Made by a program: the position numbers and the translations under genes
Notes under the pieces: model-generated
What the model saw: only the letters and a program-made list of their open reading frames with translations
What the model was told of the DNA's origin: nothing
Databases searched by the model: none
Shown: piece after piece, positions 1 to 41,443 of the stretch
How the letters are laid out: each line of letters begins with the position of its first letter
Numbering within the stretch: position 1 is the stretch's first letter
Assembly: GCA_045614105.1 (NCBI GenBank)
Contig: JAZLCF010000129.1
Span: forward strand, 1 to 41,443
Length of the DNA stretch: 41,443 bases
Origin: Alphaproteobacteria bacterium
GTDB taxonomy: Bacteria > Pseudomonadota > Alphaproteobacteria > CAAHEQ01 > UBA3637
Direction of reading: 5' to 3'

Positions 1-31
1 GGTGTATAATCTTTCATTTTATCCCCTTTAT

Positions 32-330
32 AAAAAGTGGGCATATTCTGTTGCTAGGAATCCCCAAACCCCACTCATGTCGCTAAATGGACCTCAGAAT
101 CAATGTTGCGTTAGACGCCGTTAGGCGGCCATTGCAACGCGAGCATTATCGTTCGCATTTATTTTTTTTAGTCCGATAACGGTGGATACCATGCCGGATA
201 CAAAGCGAAATCTTTACTATGCGTGTCGAAACTTTGTCACCCCCATAAATGGTGGAGGTGTCGGGTACCGCCCCCGAGTCCACAACATCTATTCCATTTG
301 CCGTTTAGCATCTTAGTCAGTTGCCTGACA
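32..330 (-). ncRNA. ssrA: tmRNA (ssrA), circularly permuted two-piece type
   Basis: The reverse complement reads GGACTCGGGGGCGGTACCCGACACCTCCACCA (T-arm, acceptor 3' strand, CCA at 250-252). Five nt later comes GGGGTGACAAAGTTTCGACACG, a canonical tmRNA 5' end starting at 244. The CCA end therefore lies upstream of the 5' acceptor strand, which means a permuted gene. A G:U pair sits at the G3:U70-equivalent position. A tag frame is present (see next feature). A hairpin GTGGGG...GCCCAC followed by TTTTT near 32-75 is the likely 3' end. The inferred pieces (about 80 nt acceptor, about 213 nt coding) are, from memory, similar in size to the two pieces of the Caulobacter two-piece tmRNA. Ends are approximate. 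Confidence 0.85.
121..156 (-). other. tmRNA tag reading frame, ANDNARVAMAA-stop
   Basis: The minus strand reads GCG AAC GAT AAT GCT CGC GTT GCA ATG GCC GCC TAA. The ANDN start and the hydrophobic ...AA end are typical of alphaproteobacterial proteolysis tags. The stop codon lies in the loop of a small GCCG/CGGC hairpin. Confidence 0.8.
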
Positions 331-336
331 AGAACC

Positions 337-365
337 ATTATAGCCTAAAAACGAAAAAAACGCAA
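337..365 (-). promoter_or_regulatory. Candidate sigma70 promoter of ssrA (TTGCGT-N17-TATAAT)
   Basis: On the minus strand, TATAAT is at 342->337 and TTGCGT at 365->360, with a 17-nt spacer. It lies directly after the amidase stop codon and about 7 nt upstream of the inferred acceptor-piece start. Confidence 0.55.
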
Positions 366-367
366 GT

Positions 368-1537
368 TTATTGTTCAACATGCTTCGTAAAGTATGTATT
401 GACGGCGCGGACTAAGGCTTTAGAAAGTTTGGCGCGATAGCTTTCTTTTTGTAGTTGTTTGTCTTCGTCTTTATTGGACAGATAACCCATTTCCAACAAG
501 ACAGATGGCACATTAGGCGATTTTAACACAGCAAATCCAGCATAACGATGTGCCTTGGGACGCAGGGTGACTTCTTTGGCCATTTCCTTTACCACTTCGT
601 CCGCATATTTTGCCGATTGATCCATGGTATAGGTTTTGGCAAAGTCAATCAAAATATTGCCAACCTCAGGCTGATATTCGCTTAAATCCATGCCAAACAA
701 AATATCATCTTTATTCGCTTTTTCCGCCAAAGCAGCGGCTTCTTGGTCAGAGGCTTTTTCTGAAATCGTGTAGACAGACAAACCTTTGGCGGTGGAATTG
801 GCCGCGCTATCCGCGTGGATGGAAATAAACAAATCTGCATTGGCTTTGTGGGCTTTTTCTATGCGTCCGCGCAACGTGACATAATAATCTTTGTCACGCG
901 TCATGACAACTTTATAGCCAGCTTTTTCCAGCAATGTTTTTGTTTCTTTTGCCATTGTGAGCGTCAGATTTTTTTCATATTTACCCGATCTGGAAATAGC
1001 CCCAGGGTCTTGTCCACCATGTCCTGGATCCAACATCACGACCTTCTTTTTGGCCACGGATTTTTTTGGAGTTGGAACAGGTGTGGTGGTGGCCACGGTT
1101 TGTGCGTCATTAGAAAATGCTTTAATGCCAAGTTGAGGGGTTGAGGATTGTAAGTCAATCACGAATCGCCAGGGGGCACCGGCTTGAGGGGAAAGTGTAA
1201 AATGTTTTTCTGAGATCTCATCATTTGGCAAATCCAAAACCACGCGACTGGTGTTTGGGGTTGGAGTACCTGTGCGAATAGCCGAGATAAAGCCTGTGTT
1301 TTCAAACTTCTTATTTAGGGCTGTCTCAGAAAAGGGCGTATTTTCAACATCAACAACCAAACGTGGTGGATTGGACAAACGTGAGAGTTTGATTTCAGCT
1401 CGATCGCTGATATCCACAACAAAGCGCACATTTTGAGGGTCATTGACGGACAGGCGTAAGTCCTGAATCTGTTGCGCGCATGCAGATGTGCTCAGCAACA
1501 TGAAATATAAAAGCAAAAAAAACAACTTTTTGAACAT
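368..1537 (-). CDS. amiC: N-acetylmuramoyl-L-alanine amidase (AMIN domain + Amidase_3), secreted
   Basis: Signal peptide MFKKLFFLLLYFMLLSTSACA. AMIN-like N-terminal region (DLRLSV...RFVVDI...PPRLVVDV). Amidase_3 motifs LDPGHGGQDPGA and ISIHADS. SD GAGGGA upstream of the ATG. Confidence 0.85.
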   Translation of the reverse strand: MFKKLFFLLLYFMLLSTSACAQQIQDLRLSVNDPQNVRFVVDISDRAEIKLSRLSNPPRLVVDVENTPFSETALNKKFENTGFISAIRTGTPTPNTSRVVLDLPNDEISEKHFTLSPQAGAPWRFVIDLQSSTPQLGIKAFSNDAQTVATTTPVPTPKKSVAKKKVVMLDPGHGGQDPGAISRSGKYEKNLTLTMAKETKTLLEKAGYKVVMTRDKDYYVTLRGRIEKAHKANADLFISIHADSAANSTAKGLSVYTISEKASDQEAAALAEKANKDDILFGMDLSEYQPEVGNILIDFAKTYTMDQSAKYADEVVKEMAKEVTLRPKAHRYAGFAVLKSPNVPSVLLEMGYLSNKDEDKQLQKESYRAKLSKALVRAVNTYFTKHVEQ

Positions 1538-1562
1538 TTTCCCTCTAAGTCAAAAAAAACAC

Positions 1563-1591
1563 TTGCTTATTTCTTCATATACCTATATAAT
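1563..1591 (+). promoter_or_regulatory. Candidate sigma70 promoter for rne (TTGCTT-N17-TATAAT)
   Basis: TTGCTT at 1563-1568, a 17-nt spacer, TATAAT at 1586-1591. This would give a 5' UTR of about 170 nt that contains the hairpin AGCAAT-AAAAA-ATTGCT. Confidence 0.45.
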
Positions 1592-1767
1592 AAAAAAAGC
1601 AATAAAAAATTGCTACCAAGAAAATTTTTGATAACAAAGGTGAACATTTTAATGGTTATGATTTATTGCTTTTTATTGTTCATGATGGTTGCTACAACGG
1701 CATACCAGATGTTATCTATTGCATCGCAAGATGCCCCAAAACAATTTAATATAAAGGATTTAAAATT

Positions 1768-3759
1768 ATGTCAAAACAAATGCTTATTGATGCCACGCAT
1801 CCCGAGGAAACGCGCGTGGTCATATTGGATGAGGGTCGGCTGGATGAATTAGATGTCGATACTGCCAACAAAAAACAAATTAAAGGAAATATTTATTTAG
1901 CGAAAGTTGTTCGCGTAGAGCCTTCTTTACAGGCCGCCTTTGTGGAATACGGTGGCAATCGTCATGGCTTTTTGGCGTTTGGGGAAATTCATCCCGATTA
2001 TTACCAAATTCCCGTGGATGATCGTGAGGCTTTAAAGAAAGAGTTGGCCGAAGAGGCCGAAAAGGAAAGCCAAAAAGAGGAGGCCGAAACTGAGTTAGAC
2101 AACATCGGTGAAAATGATGAAATGGTACGGATTCGCCCCTCGTTTTATAAAAAATATCGGATTCAAGAGGTGATTCACCCCGGTCAAGTGATGTTGATTC
2201 AGGTGGTGAAAGAAGAGCGTGGGAATAAAGGCGCCGCGATGACGACTTATTTGTCGTTGGCAGGGCGCTTTTGCGTGTTGATGCCCAACAACGGACATAG
2301 CGGTGGAGTTTCGCGCAAAATTTCCAATGCTCAGGATCGTAAGGATTTGCGTGAAATTGTTGATAAATTGCCAATTCCGGACGGAATGGGCGTGATTGTA
2401 CGTACCGCTGGTCAGGGTAAGACAAAGTCGGACATTAAACGGGATTTTGACTACCTGATGAAAACATGGAGCCAAATTCGTGATTTGACCTTAAAGTCCA
2501 TTGCGCCAAAATTGATTCATGAGGAAGGGGATATTATCAAACGTTCTTTGCGGGATGTGTTTACCTCGGACATTGATGAAATTATCGTGGAGGGGGAACG
2601 TTCCTTTAAAGATACACGGGCGTTGGTGAAATCTTTGATGCCGGCTCAAATTAAAAAGGTTAAGGAATACAAAGGCAAAGTGCCGTTGTTTAGTCAGTAT
2701 CTGGTGGAGGCTCAATTAGAGCAAATTCACAATCATATTGCGCGGTTGCCGTCTGGTGGTTATATCGTGATTGATCAAACAGAGGCGTTGGTGGCTGTGG
2801 ATGTGAACTCGGGGCGATCCACTCGTGAACATGGCATTGAAGAGACGGCTTTACAAACAAATTTGGAAACATGTGAAGAGTTGGCACGCCAATTGCGCTT
2901 ACGTGATTTGGCGGGACTTATTGTGATTGACTTTATTGATATGGATGAAGCCAAAAACAATGCCGCGGTGGAGCGCCATTTGCGTGAGGCTTTGAAGCGG
3001 GATCGGGCGCGGATTCAAGTGGGCCGTATGTCTGGCTTTGGGTTGATTGAGATGACGCGGCAACGGTTGCACTCCAGCTTTTTAGAGTCCAGTTATAAAC
3101 CCTGTCCACATTGTGGTGGATTGGGTGTGGTGCGTTCAGTGGAATCCAGTGCTATGCGTGCTTTGCGTTTATTGGAAGAGGCGGCTATTAAGAATTCTCG
3201 GACCAGTTTGGTTGTTTCTGTTCCTCCGGAAGTGGCTGAATATTTATCCAATCATAAACGGGTTCATCTGTTGGAATTGGAAAAAACTTATCAAGTGGGT
3301 ATTCAGGTTGTGTCTGATGATTCTTTGCTGAAAGTGGACGATTTAAAATTGGAGCGTATTCGCGAGGATGGACAGAAAGTTTTTGTGCCTCAAGAAAATA
3401 TATCTTTACCTCATGGACAAAAGGTGGATTTATCTGCATTAGGTGATGAAATTGTTGTTGGTGACGATGTCAAAGGGCGTCATGGACGTCGTCGGAATAG
3501 AGAGTGGGGGGCACGAAAGACACCAAAAGAAAAACGTACTGATGTTGAAAATTCTGCGCCAATTCCGTCAGAAGAAAATTTTACGGTTGTAGAACAGCAA
3601 TCACTGATGGAGGCACAAGAAAATGAGTCCAAGCAAAAAGGACGTTCTAAAAATAAGCGCCATAAAGGAGAGTCAGAAAAAACGCAACCATCTGAAACAC
3701 AGGAGCAAGAGGCTCCAAAACCCGCCAAAAAAGGTTGGTGGAATAAGTTGGTGAGTTAA
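1768..3759 (+). CDS. rne: Ribonuclease E/G family endoribonuclease (RNase E)
   Basis: The N-terminus MLIDATHPEETRVVILDEGRLDEL...GNIYLAKVVRVEPSLQAAFVEYGGNRHGFL is the S1 domain. The catalytic core includes VAVDVNSG, IVIDFIDM and the Zn-link CPHCGG. The C-terminal tail is basic and acidic low-complexity sequence. Confidence 0.9.
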   Translation: MSKQMLIDATHPEETRVVILDEGRLDELDVDTANKKQIKGNIYLAKVVRVEPSLQAAFVEYGGNRHGFLAFGEIHPDYYQIPVDDREALKKELAEEAEKESQKEEAETELDNIGENDEMVRIRPSFYKKYRIQEVIHPGQVMLIQVVKEERGNKGAAMTTYLSLAGRFCVLMPNNGHSGGVSRKISNAQDRKDLREIVDKLPIPDGMGVIVRTAGQGKTKSDIKRDFDYLMKTWSQIRDLTLKSIAPKLIHEEGDIIKRSLRDVFTSDIDEIIVEGERSFKDTRALVKSLMPAQIKKVKEYKGKVPLFSQYLVEAQLEQIHNHIARLPSGGYIVIDQTEALVAVDVNSGRSTREHGIEETALQTNLETCEELARQLRLRDLAGLIVIDFIDMDEAKNNAAVERHLREALKRDRARIQVGRMSGFGLIEMTRQRLHSSFLESSYKPCPHCGGLGVVRSVESSAMRALRLLEEAAIKNSRTSLVVSVPPEVAEYLSNHKRVHLLELEKTYQVGIQVVSDDSLLKVDDLKLERIREDGQKVFVPQENISLPHGQKVDLSALGDEIVVGDDVKGRHGRRRNREWGARKTPKEKRTDVENSAPIPSEENFTVVEQQSLMEAQENESKQKGRSKNKRHKGESEKTQPSETQEQEAPKPAKKGWWNKLVS

Positions 3760-3773
3760 GATTCTTGTCAAAA

Positions 3774-3802
3774 GGGGCCTATTCGGATAGGCCTCTTTGT
3801 TG
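3774..3802 (+). terminator. Rho-independent terminator after rne
   Basis: A 9-bp stem GGGGCCTAT / ATAGGCCTC (one G:U) with a TCGG loop, followed by TTTGTTG. Confidence 0.6.
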
Positions 3803-3914
3803 ACTGATGTCTTATGACATTGCGCCTAAGGGAAAAAAGATTGGTATTTGAAAAAGATATTGCATTTTGTTTTTTTATGCTTTATTCTGAAAAACATAAG
3901 ATTGAGGAGTAAAA

Positions 3915-4241
3915 ATGCCAAAACCACAAATTGAACAAGAAAAAAATTTTAATATTTTACAGAATGAGTCTGGCAATTTGATGATTTTAATTCGGGCGAG
4001 ATTGGAGGATGCTGACAAGCCCAAATTGGTGTATAATGGCAAGGAACATGCCTTGCTTTATCGCAATGATCATCATACGATTATTTTGGATTATATTCAC
4101 CCTGCTATTCGTAAAACTTTGCGGCGAAAAAAACAAGTATTGATTGTGGAAACAACAAATGGTGCTGTGGTCAGGGAGTATGTGTGTCCTGTGGCTTATT
4201 TGAAAGATATCCCTGTGCCTAAGAATTTAGTGACGATTTAG
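3915..4241 (+). CDS. Hypothetical protein (108 aa)
   Basis: ORF with SD GAGGAG 5 nt upstream of the ATG. No motif recognised. It converges on acyP with only a 6-nt gap. Confidence 0.55.
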   Translation: MPKPQIEQEKNFNILQNESGNLMILIRARLEDADKPKLVYNGKEHALLYRNDHHTIILDYIHPAIRKTLRRKKQVLIVETTNGAVVREYVCPVAYLKDIPVPKNLVTI

Positions 4242-4247
4242 TTTTTA

Positions 4248-4538
4248 TCAAGCGCTGGCGATGATTTGAAATGTGCCCTCTTGAATGGGGGGCGTGTTTG
4301 TATATGGCACTGTCACGGGTTGAATGCCAAGCACCATAGAAAATGAAGGACCTTTTAAGCATTTTTGTAAAAATTGATTGATTGTCTCTTGTTCCCCTTT
4401 GACCATTATTTCTACTGATCCGTCTGAAGCATTACGCACCCAGCCCGATAAATGCATTTGCTGGGCCGTTGTTTCTGCCCAACGTCGATAACCGATTCCT
4501 TGAACTCGACCGATGATTTTAAAGTGTTGTATGCTCAT
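4248..4538 (-). CDS. acyP: Acylphosphatase
   Basis: 96 aa with IGRVQGIGYRRW...SGWVRNASDGSVE, the acylphosphatase signature. ATGA start/stop overlap with the upstream asmA-like gene. Confidence 0.85.
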   Translation of the reverse strand: MSIQHFKIIGRVQGIGYRRWAETTAQQMHLSGWVRNASDGSVEIMVKGEQETINQFLQKCLKGPSFSMVLGIQPVTVPYTNTPPIQEGTFQIIASA

Positions 4539-6823
4539 TGGGTGGATAATGTTTCAAACAATGTGTCCAATAGCTGTTCTTGAAATTTTTTCTTATCAGA
4601 TTGGGCCGCTGGACTTCTTCGTTTTTGTGAAGTCTGTGTTGTTTTTGTTTTTTGAGAGGTTGTTGATTGAAATTTGACTAAAGCGTCTTGTCCTAAAACT
4701 TGCTGACACAGGCCATATTTTGATGAGGATTGATTTTGTGTGCCAGCATTTGTCAATTGCTCCAGTCCGGTTTTGATGAGTGAGGTCGCTACCTTTTGTT
4801 GGTCAACCTTTGGTTCTAGTGCATTAAAGGGACCTGCAATTCTGATAAATTTACTGAATGATAGGATCTCATTTGCCTTGTCAGCATTGACAAGAGTAGG
4901 TTGCAAAACAATGTTCATCGTTTTTTGGGGTAAATTCACGGTTCCTTCCGCTACAATATCCAGGGCATTTGTTTCTAATGCAAATTGTTTTGTGCCAGAA
5001 ATAATGCCGTTATGAAGGGAGATTTTAGCGGCGGCACAATTCAGCATCAATTGGTTATCCGTATTGCTGAATGTAATGTTTTGTGTTTGTTTGCCCAAAT
5101 TGAGCATTTTGGGCAGATTTATCAACCATTTATTGATAATTTGTCCTTGATTGGCCTGCAAAATAACTTGACCATTTAAACTTTGCAACAAAGCCGATAA
5201 GGTATTCCCTTTGGCTGAAAGCGTTGTTTTTGCATCCAGAATAACATTTTGAAGATCCTGTTGTAATGAACGGATGCCATTCAAATTTAAATGCGTGGCT
5301 TGTGCGACCAGCTGAACACTGTGATGTGCTGCTTGTGTCTGAATATCGCCAGAAAGCTGTCCTTCCAAGAGACCTATTTTGAAAGGGGCTTTAAGCTGTC
5401 CTTTGTCAAGTGTAGATTTAGTGGTGACACTCATATAACCAGCCAACCAATTTCCCGTGTTCAAGTGATTGATATTTAAATCCAACGATCCTTGTATCGC
5501 TTTTAACATGTCCCAAGGAAGTTCTGTTTCTTTTTTTGTTGCATTCTTCGGTGCTGGAGTTGCAGGCGTATTGACAGGCTTGTTTTGCATATGAATAAAG
5601 TCATCGGGATCCAGAAAGTCTGATTTTAATGAAATAACGGCGCTGTAAGAGTTCTTGTCTTTACGCTGCAAAACTAAGGCTAATAATGCATCCGATCGAT
5701 TCGCATCAAGCGTTGTTTTTGATGTTTTAATCTTATCCATACTCAACGAAAAATCTCCTGTTACTGAGACGGGCTGTATTGTCCATTCGTTTGTGCCATA
5801 GGGGGTTAAAAGTTGGGCATTCAGATTTAAATCTAAAACGGGATTTTTCATCAGTTGTGTCCCTTTGCCTGTGGCAGATAGATCAAAAAACTTCCCTGCA
5901 TCTGCTTGAAATGTGAATTTTTTAATATCCATTTTATCCAGATCTCCCGCCACTTGTAATTGCATTTCCACACTTTTATTTGGAATCAATGGATGCTGAA
6001 TGGTGAAAAAGTTGAGCAATTCCTTTAAATCATTTGTTTTTAAGGAGGCCGTAGCTTGGATATCCGCAAATTTGATTAAATTGCCAATTTTTCCATTTAA
6101 ATTGAGGTTGCCCAGACGCGATTTAATTTTGATATCCACAGGAAAGTTTGGTTGCTTATTTAAAAATTGAAATAATAAGCCTGTATTTGCAGTCAAATTA
6201 AAGGTTTGTTTGTTATATACAATGCTTGCATCCAGTTTATGGAAGTGTCCTATTTTTAGGTTTTTCAATGTCAAGTTTTGTTTTTGAAGGGTATTGTCAT
6301 AAGAAACATCTAAAGCGTTGATGAGAATTTCATCTATGCGCAGATTTTGTGACAACATAGCCACCGTGTTGGAGGAACTTTTGGGCGTGGATGTAGATGG
6401 CAGTGTTTCTGGGGGGGGCTCAATGCTCCAATTATCTTGTTGTTGATTTTTATAAAGATTGAGAGTTGCTTCATCTACATCAATTTTATGTATAGCGATT
6501 TTAGAATGAATCAATGGAACAAGTTCCAATTCGGCATTCATTTCCTTGATGAATAACAAAGGCTGTTTGTCCTGAAATGGTTCATTATTGGCAATTTGAA
6601 AATTGTTGATTGTTATGGTTGGAACCATGGCAAGTTTCGTGTGCATGGACTCTATGGTCACAGGGTGGTTCAGCAATAAGGTCAGTTTATGTTCAACTAA
6701 ACGCCTGTAATGATTTAAATCAAATGTTAAAAGAAAAAGAGTTAGAGCAATGGTCAAAACAAGAGCAAGAACCAGCACAATTCCCAATGTTTTTTTTACG
6801 ATACGCCAAAGTATTTTAAGCAT
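4535..6823 (-). CDS. asmA: AsmA family outer-membrane biogenesis / lipid transport protein
   Basis: A single N-terminal TM anchor, then an AsmA-like N-domain (FDLNHYRRLVEHKLTLLLNHPVTIE...). The rest is long, beta-rich, N/Q/T/L-rich repetitive sequence. 762 aa. Confidence 0.8.
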   Translation of the reverse strand: MLKILWRIVKKTLGIVLVLALVLTIALTLFLLTFDLNHYRRLVEHKLTLLLNHPVTIESMHTKLAMVPTITINNFQIANNEPFQDKQPLLFIKEMNAELELVPLIHSKIAIHKIDVDEATLNLYKNQQQDNWSIEPPPETLPSTSTPKSSSNTVAMLSQNLRIDEILINALDVSYDNTLQKQNLTLKNLKIGHFHKLDASIVYNKQTFNLTANTGLLFQFLNKQPNFPVDIKIKSRLGNLNLNGKIGNLIKFADIQATASLKTNDLKELLNFFTIQHPLIPNKSVEMQLQVAGDLDKMDIKKFTFQADAGKFFDLSATGKGTQLMKNPVLDLNLNAQLLTPYGTNEWTIQPVSVTGDFSLSMDKIKTSKTTLDANRSDALLALVLQRKDKNSYSAVISLKSDFLDPDDFIHMQNKPVNTPATPAPKNATKKETELPWDMLKAIQGSLDLNINHLNTGNWLAGYMSVTTKSTLDKGQLKAPFKIGLLEGQLSGDIQTQAAHHSVQLVAQATHLNLNGIRSLQQDLQNVILDAKTTLSAKGNTLSALLQSLNGQVILQANQGQIINKWLINLPKMLNLGKQTQNITFSNTDNQLMLNCAAAKISLHNGIISGTKQFALETNALDIVAEGTVNLPQKTMNIVLQPTLVNADKANEILSFSKFIRIAGPFNALEPKVDQQKVATSLIKTGLEQLTNAGTQNQSSSKYGLCQQVLGQDALVKFQSTTSQKTKTTQTSQKRRSPAAQSDKKKFQEQLLDTLFETLSTQ

Positions 6824-7788
6824 TTTTGACTCCTTTTTAAAAAGTTGAAGGGTTGTTTTTGTTCTGTTTCATCAAATCCAAGTAAGTGAAATGTTTCTTG
6901 CATATGTTTGGGTAAATCAGCAACGACAAGAACATGTTTCCCTGTTGTCGGATTTTGAATATCAATCGCTCGTGCGTGCAAGTGTAAGCCTTGTCCCATG
7001 CCATTTAATCCTTTTTTCCCATATTTGTTGTCCCCTAGAATAGGCGTTTTTAAAATTTCTGTCAAGTGGACACGTAACTGATGGGTGCGTCCGGTCAGGG
7101 GGCTGAGTGCTAACCATGATGCTTTTTTGCCTGTGCTATCTATCACTTCATACACCGAGACAGCCTTTTCACCATGGTCAAAATCTATAACTACTTTTTC
7201 TTTCCCTTTTGTGAGGGGGGCATCAATTTTGCCAGACAAGAATTGAGGTTTTCCAGCCACAACCGCCCAATAAACTTTATGAACAGTATGTGTTTTAAAG
7301 GCGTTTGTCAGTTTTGCAGCGATATTGGCTGAACGAGCCAGCACCAATACACCAGATGTTTCCTTATCCAAGCGATGCACGAGGTGTGGTTTTTCATCTT
7401 TTTCAAAGCGAAGGGCGTCTAATAAGCCGTCAATATGTTGTGTTGTTTTGCTGCCTCCTTGAACGGCCAATCCAGCGGGTTTATTTAAAATGATGATTTC
7501 ATTGTCCTTGTAGATGACAAGATCTTGCATCATCTGAATGTCCTTTTTGGAAAGACGCATCGGTTGATCATCGCGTTTGGGTGTGTCAAGTGGTGGTACG
7601 CGAATTTCGTCGCCCGTATGTATATGTGTGGCCGCCGTTGTTTTGGCTTTGTTGAGTTTGATATTTTTGTTTTTAATGAGGCGTTCCAACATGCCATGTT
7701 TTAAATGGGGATAATGACGCTGAAACCAACGATCCAGACGGATATCTTCATCTTTTTCAGAAACTATGGCAAATTCAACGGTTGTCAT
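6796..7788 (-). CDS. rluC: RluA-family 23S rRNA pseudouridine synthase (RluC/RluD-like) with S4 domain
   Basis: HRLDKETSGVLVLARS catalytic motif, S4-like N-terminus (IRLDRWFQRHYP...) and GRTHQLRVH. Start moved to the ATG at 7788 (MTTVEF...), which is preceded by SD AAGGGAG. The 17-codon upstream extension has no SD. Confidence 0.85.
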   Translation of the reverse strand: MTTVEFAIVSEKDEDIRLDRWFQRHYPHLKHGMLERLIKNKNIKLNKAKTTAATHIHTGDEIRVPPLDTPKRDDQPMRLSKKDIQMMQDLVIYKDNEIIILNKPAGLAVQGGSKTTQHIDGLLDALRFEKDEKPHLVHRLDKETSGVLVLARSANIAAKLTNAFKTHTVHKVYWAVVAGKPQFLSGKIDAPLTKGKEKVVIDFDHGEKAVSVYEVIDSTGKKASWLALSPLTGRTHQLRVHLTEILKTPILGDNKYGKKGLNGMGQGLHLHARAIDIQNPTTGKHVLVVADLPKHMQETFHLLGFDETEQKQPFNFLKRSQKCLKYFGVS

Positions 7789-7842
7789 AAAATTCTCCCT
7801 TTTAAAACAAATCATACCGAAAATGAGGCAAAAATGCAAGGG

Positions 7843-9144
7843 TTATGAACTCGTTTTTTTTAATTTTTTGCGCAGGCCATTCCAATAATCTAAACGCTTT
7901 TGTATTTCACGTTCAAAGCCACGTTCTGCTGGGTGATAAAAAATGCGATGATCCATTTCATCTGGAAAGTATTCTTGCCCCGAAAAGCTATCTTTTGTGT
8001 CTGGATCATATTGATAACCTTTGCTGTATCCGATTTCACTCATCAATTTTGTTGGGGCATTTAGGATGTGTTTTGGGGGCATTAAAGAATCTGTCTCTTT
8101 TGCGGTTCTGACAGCATTTCCCCAAGCGCGATAAACACTGATGGATTTTGGGGCGGTGGCCAAATAAACAACCAATCCGGCAACAGCCAAATCACCCTCG
8201 GGTGAGCCCAAACGTTCATAACTGTTCCAAGCGTTGATGGCTTGAACTAACGCTTGTGGATCGGCCAGCCCCACATCCTCGCTGGCAAAACGGGTCAGGC
8301 GGCGTAAAATATATTTCATGTCTTCCCCGGCCGTCACCATGCGTGCTAGCCAGTAAAGAGCCGCATCGGGATCAGATCCTCGCAGTGATTTGTGCAGGGC
8401 GGAGATCAGATTGTAATGTCCTTCACGGTCTTTGTCATAATTGGGTAGTCGTTTTTGTAGCAGTTTTTCCAATTCATTTTTGTCCAAAATTTCATCTTGC
8501 ACCGCATATTGGTAGATCGCCTCAATCAAGTTGATGAAATAACGACCATCGCCATCTGCTAAAGCGCATAAGTATTCGCGTCCGACATCATCTAGAGGGA
8601 GGGGCTTTTGCATAATTTTTTCAGCGCGACTTGCCAATTTCATCAAAGCATTATTATCAAGGCGATTCAGCACAAACACTTTGCAACGGGAAAGCAATGC
8701 GCCGTTTAATTCAAAACTGGGATTTTCGGTTGTGGCGCCAACCAAAATAATTGTGCCGTCTTCTACATAGGGCAAAAAGCCATCTTGTTGAGCCCGATTA
8801 AAACGGTGAATTTCATCCACAAACAGGAGAGTTCCTTGGCCAGCCATGCGCCGTTTTTTTGCTTCATCAAAAACTTTGCGCAAGTCTGCGACGCCTGAAA
8901 AGACAGCAGATAATTGTTCAAAGTGTAGATTGGTTTGTTCGGCCAAAATGCGTGCGATGGTTGTTTTGCCACAGCCAGGGGGCCCCCATAAAATAAAACT
9001 AGATAGACTTTGATTTTGAATCATGCGCGCTAAGGGGCCTTTTTCGCCCAATAAATGATCCTGTCCCACCACTTCCTCTAAACAAGAAGGGCGCATTTTG
9101 TCAGCAAGTGGCTTATGAGCCAACGTTTCAAACAAACTAACCAT
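7843..9144 (-). CDS. rarA: Replication-associated recombination protein A (AAA+ ATPase RarA/MgsA)
   Basis: Walker A GPPGCGKTT, Walker B LFVDEIHRFN, and MgsA C-terminal motifs (YDKDREGHYNLISALHKSLRGSDPDAALYWLARM). Confidence 0.9.
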   Translation of the reverse strand: MVSLFETLAHKPLADKMRPSCLEEVVGQDHLLGEKGPLARMIQNQSLSSFILWGPPGCGKTTIARILAEQTNLHFEQLSAVFSGVADLRKVFDEAKKRRMAGQGTLLFVDEIHRFNRAQQDGFLPYVEDGTIILVGATTENPSFELNGALLSRCKVFVLNRLDNNALMKLASRAEKIMQKPLPLDDVGREYLCALADGDGRYFINLIEAIYQYAVQDEILDKNELEKLLQKRLPNYDKDREGHYNLISALHKSLRGSDPDAALYWLARMVTAGEDMKYILRRLTRFASEDVGLADPQALVQAINAWNSYERLGSPEGDLAVAGLVVYLATAPKSISVYRAWGNAVRTAKETDSLMPPKHILNAPTKLMSEIGYSKGYQYDPDTKDSFSGQEYFPDEMDHRIFYHPAERGFEREIQKRLDYWNGLRKKLKKTSS

Positions 9145-9150
9145 AAGATA

Positions 9151-9179
9151 AGTATAGCCTATTTTGGCCTAAAAAACAA
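9151..9179 (-). promoter_or_regulatory. Candidate promoter TTGTTT-N17-TATACT ending 6 nt before the rarA ATG
   Basis: On the minus strand, TATACT is at 9156->9151, then TATCTT, then the ATG at 9144. No SD is present. Confidence 0.4.
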
Positions 9180-9219
9180 CAAATTTTGATCTATTTGTTG
9201 AGGAGGACATCAACTCAAT

Positions 9220-9819
9220 TTATTCTTCCACAAAAACGCTTTTGCTTTGGTTGCACAGGGGGCAAACCCAATCATCGGGCAGTTCTTCAAATGGAATTTC
9301 CCCATCATAAAGGTAGCCACAAACGGTGCATCGCCAATGTTTTGGTCCATTAGAGATGGCTTTTCTTGCTTGATAGGTCGCATATAGTAAAGGTTCCTCC
9401 ATTGTGCCTGCTTCACCAGCTACAACATCACATAAAAATAAGTGATGTCCAGAAGTTTTGATTGTTTCTTTGACTTTTAGGTACATATAGGCAACTGCAT
9501 TTTTATAAATGGGTAAGTCATGATATAAAATATATTCTACGGTCCCCCATTTATCAGTATCGCGTGAGGAATTCATGCCAAATAGTTCTATAACATTCTC
9601 GGGCGTATGTGTGGGTAAAATGGACAGTGTTAGTTCGCCTGTTTTAACCACATTCTCCATTGTATGCGAGGCGTTGTTTAAAGACACAATCACTTGCTGT
9701 GGATCGGTTTCTACCACCATCACGGAATCTATACAGCTGCCAATCAAACGGCCTGTCTCCTCTTTTGCGCCCGTTAAATAAACTCCTTGTGAAATTTTAA
9801 ATAATGCTGCTAACTCCAT
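9220..9819 (-). CDS. Flavin reductase-like domain fused to C-terminal rubredoxin (high-molecular-weight rubredoxin type)
   Basis: The flavin-reductase-like core includes [12 protein letters not shown]. The C-terminal [35 protein letters not shown] is a complete rubredoxin with CxxC...CxxC. Start placed at 9819 (MELAAL...) behind SD AAGGAG. Confidence 0.8.
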
Positions 9820-9892
9820 ATAAGCTCCTTTTCCTACAAAAATAGCTCCACCAATTATAAAAATCAAGAGCATATCTTGGAATAAAAAAAGA

Positions 9893-9921
9893 TTGACATT
9901 TTGTCGTGTATCAGTTATGCT
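9893..9921 (+). promoter_or_regulatory. Candidate sigma70 promoter (TTGACA-N17-TATGCT)
   Basis: Consensus -35 at 9893-9898 and -10 at 9916-9921, 29 nt upstream of the 9951 ATG. Confidence 0.45.
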
Positions 9922-9950
9922 GACCCCAATCTTAACAAAAAGGAGTCAAA

Positions 9951-10529
9951 ATGCAAAAAGCAGAATCAGTCAAAGAATTTGTGGAACGTGTTGATCAAGC
10001 GAAAAAGAAAAATCCCAAAGATTTATCTTCAGATCAAGATTTAACAATTGCCATCATGAATTTGATTTCCATTGAGGAGCATTTAATTTTTTCGGGGGCC
10101 AAAACAGGAAAGACTTCATTTTATGATATGGTACAAGATGTGCGCGAATTGCGCAAAAATTTAATGCTTAAAATCATTCCGAGTTATGAGGGGGAAGTGT
10201 GGTGTATTTCAAAGCACTTGCTGGCTACGGCAATGCGTTTGATGGAAGTGGGCACAAAGCAACAATCAATGGGGCATAAAGAGGAGGCCTATCAGTTGTT
10301 TAATCAAGCCTATGATTTATATTGTTTGTTCTGGGGGTTGAATATGAATTTGGTGGATGCAAAAGATATTCAATGGAAACCAGATGATTTAGAAGAAGTG
10401 AAAAGGGAAGTAGAAGCGTTAAAAGTTGCCGCTCCCATTAAAAAAGAAGTTGCTGTGCCAACGGATAATTCTTTGTTTGGAAAATTGAAATCTGTTGTGC
10501 GCAAAGCGGTAGATTGTTGCATTGAGTAG
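9951..10529 (+). CDS. Hypothetical protein (192 aa)
   Basis: SD AAAGGAG upstream. Predicted helical, ends ...VDCCIE. No family recognised. Confidence 0.6.
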   Translation: MQKAESVKEFVERVDQAKKKNPKDLSSDQDLTIAIMNLISIEEHLIFSGAKTGKTSFYDMVQDVRELRKNLMLKIIPSYEGEVWCISKHLLATAMRLMEVGTKQQSMGHKEEAYQLFNQAYDLYCLFWGLNMNLVDAKDIQWKPDDLEEVKREVEALKVAAPIKKEVAVPTDNSLFGKLKSVVRKAVDCCIE

Positions 10530-10536
10530 GAAGAAT

Positions 10537-10914
10537 ATGAAAAAAATTTTATTGTTTATTGTCGCATTATTTGTTTTTATTGCATGGGAGTTTGGATATA
10601 AAGAATCGGCTGTTTCTGCTGAATTGATTGCTCCAAATGAAATTTATGTCTTTACGCAAAAGACATGTTCGCATTGTCAGTCTGCGGAAAAATACTTAAA
10701 AGACAGGTATCCAGATTTAAAGGTACACATGAAAGATATTGCGGAGCCCAAAAATCGGATGATGTTTTTTGCGTGTGCTGCAAAGTTTAAATTGAATAAA
10801 TATACAGTGGGAACGCCTCTTTTTTGTATGGGAGATCATTATGTGTTGGGCTGGAGTTTTGAGGAACAACAACAGTTTGATACTTATGTGCAAGACTTTT
10901 TACCAAAAAACTAG
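10537..10914 (+). CDS. Membrane-anchored thioredoxin/glutaredoxin-fold protein (CSHC active site)
   Basis: N-terminal hydrophobic anchor MKKILLFIVALFVFIAW. Then IYVFTQKTCSHCQSAEKYL, the pattern of a beta strand followed by CxxC at a helix start. Start set at the ATG 10537 behind AGGAAG. Confidence 0.7.
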   Translation: MKKILLFIVALFVFIAWEFGYKESAVSAELIAPNEIYVFTQKTCSHCQSAEKYLKDRYPDLKVHMKDIAEPKNRMMFFACAAKFKLNKYTVGTPLFCMGDHYVLGWSFEEQQQFDTYVQDFLPKN

Positions 10915-10923
10915 GATTCTGTC

Positions 10924-11541
10924 ATGTCTTTGATTGTTCAAGGTTTCGTGAAGGCGTCGTTAAAAAATAATAATTACATTGTTGCGGATTCAGAAAAGAA
11001 AGAGGCAATCTTAATTGATTGTTCTTGTCCCGATGATGAGATAATAAATTGGTTGAATCAAAATGGATTAGTCCTGAAATATATTCTTTTGACACACGGG
11101 CATTTTGATCATGTGGCAGGCGTGAATTATTATCAAGATCAATGGGGCATAGACGCTTACTTATATGAAAAAGATTATTCTTTGTTGTCGTATTTTGAAA
11201 AATATGCTCAGTTGGCACGACAAAAAGTGGGGGAGCAACCTCAGCATATAAAAAACTTTGATTTGAACGCCACATTTCATGTTGGCAGATATCCGATTGA
11301 GATTATTCCAACGCCAGGACATACGCAAGGCGGGGTTTGTTATTTGATTGAAGGAAATTTGTTTTCGGGAGATACTTTATTTCACGGAACGTATGGACGG
11401 ACAGATTTAGATGAAAGTGATGAACAAGCCATGCAAAAAAGTCTACAAAATCTGTTTCAAAAACTGCCGGACGAAACACCTGTTTATCCTGGACACGGAG
11501 CCACCACTACGATAGGTCATGAACGGTCTCTTTATCAATAA
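10924..11541 (+). CDS. MBL-fold metallo-hydrolase (glyoxalase II-like)
   Basis: THGHFDHVAG (HxHxDH motif), GHTQGG, and a C-terminal PGHG. 205 aa. Confidence 0.85.
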   Translation: MSLIVQGFVKASLKNNNYIVADSEKKEAILIDCSCPDDEIINWLNQNGLVLKYILLTHGHFDHVAGVNYYQDQWGIDAYLYEKDYSLLSYFEKYAQLARQKVGEQPQHIKNFDLNATFHVGRYPIEIIPTPGHTQGGVCYLIEGNLFSGDTLFHGTYGRTDLDESDEQAMQKSLQNLFQKLPDETPVYPGHGATTTIGHERSLYQ

Positions 11542-11822
11542 GAACGACAATCATTTCCTTCGTTTTTCCAATTGGTAATAGTGTTGTCAGTGACTGTAAA
11601 TGTTGTTTTGCACCAGTATTTGTTTCCTTGAATTTTGACCTCTTTTTTGTAAGCTAAAAGTTCTGTTTTCTTATCCAGTTTATAGGTTTTATCAGGAATA
11701 CCCCAACCCAATACCAGCTCGGATTTTGGACGATTGAGCCAAGAGTTCAATTTCGCTTGATACTTGCTTTCGGTTGCACAGCCCAGTAAAAGGAAAGCGA
11801 AAAGTAAAATCAATTTTTTCAT
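11535..11822 (-). CDS. Small lipoprotein (hypothetical)
   Basis: MKKLILLFAFLLLGC contains a lipobox (LLGC). SD AAGGAGG lies upstream of the ATG at 11822. Confidence 0.7.
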   Translation of the reverse strand: MKKLILLFAFLLLGCATESKYQAKLNSWLNRPKSELVLGWGIPDKTYKLDKKTELLAYKKEVKIQGNKYWCKTTFTVTDNTITNWKNEGNDCRSY

Positions 11823-11912
11823 AAAACCTCCTTGTTGAATGCTCTGCATTATATCAGGTATCTTATTGCGGTGTCAAGTCCGAAAGTTGTTGTAAAAGGT
11901 AACGCAATAAAG

Positions 11913-13085
11913 CTAATGACTTTTGAGGCATAGCTGGCTGACATCTGTTAAGGAAAGTTCTCCCTTTTGTTCGGCTAAATTTTTGGCTTTTGGCATCAAA
12001 GTGGCGACTTGTTCCGCAGATAAAGAAATGCCGACTTTGGAACATAAAAGCTTCAACGCTGCTTTACCAGACTGGCTGGTAAAACCAAAATTTTCTCCAT
12101 CCGTGCGACCAATTAGTTCTGGGGGATAGGGAATATATTGCCCTTTTGCAAAAATTTTTGTTTTAGTGGCTCCATCTTGGTGAATGCCACTGCGGTGTAA
12201 AAAACAATCACGTCCCATTAAAGGTGCTTTTTCCCAGATTGGTACGCCAGATAATTGGGCGACAACCTGTGCGGTATGATAAAAATGAGCCATGTTTAAA
12301 GGGACATCTATTCCTGAATTATATAAAGCCAAAGCGGCTTCAAACATATTGGTATTGCCACATCGTTCGCCCAGTCCATTGATGGTTGTTTCTAATTGGG
12401 TGGCACCAGCAAAAAAACTTTCCACTGTGGTGGCGGTGGCCATACCTAAATCGTTGTGACAATGGACGGACAACTGGGCTTTATCGCCAATAGCAGCCTT
12501 TACTTGTTTGACCATTTCAACGAAAAACATCGGATGTGTGTGTTCTACTGTATTTGGTAGGTTGATTACTGTCACGCCGGTTTGAACGATTTGATCTAGT
12601 ACTTTAATGACGTCCGTTAAATTTTCTTTGCAATCCCCGAAATGCTCCACGGAAAATTCAATTTGTCCGTTTGGCGGTAATAAAAACTGGGCTTGTTTGG
12701 TGGCTTGAATTGCCATCTCAGTCACTTCATTTAGGCTTTTATGTAAAATGTAGTGTAAGCCCATAGCATTTAAAGGGACAAAAATGTGCATGCGTGGATT
12801 TTGTGCACCCTGTAAGGCTTGTGCAGCCAACATAACATCTTCTGGGATGGCACGAGCTAAGACACTGAGCGTGACATCTTTGGGGGCATGTTGGACAAGC
12901 AAACGACAAGCATCAAAATCCATTTGGCTAGAAGCTGGAAAGCCAATTTCAATCGCCTTAATACCTAAAGCCAACAACTCTTTGAAAATCACCAGTTTTT
13001 CTTGAGGATTCCAAGGATGCTTTAAAGATTGATTCCCATCGCGCAGTGTGGTGTCATAAAACACAGGCTGAGATGAAATGGACAT
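11913..13085 (-). CDS. 2-isopropylmalate synthase / homocitrate synthase family protein (HMGL-like catalytic domain only, 390 aa)
   Basis: FYDTTLRDGNQS, IEIGFPASSQMDFD and HCHNDLGMATA are DRE-TIM aldolase motifs of the LeuA/NifV/CimA family. There is no room for the roughly 150-aa LeuA C-terminal regulatory domain. SD AAGGAG upstream. Preceded by a Leu-leader attenuator. Confidence 0.8.
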   Translation of the reverse strand: MSISSQPVFYDTTLRDGNQSLKHPWNPQEKLVIFKELLALGIKAIEIGFPASSQMDFDACRLLVQHAPKDVTLSVLARAIPEDVMLAAQALQGAQNPRMHIFVPLNAMGLHYILHKSLNEVTEMAIQATKQAQFLLPPNGQIEFSVEHFGDCKENLTDVIKVLDQIVQTGVTVINLPNTVEHTHPMFFVEMVKQVKAAIGDKAQLSVHCHNDLGMATATTVESFFAGATQLETTINGLGERCGNTNMFEAALALYNSGIDVPLNMAHFYHTAQVVAQLSGVPIWEKAPLMGRDCFLHRSGIHQDGATKTKIFAKGQYIPYPPELIGRTDGENFGFTSQSGKAALKLLCSKVGISLSAEQVATLMPKAKNLAEQKGELSLTDVSQLCLKSH

Positions 13086-13102
13086 TTTTGACTCCTTCTA
13101 TT

Positions 13103-13130
13103 AAAAAAAGCACCCTTCCTAAAAGGGCGC
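13103..13130 (-). terminator. Attenuator terminator in the leader of the LeuA-family gene
   Basis: The minus strand reads GCGCCCTT-TTAGG-AAGGGTGC (8-bp stem, one G:U) followed by TTTTTTT. It ends 17 nt before the structural-gene ATG. Confidence 0.75.
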
Positions 13131-13163
13131 CGGATTCTTGTATTTTTAAGAAAAACATACCTT

Positions 13164-13226
13164 TTAGGAAATGGCTTCGCCTCCGCACAACAACAATAAT
13201 AAAGCTAATAGTATGTCTTTTTTCAT
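13164..13226 (-). CDS. Leucine-rich leader peptide MKKDILLALLLLLCGGEAIS (20 aa)
   Basis: ATG AAA AAA GAC ATA CTA TTA GCT TTA TTA TTG TTG TTG TGC GGA GGC GAA GCC ATT TCC TAA. Seven of eight consecutive codons are Leu. The stop codon is embedded in the 5' arm of an 11-bp antiterminator helix. Confidence 0.55.
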   Translation of the reverse strand: MKKDILLALLLLLCGGEAIS

Positions 13227-13233
13227 AAGATGA

Positions 13234-13262
13234 ATGTTAGCACATTTAATAATCAATGTCAA
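13234..13262 (-). promoter_or_regulatory. Candidate promoter TTGACA-N17-TAACAT for the leader transcript
   Basis: On the minus strand, -35 is at 13262->13257 and -10 at 13239->13234. The leader ATG starts 7 nt after the -10 and has no SD. Confidence 0.4.
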
Positions 13263-13346
13263 TATCTTTTTAAAATCAAAAGTGGGCCAAGACTTGACCT
13301 GCTTTGTTTTATATGATATCATTGTTGAAAATGAAGGGATAGTGAT

Positions 13347-13883
13347 ATGTCAGAAACGATTTTGTATGACAATACGTTGTCAGTTGGTAATCATGTTTTT
13401 CGTGGCCCCGTTTTGGAGGTTCCTGAGGCACAAGAGGCGCGTCCAACGGCCAAACAGATTTCAAAGTTATGGGATACTGCGCGTGTTTTGGGCGAGGTTG
13501 GTTGGGCTTCACATGTCCTGTATGTGGGAGAATGGTTGGCAAGTGTCAGAATGCCGCAAAAGGAAGAGAAAGCTTGTCGGCGAGAGCTTGAAAAATATTT
13601 TAGGAGATACTGTCCAAATATCCGGCGAGATGTGACGAATATGGAACTGCATGCTGCAATTTCTCACCAGCTGGAACAATATAAACCACGCTTTTCTAAA
13701 AGAGATTTGCAGGCTTTGTTTTTGGCTTATCAACAATGGCAAAAATTGGAGCCTCGTACTTTGAAGCAACAGCGTGAGAAGGCATGGGTGGGCTATGGAT
13801 TGGCGACGATGATGGCCTCCAGATATTATAAAGCTGCTTTTCCCGAAAAGGATCCACTGGTCAAAAGAATCTATGCGCGATAA
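13347..13883 (+). CDS. Hypothetical protein (178 aa)
   Basis: A candidate promoter TTGACC-N17-TATCAT (13294-13322) and a weak SD GAAGGGA lie upstream. No motif recognised. It overlaps alternative ORFs on both strands, which I consider less likely. Confidence 0.5.
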   Translation: MSETILYDNTLSVGNHVFRGPVLEVPEAQEARPTAKQISKLWDTARVLGEVGWASHVLYVGEWLASVRMPQKEEKACRRELEKYFRRYCPNIRRDVTNMELHAAISHQLEQYKPRFSKRDLQALFLAYQQWQKLEPRTLKQQREKAWVGYGLATMMASRYYKAAFPEKDPLVKRIYAR

Positions 13884-14141
13884 AAGCCTTCTATAACCGA
13901 AATTGTGATTGAAAAAGTCGCAAAATGATTGATTTGTTGCGACCTGTGAAGACACTAAAAACGAGATATATGGTCGTATCCCGTTTTGTTGATTTCCTAT
14001 GAAGGTATGTCTTGAGGTACTTAAAGTGTACGTTTCCCGTATTTGTGTGGATCGTATTTAAGAAAAGCAATCTTTTTTTGAAAGACTTGCAATTATTTTT
14101 GAAATTGGCTACACTGAACATAATAAAGGAAAGGATAAGCA

Positions 14142-14825
14142 ATGACAGAAGATTTGATTTTGAAAACAAAATTGCGTCACATCAACCCCAGAACCGCCAA
14201 TCAAAGTGCATTTGTGGAGGCAATGAATACTCATGATATGACTTTTGGTTTGGGGCCGGCTGGTACTGGTAAGACTTTTTTGGCAGTGGCTAAAGCGGTG
14301 GCGGATATGGAAACCAATAAAGTGGATAAGATTATCTTGACCCGTCCTGCCGTAGAAGCGGGTGAAAACTTGGGCTTTTTACCAGGTGATTTAAAGGAAA
14401 AAATTGATCCGTATTTGCGTCCGCTTTACGATGCACTCTATGAGATGATGCCACGTGATATTGTGGATAAAAAAATTGAAAATGGCGAAATTGAAATTGC
14501 TCCGCTGGCTTATATGCGTGGGCGGACTTTGTCTCATGCGGTGGTGATTTTGGATGAAGCACAAAACACAACGCCGATGCAAATGAAAATGTTTTTGACG
14601 CGCTTGGGTGAAGGATCTAAGATGGTCATCAATGGTGACTTGACGCAAACGGATCTGCCCAGAGGCATGGAATCAGGTTTAAAAGATGCTGAGCGAATTT
14701 TAAAGGGCGTGAAAGAAATTGCCTTTGTGTACTTTGATGAAAGAGATGTGGTGCGCCATGGATTGGTGTCCAAGATTGTGAACGCTTATGCAAAGGATAA
14801 GGAAAAGACCAATAATGGAAATTGA
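14142..14825 (+). CDS. phoH: PhoH-family ATPase (YbeZ-like)
   Basis: Walker [14 protein letters not shown], then [19 protein letters not shown], then Walker [12 protein letters not shown]. Sits in the conserved phoH-ybeY-corC order. Confidence 0.9.
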
Positions 14826-15249
14826 TATACTGGTTCAGGATAAACGTTTTTACCTGTTCATCCCATTTGTAAAAAATTTTTGTCGACGTGTCCTTGAAAA
14901 TGCGTGGGAAAAAGACACAAGCGCAGTTGTTTCTGTTGTCTTAGCAAAGGATGATTTTGTGCGTGATTTGAACAGGCAATATCGTGGCAAAGATTGTCCG
15001 ACAAATGTTCTGTCCTTTGAAAATGAGGGATTAGCGGGAGATATTGTAGTGGCCTATGGTGTGACGCGAGATGAGGCAAAGGCTCAGGGCAAAACTTTTG
15101 CAGCGCATTTAGCGCATTTGTTGACGCATGGGGCTTTACATTTGCAAGGATACGACCATCTGAATGATAAAGACGCGGACAAGATGGAAAGGTTGGAAAT
15201 AAAACTGATGGCAAAAATGGGTTATCAAAATCCATACAAAGGAGTATAA
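14815..15249 (+). CDS. ybeY: Endoribonuclease YbeY (rRNA maturation)
   Basis: The [11 protein letters not shown] zinc motif. Start set at 14815, overlapping the phoH stop by 11 nt. Confidence 0.9.
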
Positions 15250-16107
15250 ATGTTTGGAAAAATAAAAGAATTTTTTATAAAGCATCCCGAAGAGGAAGAA
15301 GCCATAGAAACTGTGGAAGAAATTATGGATGAACGCGAAGAGCGTGGAGATGATGTGTTGGTGGATGATGATGAAATGTTGCTGCTGAAAAACGTGTTCA
15401 AATTGCGTGACAAGCGAGCAGCAGATATTGCTATTCCGCGAGCGCAAATTGTGGCGATCCCAATCAATGCGACGCCGGCCGAGTTGAAAAAAGTTGTGTT
15501 AAATGACAAATACACGCGGATGCCTGTGTATGAAAAAACGTTGGATAATGTGGTGGGTGTGTTGCATACTAAGGATTTATTGGGAGCTGTTTTGGAGAAA
15601 AAGTCTATTGATGTCAAGCGGTTGATGAATGTCCATGTCTTTTTTGCAGCGCCCTCTATGCGGGGGTTGGATTTGTTGCGAGAAATGCAGGCCAAGGGGA
15701 TGCAGCTGGCGGTCATTGTGGACGAGTTTGGAGGGACACAAGGATTGGTGACTTTGGAAGATTTGTTGGAGGAAATTGTGGGGGAAATTGAGGACGAACA
15801 CGATATGTTGGATACGCCCCCCGAGTTGAAGCAAATTTCTCCGCGTATTATTGAATCTGATGCTCGGGTGGAGTTGGTCAAGCTGTGTGGTATGGTGGGC
15901 GATTTTTTAACGCCTGCGGATAAAGAGGCTGAATTGGATACGATTGGGGGGCTTATTTTCCATATAACGGGTCGCTTGCCTTATCGGGGAGAAATTGTCA
16001 CACACGCCAGTGGCTTGAAGTTTCAGGTGTTGGATGTGGATGCACGTCGGATTAAAAAAGTAAAAATTACATGTTTTGAACCCTTGAAAAAAAAGAAAAA
16101 CAAGTAA
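15250..16107 (+). CDS. corC: CBS-pair + CorC/HlyC domain protein (CorC/TlyC/YbeX family)
   Basis: A tandem CBS region (IPRAQIVAI..., VGVLHTKDLL, AVIVDEFGGTQGLVTLEDLLEEIVGEIEDE) followed by a transporter-associated C-terminal domain. Starts 1 nt after the ybeY stop. Confidence 0.85.
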   Translation: MFGKIKEFFIKHPEEEEAIETVEEIMDEREERGDDVLVDDDEMLLLKNVFKLRDKRAADIAIPRAQIVAIPINATPAELKKVVLNDKYTRMPVYEKTLDNVVGVLHTKDLLGAVLEKKSIDVKRLMNVHVFFAAPSMRGLDLLREMQAKGMQLAVIVDEFGGTQGLVTLEDLLEEIVGEIEDEHDMLDTPPELKQISPRIIESDARVELVKLCGMVGDFLTPADKEAELDTIGGLIFHITGRLPYRGEIVTHASGLKFQVLDVDARRIKKVKITCFEPLKKKKNK

Positions 16108-16131
16108 GGAAATTTTTTTCTAAAAAAATGT

Positions 16132-16159
16132 TTGCAAAACAAAAAAAAAGTAGTATAAT
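16132..16159 (+). promoter_or_regulatory. Candidate sigma70 promoter (TTGCAA-N16-TATAAT) for the giant ORF
   Basis: -35 at 16132-16137 and consensus -10 at 16154-16159. A strong SD AAGGAGG at 16192-16198 lies 4 nt before the ATG at 16203. Confidence 0.55.
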
Positions 16160-16202
16160 GCTTAAAAAAGTGTATGTTTAATCCCAGAAATAAGGAGGGA
16201 AA

Positions 16203-19200
16203 ATGAAAAAGAATGATGTTGAAGCCGGTCGTTCAATGCTGGAAACATTAAGTGTTGTGGCGATGATTATGGTGGTGACAATTGCCAGCATTGCAGGTTT
16301 TGATTATTTGATACAATATAGAAATCGTCAGGAAACCGTTAAAACGGTCAATTTGTTGGTCACATCCATCAAATCTTCGGATTTTACGCGTCGACAACAG
16401 AAGGTAAATTCTGTGTTAAAGGCCGATGAAGTTGTCAAAGGACCAAAGGTGAATGAAAAAGGTGTTTTGGAGTTGCCTGATTCCCCTAATAGTTATGGTG
16501 TTGTACGTACCTTGAAGCAGGGAGGGTATATGGTGGCCTTGCAAATCAATCCCATGGTTTGTGATGAGATGTTTAAATCTTTGGCGGCTCAATCCGCTAT
16601 TGTGTTTCCTATGTTTGATAAAAATGGGACGCGGTTGACGGATCCCGGCGCTCCAATGTCTTCGGGTGATTTTGAAAATGCCAGCAAGTGTGCTGTTGAA
16701 AAATTGGCAGGTGAAGAGTCGGATGCGGAAGGGGTTAAGTGTCCAACAGCGACTGAATGTAAAGGATCAAATACACCGGATTATTGTAAGGGTGTGGATT
16801 TAAAAGAGTATGAAAAACAAGTAAAGGAAGGAGAGGCAAAGGAAGCACTGACTGACCGCTACAACGCAATTATGAAAGCTTGCAGTGGTGGCAATGGTTC
16901 TGGGGAATCCACCGCGTCTGCGTCGGAAGACACGGGTGTGGTGTCTGGGTATGTCTTGGCGGGGTTTGGAGGCCCTGGTGTCATTGGTTCTGGTGGTGGA
17001 ACGGGGGCTGGTTTCATATTGACTGGGTGTGATAATCCTGATGCTATCCAAGGAACACACGATTTGGCAGGTGCCAGTGTGCGGTGTTGTGATCCAAAGG
17101 ATGTATGTGGTGATGTTTGTAATTGTCCACCGGAAAATCAGGTCACTGTGAGTGGGCAATGTGTTTGCGCAGAATGTGATCTAGATAAGGAATTCCATGA
17201 TGTTGAAACTTGTACAAATAAATATTCCCTCTATCAAAGACACGTTTGTGTTCCTGCAAATATTCCATATTGTGGAGAATGTTCTGTAGACGCTGATTGT
17301 CGGATAGATGGTTATGATCCATATAAGGACGATGGGACTGCCTATAAGGATCATGAAAAATATGATGGCTTTAGAAAAAAGAATGATGAGGGCGTCTACG
17401 AATATAATATGTTCTGTGTGAAGGGCAATGTGTGTCGTGAATGTAATCACGGTTATACAGAGGGAAAATCTGACGATGATACGGTTGTCAGCGATGGTGC
17501 GGGCAATGCATATTGTCCCAAAGACAGACCAATGTGTACGGCGGGTGCATGTCAGCCATGTGACGGCACGTATGATCCCAAAACGGGTAAATGTGGCTGT
17601 ATTGATAACGAGACGGAGAGTAATCTTGACGAGGGTTGTAATGAGGAGACAGGACTCAAGCTTTGTATGCCAACGAATCAAGCTTTGCGTAACCGGAATG
17701 GTGGTTGGCCAAAGGGAGAGGAGCCCTCTGGAACAACATGTAAGAAGTGTTTTGACAGTTATGATAGCACGGGTGTCACTGATGGGCGCTCCATAGAGGC
17801 TGATGATGGTTGTGAAAAGGATAAACCTCTATGTCAGGTGAGTGAGAGCCAGAAGGATAAGAAGAACAAGTATGGTGATTTTTGCCATAAGTGTCGGCGC
17901 AGTACTCTAAAACCGGATGACTTCAAAGCAGAAATGTATGATGAGGGGTGTTCTGACGCTGCTGGGGGACGAGTGTGTAAGGCCAAATATGATGAATATG
18001 GTGATGAAGGGTGTGCCTTCTGCGTTGATGATGTGGGTGGTGCGGCTGTTGACACGGGTTGTGCTGGCAACACGGATGGTAAGTTATGTTGGGTGACCTT
18101 GTATGCCGGAGAGACCATACTCCAAGGAACGGGGCGTACTGGAACTGGGTGTGCAAAATGCTTCAATAACTATCCTGATGCAACGCAAAAACCTGAGAAT
18201 GAGGAATATGATGTGGGCTGTCCTGAAGATGCTCCTTACTGTAATGCAGAGCTGAATCACTATGGGAAGAGTTGCAAGAAGCTCCCCTCATGTACTCTGT
18301 ATGTTGATGAAAATGATGAGGAACTTTCGGATGCAGACTGTCAAGAAAAATTTGGCACGACATGTGCAAAAGTCGGTTGTACAGGACGGAAAGAGATAGG
18401 TGATAAGCTTGCATGTGTTTGCTCCGCCGCGGCGTGTCAAGATGACCAGTCAGGTGCCACTCAAGATACTGGTTGTGATGTCATAGGAGACTCTGACCAC
18501 AAGCTTTGTTTGCCGTCCGATGAGGAGAAATTGGAGCAAAATGGTGCTGGCGGAATTGGTTCGCAGTGTATGTTGTGCTTTGATGATCAACCAGATACTT
18601 CTGATAATGCCGATTCTGGTTGTGGCGATAAGCGCTTCTGTTTCAAGACTGAAGGCAAGTATGGAGATTCTTGCCGCTTGTGCAAGCGTGGTGCAAAGAT
18701 TGGTGATGAATTTAAAGGAAAGGATCCAGGATGTACTACTACTACTGTCAATCTTCCTGTGTGTCCTGCCACTTCAGGATCATATAGTGATGCTGATAAG
18801 ACATCTTGTGTCAGATGCATTGACGATGCTGATGGAGAGGAAACAGATACAGGTTGTGCAGATCAAACAGAGGAAGATACGCGAAAGGGAATCAAGAAAT
18901 TGTTGTGTGTCGATGAGGAAAACCCAACACCACATGACACCATTAAAACGAATAAGCCTGGAACTGTCTGTAAGTTATGCTATAACAACGTGAGCGATGT
19001 AGTGTTTAGACCAGGACAGTATGACATAGGATGTTCAACCGATCGTCCATACTGTGATGCGCCATGGCATGAATATGGTGATGAATGCAAGGATGAGCCT
19101 CCTGAAGCGACCGAATGTACAAGATATGTTGTGAGCAGTAAAGGTGGTTTTGAAGAGGTATTGCCAGCAGATTGTCAGGCCACAGTGGGCAAAGCATGCA

Positions 19201-20423
19201 CCCCAGAAAATTGTCCGACGATGGTCTTTTTTGCCGAAGGTGAGAACACCGATATCCATGCTTGTTATTGTGAAGGACAAACAGAGCCCAAACCTTGTGA
19301 CGATGGATACTATGTGGCAGGGACAGGTGAAGATCCTAAGGAGTTAAAGTTAGATGGGGCTGAGTGTGCTGCTTTGCTGGCTAAAGACGGCATAGGTTGT
19401 GCTAGCAACAATCCATTGTTCACAAAGAGGCAAATCATGGTGAACAACACCCTTAAACAGTATGCTTGTGTTTATTCGACAAATCCAAACGGATGCTTCT
19501 TCTCGGATGGACAGTGGATTCCTAAATATAACGAGTGGGATGATTTAAAGGTGACTATATCTCAAGATACGAATGTACCTCGCACATGTGATTGTTATGA
19601 TGTGGTGTCAACACCAGAGATAGCTGATGTTTGTAACCATTCATTGGGAGGGAAGGGGCCTTGTCAAGGTTGTAATCCGTCCTCTGGTGTATGTGGTGAT
19701 GGTTGGACGACTGTGACCAGTCGGTTGCTGAAATACTCTGTGAACACTAACTTCTATTGCGAAAGGTATTTATATCTGGAGGCCACTGAAGTAGATGATG
19801 CAGTTGATAGTTCATATCCAGAGGGAATAGTCAGTTTGGTTGATACAACTAAGTTGGATGTGACAGCGGGGGGTAGAGCCCCAAAAGTGACTTATAAGGG
19901 CAAGGCGAATTTGTATCCAGGAATTATGAATGGATGGTGCAATTATGTGTCGAGTAATCACTCTAGTCGCGCTGTGAGAGGAGAACAGCAATTTTTTGTC
20001 AAGGTTAGAGATTATTACTTGGTGGGCAACGGAATGAATGGGTATTTCTATTTCCCAACAAAGGCCTATGCTGAACAAGCATTGAAGGAGGTTAATGGTC
20101 AATGTTATGATATCCCTGCGGCAGGCAGGCATTGGAAAGGGGACTCTGCGCAAGATAGTAAATATGGGACAGGTCGTCAGTTGAAGATTGCAGTGAGCGC
20201 CGCGGAATCTGGAATACAAGGTGCTCAGGTCACCAATAGGATTGTATGGGAAACGACTCCGAATGGTGGATCAAAACTCACTTCTTGTTGGTTGAAAAGC
20301 CTTGAAGATAAAGAAGAGGCTGTGCGGAAGTGGGGAAAAGAAGGGGATTGTGACGCCTTACCACGCACTTCTAAGGGATATCCACAAGAATGTTTCCGTG
20401 AAGATTGGGCGTGTTATTGGTGA
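16203..20423 (+). CDS. Giant (1,406 aa) prepilin-type N-terminal domain protein with a very large cysteine-rich repeat passenger (putative modular type IV pilin/pseudopilin-like surface protein)
   Basis: The N-terminus MKKNDVEAG|RSMLETLSVVAMIMVVTIASIAGFDYLIQY has a short basic leader, Gly at -1, Glu at +5 and about 20 hydrophobic residues, which is a class III signal. A pilin-like head carries the Cys pair C120/C163. A G/S/E-rich linker follows. Residues 276-1032 have Cys every 8-10 residues, including ten D-x-G-C...C...C-x-x-C modules. A distinct C-terminal domain spans 1033-1406. The frame is uninterrupted over 4.2 kb, and only short shadow ORFs occur in other frames. Confidence 0.85.
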   Translation: MKKNDVEAGRSMLETLSVVAMIMVVTIASIAGFDYLIQYRNRQETVKTVNLLVTSIKSSDFTRRQQKVNSVLKADEVVKGPKVNEKGVLELPDSPNSYGVVRTLKQGGYMVALQINPMVCDEMFKSLAAQSAIVFPMFDKNGTRLTDPGAPMSSGDFENASKCAVEKLAGEESDAEGVKCPTATECKGSNTPDYCKGVDLKEYEKQVKEGEAKEALTDRYNAIMKACSGGNGSGESTASASEDTGVVSGYVLAGFGGPGVIGSGGGTGAGFILTGCDNPDAIQGTHDLAGASVRCCDPKDVCGDVCNCPPENQVTVSGQCVCAECDLDKEFHDVETCTNKYSLYQRHVCVPANIPYCGECSVDADCRIDGYDPYKDDGTAYKDHEKYDGFRKKNDEGVYEYNMFCVKGNVCRECNHGYTEGKSDDDTVVSDGAGNAYCPKDRPMCTAGACQPCDGTYDPKTGKCGCIDNETESNLDEGCNEETGLKLCMPTNQALRNRNGGWPKGEEPSGTTCKKCFDSYDSTGVTDGRSIEADDGCEKDKPLCQVSESQKDKKNKYGDFCHKCRRSTLKPDDFKAEMYDEGCSDAAGGRVCKAKYDEYGDEGCAFCVDDVGGAAVDTGCAGNTDGKLCWVTLYAGETILQGTGRTGTGCAKCFNNYPDATQKPENEEYDVGCPEDAPYCNAELNHYGKSCKKLPSCTLYVDENDEELSDADCQEKFGTTCAKVGCTGRKEIGDKLACVCSAAACQDDQSGATQDTGCDVIGDSDHKLCLPSDEEKLEQNGAGGIGSQCMLCFDDQPDTSDNADSGCGDKRFCFKTEGKYGDSCRLCKRGAKIGDEFKGKDPGCTTTTVNLPVCPATSGSYSDADKTSCVRCIDDADGEETDTGCADQTEEDTRKGIKKLLCVDEENPTPHDTIKTNKPGTVCKLCYNNVSDVVFRPGQYDIGCSTDRPYCDAPWHEYGDECKDEPPEATECTRYVVSSKGGFEEVLPADCQATVGKACTPENCPTMVFFAEGENTDIHACYCEGQTEPKPCDDGYYVAGTGEDPKELKLDGAECAALLAKDGIGCASNNPLFTKRQIMVNNTLKQYACVYSTNPNGCFFSDGQWIPKYNEWDDLKVTISQDTNVPRTCDCYDVVSTPEIADVCNHSLGGKGPCQGCNPSSGVCGDGWTTVTSRLLKYSVNTNFYCERYLYLEATEVDDAVDSSYPEGIVSLVDTTKLDVTAGGRAPKVTYKGKANLYPGIMNGWCNYVSSNHSSRAVRGEQQFFVKVRDYYLVGNGMNGYFYFPTKAYAEQALKEVNGQCYDIPAAGRHWKGDSAQDSKYGTGRQLKIAVSAAESGIQGAQVTNRIVWETTPNGGSKLTSCWLKSLEDKEEAVRKWGKEGDCDALPRTSKGYPQECFREDWACYW

Positions 20424-20436
20424 CAAAGCTCCAAAA

Positions 20437-20464
20437 GCCTCATCTGAATGGTGGGGCTTTTTTT
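20437..20464 (+). terminator. Rho-independent terminator after the giant ORF
   Basis: Stem GCCTCA / TGGGGC (one G:U) with a loop of about 9 nt, followed by TTTTTTT (20458-20464). It lies 14 nt after the TGA stop. Confidence 0.6.
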
Positions 20465-20465
20465 C

Positions 20466-20500
20466 TTTACATTTGTATGCAAAAAACATATAATTATGTG
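20466..20500 (+). promoter_or_regulatory. Candidate promoter TTTACA-N17-TATAAT with an overlapping AT-rich imperfect palindrome (possible operator)
   Basis: -35 at 20466-20471 and -10 at 20489-20494. The palindrome CATATAATTATGTG (20487-20500; 12 of 14 positions symmetric) overlaps the -10. Confidence 0.4.
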
Positions 20501-20521
20501 CTGTAAATGAAAGGAGCAACT

Positions 20522-21097
20522 ATGCCAACATTAAAAGGAACTGAAACAGAAAAAAATTTATTAAAATCTTTTGCGGGGGAATCGCAAGCACGCAACCGTT
20601 ATACGTATTTCGCCAGCAAGGCTAAAAAAGAAGGATATGAACAAATTGCGGCGATTTTTGAAGAAACTGCTAATCAAGAGAAAGAACATGCCAAGCGCTT
20701 TTTTAAGTTTTTGGAGGGCGGCGATGTGATGATTGAAGCGGCTTTCCCCGCTGGCAAAATTGGTACAACTGCCGAGAATTTAGCTGCTGCTGCCGCGGGA
20801 GAAGAAGAGGAATGGTCTAAGGCTTATCCTGCTATGGCTGAAACAGCAGAAAAGGAAGGTTTTCCAGAAATTGCTGCGGTGTGGCGGGCTGTTAGTGTGG
20901 CTGAACAATTCCATGGAGAACGTTATCAAGCCTTAAAAGCGAATTTGGATAAAGGCGAAGTGTTTGATAAGATAGGGGAAAGTGAATGGCGTTGTCGCAA
21001 CTGTGGCTTTGTGATTAAAAGCAAAACAGCCCCGCTTGCCTGTCCTGCTTGCGCACACCCTCAAGCATATTTTGAGTTGGTGGCACGCAATTGGTAA
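20522..21097 (+). CDS. rbr: Rubrerythrin
   Basis: The ferritin-like diiron domain (ESQARNRYTYFASKAKKEGYEQIAAIFEETANQEKEHAK) is followed by a C-terminal rubredoxin-like WRCRNCGF...CPACAHP. Start set at 20522 behind SD AAGGAG. Confidence 0.9.
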   Translation: MPTLKGTETEKNLLKSFAGESQARNRYTYFASKAKKEGYEQIAAIFEETANQEKEHAKRFFKFLEGGDVMIEAAFPAGKIGTTAENLAAAAAGEEEEWSKAYPAMAETAEKEGFPEIAAVWRAVSVAEQFHGERYQALKANLDKGEVFDKIGESEWRCRNCGFVIKSKTAPLACPACAHPQAYFELVARNW

Positions 21098-21122
21098 AAG
21101 GGAAGTTCCCTGTTGAATATTA

Positions 21123-21151
21123 AGCCCCGCGAAAAACGGGGCTATTTTTTT
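21123..21151 (+). terminator. Rho-independent terminator after rbr
   Basis: AGCCCCG-CGAAAAA-CGGGGCT followed by ATTTTTTT. It sits between the convergent rbr and Sel1-repeat genes. Confidence 0.8.
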
Positions 21152-21190
21152 GCAGAGATGTTCGTTTCAAAAAAAGGTTCCTAGGCCTTA

Positions 21191-22573
21191 TTAAAAGAAA
21201 TCTAAAATTTTCTTTTTTTTGCTTTCGGCAGCGGCCTCTTTTTGGCTGTTGTCAAATAACTCCTTGCCCTTCTCTAACTCCGCTTGGGAAGCATTAGCAC
21301 GCACCGCCATTAAGGCTTGCTGGACAACACCATTCAGAACTGGATCTGGTGTATCGCTGATATTCAGCAACCATCGATAACATTCTGCGGTATTTGCAGA
21401 TCCCGTCCATCCTTCACAATTTGCTTTGGCCAGTTGATATTGTGCATAAGGATCTTTTAAATCGGCTCCTTTTTGATACCATTTGATTGCCTCTTGTGGA
21501 TCATGTATTCTATGATTCAAAATATCTCCTAAATAGGCCGCGGCCTTTTTTTTATTGGCCTTTAAGGCTTTTTCAATTGTTTGAACCAATTCAGTTTTAT
21601 TTCCAGTTGCTTCTGCCAGATCTATTTGTTCCATCGTCAATCCAAAGGCTGAGGCATCCTGTGGTAAAATTCCCTCAGAGAGCAAAATTTGCTGTAAAGT
21701 TTTAGGATCATTAAATTCGGGAATGACAAAAGCATCTGTTGTTTCTCGTTCTTCTTTTGGAACAGATTGGGCGGGTGTTTTGGGGGTCCAGGTGCGAATT
21801 TCGGCTTGCCATTTAGACAGATCCTTGCTGCTTAATTTGGTGGCCAGTATGTCGCGCTTTTTGGAGGCCTTTGTTCCAATAGCATCTGAATTATATGCTG
21901 CCAAAATAGCATTCCAAGCATAGGCCTCACCCAAACTTTTTAACTTTGGATTGTTTTCTGTTAAATCAGCTAATTTTAATTGTGCCTGTACAAATCCTTG
22001 ATGAGCGGCACGCGAGAACCATTGCATTGCTTTTTGATAGTTTTGAGGAATGCCGCGTCCTATTAAATACATCTGTCCAAGTTGAAACTGCGCTTTTTTA
22101 TTGCCCTTGAGGGCCGCAATAGAATAATAACCAAAGGCATGATTATAATTAGTGTCTTCATTTAATCCATCTACGATGGAATTACCCAGTTCAAATGCGG
22201 CCTCATCATCACCTGCTAAAGCGGATTTTTTTAATAAATCAATGGCCGTTTTAGGATCGGCTGGTACGCCTGTTGAGCCATGTAAGAGTATCTTACCCAA
22301 TTGCGCAGCGGCGGGTAAATAATAGGCCTTATCTGCAGCTTTAAAATAAGCGACAGCCTGTGGAATATTTTTTTGAACGCCCCAACCATTTTGATACATT
22401 CGTCCCAAATAATAAAAAGCTGTTGGGCTGCCCTGATCGGCCAATTCTTTAAATTCGGAGAATGCATTTGAATATTGCTGATAATTCAGGCTCATTAAAG
22501 CTTCTGGCAGTCCCGCCCACGCAGGAGCCGTCAACCATGAAGTCATTATCAAAAAAAATACTTTTCTTTTCAT
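21191..22573 (-). CDS. Secreted Sel1-like repeat (SLR/TPR) protein
   Basis: Signal peptide MKRKVFFLIMTSWLTAPAWA. Repeated SLR units: YYLGRMYQNGWGVQKNIPQAVAYFKAA, FQLGQMYLIGRGIPQNYQKAMQWFSRAA, AQYQLAKANCEGW... SD AGAGGTGA upstream. Confidence 0.85.
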   Translation of the reverse strand: MKRKVFFLIMTSWLTAPAWAGLPEALMSLNYQQYSNAFSEFKELADQGSPTAFYYLGRMYQNGWGVQKNIPQAVAYFKAADKAYYLPAAAQLGKILLHGSTGVPADPKTAIDLLKKSALAGDDEAAFELGNSIVDGLNEDTNYNHAFGYYSIAALKGNKKAQFQLGQMYLIGRGIPQNYQKAMQWFSRAAHQGFVQAQLKLADLTENNPKLKSLGEAYAWNAILAAYNSDAIGTKASKKRDILATKLSSKDLSKWQAEIRTWTPKTPAQSVPKEERETTDAFVIPEFNDPKTLQQILLSEGILPQDASAFGLTMEQIDLAEATGNKTELVQTIEKALKANKKKAAAYLGDILNHRIHDPQEAIKWYQKGADLKDPYAQYQLAKANCEGWTGSANTAECYRWLLNISDTPDPVLNGVVQQALMAVRANASQAELEKGKELFDNSQKEAAAESKKKKILDFF

Positions 22574-22672
22574 AAATCACCTCTTAAAGGCTTTATAGCA
22601 CACTTTTTATCAGATGTCCAACATTTATTTTGTTGAGCGAGCTATCGGGATGAAAGGGTATTCTCACTTGAT

Positions 22673-23863
22673 TTAATTGATTAGATTTTGGACGAGCGTG
22701 TTTAAGTCAGCCTCTTGACTGGGCGCTAATGTAGATTTTAGGCTAATAATGGGGCTAATAAGTTGTATATCTTTCATCTGTTCCAGCAAAGTTTGCATTT
22801 GTTTTGCCGCCGTTGGGGCCCAAGATCCATTTTCTATTAGAGCAATTTTGCGTCCTTGTACACCATGTGCGATCATATCTCGCAGCAGGTATTCCATCGG
22901 TTCAAACAAATTGCCATCATGTGTGGTCGCAGCCAGCACTAAATGGGAGGCGCGAAATACTTCTGCCAGTACAATATCTCGGCTAGTTTTAGATAGATCA
23001 TATACACGTACAGGCCAACCATGGTGGACTAAACTGTCGGCCACTATATTTGCCACGTGTCCCGTATGACCATACATTGTTGCATAAGCCACAACAACGG
23101 CCTTTTCTTCGGGTTGATAGGTTGACCAATGTTGATATTTATCCAGCAAGAAGCCTAAATCTCTTCGCCAAACCAGACCATGTAGAGGACAAATGGTTTG
23201 AATATCAAGTTTGGCAGCCTTTGTTAAGACAGCCTGAACGGGTGTTCCATACTTACCAACGATATTAGCGTAATACCGACGTGCTTCGGCCAAATAATCG
23301 TTCTGAAAATCTACTTCATCAGCGAACATAGCCCCGTCTAATGTGCCAAAAGAGCCAAAAGCATCTGCGGAAAATAACAATTTTTGACGTTGTTCATAGG
23401 TCATCATAACCTCAGGCCAATGTACCATTGGGGCCATCATAAATTGTAGCGTATTATGTCCTAAAGAAAGGGTATCTCCCTCTTTGACTATTTGTGTATT
23501 GAAGATTAAATCCTCTCTAAAAAATTGATAAATCATTTCTTTTGTTTTGATATTACAGACAACGGTCACATTCGGATATCGGTGAATTAAATCCGCCAGT
23601 GTGGCTGAGTGATCTGGTTCCATGTGTTGAATGATCACATAATCCAAGGGGCGGCCGTTCAAGGCGTCTGCTAGGTTTTCAAAAAATACATCAGCCACCG
23701 AGATATCCACTGTATCCATTAAAGCTGTTTTTCCATCCAAAATCACATAGCTGTTATAAGAAATACCATTAGGCAAAGGATAGATATTTTCAAACAATTC
23801 CAATCGCCGATCGTCTGCTCCAACCCAAATAATATCTTTAGTCACGTTCTGTATATTTGCCAT
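22673..23863 (-). CDS. fprA: Flavodiiron protein (FprA-type: MBL-like diiron domain + flavodoxin domain)
   Basis: The HMEPDHSA diiron ligand motif (HxExDH) sits in an MBL-like fold. The C-terminal flavodoxin-like domain reads VVVAYATMYGHTGHVA... 396 aa, with no rubredoxin extension. SD AAGGAG upstream. Confidence 0.9.
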   Translation of the reverse strand: MANIQNVTKDIIWVGADDRRLELFENIYPLPNGISYNSYVILDGKTALMDTVDISVADVFFENLADALNGRPLDYVIIQHMEPDHSATLADLIHRYPNVTVVCNIKTKEMIYQFFREDLIFNTQIVKEGDTLSLGHNTLQFMMAPMVHWPEVMMTYEQRQKLLFSADAFGSFGTLDGAMFADEVDFQNDYLAEARRYYANIVGKYGTPVQAVLTKAAKLDIQTICPLHGLVWRRDLGFLLDKYQHWSTYQPEEKAVVVAYATMYGHTGHVANIVADSLVHHGWPVRVYDLSKTSRDIVLAEVFRASHLVLAATTHDGNLFEPMEYLLRDMIAHGVQGRKIALIENGSWAPTAAKQMQTLLEQMKDIQLISPIISLKSTLAPSQEADLNTLVQNLIN

Positions 23864-23875
23864 TTTTTCTCCTTG

Positions 23876-26800
23876 TTAAAAAATATAGCCTAATGCACCT
23901 GGAGCCATACTGGAAAGTGGGTGAAATTCAATTTCTGCATTGCTGGGTTTTCCTTTGATGCTGTATTTGATCCCCAGCAGTCCCCCACCTTCTCCTTCTC
24001 GGAACAAGGCTCCGATCAGGGGTATTTTACCTGGTAGACTATTGAGTAAATAGGCCGGAATGACTGATCCTGCAATATCTAAATGATCTAAATTGATAGA
24101 TCCTTTAAGTGTGATGCCTAAATTGGAGCCAGCAGCATAGCCATCCGTCAGGTTTAAATCGCCTTCTGGTTTTAATTCAAAAGGTAATTGAATTTCATCA
24201 AAAACCATATTTTTGCCACGGATTGCATCTACAATCCCCAAAATTGACAGGGCTTGTGTTAAAAATCCTGGATCAGTCCATTCCGTTTTATCCGCGGATA
24301 ATTTGCCTTGTATCAAACCTGAAGTTTCTTGTGTTGCTTTGATTTTTAATTGTCCGCCCAGCAATCGATCAGATAAATTGAGTGCGGATAACAGTTCCCC
24401 CACATCTTCCGTGCCGCCTTCAAATAAACGTTTTTGCGGGTTATAGACCAAGATAAGCTGTTTTGGAGTTGAGGCCTCAATTTGTAAATATTTCCAAAAA
24501 TTCTCTTTGCGCTCGGCATTGATAATGATGTTTTCAAGGGGTTTTTGGGGATTCAAAACCAATGTGTTCAGTTGGGCTTCCAACAACATGTGAGGCAACC
24601 AAGTTGTTTTTGTTTGTTGCTCTGAGGCAGAGCCACGTAGCAAGGGCATTTTCGTCAACTTTGATAAATCCCAACGGTCGCCTTGGACATTGAGTGTCAA
24701 CATTTCTTCTTTTGCTTTTAAATGGGCTGAAAAATTGTTTCCTGCTGCTTTCACATTTTCTAATACAATGGCCCAATCTTGTCCCCAATCTATCTGGCCT
24801 TGTATGACTAAAGGCTCTTTTTGAGCGGTGCCATCTAAATCAAAAGAAAGACTTCCTTCTGAAAAATTCATGCTTGCTTGTTTTAAAATAATATCCATCA
24901 GTGCTTGTTCTTGTGTGTTTTTTGTGACGGCAATGGGATACAAATTTAAAGACGCTTCGTCAAAGTTTGCTTTCATACTTCCTTGCCAGAACAGTTGTTC
25001 TTTTGGTCGTTGAAGGGTGGCGTCAAATGCCACAATCCCCGAGGCATATTCTTCTGCATCTGGAAAAAGTGTTTTGAATGATTCTGTGATAACAGAACCT
25101 TTAATATCTAAATTTGTACCGATCTGATCGCCAGGAGAAAAATCCTCATGCCATGCAACAGAGATTGGTTGCGTTTGAAAGGCAATATTGCCTTGTAAAT
25201 CCAAATGATCATTATTGACAAATAAATTGAGTTTTCCTTTATCTAAATTAAGTGGGAGATTTTTTAATTTAACTCCAGCATTGTCTGTGTTGGCTGATAC
25301 CTCCACCTTTAATTGTTGAACCAATGTGTTTTCGTCTAATGGAAATTTTAGCTGAACACGTGTTTGTGCATCGCCTTGAATTTGATTCCAATCAAAATCC
25401 ACATTTTTCAACAAGGTGAGTGGTTGTTGATTGATGGCGTGCAACATTTCCGAAATGGGTCCCTCTAAATCCAATTGAATGTCCAAATCCGTTATGTCCG
25501 CATCCAGTGGCGCAAATAATAATTTAGCATTTATCAACTGAACAAGCCCTGCTTGCCCTTTTTCGCCGACAATTTCCACTTTATTAGGATACAACAAAAC
25601 GTGTGCTTGTACGTTTTCCAAGGGGGGCATATCTGGTAAATAATCCACACGAACCCCTTCAGTTTGAATGTCGCCAAACACATCTGTCATTTCTGAACCT
25701 GTGAAAGTGAGGTGAAAATCAGCCTGAGGGACATAACCTTGACTTAAATGTTCCACCACCCACGTATGGGCGGCTGATCCTTGTTCTCTGGGCCAGACTT
25801 TGGGTACATCTGTCATGGGAATATTGTGAACACGGGCATTGAGGGTTGTTTGAATATCCTCAATTTTGGTGTGACGTATAAATTGATCTAGCCCTTTGAC
25901 AGTCACTTCAAGATCTCCTGTGGCAGCATTTGCTAGGACGACTTGTGATTTTGCAATTTTGATTGTTTTAAAACCTGCAGAAATAGCACCGTTAATTTCG
26001 GCGGATTGAATGGGATAGATCGCAGCAATGGGGCTGGGTAAGGTTAAATGACCTGCTGAGACCGTTTTGACTTGAAATTTCATTTTCTCTAGACACTCCA
26101 AGAAATGATGGTATTTTTGTCGCGTGTTGAATGTGGCTGCCAAAGAAATAGCCATAGGGAAATCTATTCCTGATAATAAGGGCATAAATCGTGCGAATTT
26201 AGCCATATAGAGGGGTGTAATGCCTGCTTCCAGTGTCAAATTTTTTGTGAGCCGAGAATAAGTTGCAGATACTTTGATATCGGTTAAATGTTGTCCAATT
26301 TGAGCCACAGCTGATACTTTTGCAGAATGGCGTAAACCACCATACCGACGTCGCACAAATAAATTGAATTGAGGCAGACTGAGTTTTTCCTTTTTTTCTA
26401 AATCTTCCACAGTCACGATGCCATTACTAATAGTTAAATTGTTTAGTGATAGAATGTGATTGAGTAATTGACGAATTGTCAAGGTATGTTTGTGTGTTTT
26501 TACTGTTTCCAATGTGGGCGTTGCTTTTTCTTGATTTGGTTGTAATCCCCAATTGCCATCGGCATCAATAACAACGTGAATGTCTGGATTCGCTATAATT
26601 AATTTGTCAGGCATGTAATTCAAGGTAATGATATGCCAAAAACCATATGATAAATCAACGTGTGGTAGGTCTATGACCACCGTTTTATCAGGGCGTATCA
26701 GTTGCAAATTACGCATATTTAAATGGAACAGTCCATCTTCTTTAAATTCAGCATTTAATTGTGCAGATTGTACCTCTAAAGTATAACCAGAATTTTTTGG

Positions 26801-26971
26801 CAACAGCTCTTGAGAAATTGCAGGCAATAAAAATTTTGCATCCATTGGCTCTGTATATAATTTCCAAAAAGCAAGAAAGAAAAGAACCAAGAAAAAAGCA
26901 ATTGCCGCTTCAAAAAAACGATAGATCCATATCGTAGTTTTTTTTGAAAAATGCCAAATTTTCTTTTTCAC
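23876..26971 (-). CDS. Large AsmA-like / YhdP-type (DUF3971-like) membrane-anchored protein
   Basis: N-terminal TM anchor, about 1,000 aa of beta-rich sequence, and an AsmA-like C-terminus (IPLIGALFREGEGGGLLGIKYSIKGKPSNAEIEFHPLSSMAPGALGYIF). A GTG start overlaps the stop of the upstream PiT gene (GTGA). Confidence 0.75.
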   Translation of the reverse strand: MKKKIWHFSKKTTIWIYRFFEAAIAFFLVLFFLAFWKLYTEPMDAKFLLPAISQELLPKNSGYTLEVQSAQLNAEFKEDGLFHLNMRNLQLIRPDKTVVIDLPHVDLSYGFWHIITLNYMPDKLIIANPDIHVVIDADGNWGLQPNQEKATPTLETVKTHKHTLTIRQLLNHILSLNNLTISNGIVTVEDLEKKEKLSLPQFNLFVRRRYGGLRHSAKVSAVAQIGQHLTDIKVSATYSRLTKNLTLEAGITPLYMAKFARFMPLLSGIDFPMAISLAATFNTRQKYHHFLECLEKMKFQVKTVSAGHLTLPSPIAAIYPIQSAEINGAISAGFKTIKIAKSQVVLANAATGDLEVTVKGLDQFIRHTKIEDIQTTLNARVHNIPMTDVPKVWPREQGSAAHTWVVEHLSQGYVPQADFHLTFTGSEMTDVFGDIQTEGVRVDYLPDMPPLENVQAHVLLYPNKVEIVGEKGQAGLVQLINAKLLFAPLDADITDLDIQLDLEGPISEMLHAINQQPLTLLKNVDFDWNQIQGDAQTRVQLKFPLDENTLVQQLKVEVSANTDNAGVKLKNLPLNLDKGKLNLFVNNDHLDLQGNIAFQTQPISVAWHEDFSPGDQIGTNLDIKGSVITESFKTLFPDAEEYASGIVAFDATLQRPKEQLFWQGSMKANFDEASLNLYPIAVTKNTQEQALMDIILKQASMNFSEGSLSFDLDGTAQKEPLVIQGQIDWGQDWAIVLENVKAAGNNFSAHLKAKEEMLTLNVQGDRWDLSKLTKMPLLRGSASEQQTKTTWLPHMLLEAQLNTLVLNPQKPLENIIINAERKENFWKYLQIEASTPKQLILVYNPQKRLFEGGTEDVGELLSALNLSDRLLGGQLKIKATQETSGLIQGKLSADKTEWTDPGFLTQALSILGIVDAIRGKNMVFDEIQLPFELKPEGDLNLTDGYAAGSNLGITLKGSINLDHLDIAGSVIPAYLLNSLPGKIPLIGALFREGEGGGLLGIKYSIKGKPSNAEIEFHPLSSMAPGALGYIF

Positions 26972-27966
26972 AGGCTAATCCCTCCGATGGTAAGCATACC
27001 CAAAATCACATAACAAATCAAGCCTGAAATCACAGGGAAGAGAAGCCAAGAAATAACAATTTTCCCAAAGGCTTCCCATTTAATGCTGGCGCGTCCTTTT
27101 GCTAAACCTATGCCTAAAATGCTCCCAATTAATAAACTGGCTGTTGGAACAGGAACCAGAGGAAAGGTGGGTAATCCTAAATGTGTCAGAAAATGGGATA
27201 AATTGATGCTGGAAAAACAAGACATCGCTAATCCGCAAGATATAATGGTGACCAGCGCTTCTATTGGTGAAAGGGGGTAAAGACCAGAACTAACAGTGGT
27301 AATGACACGCTTGTCGGCCATAAAAACACCAATGATAACAGAGATGGATACCAACCATACCATCAAAAATGGATCAATCTGGGATACATTTAAGTAAGGC
27401 CCTACAATGGCGGCAATGTTATTGGCTCCTAAGAAATAAGAGGTATAAGCACCGCTTAAGATCAGCAAAATGCGTATCCAGAAATCTCGGTATAGCAAGG
27501 GAATATGAATATGTTTTAAAAAAAATCGAGCGGTGTAAAAACCTAAAATTGTCAGCAATGTGGCAAGTGCCGGACCATAAAACCAAGCGCTGACCATTTG
27601 TGCTAAAAGTTGCCAGTTATTAGGTTTTTGAAAAAAAAGATTCCAGCCAACCAAAGCCCCAACACTTCCTTGGGCAACTGATGTAGGAATTCCCATACGG
27701 TTGGCCAATAAAAAAGTGAAAGTGATAATACCGCTAATCAGTAAAGCGCCTATACCTGTGTTGACGTCTGAAACAGATCGCATTGAATCTAAAGTGTGTG
27801 AACTAGAAAAAAAGACGCCCAAAAGAAGAAACAACCCCATCACGATGGTTGCCCATTTAAAGGGCACCATGCGTGTTCCAACGGCCGTTCCAAAGACGCT
27901 GGCCAAATTATTGCGGCCAAAAGACCATCCTAAAAATATGCCTCCAATTAAAAATAAATATATCAT
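26968..27966 (-). CDS. Inorganic phosphate transporter, PiT (PHO4) family
   Basis: Polytopic membrane protein with two diverged PiT signature repeats (GRNNLASVFGTAVGT and GANNIAAIVGPY). ATGA overlap with the upstream DUF47 gene. The DUF47+PiT pairing is the standard arrangement. Confidence 0.8.
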   Translation of the reverse strand: MIYLFLIGGIFLGWSFGRNNLASVFGTAVGTRMVPFKWATIVMGLFLLLGVFFSSSHTLDSMRSVSDVNTGIGALLISGIITFTFLLANRMGIPTSVAQGSVGALVGWNLFFQKPNNWQLLAQMVSAWFYGPALATLLTILGFYTARFFLKHIHIPLLYRDFWIRILLILSGAYTSYFLGANNIAAIVGPYLNVSQIDPFLMVWLVSISVIIGVFMADKRVITTVSSGLYPLSPIEALVTIISCGLAMSCFSSINLSHFLTHLGLPTFPLVPVPTASLLIGSILGIGLAKGRASIKWEAFGKIVISWLLFPVISGLICYVILGMLTIGGISL

Positions 27967-28619
27967 AGAGCGTGTTTGACCGAAATAATTTTAAGTTTGT
28001 CCGCAGCATCTTCTGCTAAATCAGAAATTTTTTCCAACGAAATGACAAAATCATTTAATTGCAATTTATGGGCTAGCGATATTTTTTTCTTGAAGATTTG
28101 TTCTTTTAAAGAAAGGACAAGTTGATCAACCAAATGTTCCAAAAAATAACATTCTTGCACTTCTTTTTCAACATCCATTTGGCCACCTAAAAAGGCTTTG
28201 GTTCCATCCATCAAAGCGCCCACGCAATCCCGCGTTATTTGAGCCATTTTTATTGTGTTCATAAAACAATCTGGTGGCACTTTTATTTTTTCAATAGACC
28301 AAATTAAAATCACACGTTCGTATTGATTGATCACACGATCACACGCCTCCATTAAAGCCAAAATATCTGAGCGCATGCCGGGCAACAGCATTTGTTTATA
28401 AAGGGCTGTTTCTATTTCACGGCGTAAGGTATCATTTTCCGCCTCTAATGCTTGAATTTTATTTTTGAGTTGAGCAAACTGGCGGGGTGATTTTTTATTC
28501 AAAAAAATCTCTGTGGCTTCGCAAAATATAACGGCGGCCAACATGATGTTCATCAAGAATGTTTTAAATTTTGTATCTAATGCTTTGGCTCGTTTAAACA
28601 TGACAATATGTTTTTTCAT
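27963..28619 (-). CDS. DUF47 / PhoU-like phosphate-transport regulator family protein
   Basis: 218-aa helical protein immediately upstream of, and overlapping, a PiT gene. General resemblance to the TIGR00153/DUF47 family. Starts 1 nt after the prfB stop. Confidence 0.7.
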   Translation of the reverse strand: MKKHIVMFKRAKALDTKFKTFLMNIMLAAVIFCEATEIFLNKKSPRQFAQLKNKIQALEAENDTLRREIETALYKQMLLPGMRSDILALMEACDRVINQYERVILIWSIEKIKVPPDCFMNTIKMAQITRDCVGALMDGTKAFLGGQMDVEKEVQECYFLEHLVDQLVLSLKEQIFKKKISLAHKLQLNDFVISLEKISDLAEDAADKLKIISVKHAL

Positions 28620-29727
28620 TTATCCCTCCTTTTTTGCTAATCCTGCCAAGCTGGCACGCATAAAATCATCCAAGTCACCATCTAATACACCCGAAGTATC
28701 CGATGTTTCATAACCTGTACGTAAATCCTTCACCATTTGATAAGGTTGCAACACATAGGATCGGATTTGATTGCCCCAACCATTATCGCCCTTTTGTGCC
28801 TCAATAGCCCCTTGCGCTGCGCGGCGTTTTTGCAATTCCAATTCATACAAGCGCGCTCTGAGCATGCGCCATGCTTCATCACGGTTGGCGAATTGACTGC
28901 GTTGTGTTTGGCAAGCGGCCACAATGCCCGTTGGAATATGTGTAATCCGCACAGCGCTCTCCGTTTTATTTACATGTTGACCACCCGCACCGCTGGAACG
29001 ATACACATCTATGCGGCAATCCGCGGGGTTGATGTCAATTTTCACGCTTTCGTCCACCACTGGATATACCCACACGGAACAAAAACTAGTATGTCGTCTA
29101 GCGTTGGCATCAAAGGGCGAAATACGTACCAGCCGATGAACGCCTGATTCAAACTTCAACCACCCATAGGCGTTGAGCCCTATCACCTTTAAAGTAGCCG
29201 ATTTAATGCCTGCTTCTTCACCATCAGAGAGCTCCATTATTTCTGTTTTATATCCCGCTTTTTCGGCCCAATGCTCATACATTCGCAAAATCATACTGGC
29301 CCAATCTTGGGCTTCTGTGCCACCTGCGCCTGAGTGAATTTCCAAAAACGCATCATTACTATCGCCCTCTTGACAGAGCAGGGATTCCAATTCAAATTTG
29401 TCCATCTCGGATTCCAAAGCGGTAAAACTTTTTTCCGCCTCGGCTAGCAGTTTTTCATCTCCTTCAACTTCGGCCAATTCAATCATGTCATAGCCATCCG
29501 CCACAGACGTCTCTAATCCTGAGATTTTTTGGATTTGATTAGCAAGACCCGTGCGCTCACTCATCAGCTTTTGCGCACGTTCCGCATCCTCCCACAAATT
29601 CGGATCTGCAGTCAATTCATCTAATTCTTTTAATCTGGCATGGGCTTTATCCCAGTCAAAGACGCTCCTTGACAAGCATCAAAATGTTGTCGTATTTTTC
29701 TTTTAAAGCAATCAGTTCCGCTTTCAT
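28620..29727 (-). CDS. prfB: Peptide chain release factor 2, with programmed +1 ribosomal frameshift
   Basis: SPF (RISPFD) and GGQ (SGAGGQHVNKTESAVR) motifs. Frame 0 is ATG (29727) ... MKAELIALKEKYDNILMLVKERL then TGA. The +1 frame continues DWDKAHARLKEL... into the 351-aa ORF on the track. The joined product is about 368 aa. Confidence 0.9.
29655..29670 (-). promoter_or_regulatory. prfB +1 frameshift site: internal SD AAGGAG - CGT - CTT TGA C
   Basis: The minus strand reads AAG GAG CGT CTT TGA C (29670->29655). This is the canonical RF2 autoregulatory slippery site, with an SD-like element 3 nt upstream of CTT. Confidence 0.85.
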
Positions 29728-29741
29728 TTTTTACTCCTTTT

Positions 29742-30263
29742 TTATTGAACCATCGTTTCATTATAAGAGTTTGAATAGTACGGATCAAGATCATCTTGAT
29801 AATACACTGGAATGTCCAATGCTCTTTCGGCTACTAATCCAATGAAAATAATGAGATAAAAAAGGAACCAGCTACAAACAATTTTTTTTGAGATGTAACA
29901 CTTGTGATGTCTAAAATGTGAGAATATGAAATATCCCAACAGATAAGAAAAAACGGAAATTGCTCCCAATTTATAAACTGCCAAAAGAAGTGCCCAGACT
30001 GACCGAATAGATTTCTCATTTATTCCACAGAAGAACGAAATTGATAAGCCTAATGGTATTATTGTAATGCATGGTAACCATAAATTGCAAAACCAGAATT
30101 TTTGTTTTTCGGAAGGTTTTGCTTTGATGTGAGAATGTCTTGTTATTAGTGTCCACAATTTCTTCAATATCTTGTACACTAAATATCCCACACCTAAGAG
30201 TGTTGGTGTGAAAATTAAGAGTGTAAGGAGTAGCCTAATTATAAATAATATCATTTCTGCCAT
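29742..30263 (-). CDS. Hypothetical small polytopic membrane protein (173 aa)
   Basis: Four to five hydrophobic segments. SD AGGAG 6 nt upstream of the ATG. Visibly AT-rich. Wedged between mrcA and prfB. Confidence 0.6.
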   Translation of the reverse strand: MAEMILFIIRLLLTLLIFTPTLLGVGYLVYKILKKLWTLITRHSHIKAKPSEKQKFWFCNLWLPCITIIPLGLSISFFCGINEKSIRSVWALLLAVYKLGAISVFSYLLGYFIFSHFRHHKCYISKKIVCSWFLFYLIIFIGLVAERALDIPVYYQDDLDPYYSNSYNETMVQ

Positions 30264-30272
30264 CTTTGACTC

Positions 30273-32657
30273 CTAATAAATGCCGCCCAAGTCGGGGATA
30301 GTATCGTTATCCAAATGCAACGTAATGTCTTTGCCCAGCACTTTTTCGGGCTTGGTTAAATCTGTATCCAAACGGAACGCCTCCATAATCACATTCGTAT
30401 CTCCTGCCTTGGCTGGTTTACCCGTCGTGGCATTCACACGCACCAACTTCACGCTGTCGGGCACACGGAACGGCACATCCGTTTTGTTGGCCAAAGCTGC
30501 TTTCATAAAATCGCGGAAAATAGGCGCAGCGACACCGCCACCTGTATCATGTGGGCCCAATGGTTCTGGATTATCTTTACCAACCCATACACCCACCACT
30601 AAGTCAGGCGAAAAGCCAATAAACCAAGCGTCAATGTTGTCATTACTGGTGCCAGATTTGCCTCCTAAATTGCGCTTTAATGGACGAACCACGGAACCTG
30701 TACCACGTTGAATCACACCCGTCAAGATGTTCACCATTTGATAAGCGCTGGCCGGATCTTGAATTTGTTCGCGATTATCGGGCAGAATCGGTAGCTCTTC
30801 GGGGGAAGCGCTTTTTCCCACACAATTATCACAAACACGCTCATCCGCTTTATAAATTGTTTTACCCTCTCTATCTTGAATGCGGTCAATGAAAATCGGT
30901 GTAATCTTTTTACCACCATTTACCAACATACCATAGGCTGTGGTCAGGCGCAAAAGAGTAGTTTCGCTGGCGCCCAAGGCGGTGGCCAAGTTCGGCTCCA
31001 TTTTATCGGAAATGTTGAATTTGTGGCCATAATCTAAGACTTTTTTCATCCCTATGGCTTGTGCTAAACGAATCGTCATGAGGTTGCGTGATTTTTCAAT
31101 GCCGACACGCAAAGTTGTGGGACCATAAAATTGTTTGGAATAGTTTTCTGGTTTCCATTTTGAACCATCCATATTTTGCATCACAATAGGGGCGTCTAAA
31201 ATTAAACTGGATGGTGTATAGCCCGAATCCAAGGCCGCTGTATAAACAAAAGGTTTAAAGGAGGAACCGGGTTGACGATAGGCCTGTACAGCGCGGTTGA
31301 ATTGGTTGCGTTCAAAGGCAAAGCCCCCTTGCATGGCTAACACGCGCCCTGTATGCGGATCAATGGCAACTAAGGCCGCTTCCGCTAACGGCATTTGCTG
31401 TAATGTATAGGTGCCATTTTTCTTGCGATTCGTGAAGATAATATCACCTGTGGCCAAAACATCAGAGGCTTTTTTGACTTCTGTCACAGAAATGCGTCCT
31501 TTGTCCAAGGCTTTTTTTGCCCAAGTCAGTTCTGAAAGAGGAATAATCCCAGTCGTGCCATCAGCTAGATAAATTTCTGCTTGATCATCCTGTACATTTT
31601 GAACCAAGGCATATTGCCAATCTTTTGGCGCATATTCTTTGGCGTATTTTTCCAAGGTTTCTTGCCCATTTGTGTCCACGTGGGCTACTGGGCCACGCCA
31701 TCCATGTTTTCTGTCATGTTCAATCAAACCATTTTGTAATGCTTCCACGGCGTAATTTTGTAAGTTTGGATCCAAGCTGGTACGAATAGAAAGTCCCCCT
31801 AGATAAATGGATTTTTCTCCAAATTCATTGACAACAAAGCGACGTACTTCTTCGGCATAATATTGCCCATCTTTGGTGAGTTTTTTGGTGCGACGGTTTA
31901 AGGTAATTGGTTCAGCCAACGCGGTGGCCATTTCTTGTTCTGTGATATATCCATTAGCGAACATTTGCTCCAAGACATAATTGCGACGCTCTTTTGCGGC
32001 CTCTGGATGGCGTTCAGGGTGATAATTGTTAGGGGCTTTGGGCAAAGCGGCCAAAAAAGCCATTTCCCCCAAGGTCAGTTCGTTCATAGATTTATCAAAA
32101 TAATTGAGCGCCGCACTGGCCACACCATAAGCACCTATGCCTAGGTAAATTTCATTGAGATACAACTCCAAAATATGGTCTTTGGTATAAGCATTCTCTA
32201 TCTTGCGTGCCAGTAAAGCCTCCTTTATTTTACGTGAGAAGGTACGGTCAGATGTCAATAAGAAATTTTTGGCGACTTGCTGTGTAATGGTGGAAGCACC
32301 TACAGGCCGACGATTGCGCCCTAGATTTTGAATATTGATGACAATAGCGCGTAAAAGACCAGTAAAATCAATGCCTCCATGTTCATAAAAAGTTTTGTCC
32401 TCGGCAGATAAAAAAGCTTGTTTTAACTTTTCCGGAATTTTATCCACAGGTACAAATGTTCGTTTTTCCGTCGCATACTCCATCAACAATGATCCATCAT
32501 TAGCGTACAGGCGTGTGGTAATAGGGGGCTCATAATTTGCAAGTTGCCGATAATCTGGCAAGTCAATGGAATACCTCAGCACAATAACGAACGCCACAAT
32601 TGCTAAGGCAATAGAGCCAAAAAAGAACAAGCTAACAAGTGTGGATAAAAAACGCAT
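30273..32657 (-). CDS. mrcA: Penicillin-binding protein 1A (bifunctional glycosyltransferase/transpeptidase)
   Basis: GT51 motifs EDKTFYEHGGID and GASTITQQVAKN. Transpeptidase motifs SSFKP and KSGTSND. N-terminal TM anchor. Confidence 0.9.
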   Translation of the reverse strand: MRFLSTLVSLFFFGSIALAIVAFVIVLRYSIDLPDYRQLANYEPPITTRLYANDGSLLMEYATEKRTFVPVDKIPEKLKQAFLSAEDKTFYEHGGIDFTGLLRAIVINIQNLGRNRRPVGASTITQQVAKNFLLTSDRTFSRKIKEALLARKIENAYTKDHILELYLNEIYLGIGAYGVASAALNYFDKSMNELTLGEMAFLAALPKAPNNYHPERHPEAAKERRNYVLEQMFANGYITEQEMATALAEPITLNRRTKKLTKDGQYYAEEVRRFVVNEFGEKSIYLGGLSIRTSLDPNLQNYAVEALQNGLIEHDRKHGWRGPVAHVDTNGQETLEKYAKEYAPKDWQYALVQNVQDDQAEIYLADGTTGIIPLSELTWAKKALDKGRISVTEVKKASDVLATGDIIFTNRKKNGTYTLQQMPLAEAALVAIDPHTGRVLAMQGGFAFERNQFNRAVQAYRQPGSSFKPFVYTAALDSGYTPSSLILDAPIVMQNMDGSKWKPENYSKQFYGPTTLRVGIEKSRNLMTIRLAQAIGMKKVLDYGHKFNISDKMEPNLATALGASETTLLRLTTAYGMLVNGGKKITPIFIDRIQDREGKTIYKADERVCDNCVGKSASPEELPILPDNREQIQDPASAYQMVNILTGVIQRGTGSVVRPLKRNLGGKSGTSNDNIDAWFIGFSPDLVVGVWVGKDNPEPLGPHDTGGGVAAPIFRDFMKAALANKTDVPFRVPDSVKLVRVNATTGKPAKAGDTNVIMEAFRLDTDLTKPEKVLGKDITLHLDNDTIPDLGGIY

Positions 32658-32736
32658 TCTTTCCTTTCATAAATAAGGACTCTATTTTACTGCTTTTTCT
32701 TAAAAAAGACAAGCCTAATTTAAAGGGCGTTTTCGC

Positions 32737-33744
32737 TTATGGTGCGGTATCCAAAGTAGGACGCAAAATTTGTACCTTTAATTTAGCGCGTTCTTCGTCC
32801 AAAACCATAGGCAATTTTGTTTCCATAGCGGCTCGTAAAATATCTTCTCTGATATCTTCAAAGGCCGGTGGATTAGCCAAACGTTTGTCCTCCACTAAAA
32901 CAATATGCCAACCGAATGGTGTTTTAATTGGTTCAGATAATTGGCCTTTTTTCATATCAAATACCGCGTCTCCAAATTCTGGAATCATCATAGCTTTCGT
33001 GAAATAACCCAAATCTCCATCTTTTGTATTTTCATCCAACGATTTTTTATTGGCTAATTCAATAAAATTAGCGCCAGCTTTTAATTGAACCAAGATATCG
33101 CGAGCCTCCTTTTCTGTTTTGAGCAGAATATGCCGCGCATGAATCTCTTCCTCGCGCTTGAAATTCTTTAACTCTTCATCATAAAAATGTTTCAATTCTT
33201 CCTCTGTCACATGAGCGGCCAGCAATTCCTCCAGATAAGTTTGTCCAACGATTTGTTCTTTGGCCAATCGGAGTTGTGTTTTAATTTCAGGGCGTTCCAG
33301 AACTCCCGCTTTTTGGGCTGCAATCATAACCACTTGATTATTGATAATCATATCCAAAAGATTTGGATAAACCTCTTCAAAGGACATCTCTGCCAACGGA
33401 GGCATACCTGCGGCCAATTCACGCACCTCTGTCAATGTAATTGGATTGCCATCAATTAAGGCTACCGTGTCCAAGGCTAATTCTTGGGCCTTGCGAGCCT
33501 TTTCTCGGCGCAGAGCATTTGCTTGTTGAATGCGTGCTCGTTGAGCATACAGATGTTCTTCACGCAAGGTATAAATTTGATAAGCAAAATAGGACCATGC
33601 ACAAATGTTGACACATAAGAGCACTAAACCCAACAAGATACGCCCTGCTGAGCGTTTGATTGTTGATTGAGATCTCTCATTGTTCCGTGACAAGGTTGCA
33701 CTTTGAGTTGTTGTTTGTGTAGATTTAATTTTTTTTATAACCAT
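32737..33744 (-). CDS. Membrane-anchored parvulin-type peptidyl-prolyl isomerase (SurA/PpiD-like)
   Basis: N-terminal TM, a SurA_N-like helical region, and a PpiC domain (HARHILLKTEKEA...GDLGYFTKAMMIPEFGDAVF...PIKTPFGWHIVLVEDKR). Confidence 0.8.
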   Translation of the reverse strand: MVIKKIKSTQTTTQSATLSRNNERSQSTIKRSAGRILLGLVLLCVNICAWSYFAYQIYTLREEHLYAQRARIQQANALRREKARKAQELALDTVALIDGNPITLTEVRELAAGMPPLAEMSFEEVYPNLLDMIINNQVVMIAAQKAGVLERPEIKTQLRLAKEQIVGQTYLEELLAAHVTEEELKHFYDEELKNFKREEEIHARHILLKTEKEARDILVQLKAGANFIELANKKSLDENTKDGDLGYFTKAMMIPEFGDAVFDMKKGQLSEPIKTPFGWHIVLVEDKRLANPPAFEDIREDILRAAMETKLPMVLDEERAKLKVQILRPTLDTAP

Positions 33745-33800
33745 TTTTTCCCCCTTTTTTTCTTATTCTAAAACATTTTTATAAAAAAGCAAGTATTTTA

Positions 33801-34199
33801 TTAATGTGCTATTGAACTCAGTTCATTTAAAATCGCAAAAGCTAATGATGGATGGAGCGCTATAATGCGATAAAGCTTGTCTTGCGTGATAGCCAAGACA
33901 ACCGATTTTTGTATCACGGTGACCTGTGTTTCCGCATTTCCCATCCAAAAAGCACTTTCAAGTCCTAACATCGCCTTGGCTTGAATTTTTTCTGTTAGGC
34001 CTTTATATTGTCTTTCCACAGCCCCAGACAGTAAAAAATAAACTGTCTTATTCGGTTTGTCTGCGTGAATAAGAACCGTTTCTGGCTTGCAGATTTGTTC
34101 TTCAGATACAGCCATCAAATCAGATAATGCCATATTAGACACATTTTTGAATGTGGACATTTGTTTGAGCAGTAAGACTTTTTCAATTGTAATGAGCAT
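33801..34199 (-). CDS. Small cyclic-nucleotide-binding-domain-like protein (degenerate phosphate-binding cassette)
   Basis: IEKVLLLKQMSTFKNVSNMALSDLMAVSEEQICKPETVLIHADKPNKTVYFLLSGAVE follows the CAP_ED beta-roll pattern. The usual GE..A...R[ST]A cassette is not conserved. It has its own SD GGAGGA 5 nt before the ATG at 34199, inside the end of the upstream ORF. Confidence 0.65.
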   Translation of the reverse strand: MLITIEKVLLLKQMSTFKNVSNMALSDLMAVSEEQICKPETVLIHADKPNKTVYFLLSGAVERQYKGLTEKIQAKAMLGLESAFWMGNAETQVTVIQKSVVLAITQDKLYRIIALHPSLAFAILNELSSIAH

Positions 34200-36957
34200 G
34201 TTTATCCTCCAATAAATTCTCAAAATTTTGGTTTAATAAGTATCGTGTTGGGATGGTCAGAACAATTTTTGCCACTTTTTTGCGATCTGTTTCCAGCCGG
34301 CCTAAGGCGGATAAAGCAGCCTCTAACACAATCCAGTCAGCGGACTTTAGACCTTCCTGTACAGCGCTCAGTCCTGCCTTTTCGTTTAGCTCTCTCCAAC
34401 CATAAAGGGCTAATGCTTGCAACCAAGGAGTTACCCATTGGGAAGGGGAAAGAATAAAGAAATTTAACAAAGTTTGAGGAGACATTTTCTTAATATTTCC
34501 TGGTGGATTATTGATTGTGGGGTATAATAAAATGTCTTTGATTTTCTGATAGATTTTTTTTGATAAGACATCTTGCAAGCAACCAGCAGCTGCGGCATAA
34601 GCATTGAAATCTGTGCCTTTTAAAGTCACAATTGCATTTTGGGTTAATGAATCAGATAAATAAAATCCAATTTGATCCAATAAAAGGTTGCGGGTGCGTT
34701 GTAATTCTTCGGTCAAAGCTTCATAGAATAAGCCTTTTACCTTTTGAAGCGTGTTTTTTTCAAGATTTTCAGTTTGAAGCAAAATTTTGTGAATCTCAAG
34801 CCACTCATTGACTGTTTGTTGAACCATTGTTTGTAAAATTTCTTTTTTATCCGAATACATCCATGGAATACTCGGCTGTTTTAGACTGTCTACAAGTAAG
34901 GGACGTAAAAGACGATTCGCTTCTGTGAAAGCCCTCATTAAAATTTGTTTGCTGTCTGTAGTGGATAGAGTACTTAAAAATAAAATAAGAAGCTTTTGTC
35001 GCATCAAAGGGATATGCTGGCTTAAAATCGTTTTTTCAATGGCAGGAAAAGCTGATTTGCCATATTGCTCTAAAGCCTCCAAAACAGCATCACGCCAGCG
35101 AATATCGTCTAATAAAGTCAATAGGCGGTTTAAACATAAAGTTGAGGACAACTGTCCAGCTACCAAAATCGCCTTTTTGACAACTGTTGCAGAAGGATTG
35201 TATAGCAGGCGCTCCAAACAATGTTCCCATTCCATACGTGGAAATTGATTCATGATATCTAATGCTAATTCATTATCTTGTGCTTTGGTGGATTCGGCTA
35301 AATCTAAAACGATATGAATGACTTTATCAATCCAAGCGCCTCGTCCTGATAAAAAGCCACAACAGGTGCCTAAGATCCATTTTTTTTCTTTTAAATAATC
35401 TTTATATTGGTGCCATGCACGTGTTGGGTTTATTTCCAATTCCTCCCTAATCAAACAAGCCAAGGCCATGTTCTGGACCTCTGCACATCCATCATTTTTA
35501 ACTAAGGAAGAAAGTAATCGTTTTTCTTTTGTGGTCAAACTCAGCTTGTTTAATTTTTTTAAGGCAAACAACCGTACAGTGATGGCTGAATGAGTTAGCA
35601 TTTGGTTTAATAACGCTCGATAATTAGCAATATATCCTTCATCTACAATTCGTAAGAAATAAATGACTTCTGCTGCTTGTTTTTTACTAAGACCTTGGCG
35701 TATCATCTGTTTGAGAGGGGGATAAGCCAATAAAAAAGGACCATCTCTCCATATTTTGAGTGCGCACATTTTCACCAGTTGACGTCCGTATAAATGTGCC
35801 GAAATAATAAATAATAACGCTAAAATACCCATATCAGCAAACAAAATCCAATTAAGAATCACTTGATTTACATCAACCAGCAATGAGCCCACTAAAATGA
35901 AAGCGCATGGCATCATGATCAAAAAACGTTTGTTTTCTAGCATAGCGCCTTTGCCTGAAGTAAAAGGGCGAAAGAGGAGGGCAAAATATCTGTTGATATA
36001 AAAATGACTGGAAATGAAAAAGGCTAAAATACCCCCCAAAATCATCCATTCCTCATCAAAGGCGCTGCCCAATGCGCTTAAACCTATTGAGACAGTACAA
36101 ACCACTAATCCCAAAGGAATTGTGTATAACAATCGAGCCCGAGCAAAGCTTGTTAACATCAATAAACTAATGCAGGCAAATATTAAATACAATTTTCCTA
36201 AAAGTGGCATAATGGACACATTATTTCGGACCGCATAGGAATATAAGACAAATTCCAGTAATAATCGTGCGATGGTCCAAAAGAAACTCAATGCCCAAAT
36301 AATATTCATCATCCTCTTACCTTCTTTATCTTGGGCTCCGCTTATGTTTTGAGCAAAAGTTTCACGTTTAACCGACAACAACCGGCAAAGTATTGAAATC
36401 AAGCCTGCTCCGACAGTTAAACCACACAGAGCATAGAAACACGCTTGAGATGCATGAAGATAAAACGAGGTGCCACTGGCGCAGACAATGCCTAATAATT
36501 CAAAGGCACAAATACCGATAAATTTCAATGAAGTGATGGAAATTTTGATATAGCGTGCAACCAGATGCCAAAAAATGAAATTCAGCAGAAAAATGGTGGC
36601 ATATTTGACCGCGAATAAAAGATGGAGACTCAAATAGGGATACCAGTTTTTTAGGCCAAATATAAACCACAAAAATAAAATCCAACATCCTGTTATTTTT
36701 GTGATGTTGTTTTCTTGGCGTGTGATTTTGATACAAATATTGTAGGCTGCCCCAATCCATAGCAAGGCCGCGAGCAAATAATCTATGCCCAACCAGATAA
36801 GTCCTTCTTTTTCTATCAGCAATGTGCTGGTAGAAATGTCAAACAGACATAGCATACCTGATAGCACAAAACTTGTGAGGCTTAAAACGATCAGTCGATT
36901 AATGTCATCCCATTTTAACCGTTTTAAACGCGCCCATATATGCAAAAATATTTTCAT
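34183..36957 (-). CDS. 12-TM membrane domain fused to a long HEAT/ARM-like helical repeat domain (924 aa); possibly MFS/TLC-like transporter-HEAT fusion
   Basis: About 12 hydrophobic helices in residues 20-390 by eye. Residues 400-924 are Leu-rich helical repeats (e.g. VRLFALKKLNKL, VVKKAILVAGQL, WRDAVLEALEQYG, ADWIVLEAALSALGRL). ATGA overlap with the ftsY stop, behind SD GGGGGA. Confidence 0.75.
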   Translation of the reverse strand: MKIFLHIWARLKRLKWDDINRLIVLSLTSFVLSGMLCLFDISTSTLLIEKEGLIWLGIDYLLAALLWIGAAYNICIKITRQENNITKITGCWILFLWFIFGLKNWYPYLSLHLLFAVKYATIFLLNFIFWHLVARYIKISITSLKFIGICAFELLGIVCASGTSFYLHASQACFYALCGLTVGAGLISILCRLLSVKRETFAQNISGAQDKEGKRMMNIIWALSFFWTIARLLLEFVLYSYAVRNNVSIMPLLGKLYLIFACISLLMLTSFARARLLYTIPLGLVVCTVSIGLSALGSAFDEEWMILGGILAFFISSHFYINRYFALLFRPFTSGKGAMLENKRFLIMMPCAFILVGSLLVDVNQVILNWILFADMGILALLFIISAHLYGRQLVKMCALKIWRDGPFLLAYPPLKQMIRQGLSKKQAAEVIYFLRIVDEGYIANYRALLNQMLTHSAITVRLFALKKLNKLSLTTKEKRLLSSLVKNDGCAEVQNMALACLIREELEINPTRAWHQYKDYLKEKKWILGTCCGFLSGRGAWIDKVIHIVLDLAESTKAQDNELALDIMNQFPRMEWEHCLERLLYNPSATVVKKAILVAGQLSSTLCLNRLLTLLDDIRWRDAVLEALEQYGKSAFPAIEKTILSQHIPLMRQKLLILFLSTLSTTDSKQILMRAFTEANRLLRPLLVDSLKQPSIPWMYSDKKEILQTMVQQTVNEWLEIHKILLQTENLEKNTLQKVKGLFYEALTEELQRTRNLLLDQIGFYLSDSLTQNAIVTLKGTDFNAYAAAAGCLQDVLSKKIYQKIKDILLYPTINNPPGNIKKMSPQTLLNFFILSPSQWVTPWLQALALYGWRELNEKAGLSAVQEGLKSADWIVLEAALSALGRLETDRKKVAKIVLTIPTRYLLNQNFENLLEDKHAHYN

Positions 36958-37820
36958 TTTTCCCCCAACAAGGAAGCGGCGTAATCGGCAGCAGAAAAAG
37001 GCTGCAAATCTTCAACATCTTCTCCCACTCCAATGGCATAAATGGGTAAATTTTCTTTGCTTAAAGCAACCAAAATGCCCCCTTTGGCGGTGCCATCCAG
37101 CTTTGTCATAATCAGCCCTGTGACGCCACATATTTCCTTAAACGTTTTGACTTGCGCGAGTGTATTTTGTCCAACAGTTGCATCTAATACTAAAATTGTT
37201 TCATGGGGCATAGAAAGATCTACTTTGCGAATAACTCGGACAATTTTTTTCAGCTCATCCATTAAATCTGTTCTGTTTTGCAATCGTCCCGCGGTATCTA
37301 TAAAGATAATATCTGTTTCTTTAGTTTGGGCAGATTTTAAGGCGTCAAAAATCAGCCCAGCGGCATCGCATCCCTGAGGGCCAGCATAAAAATCAGCACT
37401 GATTTTTTCAGCCCATTTTTTCAGTTGTTCCACCGCTCCTGCTCGGAAAGTATCCCCAGCCACACAGGCAACAGATTTTCCCTCTGCTTTATATTTGGCG
37501 GCTAACTTGCCGATGGTTGTGGTTTTGCCAGCGCCATTGACTCCCACCATTAAAATCACAACTGGTTTTGTATTGGCCAAAGTCAGCGGACGACAAATCG
37601 GGGCAAGCTTTTGTGTAATTTCGCGTTTTAAAATTGAACGGATCTCTGAGGACGTTTTTGGTTTTTCTTCTTGTACAGCGTGCATGAGTTCATGGGTTGT
37701 TTCTATGCCCATATCCGACAAGATCAATGCTTCTTCCAAATCATCGGCGTTGACAGAGGCAAAAGTAAAGATAGATGCGGTCTTTTTTAAGCCTTGTTTC
37801 AATTTATCCAACCAACGCAT
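36954..37820 (-). CDS. ftsY: Signal recognition particle receptor FtsY (short form, NG domain)
   Basis: GVNGAGKTTTIGKLA, DTAGRLQN and TKLDGTAKGG motifs. Start set at 37820 (MRWLDKLKQGLKKT...) behind SD AAAGGAG. The 44-codon upstream extension overlaps mtaB. Confidence 0.9.
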   Translation of the reverse strand: MRWLDKLKQGLKKTASIFTFASVNADDLEEALILSDMGIETTHELMHAVQEEKPKTSSEIRSILKREITQKLAPICRPLTLANTKPVVILMVGVNGAGKTTTIGKLAAKYKAEGKSVACVAGDTFRAGAVEQLKKWAEKISADFYAGPQGCDAAGLIFDALKSAQTKETDIIFIDTAGRLQNRTDLMDELKKIVRVIRKVDLSMPHETILVLDATVGQNTLAQVKTFKEICGVTGLIMTKLDGTAKGGILVALSKENLPIYAIGVGEDVEDLQPFSAADYAASLLGEK

Positions 37821-38997
37821 TGTCTTGCACTCCTTTAATTTGAACTGATATAATTGTCCCCACAGGATATTTTTGACCAAGTATAACATGTAAATAATTT
37901 TCTGTCCAGCCCATTCCATGATTTTCCACCAAAACAGCAACTGTTTGCCCAATCATTTTTTGCAACAAATCATGATACATTTGATTTCTTAGACTCCGCA
38001 ACTCAGCGGCGCGTTTTTTGCGTTCTGATATGGGGATTTGACTCATTTTAGCCGCAGGAGTGCCTGGGCGTTCGGAATAAGGAAACACGTGTAAATGGGT
38101 TAAGTGGGCTTCTATTACTAATTTTTTTGTATTTTCAAATTGGGCGGCTGTTTCTGTTGGAAAACCAGTGATAAAATCGGCCCCTAAAATCGCCTCAGGT
38201 CGTGCGGCGCGGATTTGTTGACACAAAGACAGAATATCCTCATGGGAATGTCTGCGCCCCATGCGTTTTAAAATTAAATTATCACCTGCTTGAATGGACA
38301 AATGAAAATAAGGCATTATTTGGGGATAATGCTTAATCATTTGAATAAAATCATCTTTTAAAGCGGCGGGATCCAATGATCCATAGCGCAAGCGTTTAAT
38401 TTGGGGCACCTCATCCAAAATGCGCTGGGTGATTTGAACTAACCCATAGGGATAAGAGGCTACGTCTGCGCCTGTCAAAACAATTTCTTGAAAACCCTTT
38501 TGAGCAAAAGCTTTGGCTTGTGCAATCACTTGATCAGGGGATAGACCTTTGTTGTGTCCACGAGCAAAACGAACCACACAAAAAGTGCATTGATGGTCAC
38601 AGCCTTGCTGAATTTGTAAAAAGGCGCGGTTGCGTCCTTCAAAATCTGATACAATGGGCAAATCAAAGGCTTGTTCTATATCACCGACGGCATATTTTTG
38701 TGTGCTATACAGGAGATCTTTGTTCAGTTTCTCGTGATTACCGAGGACGCGATCTACCTCGGACATCTCGGCATATTTTTCTGGATTTAGCTGGGCCGCA
38801 CAGCCTGTCACCACCAAGGTGGTGTTGGGATTTTCACGCTTGAGTTTTCGAATCGTCTGGCGACATTGACGTTCTGCTTCTGCTGTGACAGCACAAGTAT
38901 TGACCACAATTACATCGTCAGAAATATCCTGCCCCAGCCGAGCTATTACGGCCGATTCAAAAGTATTCATCCGACAACCAAAAGTCACTATTTTCAT
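37804..38997 (-). CDS. mtaB: Radical-SAM methylthiotransferase, MiaB-like (probably MtaB)
   Basis: UPF0004 N-domain with MKIVTFGCRMNTFES...VNTCAVT. Radical SAM CDHQCTFCVV (CxxxCxxC). C-terminal TRAM-like segment. 397 aa and a short N-terminus favour MtaB over MiaB/RimO. Confidence 0.75.
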   Translation of the reverse strand: MKIVTFGCRMNTFESAVIARLGQDISDDVIVVNTCAVTAEAERQCRQTIRKLKRENPNTTLVVTGCAAQLNPEKYAEMSEVDRVLGNHEKLNKDLLYSTQKYAVGDIEQAFDLPIVSDFEGRNRAFLQIQQGCDHQCTFCVVRFARGHNKGLSPDQVIAQAKAFAQKGFQEIVLTGADVASYPYGLVQITQRILDEVPQIKRLRYGSLDPAALKDDFIQMIKHYPQIMPYFHLSIQAGDNLILKRMGRRHSHEDILSLCQQIRAARPEAILGADFITGFPTETAAQFENTKKLVIEAHLTHLHVFPYSERPGTPAAKMSQIPISERKKRAAELRSLRNQMYHDLLQKMIGQTVAVLVENHGMGWTENYLHVILGQKYPVGTIISVQIKGVQDNALVG

Positions 38998-39003
38998 AAT
39001 GAA

Positions 39004-39032
39004 ATTATATCAGATTTTTTACGAAAAAGCAA
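39004..39032 (-). promoter_or_regulatory. Candidate promoter TTGCTT-N17-(TGa)TATAAT ending 6 nt before the mtaB ATG
   Basis: On the minus strand, -35 is at 39032->39027 and -10 at 39009->39004 with an upstream TG (extended -10). Then TTCATT, then the ATG at 38997. No SD. Confidence 0.5.
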
Positions 39033-39110
39033 TGTTGGTATGTGCCTAAATGTGTGCTATATTATCGGTCATTTTGTTTTGGTGTATCTTAGATACCGCG
39101 TGTGTTCTTT

Positions 39111-39323
39111 TTATTTTACTTTCGCATGATGTTCCAATAAAATACAGTCGGGTTTGGCTGGATGTGCATCAGGAGTGCTTTTATCAAAGACGGAATGTGC
39201 CGCACGCACCATGGTTGCCATGCCCTGATAATCAAATTTTTCCAGCGTTTCTGCTAATCCACGGAATTGGAAATCTATATATTCTTTGGCGTCTATTGGC
39301 CGAATTATTTGTTCTTTTTTCAT
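39111..39323 (-). CDS. Hypothetical small protein (70 aa)
   Basis: SD GAGGAG 4 nt upstream of the ATG at 39323 (MKKEQIIRPID...). No motif recognised. Confidence 0.45.
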   Translation of the reverse strand: MKKEQIIRPIDAKEYIDFQFRGLAETLEKFDYQGMATMVRAAHSVFDKSTPDAHPAKPDCILLEHHAKVK

Positions 39324-39470
39324 TTGTCTCCTCATGTTAAAAAATAAACCAAATAAAAGAAAATATAGAAAATATATCGTCTATTAGTTTTAATTGTCAA
39401 GCAGAAAAATGAAATTATTTGCTTTTTGTCAAAAATAGGTTATATTAAACTTATAAATGAAAGGAATTAT

Positions 39471-40433
39471 ATGACAGAATTGCAAAAACTTTTTCAAAAT
39501 TTACGCCATTATATCAACAATCAAATTTTAGGGCAGGCTGATTTGGTTGATCGTTTGCTGATTGCGTTGTTGTCCGATGGACATTTGCTGGTGGAGGGGG
39601 CGCCGGGGCTTGCCAAAACAAAGGCTGTGAAGGTGCTGTCACAAACAATAGAGGCACAAGCACACCGTATTCAATTTACGCCGGATTTGTTGCCATCAGA
39701 TGTGACAGGTAGTGATGTTTATCGCCCAGAAAATGGGTCATTTTACTTTCAAAAGGGACCAATTTTTCATAACTTGATTTTGGCTGATGAAATCAACCGT
39801 GCGCCGGCAAAGGTACAGTCAGCATTGTTGGAAGCGATGGGGGAACGTCAGGTGACCATTGGCAATACAACCTATCGGTTGCCAGAACTATTTACTGTGA
39901 TGGCCACGCAAAACCCTATTGAAAATGAGGGAACCTATCGGTTGCCCGAGGCTCAATTAGATCGTTTTTTGATGTATGTGGTGATTCATCATCCAGATGT
40001 ACAAACGGAACGGCAAATTTTAAAGTTAGTGCAAGGTGAAGAGAAAAAAATGCCGATGCCTGCCTTTAGAAAAATACGTGAAAGTGTTATTTTTGAGGCC
40101 AGACAAGAGGTTTTAAATGTGCCAATGGCGCCAGAATTGGAAGAGTATATTATCCAATTCATTATGGCGACGCGTGAACCCGAACGTTATGACAAAGAAA
40201 TTGCTCGGCTTTTGCGCTATGGGGCCAGCCCTCGTGGTACGATTGCTTTGGATTTATGTGCACGGGCAAATGCATGGCTGAATGGTCATGCCAGTGTGAT
40301 GCCTAGTGATGTGACGGATTTAATCCATGATGTATTGCGTCACCGTTTGATTTTGTCGTTTGATGCAAAATCTGAACATATCACAGCAGATCAAGTGTTA
40401 GATATGTTGTTAGAGCGTGTGCCTTTGCCATAA
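39471..40433 (+). CDS. MoxR-family AAA+ ATPase
   Basis: Walker A GAPGLAKT, Walker B ILADEINRAPAK, and the typical MoxR continuation QSALLEAMGERQVTI...FTVMATQNPIE..GTYRLPEAQLDRF. Start set at 39471 behind AAAGGA. Candidate promoter TTGCTT-N16-TATATT at 39419-39446. Confidence 0.9.
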   Translation: MTELQKLFQNLRHYINNQILGQADLVDRLLIALLSDGHLLVEGAPGLAKTKAVKVLSQTIEAQAHRIQFTPDLLPSDVTGSDVYRPENGSFYFQKGPIFHNLILADEINRAPAKVQSALLEAMGERQVTIGNTTYRLPELFTVMATQNPIENEGTYRLPEAQLDRFLMYVVIHHPDVQTERQILKLVQGEEKKMPMPAFRKIRESVIFEARQEVLNVPMAPELEEYIIQFIMATREPERYDKEIARLLRYGASPRGTIALDLCARANAWLNGHASVMPSDVTDLIHDVLRHRLILSFDAKSEHITADQVLDMLLERVPLP

Positions 40434-40442
40434 GGAGTAGGT

Positions 40443-41348
40443 ATGCCTCACAGCCCTGTTGATATTCAATTGCGAGATCTGACGGAATTAAAGAAAAAGG
40501 CGGAAAATTTTTTACTGCCTCAGTCGGCTCATAAAGTTGTGACGGGTTTTGGCGGCGTGTATTCTCCCTTTAAATCAAGGGGGTTGGATTTTCAAGAGGT
40601 GCGTGCGTATCAGCCGGGGGATGATATCCGGCAAATTGATTGGCATGTGACGGCCAAGTATGGCAAGCCTTTTACAAAGCTGTATACCGAGGAAAAGGAA
40701 CGCACGATTTTCTTTGTGGTGGATTTAAGGAGCAATATGCGCTTTGCGACACACGGGGATTTTAAGTCGGTGGTAGCGGCGCGTCTGACGGCTTTTATGG
40801 CGGCGATTGCAGAACATCAAAAAGATAAAATCGGCTATTTGTTGTTGACGGATACGGGCGTGTTTTCCAGTGGTAAATCCGACATGGAGATGTTGCCGCA
40901 TTTGTTTAATGATATAGTTTCTGTGTCCGCCCGCAAGACGCAGGATGGTTCTTGGGATCGGGCTTTGCGGCTGTTGATTCAGTTGTTGCCGGTGGGCTCG
41001 TTTGTTTTTTTGTTTAGTGACTTTTATGATTGGCAGCGGGAGCATACAGAGTTATTAGCGCGTATTTCCGATAAAAACATCTTTTTGTTTGTTTCTATTT
41101 ACGATCAGCTGGAAATGCAAATCCCCGAGGATACATTGCCGTTTTCGGATGGCGTGCATACGGTTGTGGTGCCCGCGGATGATAATAAAGTGCGGCAACG
41201 GTTTCATAAAGAATGGCAACAACATCAAGATGAGTTAAAGCAAGCGGCGGATAAATATATGTGGGGCTATTTACCCCTTGCTACGGATGAGGATTACTTG
41301 GCCAGCTTGATTCACTTTTGTTTTGGAGAGAACGCTCATGCAGCCTGA
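40443..41348 (+). CDS. DUF58 family protein (vWA-like, MoxR partner)
   Basis: FKSRGLDFQEVRAYQPGDDIRQIDWHVTAK...LYTEEKERTIFFVVD is the characteristic DUF58 core. It lies immediately downstream of moxR. Confidence 0.85.
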   Translation: MPHSPVDIQLRDLTELKKKAENFLLPQSAHKVVTGFGGVYSPFKSRGLDFQEVRAYQPGDDIRQIDWHVTAKYGKPFTKLYTEEKERTIFFVVDLRSNMRFATHGDFKSVVAARLTAFMAAIAEHQKDKIGYLLLTDTGVFSSGKSDMEMLPHLFNDIVSVSARKTQDGSWDRALRLLIQLLPVGSFVFLFSDFYDWQREHTELLARISDKNIFLFVSIYDQLEMQIPEDTLPFSDGVHTVVVPADDNKVRQRFHKEWQQHQDELKQAADKYMWGYLPLATDEDYLASLIHFCFGENAHAA

Positions 41349-41443
41349 AATTGATTTAAGCGGATTAAAAGATTTGCATGAAATGGTTCGACCTTCGTGG
41401 TGGCCGCTGGCTTATGGTTGGTGGCTGTTGATTGTGGCCTTTG
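41338..41443 (+). CDS. DUF4381-like membrane protein, 5' partial (runs off the window)
   Basis: MQPEIDLSGLKDLHEMVRPSWWPLAYGWWLLIVAF. The L.D[IL]..P..SWWP.A.GWW.L motif plus a TM is typical of the DUF4381 gene that follows DUF58 in Bat-type operons. The ATG overlaps the DUF58 stop by 11 nt (41338-41348). Confidence 0.6.
   Translation, partial: MQPEIDLSGLKDLHEMVRPSWWPLAYGWWLLIVAF

Follow-up and report, generated by a model that had tools for sequence, protein, structure and literature searches.

We analyzed a 41,443-nt contig of an alphaproteobacterium (JAZLCF010000129.1), which is treated here as a whole and called the window. Its minus strand carries a gene for a 390-aa protein of the LeuA2 type of 2-isopropylmalate synthases (IPMS), preceded by a promoter, a short leucine-rich ORF and an intrinsic terminator (Table 1). 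A preliminary description of the locus had interpreted this leader as a leucine attenuator, and the minus-strand coordinates that it gave for every switch element proved exact to the base.

Table 1. Features of the LeuA-like gene and its leader in the window
Feature	Position	Strand	Description
-35 hexamer TTGACA	13257..13262	minus	Leader promoter; TTGAC[AT] in 27/27 related leaders
-10 hexamer TAACAT	13234..13239	minus	17 nt 3' of the -35 hexamer, 7 nt 5' of the leader ATG
Leader ORF, product MKKDILLALLLLLCGGEAIS	13164..13226	minus	20 codons + UAA; no Shine-Dalgarno sequence (SD)
Regulatory codon run CUA UUA GCU UUA UUA UUG UUG UUG	13188..13211	minus	Codons 6-13, 7 Leu in 8
Segment 1, GGAGGC	13179..13184	minus	5' arm of the protector helix, which occludes part of segment 2
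Segment 2, UUUCCUAAAAGG	13160..13171	minus	5' strand of the antiterminator; UAA stop inside (13166-13164)
Segment 3, CCUUUUAGGAA	13116..13126	minus	Pairs with segment 2 (antiterminator) or segment 4 (terminator)
Intrinsic terminator GGCGCCCUUUUAGGAAGGGUGC + U7	13103..13131	minus	Segments 3 and 4; -14.0 kcal/mol
SD AAGGAG of the LeuA-like gene	13092..13097	minus	6 nt 5' of the 390-aa ORF
LeuA2-type IPMS-like gene, 390 aa	11913..13085	minus	Catalytic TIM barrel and accessory subdomains, no regulatory domain

The preliminary description had left the choice between IPMS, citramalate synthase and homocitrate synthase to phylogeny or profile searches, and the profile scores lean towards IPMS. The LeuA2 model of NCBIfam (NF042434) matches the protein best, over model positions 4-374 of 374, with 491.8 bits against a cut-off of 500; the next-best NCBIfam models reach at most 286 bits, and those for citramalate and homocitrate synthase fall far behind. 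The Pfam domains PF00682 (HMGL-like), PF22617 and PF22615 were found in the protein. The leucine-binding regulatory domain PF08502 (LeuA_dimer) was not found by Pfam, in line with the earlier claim that the feedback domain is missing. The closest solved structure is the IPMS of Leptospira biflexa (4OV4; E = 1e-104, about 55% identity), with an alignment that spans residues 29-406 of the 414-residue chain. In a fold search with an AF2 model (pLDDT 81), the top matches were 4OV9 and 4OV4 over 384 columns, followed in third place by plant MAM synthase, a neofunctionalised IPMS derivative without the regulatory domain. The metal- and substrate-binding motifs RDG, HxHNDLG and NLPNTVE are conserved, and R15, D16, H208, H210, N178 and T179 are invariant in the alignment. 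At five positions where 18 relatives show no variation, the window's protein deviates; R182H, beside NTVE, is one of these changes. The 390-aa enzyme is most likely an active, feedback-insensitive IPMS.

Close relatives of the gene were obtained by a protein homologue search, from the contigs encoding the homologues and by a genome search; contig scans with the single protein or the alignment retrieved none, the alignment-based scan yielding only distant LeuA genes of at most 55% identity. This gave 27 distinct leaders, drawn from 9 metagenome loci with a short-form gene, 3 loci with a long-form gene (two of which duplicate genome sequences in the set) and 17 genomes of the order to which the window belongs. 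Long-form relatives keep PF08502, and most orphan relatives are of that kind. In the phylogenetic tree the regulatory domain was lost once, in the short-form clade of the window, and a long stem branch follows the loss. The earlier proposal that attenuation may be the only leucine control of the gene thus holds for the short-form clade only. All LeuA-like sequences of the order form one clade, which fits long vertical retention.

The promoter of the leader agrees with the preliminary description (TTGACA-N17-TAACAT with the ATG 7 nt later and no SD), and its geometry extends to the relatives. The spacer between the two hexamers is 17 nt in all 25 leaders measured, and the distance from the -10 hexamer to the leader ATG is 6-8 nt in 27/27. 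Of the 25 measured leaders, 23 have a distance of 7 nt, as have L127 and L128 judged by eye; it is 6 nt in two leaders and 8 nt in L011 and L013, which are identical in sequence. Such a gap leaves no room for an SD in front of the leader ORF. A pyrimidine usually precedes the leader ATG, in keeping with transcripts that begin at the A of the AUG, and the leader peptide is probably translated from a 5'-terminal AUG, i.e. from a leaderless mRNA. The equivalent ORFs of the relatives encode 18-23 aa with a Leu run in each. UUR codons dominate in the run, as they do in the genome's own genes, and five genes for tRNA-Leu are encoded there. The same spacing between the -10 hexamer and the ATG also occurs in front of a few ordinary genes of this genome.

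The switch itself is complete in four segments. The sequence UUCCUAAAAGG (13170-13160) is the exact reverse complement of CCUUUUAGGAA (13126-13116), and the duplex of segments 2 and 3 has 11 perfect base pairs and -14.7 kcal/mol. The terminator hairpin GCGCCCUUUUAGGAAGGGUGC with its U7 tract (13130-13103) has 10 bp and -14.0 kcal/mol and ends 17 nt before the ATG of the gene. Both structures had been noted before, together with the 20-aa leader, its seven Leu in eight codons and the position of its stop inside the complementary segment, and all were recovered as described. Segment 3 doubles as the 5' arm and loop of the terminator, hence the antiterminator and terminator are mutually exclusive. 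The last Leu codon lies 7 codons 5' of the stop. The previous anatomy of three segments was right for these two helices but missed a third, in which segment 1 pairs with segment 2. This 1:2 protector helix was found in all leaders. Its energy is -4.7 kcal/mol in the window, as against -4.1 to -10.4 kcal/mol in the relatives, where GGAGGCG pairs with CGUUUCC or UURGGA with UCCUAA. A stall at the last Leu codons would place the ribosome over segment 1. The AAGGAG of the LeuA-like gene is located 3' of the U tract and is not sequestered.

We folded the RNA of positions 13232-13086 and compared the alternative helices, as the preliminary description had proposed; the minimum-energy structure includes the antiterminator. 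At equilibrium, the terminator probability in the window is 0.81 for free RNA and 1.00 with a ribosome at the stop, and a ribosome stalled at Leu codons 6-12 results in an antiterminator probability of 0.86-0.97. Equilibrium switching was seen in the window and in many long forms, whereas the full-length equilibrium prefers the terminator in most short-form relatives whatever the ribosome state. For testing the relatives, full-length equilibrium folding was replaced by a nascent-RNA (kinetic) model, in which the RNA ends at segment 3 and a 30-nt ribosome mask is placed on the codons. A stall at any Leu codon of the main run gave a 2:3 pairing probability of 0.73-1.0 in 27/27 leaders, and isolated Leu codons near segment 2 gave lower values in two of them; the zero antiterminator probability for a ribosome at the stop is a consequence of the mask rather than an independent test. 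E. coli trp attenuation works kinetically, and by these models the switch in short-form relatives would likewise work only kinetically. In the nascent model, the untranslated RNA of the window would form the antiterminator and, given its weak 1:2 helix, the window's copy may be leaky.

The promoter, the Leu-run ORF, segments 1-4 and a tract of six or more U are present in 27/27 leaders. Thus, the Leu run and the inverted repeat, whose conservation had been named as a check, are both kept throughout, and the attenuation logic proposed earlier is supported by a Leu run, an antiterminator strand at the stop and a terminator in every leader. The segment 3 core, CCCUUUUAGGA, is identical across all of them. 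Segment 2 occurs in nine sequence variants among the relatives, and all of the changes keep its pairing with segment 3 (A-U to G.U): they are A-to-G transitions opposite U only, including the change of the stop from UAA to UGA. Because segment 3 is invariant, covariation support for the antiterminator is one-sided, with G.U pairs and no double compensatory changes. In the terminator stem, three of the four variable pairs covary (A-U, G-C, G.U) and no non-canonical pair occurs in the 27 leaders; these pairs were tallied by script, since the MAFFT leader alignment misaligns the 3' arm by a 1-nt indel. In the long forms UCCUAARAGG is translated in a different frame, as L-K/R-G followed at once by the stop, and this segment still pairs with the same core, which argues that the constraint acts on the RNA rather than the peptide. 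The gene is saturated at synonymous sites (dS 1-1.9), whereas the leader core is invariant and has remained unchanged over four genera.

By an exact pattern search across the order, the RNA pattern was found exactly once in each of the 18 genomes (out of 80) that possess the gene and in none of the 62 that lack it; reversed-pattern controls in these genomes gave no match. Perfect 11-nt inverted repeats within 60 nt occur five times in the 41-kb window as compared with 0.75 in shuffles. The genome contains 30 short ORFs with the same promoter-to-ATG geometry, and an amino-acid run together with a strong terminator is found at the leader ORF alone; a search of the same genome for other attenuators of this geometry found none. 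The arrangement in the window is not due to chance. One might still regard the small ORF as the remnant of a lipoprotein or signal peptide, the hairpin as a terminator that merely insulates and the complementarity as incidental, since MKK...LLLLLCGG resembles a signal peptide with a lipobox and the next downstream gene (11849-11535) has a lipoprotein-like N-terminus, MKKLILLFAFLLLGC. However, the Cys is replaced by Arg or Gly in relatives, the ORF always ends at 18-23 codons, inside segment 2 or adjacent to it, and each promoter-leader-terminator unit is paired with one LeuA-type gene and vice versa. Moreover, the upstream gene is divergent, thus there is no transcript to insulate against. The unconserved Cys, the position of the stop and the one-to-one co-occurrence led us to reject this barely conceivable origin.

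Rfam cmscan of positions 10000-16000 at E <= 1 returned only an unrelated weak match, Ysr251, and neither a T-box nor the leuL family RF00512; T-box control was rejected on this basis. Control that bypasses a translating ribosome (a T-box/tRNA, a riboswitch or an RNA-binding protein), or a leader RNA or peptide acting mainly in trans like rnTrpL/peTrpL, is quite unlikely in our view. Attenuator products do act in trans in the alphaproteobacterium Sinorhizobium (PMC6614838, PMC7298713), and within clades the leader peptide is conserved over its C-terminal half (RGGESVS; GNNNHLLRG). Against this, the conserved tail falls on segments 1 and 2 in a frame that changes from clade to clade, and constraints on the RNA therefore explain its conservation. 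The RNA motif occurs nowhere else in the genomes, which leaves trans targets conceivable but unsupported.

We therefore consider it very likely that the leader is a classical ribosome-mediated leader-peptide attenuator, which senses charged tRNA-Leu and gates a monocistronic LeuA2-type gene. The near-consensus promoter would fire constitutively, and we infer that the transcript starts at the A of the leader AUG and that the 20-codon leader is translated as a leaderless message. The leucine response that we infer would be as follows. When Leu-tRNA is plentiful, the ribosome would reach the UAA and mask segment 2, segments 3 and 4 would form the terminator, and transcription would end at U7. When it is scarce, the ribosome would stall in the 7-Leu run, covering segment 1 and leaving segment 2 free. 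Segment 2 would pair with segment 3 ahead of the synthesis of segment 4, which would block the terminator and let polymerase into the gene. If the leader is not translated at all, the 1:2 helix would favor termination, weakly in the window and more strongly in the relatives.

The preliminary description had noted that the gene stands alone, with no leuBCD nearby, and this orphan state turned out to be order-wide. Searches of 80 genomes from the order, 54 of high quality, found neither leuB nor leuC, and leuD is absent from the 5 genomes checked. None of the 10 genomes checked contains ilvC, ilvD or a class IV aminotransferase (ilvE family), no Leu/Val dehydrogenase was found in the carrier genomes, and a search for class I/II PLP-enzymes/aminotransferases gave weak matches only, none of which tracks the gene. 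Positive controls in the pathway searches matched 13-14 of 14 genomes. The gene itself is patchy, being present in 2 of 21 genomes of the window's genus besides its restricted distribution in the order, and among 400 genomes from across the class the LeuA2 type was found in the window's own genome only, which marks the gene as rare there and yielded no relative with a complete pathway for comparison. The order appears to be Rs-D84/Enterousia, partner-dependent gut bacteria with genomes of 0.7-2 Mb; according to the literature, this group has no amino-acid biosynthesis and probably depends on partner cells for its living (PMC12306168).

With the pathway gone, the gene patchy and five unusual substitutions in the window's copy, the gene and its leader could be taken for a decaying, functionless relic of a lost leucine pathway. 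Opposed to such decay are copies that are all intact except one ending at a contig edge, a dN/dS of 0.03-0.2 overall (about 0.07 for the window's gene against its relatives) in spite of saturated dS, the invariant leader core and a single clade that fits vertical retention. Intact copies, purifying selection and the constant leader core made us reject a relic as highly improbable.

It is also possible, though rather doubtful, that the switch works as described and the enzyme is not an IPMS serving leucine synthesis, condensing acetyl-CoA instead with another 2-oxo acid present in these cells (e.g. with pyruvate to citramalate) or acting in a non-biosynthetic role. Such a function would agree with the lack of any route found to 2-oxoisovalerate, the NCBIfam score slightly below the cut-off, the long stem branch after the domain loss, the third-ranked fold match to MAM synthase and the extra Ile codons in short-form leaders (ILRILLIL). 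However, the nearest characterized relative is a true IPMS that was crystallized with ketoisovalerate and isopropylmalate (4OV4/4OV9), the citramalate and homocitrate synthase profiles fit far less well, Leu is the common signal of all 27 leaders, and long forms retain the allosteric domain of LeuA. These points argue against such a function.

As regulation, the switch is ordinary, a further case of a known attenuator type; its purpose is the odd part. Gating a gene whose product gives no leucine in the cell runs against the known roles of attenuators, and biosynthesis within the cell hardly explains a lone retained enzyme. Since the lineage lacks leuBCD, the product would not be processable in the same cell, and hence it can be speculated, with low confidence, that the role of the enzyme probably involves a partner organism. 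Low Leu-tRNA in the bacterium might cause 2-isopropylmalate, or a related alkylmalate, to be passed to a host or neighbor cell, whose LeuCD, LeuB and IlvE would finish leucine, bypassing the feedback-inhibited first step of the recipient. That these reduced bacteria steer a partner's leucine pathway in this way, or else that their genomes hide a non-homologous replacement of LeuCD/LeuB, is, taken as one proposition, unlikely.

Over a long evolutionary time the order has kept a single enzyme of the leucine pathway, with leucine sensing at one or two levels, and no other leucine-pathway gene that was searched for accompanies it. A search of the literature found no account of an orphan, attenuated LeuA. 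The leader represents an uncatalogued family of probable leucine attenuators with no Rfam match and a conserved leaderless geometry, and is a candidate for RNA-family catalogues; it is probably also a case, outside Actinobacteria, of a leader peptide translated from a leaderless mRNA. The lone LeuA yields a testable idea, the hand-off of a metabolite between reduced-genome bacteria and their partners. For metabolic reconstructions it is a caution that such genes should not be scored as 'partial pathways' or relics.

Enterobacterial leuL (RF00512) and the trpL, hisL and pheL leaders share with the window a short ORF with a run of cognate codons, four segments that form protector, antiterminator and terminator helices, and a U tract ahead of the first structural gene. 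The window's leader differs from them in several ways: it has no sequence or covariance-model similarity, its ORF starts without SD about 7 nt after the -10 box, its stop codon sits inside the antiterminator strand, and it controls a single orphan gene rather than leuABCD. Corynebacterium (PMC5784534) and mycobacteria (bioRxiv 10.1101/834739) offer documented precedents for leaderless leader peptides and leuA leaders. Translation from a 5'-terminal AUG, described for the corynebacterial ilvB/leu leaders (PMC5784534) and the mycobacterial poly-Cys uORFs (bioRxiv 10.1101/834739), is suggested here by geometry only, and the leuA leader peptide of C. diphtheriae, MNRANLLLLRRGGSQA, resembles ...LLLLRGGESVS. 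The actinobacterial LEU element is described as a pseudoknot pairing with the leuA SD (PMC1262725), whereas the window, from a different phylum, has a clear intrinsic terminator. In Sinorhizobium meliloti, trpL before trpE(G) (PMC6614838) is likewise an alphaproteobacterial leader-peptide attenuator of a single first-step gene apart from its pathway; it senses Trp instead of Leu, the rest of the pathway is elsewhere in the genome, and its trans roles are documented. Fibrobacterota genes of the LeuA2 type (L031, L033, L035) also have a mini-ORF with a Leu run (e.g. MRKTLNLLLLLSIATEARF) and a GC-rich terminator upstream, although the RNA sequence is unrelated and these organisms are assumed to have the full pathway.

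On the protein side, a canonical bacterial LeuA has PF08502 and is accompanied in its genome by LeuCD, LeuB and a branched-chain aminotransferase, and neither applies to the window's gene. For the full 390 residues, sequence and fold are matched best by the IPMS of Leptospira biflexa (4OV4/4OV9) and NF042434; in comparison, the window's protein has nothing beyond the accessory subdomains, falls 8 bits short of the cut-off and belongs to a genome without leuBCD or ilv genes. The MAM synthase of Brassica (6E1J) and banana IPMS isoforms (PMC12994207) have similarly lost the C-terminal Leu-binding domain, and with it feedback inhibition. Unlike these plant enzymes, the truncated enzyme of the window retains a transcriptional leucine sensor, the putative attenuator in its leader.

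Judged from its sequence, the 390-aa LeuA-like gene on the minus strand is very probably controlled by ribosome-mediated leucine leader-peptide attenuation. A scripted check reproduced all coordinates in the preliminary description of the promoter, the leader ORF, the stop codon within a repeat, the 11-bp complementarity and the terminator, as well as the leader ATG 7 nt past the promoter.

Elements of the leucine leader and the LeuA-like gene in the window
Feature	Position	Strand	Details	Basis
-35 box TTGACA	13262-13257	minus		sequence read of 13500-11700 and scripted coordinate check
-10 box TAACAT	13239-13234	minus	17-nt spacer from -35 box	scripted coordinate check
Leader ORF	13226-13164	minus	20 codons, encodes MKKDILLALLLLLCGGEAIS; ATG at 13226, 7 nt past -10 box	scripted check
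Segment 2, UUCCUAAAAGG	13170-13160	minus	holds UAA stop codon	scripted check
Segment 3, CCUUUUAGGAA	13126-13116	minus	exact reverse complement of UUCCUAAAAGG	
Terminator, GCGCCCUUUUAGGAAGGGUGC + U7	13130-13103	minus	-14.0 kcal/mol; encloses segment 3, CCUUUUAGGAA	
SD, AAGGAG		minus	upstream of 390-aa ORF	sequence read
LeuA-like ORF	13085-11913	minus	390 aa	sequence read

Perfect 11-nt inverted repeats at most 60 nt apart occur five times in the window versus 0.75 in shuffles, and the genome has 30 short ORFs with this promoter-to-ATG geometry, of which the window leader alone combines an amino-acid run with a strong terminator; these counts exclude chance as the source of the layout. The antiterminator is present in the minimum-energy fold of 13232-13086. 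The z-score of the whole leader does not stand out (-0.86), as would be expected of an RNA that alternates between two competing folds.

Folding also revealed a segment 1 directly 3' of the Leu run (GGAGGCG in the short forms of the gene, which lack a regulatory domain, and UURGGA in the ∼500-aa long forms, which have one) that forms a helix with the UUUCC/UCCUAA stretch of segment 2 (-4.7 kcal/mol for the window, within a range of -4.1 to -10.4), so that the leader has the full four-segment logic. The 1:2 helix would serve as a protector and possibly also as a pause helix, while the 2:3 duplex (-12.9 to -21.2 kcal/mol across leaders) would be the antiterminator competing with the 3:4 terminator (-11.6 to -18.7 kcal/mol). 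The attenuation reading of the preliminary description is thus supported, and it is extended by the fourth segment, which that description lacked, by conservation across the window's order and by the leaderless geometry.

The alternative structures switch with the modelled ribosome position, as that reading had anticipated. At equilibrium, the terminator probability in the window is 0.81 for free RNA and 1.00 with a ribosome at the stop codon, and a ribosome stalled at Leu codons 6-12 gives an antiterminator probability of 0.86-0.97; in this model the window leader switches fold even at equilibrium. In most short-form relatives, segment 2 carries an extra, bulged A and the terminator is favoured at equilibrium in every ribosome state. 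When the kinetically relevant nascent RNA, ending at segment 3, was modelled, P(2:3) was 0.73-1.0 in 27/27 leaders wherever in the main Leu run the ribosome was placed; placing it at the stop removes 2:3, an outcome that follows from the mask itself. The same kinetic behaviour is shown by E. coli trp.

The leaders of nine short-form loci, three long-form loci and loci from 17 genomes of the order, 27 distinct leaders altogether, were compared. All of them share the architecture of promoter, Leu-run ORF, segments, terminator, SD and gene, so the Leu run and inverted repeat recur in relatives as the preliminary description had proposed to check. The promoter reads TTGAC[AT], a 17-nt spacer and a TAnnnN -10 box, which lies 6-8 nt from the ATG in every leader (7 nt in 23 of 25 measured). 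The ORF of 18-23 codons ends at a YUCCURARRGG motif at the stop codon, followed by a linker of 19-38 nt, the invariant CCCUUUUAGGA, a GGG[UC]G arm, at least six U, the SD and the gene. The leader peptides are MKKNILRILLLLRGGESVS and similar in short forms, and MNNKKLHLLLCLLGNNNHLLRG, MKNVTLLLLLNLLLGHEVHFLRG and similar in long forms. Short forms have their stop codon within UCCUAA, whereas long forms read the same RNA motif in a different frame (CUC CUA AGA GGG UAG); therefore, the conserved object is the RNA and not the peptide. Of the four terminator pairs that vary, three alternate between A-U, G-C and G.U, and none of the 27 leaders has a non-canonical pair. Nine versions of segment 2 occur; they differ only by A/G changes opposite U, one of which turns the UAA stop into UGA, and thus pairing with segment 3 is kept. 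Segment 3 itself does not vary, so double compensatory changes are lacking in the antiterminator. As synonymous sites of the LeuA-like gene are saturated between these lineages (dS 1-1.9), the invariance of the leader core carries weight.

The exact pattern of segments 2-3-4 occurs once per genome in all 18 gene-carrying genomes of the order, in none of the 62 order genomes without the gene, and not at all in reversed-pattern controls. The cassette is monocistronic, and its downstream neighbours vary by lineage. In the window, the next gene (11535-11890, minus) encodes a 104-aa lipoprotein-like product (MKKLILLFAFLLLGCATESK...) without a Pfam match; its own TTGACA-N17-TATAAT promoter, within the 63-nt gap past the LeuA-like stop, places it outside the attenuated transcript. 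Oxidative-stress genes typical of anaerobes recur around the cassette, namely a flavin-reductase domain fused to a C-terminal rubredoxin (window 9220-9873, minus) and a rubrerythrin directly 3' of the LeuA-like gene in three related loci (L009-L011). Divergent from the leader promoter is a conserved 174-180-aa gene without a Pfam match (window 13347-13883, plus), which adjoins phoH-ybeY-corC and has counterparts in the window-type short-form loci L003-L009. Strong promoters (TTGACW-N17-TAnnnT) in the window's own genome lie mostly 19-55 nt from the ATG of ORFs of at least 60 aa; a small group lies at 4-7 nt, and a few of these ordinary genes may, by this spacing, be leaderless too.

The best NCBIfam model for the 390-aa protein is NF042434, 'IPMS LeuA2' (491.8 bits versus a cut-off of 500, full model covered), and other LeuA, CimA and NifV models score far lower, which favours IPMS among the activities previously considered (citramalate or homocitrate synthase). 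Pfam identifies HMGL-like and two post-catalytic subdomains and no LeuA_dimer regulatory domain, in agreement with the reported lack of a C-terminal Leu-feedback domain. Among solved structures, Leptospira biflexa IPMS (4OV4/4OV9) is the nearest (E = 1e-104, residues 10-387 aligned), and it is also the top fold match of the AlphaFold model (pLDDT 81), with the plant methylthioalkylmalate synthase, likewise derived from an IPMS, in third place. The metal and substrate motifs do not vary across the alignment. The window protein deviates by K133Q, A169T, R182H, V250A and L312F at sites invariant in 18 relatives (17/18 for L312F). R182H adjoins the NTVE substrate motif, and none of the five is a known catalytic residue; they could reflect real divergence, a weakened enzyme or consensus noise in the metagenome-assembled genome (MAG).

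Protein searches recovered ∼15 short relatives (385-392 aa, 61-83% identity) and, next below them, ∼500-aa forms with the regulatory domain from Alphaproteobacteria MAGs. A maximum-likelihood tree groups the order's sequences in a single clade (100/99), separate from Fibrobacterota and from other sequences of the LeuA2 type. The short forms all fall into a clade of their own (100/100) whose sister group is two long forms from another genus, and thus the regulatory domain was lost once, on a long branch. In most lineages the gene keeps both the allosteric Leu domain and the attenuator. The dN/dS ratio is 0.03-0.2 in short and long forms alike, so the orphan state is old and maintained by selection, which rules out reading the gene as a relic.

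The window assembly is a 0.99-Mb MAG, 77% complete, and the order consists of one family with 80 species genomes of 0.7-2.0 Mb. Neither leuB nor leuC had a match at E <= 1e-3 in any of these 80 genomes (54 of high quality), while 14/14 control genomes matched; at this threshold, aconitase and isocitrate-dehydrogenase relatives are also lacking. Five genomes of the window's genus lack leuD, ilvC, ilvD and the IlvE family, and five near-complete long-form carriers lack ilvC, ilvD and IlvE. The earlier remark that the gene stands alone, with no leuBCD nearby, is thus borne out. A search for a Leu/Val dehydrogenase in carriers was negative, and class I/II PLP enzymes gave weak matches only. The order appears to be Rs-D84, fitting its single family, genome sizes and animal-gut samples. 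Rs-D84, with the genus Enterousia, comprises gut Alphaproteobacteria of ∼1 Mb or less with no amino-acid, nucleotide or lipid biosynthesis and no TCA cycle, which probably depend on other cells as obligate symbionts or parasites (mSphere 2025, PMC12306168); the LeuA-like gene goes unmentioned there. As to the role of the enzyme, the leading options are that it is an IPMS and a partner cell finishes the conversion of its product, that it has a different 2-oxo-acid specificity, or that the pathway continues in the same cell by unrecognised steps.

Attenuators with a leucine leader peptide are a classical type of switch; the window leader has no match among Rfam families. Leaderless leader peptides are documented for ilvB in Corynebacterium (PMC5784534) and in mycobacteria (bioRxiv 10.1101/834739), LeuA-specific Leu leaders in Actinobacteria (PMC1262725), and single-gene attenuators in Alphaproteobacteria, such as trpL-trpE(G) (PMC6614838); thus, the type of switch is itself already known. 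An attenuated LeuA in genomes without the leucine pathway was not found in the literature. In three Fibrobacterota loci (L031, L033, L035), LeuA2-type genes are preceded, ∼80-230 nt upstream, by Leu-run mini-ORFs (MKSAFVQNNLSLLLLVLTG, MNKILNLRLINLLGCASGARAGF, MRKTLNLLLLLSIATEARF) and by GC-rich terminators whose sequences are unrelated; Leu attenuation may be widespread across the LeuA2 subfamily. The leu leader peptide of Corynebacterium diphtheriae, MNRANLLLLRRGGSQA (PMC5784534), resembles the short-form consensus ...ILLLLRGGESVS, both having a Leu run followed by Arg-Gly-Gly codons that form a G-rich RNA stretch, and the two may have converged because both need a G-rich segment for pairing.

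Follow-up and report, generated by a model that had tools for sequence, protein, structure and literature searches.

Modular type IV pilins carry grafted functional modules that are presented, most probably, at the pilus tip. PilB of S. sanguinis bears a vWA module in this way and PilC a lectin module (Raynaud et al. 2021; PMC8179133), and an InterPro survey of such proteins names, as its most extreme multi-domain case, one of 860 residues in total (PMC8179133). Large minor pilins are also found in type IVb pili, including CofB of ETEC, TcpB of V. cholerae and PilV of R64 (PMC6048534, PMC5207764). These proteins have a type IVb N-terminus with Glu+5 and a large C-terminal extension following the pilin module, are encoded inside the pilus operon, and are expected to mediate adhesion or bind receptors at the tip. 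CofB, TcpB and PilV are ~430–520 aa in length. In Tad/Kil systems, the tip is defined by interchangeable complexes of modular pilin-like proteins that are encoded away from the main machinery and determine recognition, as in the KilLMN heterotrimers of Myxococcus, whose subunits are of moderate size (PMC12075869). The PilC/PilY1 adhesins exceed 1,000 aa and sit at the type IV pilus tip, but they are not pilins; they contain a beta-propeller and lack a class III signal and α1.

The protein described here is encoded in a 41,443-nt stretch of DNA from an uncultured gut alphaproteobacterium (the window). It shares with modular pilins a short leader that ends with Gly, a Glu+5, a hydrophobic α1, a small module, a linker and a grafted passenger, along with predicted tip display for adhesion. 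It differs in the size of the passenger (~1,250 aa here and up to ~2,250 aa in the relative P0138), in the passenger's composition of undescribed Cys-rich repeats and an uncharacterized C-terminal domain, and in having a head for which Foldseek finds no pilin fold. The family was out of reach of the InterPro survey because the G|RSMLE start falls below IPR012902-type HMM thresholds. Modular type IV pilins are an established class, of which the giant is an undescribed variant.

The N-terminal homology, Glu+5, C-terminal extension and expected tip role of CofB, TcpB and PilV are likewise shared. Unlike those genes, however, the giant gene is solitary among housekeeping genes, its passenger has no sequence similarity to theirs, and no shufflon-like inverted repeat is present. 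The location away from pilus machinery resembles that of KilLMN, but the giant is a single polypeptide with a type IVb-like α1 and no identified partner minor pilins. Its length and putative tip display are reminiscent of PilY1/PilC, to which no similarity was detected.

The gene and its relatives

The coding sequence is a real open reading frame rather than a chance or broken one; intact orthologues occupy the corresponding position in other assemblies, indicating that it is sound. A promoter, an AAGGAGG Shine–Dalgarno sequence and a terminator, all proposed in an earlier note on this DNA, were each located. The features of the locus are as follows:

16131–16159 (+), sigma-70-like promoter (TTTGCA, 17 nt spacer, TATAAT); 10/12 matches, by consensus match only
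16192–16198 (+), Shine–Dalgarno AAGGAGG, 4 nt 5′ of the ATG
16203–20423 (+), coding sequence for the Cys-rich pilin-like giant; 1,406 aa, ~151 kDa and pI 4.65 when mature; orthologues found
16203–16229 (+), putative class III leader MKKNDVEAG (residues 1–9); Gly9 invariant in 22 family heads and in register with pilin G-1
16230–16376 (+), α1 helix (residues 10–58): RSMLE with Glu+5, hydrophobic α1-N, amphipathic α1-C; Glu14 invariant, helical in the AF2 model
16377–16622 (+), small conserved head domain (residues 59–140); motifs KGPK...LPDSxxSYAVV...NGxFAxxLQxxPGTC
16695–17027 (+), variable acidic Gly/Ser/Glu-rich linker (residues 165–275), assigned by composition; orthologues differ in its length and align poorly over it
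17028–17627 (+), conserved N-proximal Cys-rich domain (residues 276–475; 23 Cys); best-conserved passenger region, many invariant Cys
17628–18464 (+), super-repeat A (residues 476–754; 26 Cys); contains five DxGC...C...CxxC modules as well as a ~70-aa Cys domain
18465–19307 (+), super-repeat B (residues 755–1035; 26 Cys); layout as in A, 36% identical to A
19308–20420 (+), C-terminal region (residues 1036–1406); includes a diverged version of the C-terminal domain conserved in the family
about 20433–20471 (+), intrinsic terminator; 12-bp stem, 5-nt loop, T-run

The giant genes form their own transcription unit. The coding strand had been thought richer in G+C and G+T than its flanks, but its GC content (0.452) and GC3 (0.377) lie within the range of the neighbours, and its GC skew equals that of adjacent same-strand genes.

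The earlier note had suggested looking for homologues and their taxonomic spread. Searched exhaustively, a set of 1.84 billion proteins yielded 45 relatives, among them a bacterial family and eukaryotic proteins that carry the passenger's 4-Cys acidic repeat. The full architecture of pilin-like head, linker, Cys-rich modules and conserved C-terminal domain is present in ~20 relatives of 970–2,409 aa. The family is small, undescribed and lineage-specific, and its hosts are Alphaproteobacteria of the gut and rumen that have not been cultured. The gene is conserved and syntenic, with its reading frame intact. The giant protein diverges far faster than its neighbours: identity to its orthologues is 35% and 29%, compared with 71–96% for the neighbouring genes.

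The N-terminus and head domain

The protein begins MKKNDVEAG|RSMLE, followed by a hydrophobic stretch. All ~20 full-length relatives share this start in the form x-E-S/T-G|(R/K)(S/T)(M/I/L/V)(L/I/V)E, again with a hydrophobic stretch, and only three columns are invariant among 22 representative heads: Gly-1 (G9), Glu+5 (E14) and one Leu. The Arg at +1 is not typical of pilins. Alignment of the giant heads to Bundlin/PilS-type pilins by hhalign gives a match over the leader and α1 (residues 4–65; 98.7%, E 1.6e-16). AlphaFold2 predicts a 54-residue α1 spanning residues 5–58, with pLDDT of 91–97 over residues 11–50. In an HMM search the N-terminus does not reach the curated PF07963 and TIGR02532 thresholds; paralogues and family members give in-register, sub-threshold matches to N_methyl, TIGR02532, PpdD, GspH, PilV and ComGC. 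Judged from these alignments, the first ~60 residues are homologous to the leader and α1 of type IV pilins, with those beginning G|RSMVEMLGVLAIIGVLS, which related bacteria encode within type IVb-like clusters, closest, and prepilin cleavage is predicted after Gly9. The prepilin-type N-terminus recognized in the earlier note is thus borne out by the invariant Gly-1 and Glu+5, the Bundlin/PilS homology and the modeled helix.

The head domain (residues 59–140) is conserved in all ~22 family members and is modeled with an alpha/beta topology (pLDDT 74–88). Beyond residue 65 it is family-specific, with no relation to small-pilin heads detectable by hhalign. Profile and structure comparisons, which the earlier note had proposed for three parts of the protein and which were applied to the head, differ in outcome: against PDB sequences, the head profile has type IV pilins as its top three matches, in register but at weak E-values of 0.27–0.6, whereas Foldseek comparison of the head model (pLDDT 83.6) with the PDB returned no pilin and no other significant match. 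The proposal that C120 and C163 form a pilin D-region pair fails, as C163 is not conserved and only C120 is kept in close orthologues. C120 itself is missing from 3 of the 22 family heads, and no conserved D-region disulfide was found among them.

The Cys-rich passenger

The count of 98 Cys (6.97%) agrees with the earlier estimate, as does their arrangement in D-x-G-C...C...CxxC modules. They are distributed as 2 in residues 1–164, 4 in 165–275, 75 in 276–1032 and 17 in 1033–1406. The layout can be refined: rather than a loose repeat, the Cys-rich part consists of a conserved 200-aa Cys domain (276–475) followed by two tandem super-repeats, and there are 11 DxGC and 13 CxxC motifs. For the conserved Cys domain, profile positions 1–332 match P0126, P0127 and P0136, and the modules of super-repeat B align to the eukaryotic P0125 and to P0141. 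The repeats had been left unassigned to any family, and no match covering the passenger was found in Pfam, NCBIfam or PDB sequences.

The Cys-poor, aromatic-rich C-terminal part, ending in DWACYW as described earlier, contains motifs common to family members (FYCxRYxxV...ADDxVxSSxPxGI...DRWxxxVG...GYFYF). Its identity to other members is at best 31% (to P0126) and otherwise 24–30%, and neither the giant protein nor nine other members have a Pfam match. The passenger is built of an undescribed 4-Cys acidic repeat and a family-specific terminal domain.

The earlier note was also reminded, loosely, of the CxxC-rich surface antigens of protists. This remark has real substance, in that the 4-Cys acidic module (~35–50 aa; CxxC-x-[DN][DST]-x(3-6)-D-x-GC-x(3-8)-P-x-C) recurs in Mv16018 of Mesostigma viride and in a 4,560-aa EukProt protein with a vWA domain; the matches are E 2.7e-139 over 23 stretches for P0125 and E 1.2e-9 for P0153. 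Among protist antigens, the Giardia VSPs offer a possible comparison; the module goes unmatched by the VSP and furin-like families of Pfam. Unlike the giant, the eukaryotic proteins lack a pilin module and start with a Sec-type or eukaryotic N-terminus. Passenger modules recur in both eukaryotic and bacterial proteins with signal peptides, which fits extracellular disulfide-bonded repeats.

Pilins and machinery in related loci

As noted previously, the window contains no pilus, prepilin peptidase or Dsb gene (the earlier note had included T2SS genes in this statement), and no prepilin peptidase or filament machinery was seen in any fetched locus carrying a giant gene. Several ordinary-sized pilin-like paralogues starting G|RSMVEMLGVLAIIGVLS are encoded on the orthologues' contigs. 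Bundlin/PilS-type pilins adjoin TcpQ, secretin, R64-type PilO, T2SSE and T2SSF genes in type IVb-like clusters; no recognisable A24 peptidase was found in the type IVb-like loci fetched. These clusters were read on L086 and L087 of related gut Alphaproteobacteria, which are not necessarily carriers of a giant gene. Pilin-like ORFs in metagenome loci have a median mature length of 204 aa, and a few have Cys-rich passengers of 406–464 aa.

A model for the giant protein and its alternatives

The earlier note read the protein as type IV pilin-like, modular and surface-located, with no family assigned, and the core of this reading is supported by the head homology and alignments. We favor, with some reserve, a giant modular type IV pilin-like protein that serves as a surface-displayed adhesin. 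In this model a prepilin peptidase would cut after Gly9, and α1 with Glu+5 would dock the head module (residues 59–140) into a type IV filament. The protein would lie at the tip or be otherwise surface-displayed, because a passenger of ~1,250 residues cannot fit the filament body. With a flexible, acidic linker and a long stalk stapled by disulfides (276–1035), the C-terminal domain could then be held at a distance from the cell and may act there as an adhesin or recognition module, and the fast divergence would reflect selection on an exposed surface. Besides the pilin signature, the model draws on the ordinary-sized pilin-like paralogues on the orthologues' contigs, the shared C-terminal domain, the extracellular type of repeat, a DsbA-family gene near one orthologue, the rapid divergence and the precedent of modular pilins. 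Weighing against it are the failure to find a prepilin peptidase or filament machinery in the window and the giant-gene loci, the sub-threshold HMM scores, the Arg at +1, the Foldseek result and the lack of a conserved D-region disulfide in the head. The protein is probably an oversized pilus-displayed adhesin, with its display at the tip inferred.

A less likely reading is that the class III-type N-terminus serves only for export or anchoring, the protein being processed and moved to the surface by type IV filament or T2SS-like machinery, or released from the cell, as a free-standing fibrillar adhesin or coat protein rather than part of a pilus polymer. The giant genes never adjoin pilus genes in the loci fetched and form their own transcription unit, the family-specific head beyond residue 65 and its Foldseek result fit this reading, and so large a passenger is hard to accommodate in a filament. 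However, strict Glu+5 and conservation of the whole α1 are a signature of subunit packing in filaments, and neither a conserved α1 of 54 residues nor a conserved head would be needed for export alone.

It is improbable, in our view, that the N-terminus acts as a normal signal anchor that stays uncleaved and tethers a periplasmic protein to the inner membrane. The lack of a prepilin peptidase in the fetched loci, the unmet curated pilin thresholds and the Arg at +1 would be compatible with an anchor, but the invariance of Gly-1 and Glu+5 in 22 divergent proteins would not be expected of an anchor, nor would homology to Bundlin/PilS pilins that extends through the leader. It would also be unexpected to find an acidic, elongated Cys-repeat protein of 150 kDa, evolving this fast, confined to the periplasm, and homologous modules occur in secreted eukaryotic proteins.

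Finally, a metal-binding or redox-active filament, or a periplasmic metal store, with the Cys as Zn, Fe or Cu ligands is very improbable: the CxxC motifs, the organism's anaerobe-type genes and lifestyle, and a rubrerythrin neighbour retained in six lineages would fit, but each module has one CxxC and two isolated Cys (GC, PxC) rather than the paired knuckles of Zn ribbons or rubredoxins, no Pfam metal-binding family matches, disulfides are expected in the secreted eukaryotic proteins with the same modules, subfamily P0137 lacks the rubrerythrin neighbour, and the Cys count is even both overall and within each super-repeat. The abundance of Cys in an organism with anaerobe-type genes, which had seemed puzzling, no longer is, given a DsbA-family gene located three genes from one orthologue.

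The giant gene and the layout of its product

The giant Cys-rich pilin-like protein is encoded by one unbroken ORF of 1,406 aa. It carries 98 Cys (6.97%), the number and the roughly 7% share that an earlier note had arrived at by hand; 2 of these lie in residues 1–164, 4 in 165–275, 75 in 276–1032 and 17 in 1033–1406. The mature protein is computed at ~151 kDa with a pI of 4.65, and the net charge of its Cys-rich regions at −67. The gene and the segments of the passenger side of the protein are laid out as follows.

16131–16159 (+), sigma-70-like promoter, 10 of 12 consensus matches
16192–16198 (+), Shine–Dalgarno sequence AAGGAGG, 4 nt 5′ of the ATG
16203–20423 (+), giant gene
20433–20461 (+), terminator with a 12-bp stem
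Residues 165–275, acidic Gly/Ser/Glu-rich linker
Residues 276–475, conserved 200-aa Cys domain with 23 Cys
Residues 476–754 and 755–1035, tandem super-repeats, 36% identical, exactly 26 Cys each

The GC content of the gene (0.452), its GC3 (0.377) and its GC skew are all inside the range of the neighboring genes, so the deviant composition suspected in the earlier note is not seen, and composition gives no signal of horizontal transfer.

A pilin-type leader and alpha1 below signature thresholds

Several independent lines of sequence comparison indicate that the giant is, at the level of homology, related to type IV pilins through its leader and first helix. The leader, MKKNDVEAG, is short and hydrophilic with Gly at −1, and an alignment of 22 head sequences has only three invariant columns, G9, E14 and L91, the first two of which occupy the −1 (Gly) and +5 (Glu) positions of a class III signal. 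Glu14 is followed by the hydrophobic stretch LETLSVVAMIMVVTIASIAGF (alpha1-N), and Gly9 aligns with the G−1 of Bundlin/PilS pilins and with that of several PilA chains, the Geobacter one among them. When a head alignment made from giants only is compared by hhalign with the Bundlin/PilS pilins of the type IVb-like loci described below, residues 4–65 are matched with 98.7% probability (E 1.6e-16). The head profile finds four matches among all PDB sequences, the top three being type IV pilins at weak E-values of 0.27–0.6 (Geobacter PilA-N 7tgg and 9egp, and PilA 9laa), with G−1 placed on G−1 and E+5 on E+5.

The standard models do not see this signal in the giant, where residue +1 is Arg: neither PF07963 (N_methyl) nor TIGR02532/IPR012902 matches it at E ≤ 10, and curated thresholds are not reached. 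Smaller pilin-like paralogues from relatives, together with two members of the giant family, score E 0.18–0.5 and ~10–12 bits against N_methyl and TIGR02532, where the cut-offs are 16–21, and the N_methyl, TIGR02532, PpdD, GspH, PilV and ComGC models all match the paralogues in register, below threshold.

Beyond alpha1, the predicted head is small. An AlphaFold2 (AF2) model made from the 22-sequence alignment (pLDDT 83.6, pTM 0.67) replaced one from four sequences (pLDDT 38.6), which was discarded. It predicts alpha1 at residues 5–58, with pLDDT 91–97 over 11–50, against the ~53 residues taken as the criterion for a pilin alpha1, and a small alpha/beta domain with strands at 98–103 and 109–114 and a helix at 117–129. 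A Foldseek search of the pLDDT 83.6 model against the PDB returned no pilin and nothing better than E 0.6. The Cys pair C120/C163, which had been likened in the earlier note to a pilin D-region, does not survive the alignment: C120 is the sole conserved Cys of the head and C163 is not conserved, for which reason a D-region disulfide was rejected.

A Cys-rich repeat common to bacteria and eukaryotes

Each super-repeat comprises five D-x-G-C-x(4-17)-C-x(8-24)-G-x-x-C-x-x-C modules and a Cys domain of ~70 aa. Across the family, the repeat unit can be written as CxxC-x-[DN][DST]-x(3-6)-D-x-GC-x(3-8)-P-x-C, with a length of ~35–50 aa. We found no DNA repeats or shufflon-like inverted repeats of note in the giant gene, and with no recent DNA repeats the duplication of the super-repeat must be old.

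The 4-Cys module recurs many times in P0125, a EukProt protein of 4,560 aa with a vWA domain (23 stretches, E 2.7e-139), and in Mv16018 of Mesostigma viride (P0153). It is also repeated in bacterial proteins with Sec-type signals. P0152 and P0155 (with DUF7467) belong with P0125 and P0153 among the eukaryotic proteins, which are made up of dozens of copies of the module. No Pfam model (EGF, furin-like, VSP, DUF4215 and others) covers the 4-Cys repeats of the giant or of its eukaryotic and bacterial relatives. The occurrence of the module in eukaryotes may reflect inter-domain sharing, and an uncatalogued Cys-rich repeat common to bacteria and eukaryotes is now defined.

A rare family of giants with a conserved architecture

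Among 5.8 billion proteins, a word-indexed search returned only two full-length homologues of the giant, at 38% and 30% identity, and a word-based search with residues 1–170 found a single fragment, P0004. We then searched 1.84 billion cluster representatives exhaustively by HMMER with a profile of the passenger (residues 270–1406). This gave 45 proteins at E ≤ 1e-3, of which 29 pass E ≤ 1e-10 and 17 pass E ≤ 1e-30. About 20 of the 45 are long proteins of 970–2,409 aa with 7–9% Cys, and they share (i) an N-terminus of the form x-E-(S/T)-G↓(R/K)(S/T)(M/I/L/V)(L/I/V)E (the arrow marks the predicted cleavage) leading into a hydrophobic helix, (ii) a conserved head of ~140 aa, (iii) a variable linker, (iv) Cys-rich modules in varying number and (v) a conserved C-terminal domain of ~220–250 aa with the motifs FYCxRYMHVSD..ADDFV.SS.P.GIG ... 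DRW...VG...GYFYF. The C-terminal domain of the giant is a divergent copy, 24–31% identical to those of other members.

Apart from the sub-threshold N_methyl matches, Pfam and NCBIfam have nothing on the giant or on nine other members, Pfam gives the giant no family at E ≤ 1, and the passenger profile finds only noise among PDB sequences; one member, P0139 (NCBI MBQ3696247.1), is annotated ‘hypothetical protein’. A scan of GTDB genomes with the full-length alignment yielded no related locus, the two N-terminal patterns on which it relied being too specific. Synteny of the neighboring Sel1 gene recovered one giant-bearing locus, L006.

Pilin-like paralogues and type IV machinery in relatives

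The contigs of relatives carry ordinary-sized pilin-like genes (183–201 aa, three in tandem) and a mid-sized, 378-aa Cys-rich one, and all of these paralogues begin M-K-x-N-L-x-x-x-G↓RSMVEMLGVLAIIGVLS. The tandem genes are on L003, a contig that also bears a giant orthologue, where no pilus machinery adjoins them:

L003 2392–2949, first tandem pilin-like gene
L003 2966–3529, second tandem gene
L003 3554–4105, third tandem gene
L003 16518–17123, fourth pilin-like gene nearby

The four products have near-identical N-termini (MKKNLMQLG↓RSMVEMLGVLAIIGVLSIVGIQGYKKAM), divergent heads and C-terminal Cys pairs. The 378-aa gene is at 6481–7617 (−) of L001, a contig that is syntenic with the window and its closest relative, between the HMGL gene and phoH; its product has 30 Cys, the N-terminus G↓RSMVEMLGVLAIIGVL and internally duplicated CxxC modules. 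The gene is absent from that place in the window (compare 13884–14141) and is thus a presence/absence polymorphism between the two.

A profile of the paralogue N-termini finds 391 proteins, most of them from Alphaproteobacteria metagenome-assembled genomes (MAGs). JGI names one of these ‘Tfp pilus assembly protein PilE’, and one has Pfam Bundlin and PilS domains. The sequences describe a predicted pilin gene family with the signal G↓RSM(V/L)E, with hundreds of members in gut Alphaproteobacteria, all below standard signature thresholds. Pilin counts for this clade are therefore too low in surveys that rely on IPR012902, and the giant family, which would surprise a pilus specialist, points to a gap in how pilins are detected.

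On two long contigs, Bundlin/PilS pilins are found inside clusters with TcpQ, Secretin_N/Secretin, R64-type PilO (PF06864), two T2SSE ATPases and a T2SSF platform, and by gene content we class these clusters, from gut Alphaproteobacteria, as type IVb-like loci:

L087 1–14000, type IVb-like pilus cluster with several Bundlin/PilS pilins
L086 1–12000, type IVb-like pilus cluster with several Bundlin/PilS pilins

Both come from long-read assemblies in which frameshifts split many genes. Neither a scan for the GxGDxK[L] motif nor tblastn recognized an A24 (prepilin) peptidase in any fetched locus, frameshift-ridden L086 and L087 included. Searching all fetched loci by tblastn with the machinery proteins added two pilin–ATPase adjacencies and nothing more. 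In related Alphaproteobacteria, machinery thus adjoins pilins with a homologous N-terminus in four loci (L086, L087, L151 and L157); the window has no T2SSE ATPase, T2SSF platform or secretin gene. A 277-aa DsbA/Thioredoxin_4 gene is at 7682–8515 (−) of L091, three genes downstream of the gene for the giant orthologue P0150, so that this anaerobe-like lineage has a gene for a predicted thiol-disulfide oxidoreductase of the DsbA family.

Rapid divergence among conserved neighbors

Proteins encoded around the giant are 71–96% identical between the window and L001 (RF-1 96%, PhoH 95%, CorC 92%, rubrerythrin 92%, Sel1 77%, YhdP 76%, YbeY 71%). The giant itself is 35% identical to its L001 orthologue and 29% to the next relative, the head being best conserved (50–65% against close orthologues) and the C-terminal third least. 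This pattern is typical of exposed surface proteins under selection, though as evidence it is indirect. Such fast evolution amid highly conserved neighbors makes the giant a likely determinant of interaction with a host, a partner or phage in an uncultured gut lineage.

A model for the giant and its alternatives

We favor, with moderate confidence, a model in which the giant is a modular type IV pilin-like adhesin displayed at a filament tip. Prepilin peptidase would cut after Gly9, and alpha1 and Glu+5 would then place the small head module in a type IVb-like filament. The tip would be the only possible site because of the size of the passenger, whose linker and disulfide-rich stalk would hold out the C-terminal domain as the adhesin. 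The model is built on the pilin-type leader and alpha1, the pilin multigene family of the clade, the conserved architecture, the new Cys-rich repeat and the rapid divergence documented here; from these we infer the processing, assembly and function of the giant.

We weigh this model against three alternatives. In the first, the class III signal would serve surface display or secretion and the giant would not polymerize. We regard this alternative as the strongest of the three and still rather unlikely. Less probable again is a plain signal anchor, a reading that would go with the lack of a signature match at the N-terminus of the giant and that has to be set beside the invariant G9 and E14 and the in-register alignments with known pilins. 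Metal binding by the cysteines is highly improbable: the module occurs in secreted eukaryotic proteins, the Cys counts are even and a DsbA-family gene lies three genes from one orthologue, all of which point to extracellular repeats stapled by disulfides rather than to metal sites. Binding of Ca2+ by the D-rich motif is conceivable.

Modular pilins as such are established: a 2021 InterPro survey lists >1,200 proteins, the most extreme multi-domain example having 860 residues, and the Streptococcus sanguinis PilB paper argues for a tip location of modular pilins (PMC8179133). CofB and TcpB are minor pilins located at the tip (PMC6048534, PMC5207764). The giant family differs from the surveyed pilins in (i) size, with 1,406 aa for the giant and 2,409 aa for the longest family member as against 860 aa (PMC8179133); (ii) passenger, which combines uncatalogued 4-Cys repeats common with eukaryotes and a C-terminal domain that no Pfam model matches; (iii) signal, G↓R-S-M-x-E, which is invisible to standard models and is the reason that the giants escape current pilin signatures and (iv) setting, the genes being solitary amid housekeeping genes. 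Type IVb minor pilins are encoded within the pilus operon, whereas the giant gene is found amid housekeeping genes in all contexts seen, and its C-terminal part has no similarity to CofB, TcpB or PilV by Pfam or by passenger profile against PDB sequences.

Should the giant truly be built into a type IV filament, its size would far exceed that of the 860-aa example (PMC8179133), and how a disulfide-rich passenger of ~150–250 kDa passes through or around the secretin would become a question. More tentatively, and as a possibility rather than an expectation, gut and rumen Alphaproteobacteria might carry, on the tip of their type IVb-like pili, a stalk by rough estimate tens of nanometres long, made of an acidic 4-Cys repeat that they have in common with algae and protists via inter-domain transfer. 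With a rapidly diversifying terminal domain, such proteins would form a new class of pilin adhesins, giant in size and tuned to the surfaces of eukaryotes (protists or the host).

Genomic setting

Besides the giant gene, all genes of the window are housekeeping genes, and they include:

AMIN-amidase, RNase E/G, AsmA, pseudouridine synthase, MgsA, flavin reductase-rubredoxin, HMGL, PhoH, YbeY, CorC
Rubrerythrin, Sel1-repeat protein, flavodiiron-type protein, YhdP, PHO4, PhoU, RF-1
PBP1A, PpiC, FtsY, radical-SAM MiaB-like enzyme, MoxR, DUF58

The gene survey agrees with the earlier note that pilus, prepilin peptidase and Dsb genes are lacking from these 41 kb. The giant gene sits between corC and rubrerythrin, and the order giant–rubrerythrin–Sel1 is kept across six lineages. 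A functional operon with rubrerythrin was rejected: the giant gene has its own terminator and rubrerythrin its own promoter (20466–20494, 11 of 12 matches), so the adjacency looks like inherited synteny. A role as an lnt replacement was also rejected, there being no similarity and the position being merely syntenic. In L006, from a goat-abomasum MAG, tRNA-His (15641–15717, −) rather than corC is directly upstream of the giant orthologue, and in L090 a member of another giant subfamily adjoins smpB; the upstream context thus varies, while the rubrerythrin–Sel1 side is mostly kept.

Three window ORFs (9951–10529, 10522–10914 and 13234–13883, all +) have no Pfam match; their unannotated L001 equivalents, matched by size and position only, are of 192, 123 and 215 aa. 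The 924-aa product of 34183–36957 (−), which adjoins ftsY upstream of a small cNMP-binding protein, has a single weak HEAT_2 match. Among named genomes, the nearest relatives are MAGs that bear the name ‘Alphaproteobacteria bacterium’ and were recovered from goat abomasum and from the guts of humans and animals. ARAGORN identifies a permuted (two-piece) tmRNA at 30–342 (−) with the tag peptide ANDNARVAMAA; permuted tmRNA is a hallmark of Alphaproteobacteria, and its presence thus lends independent support to the taxonomic placement of the contig.
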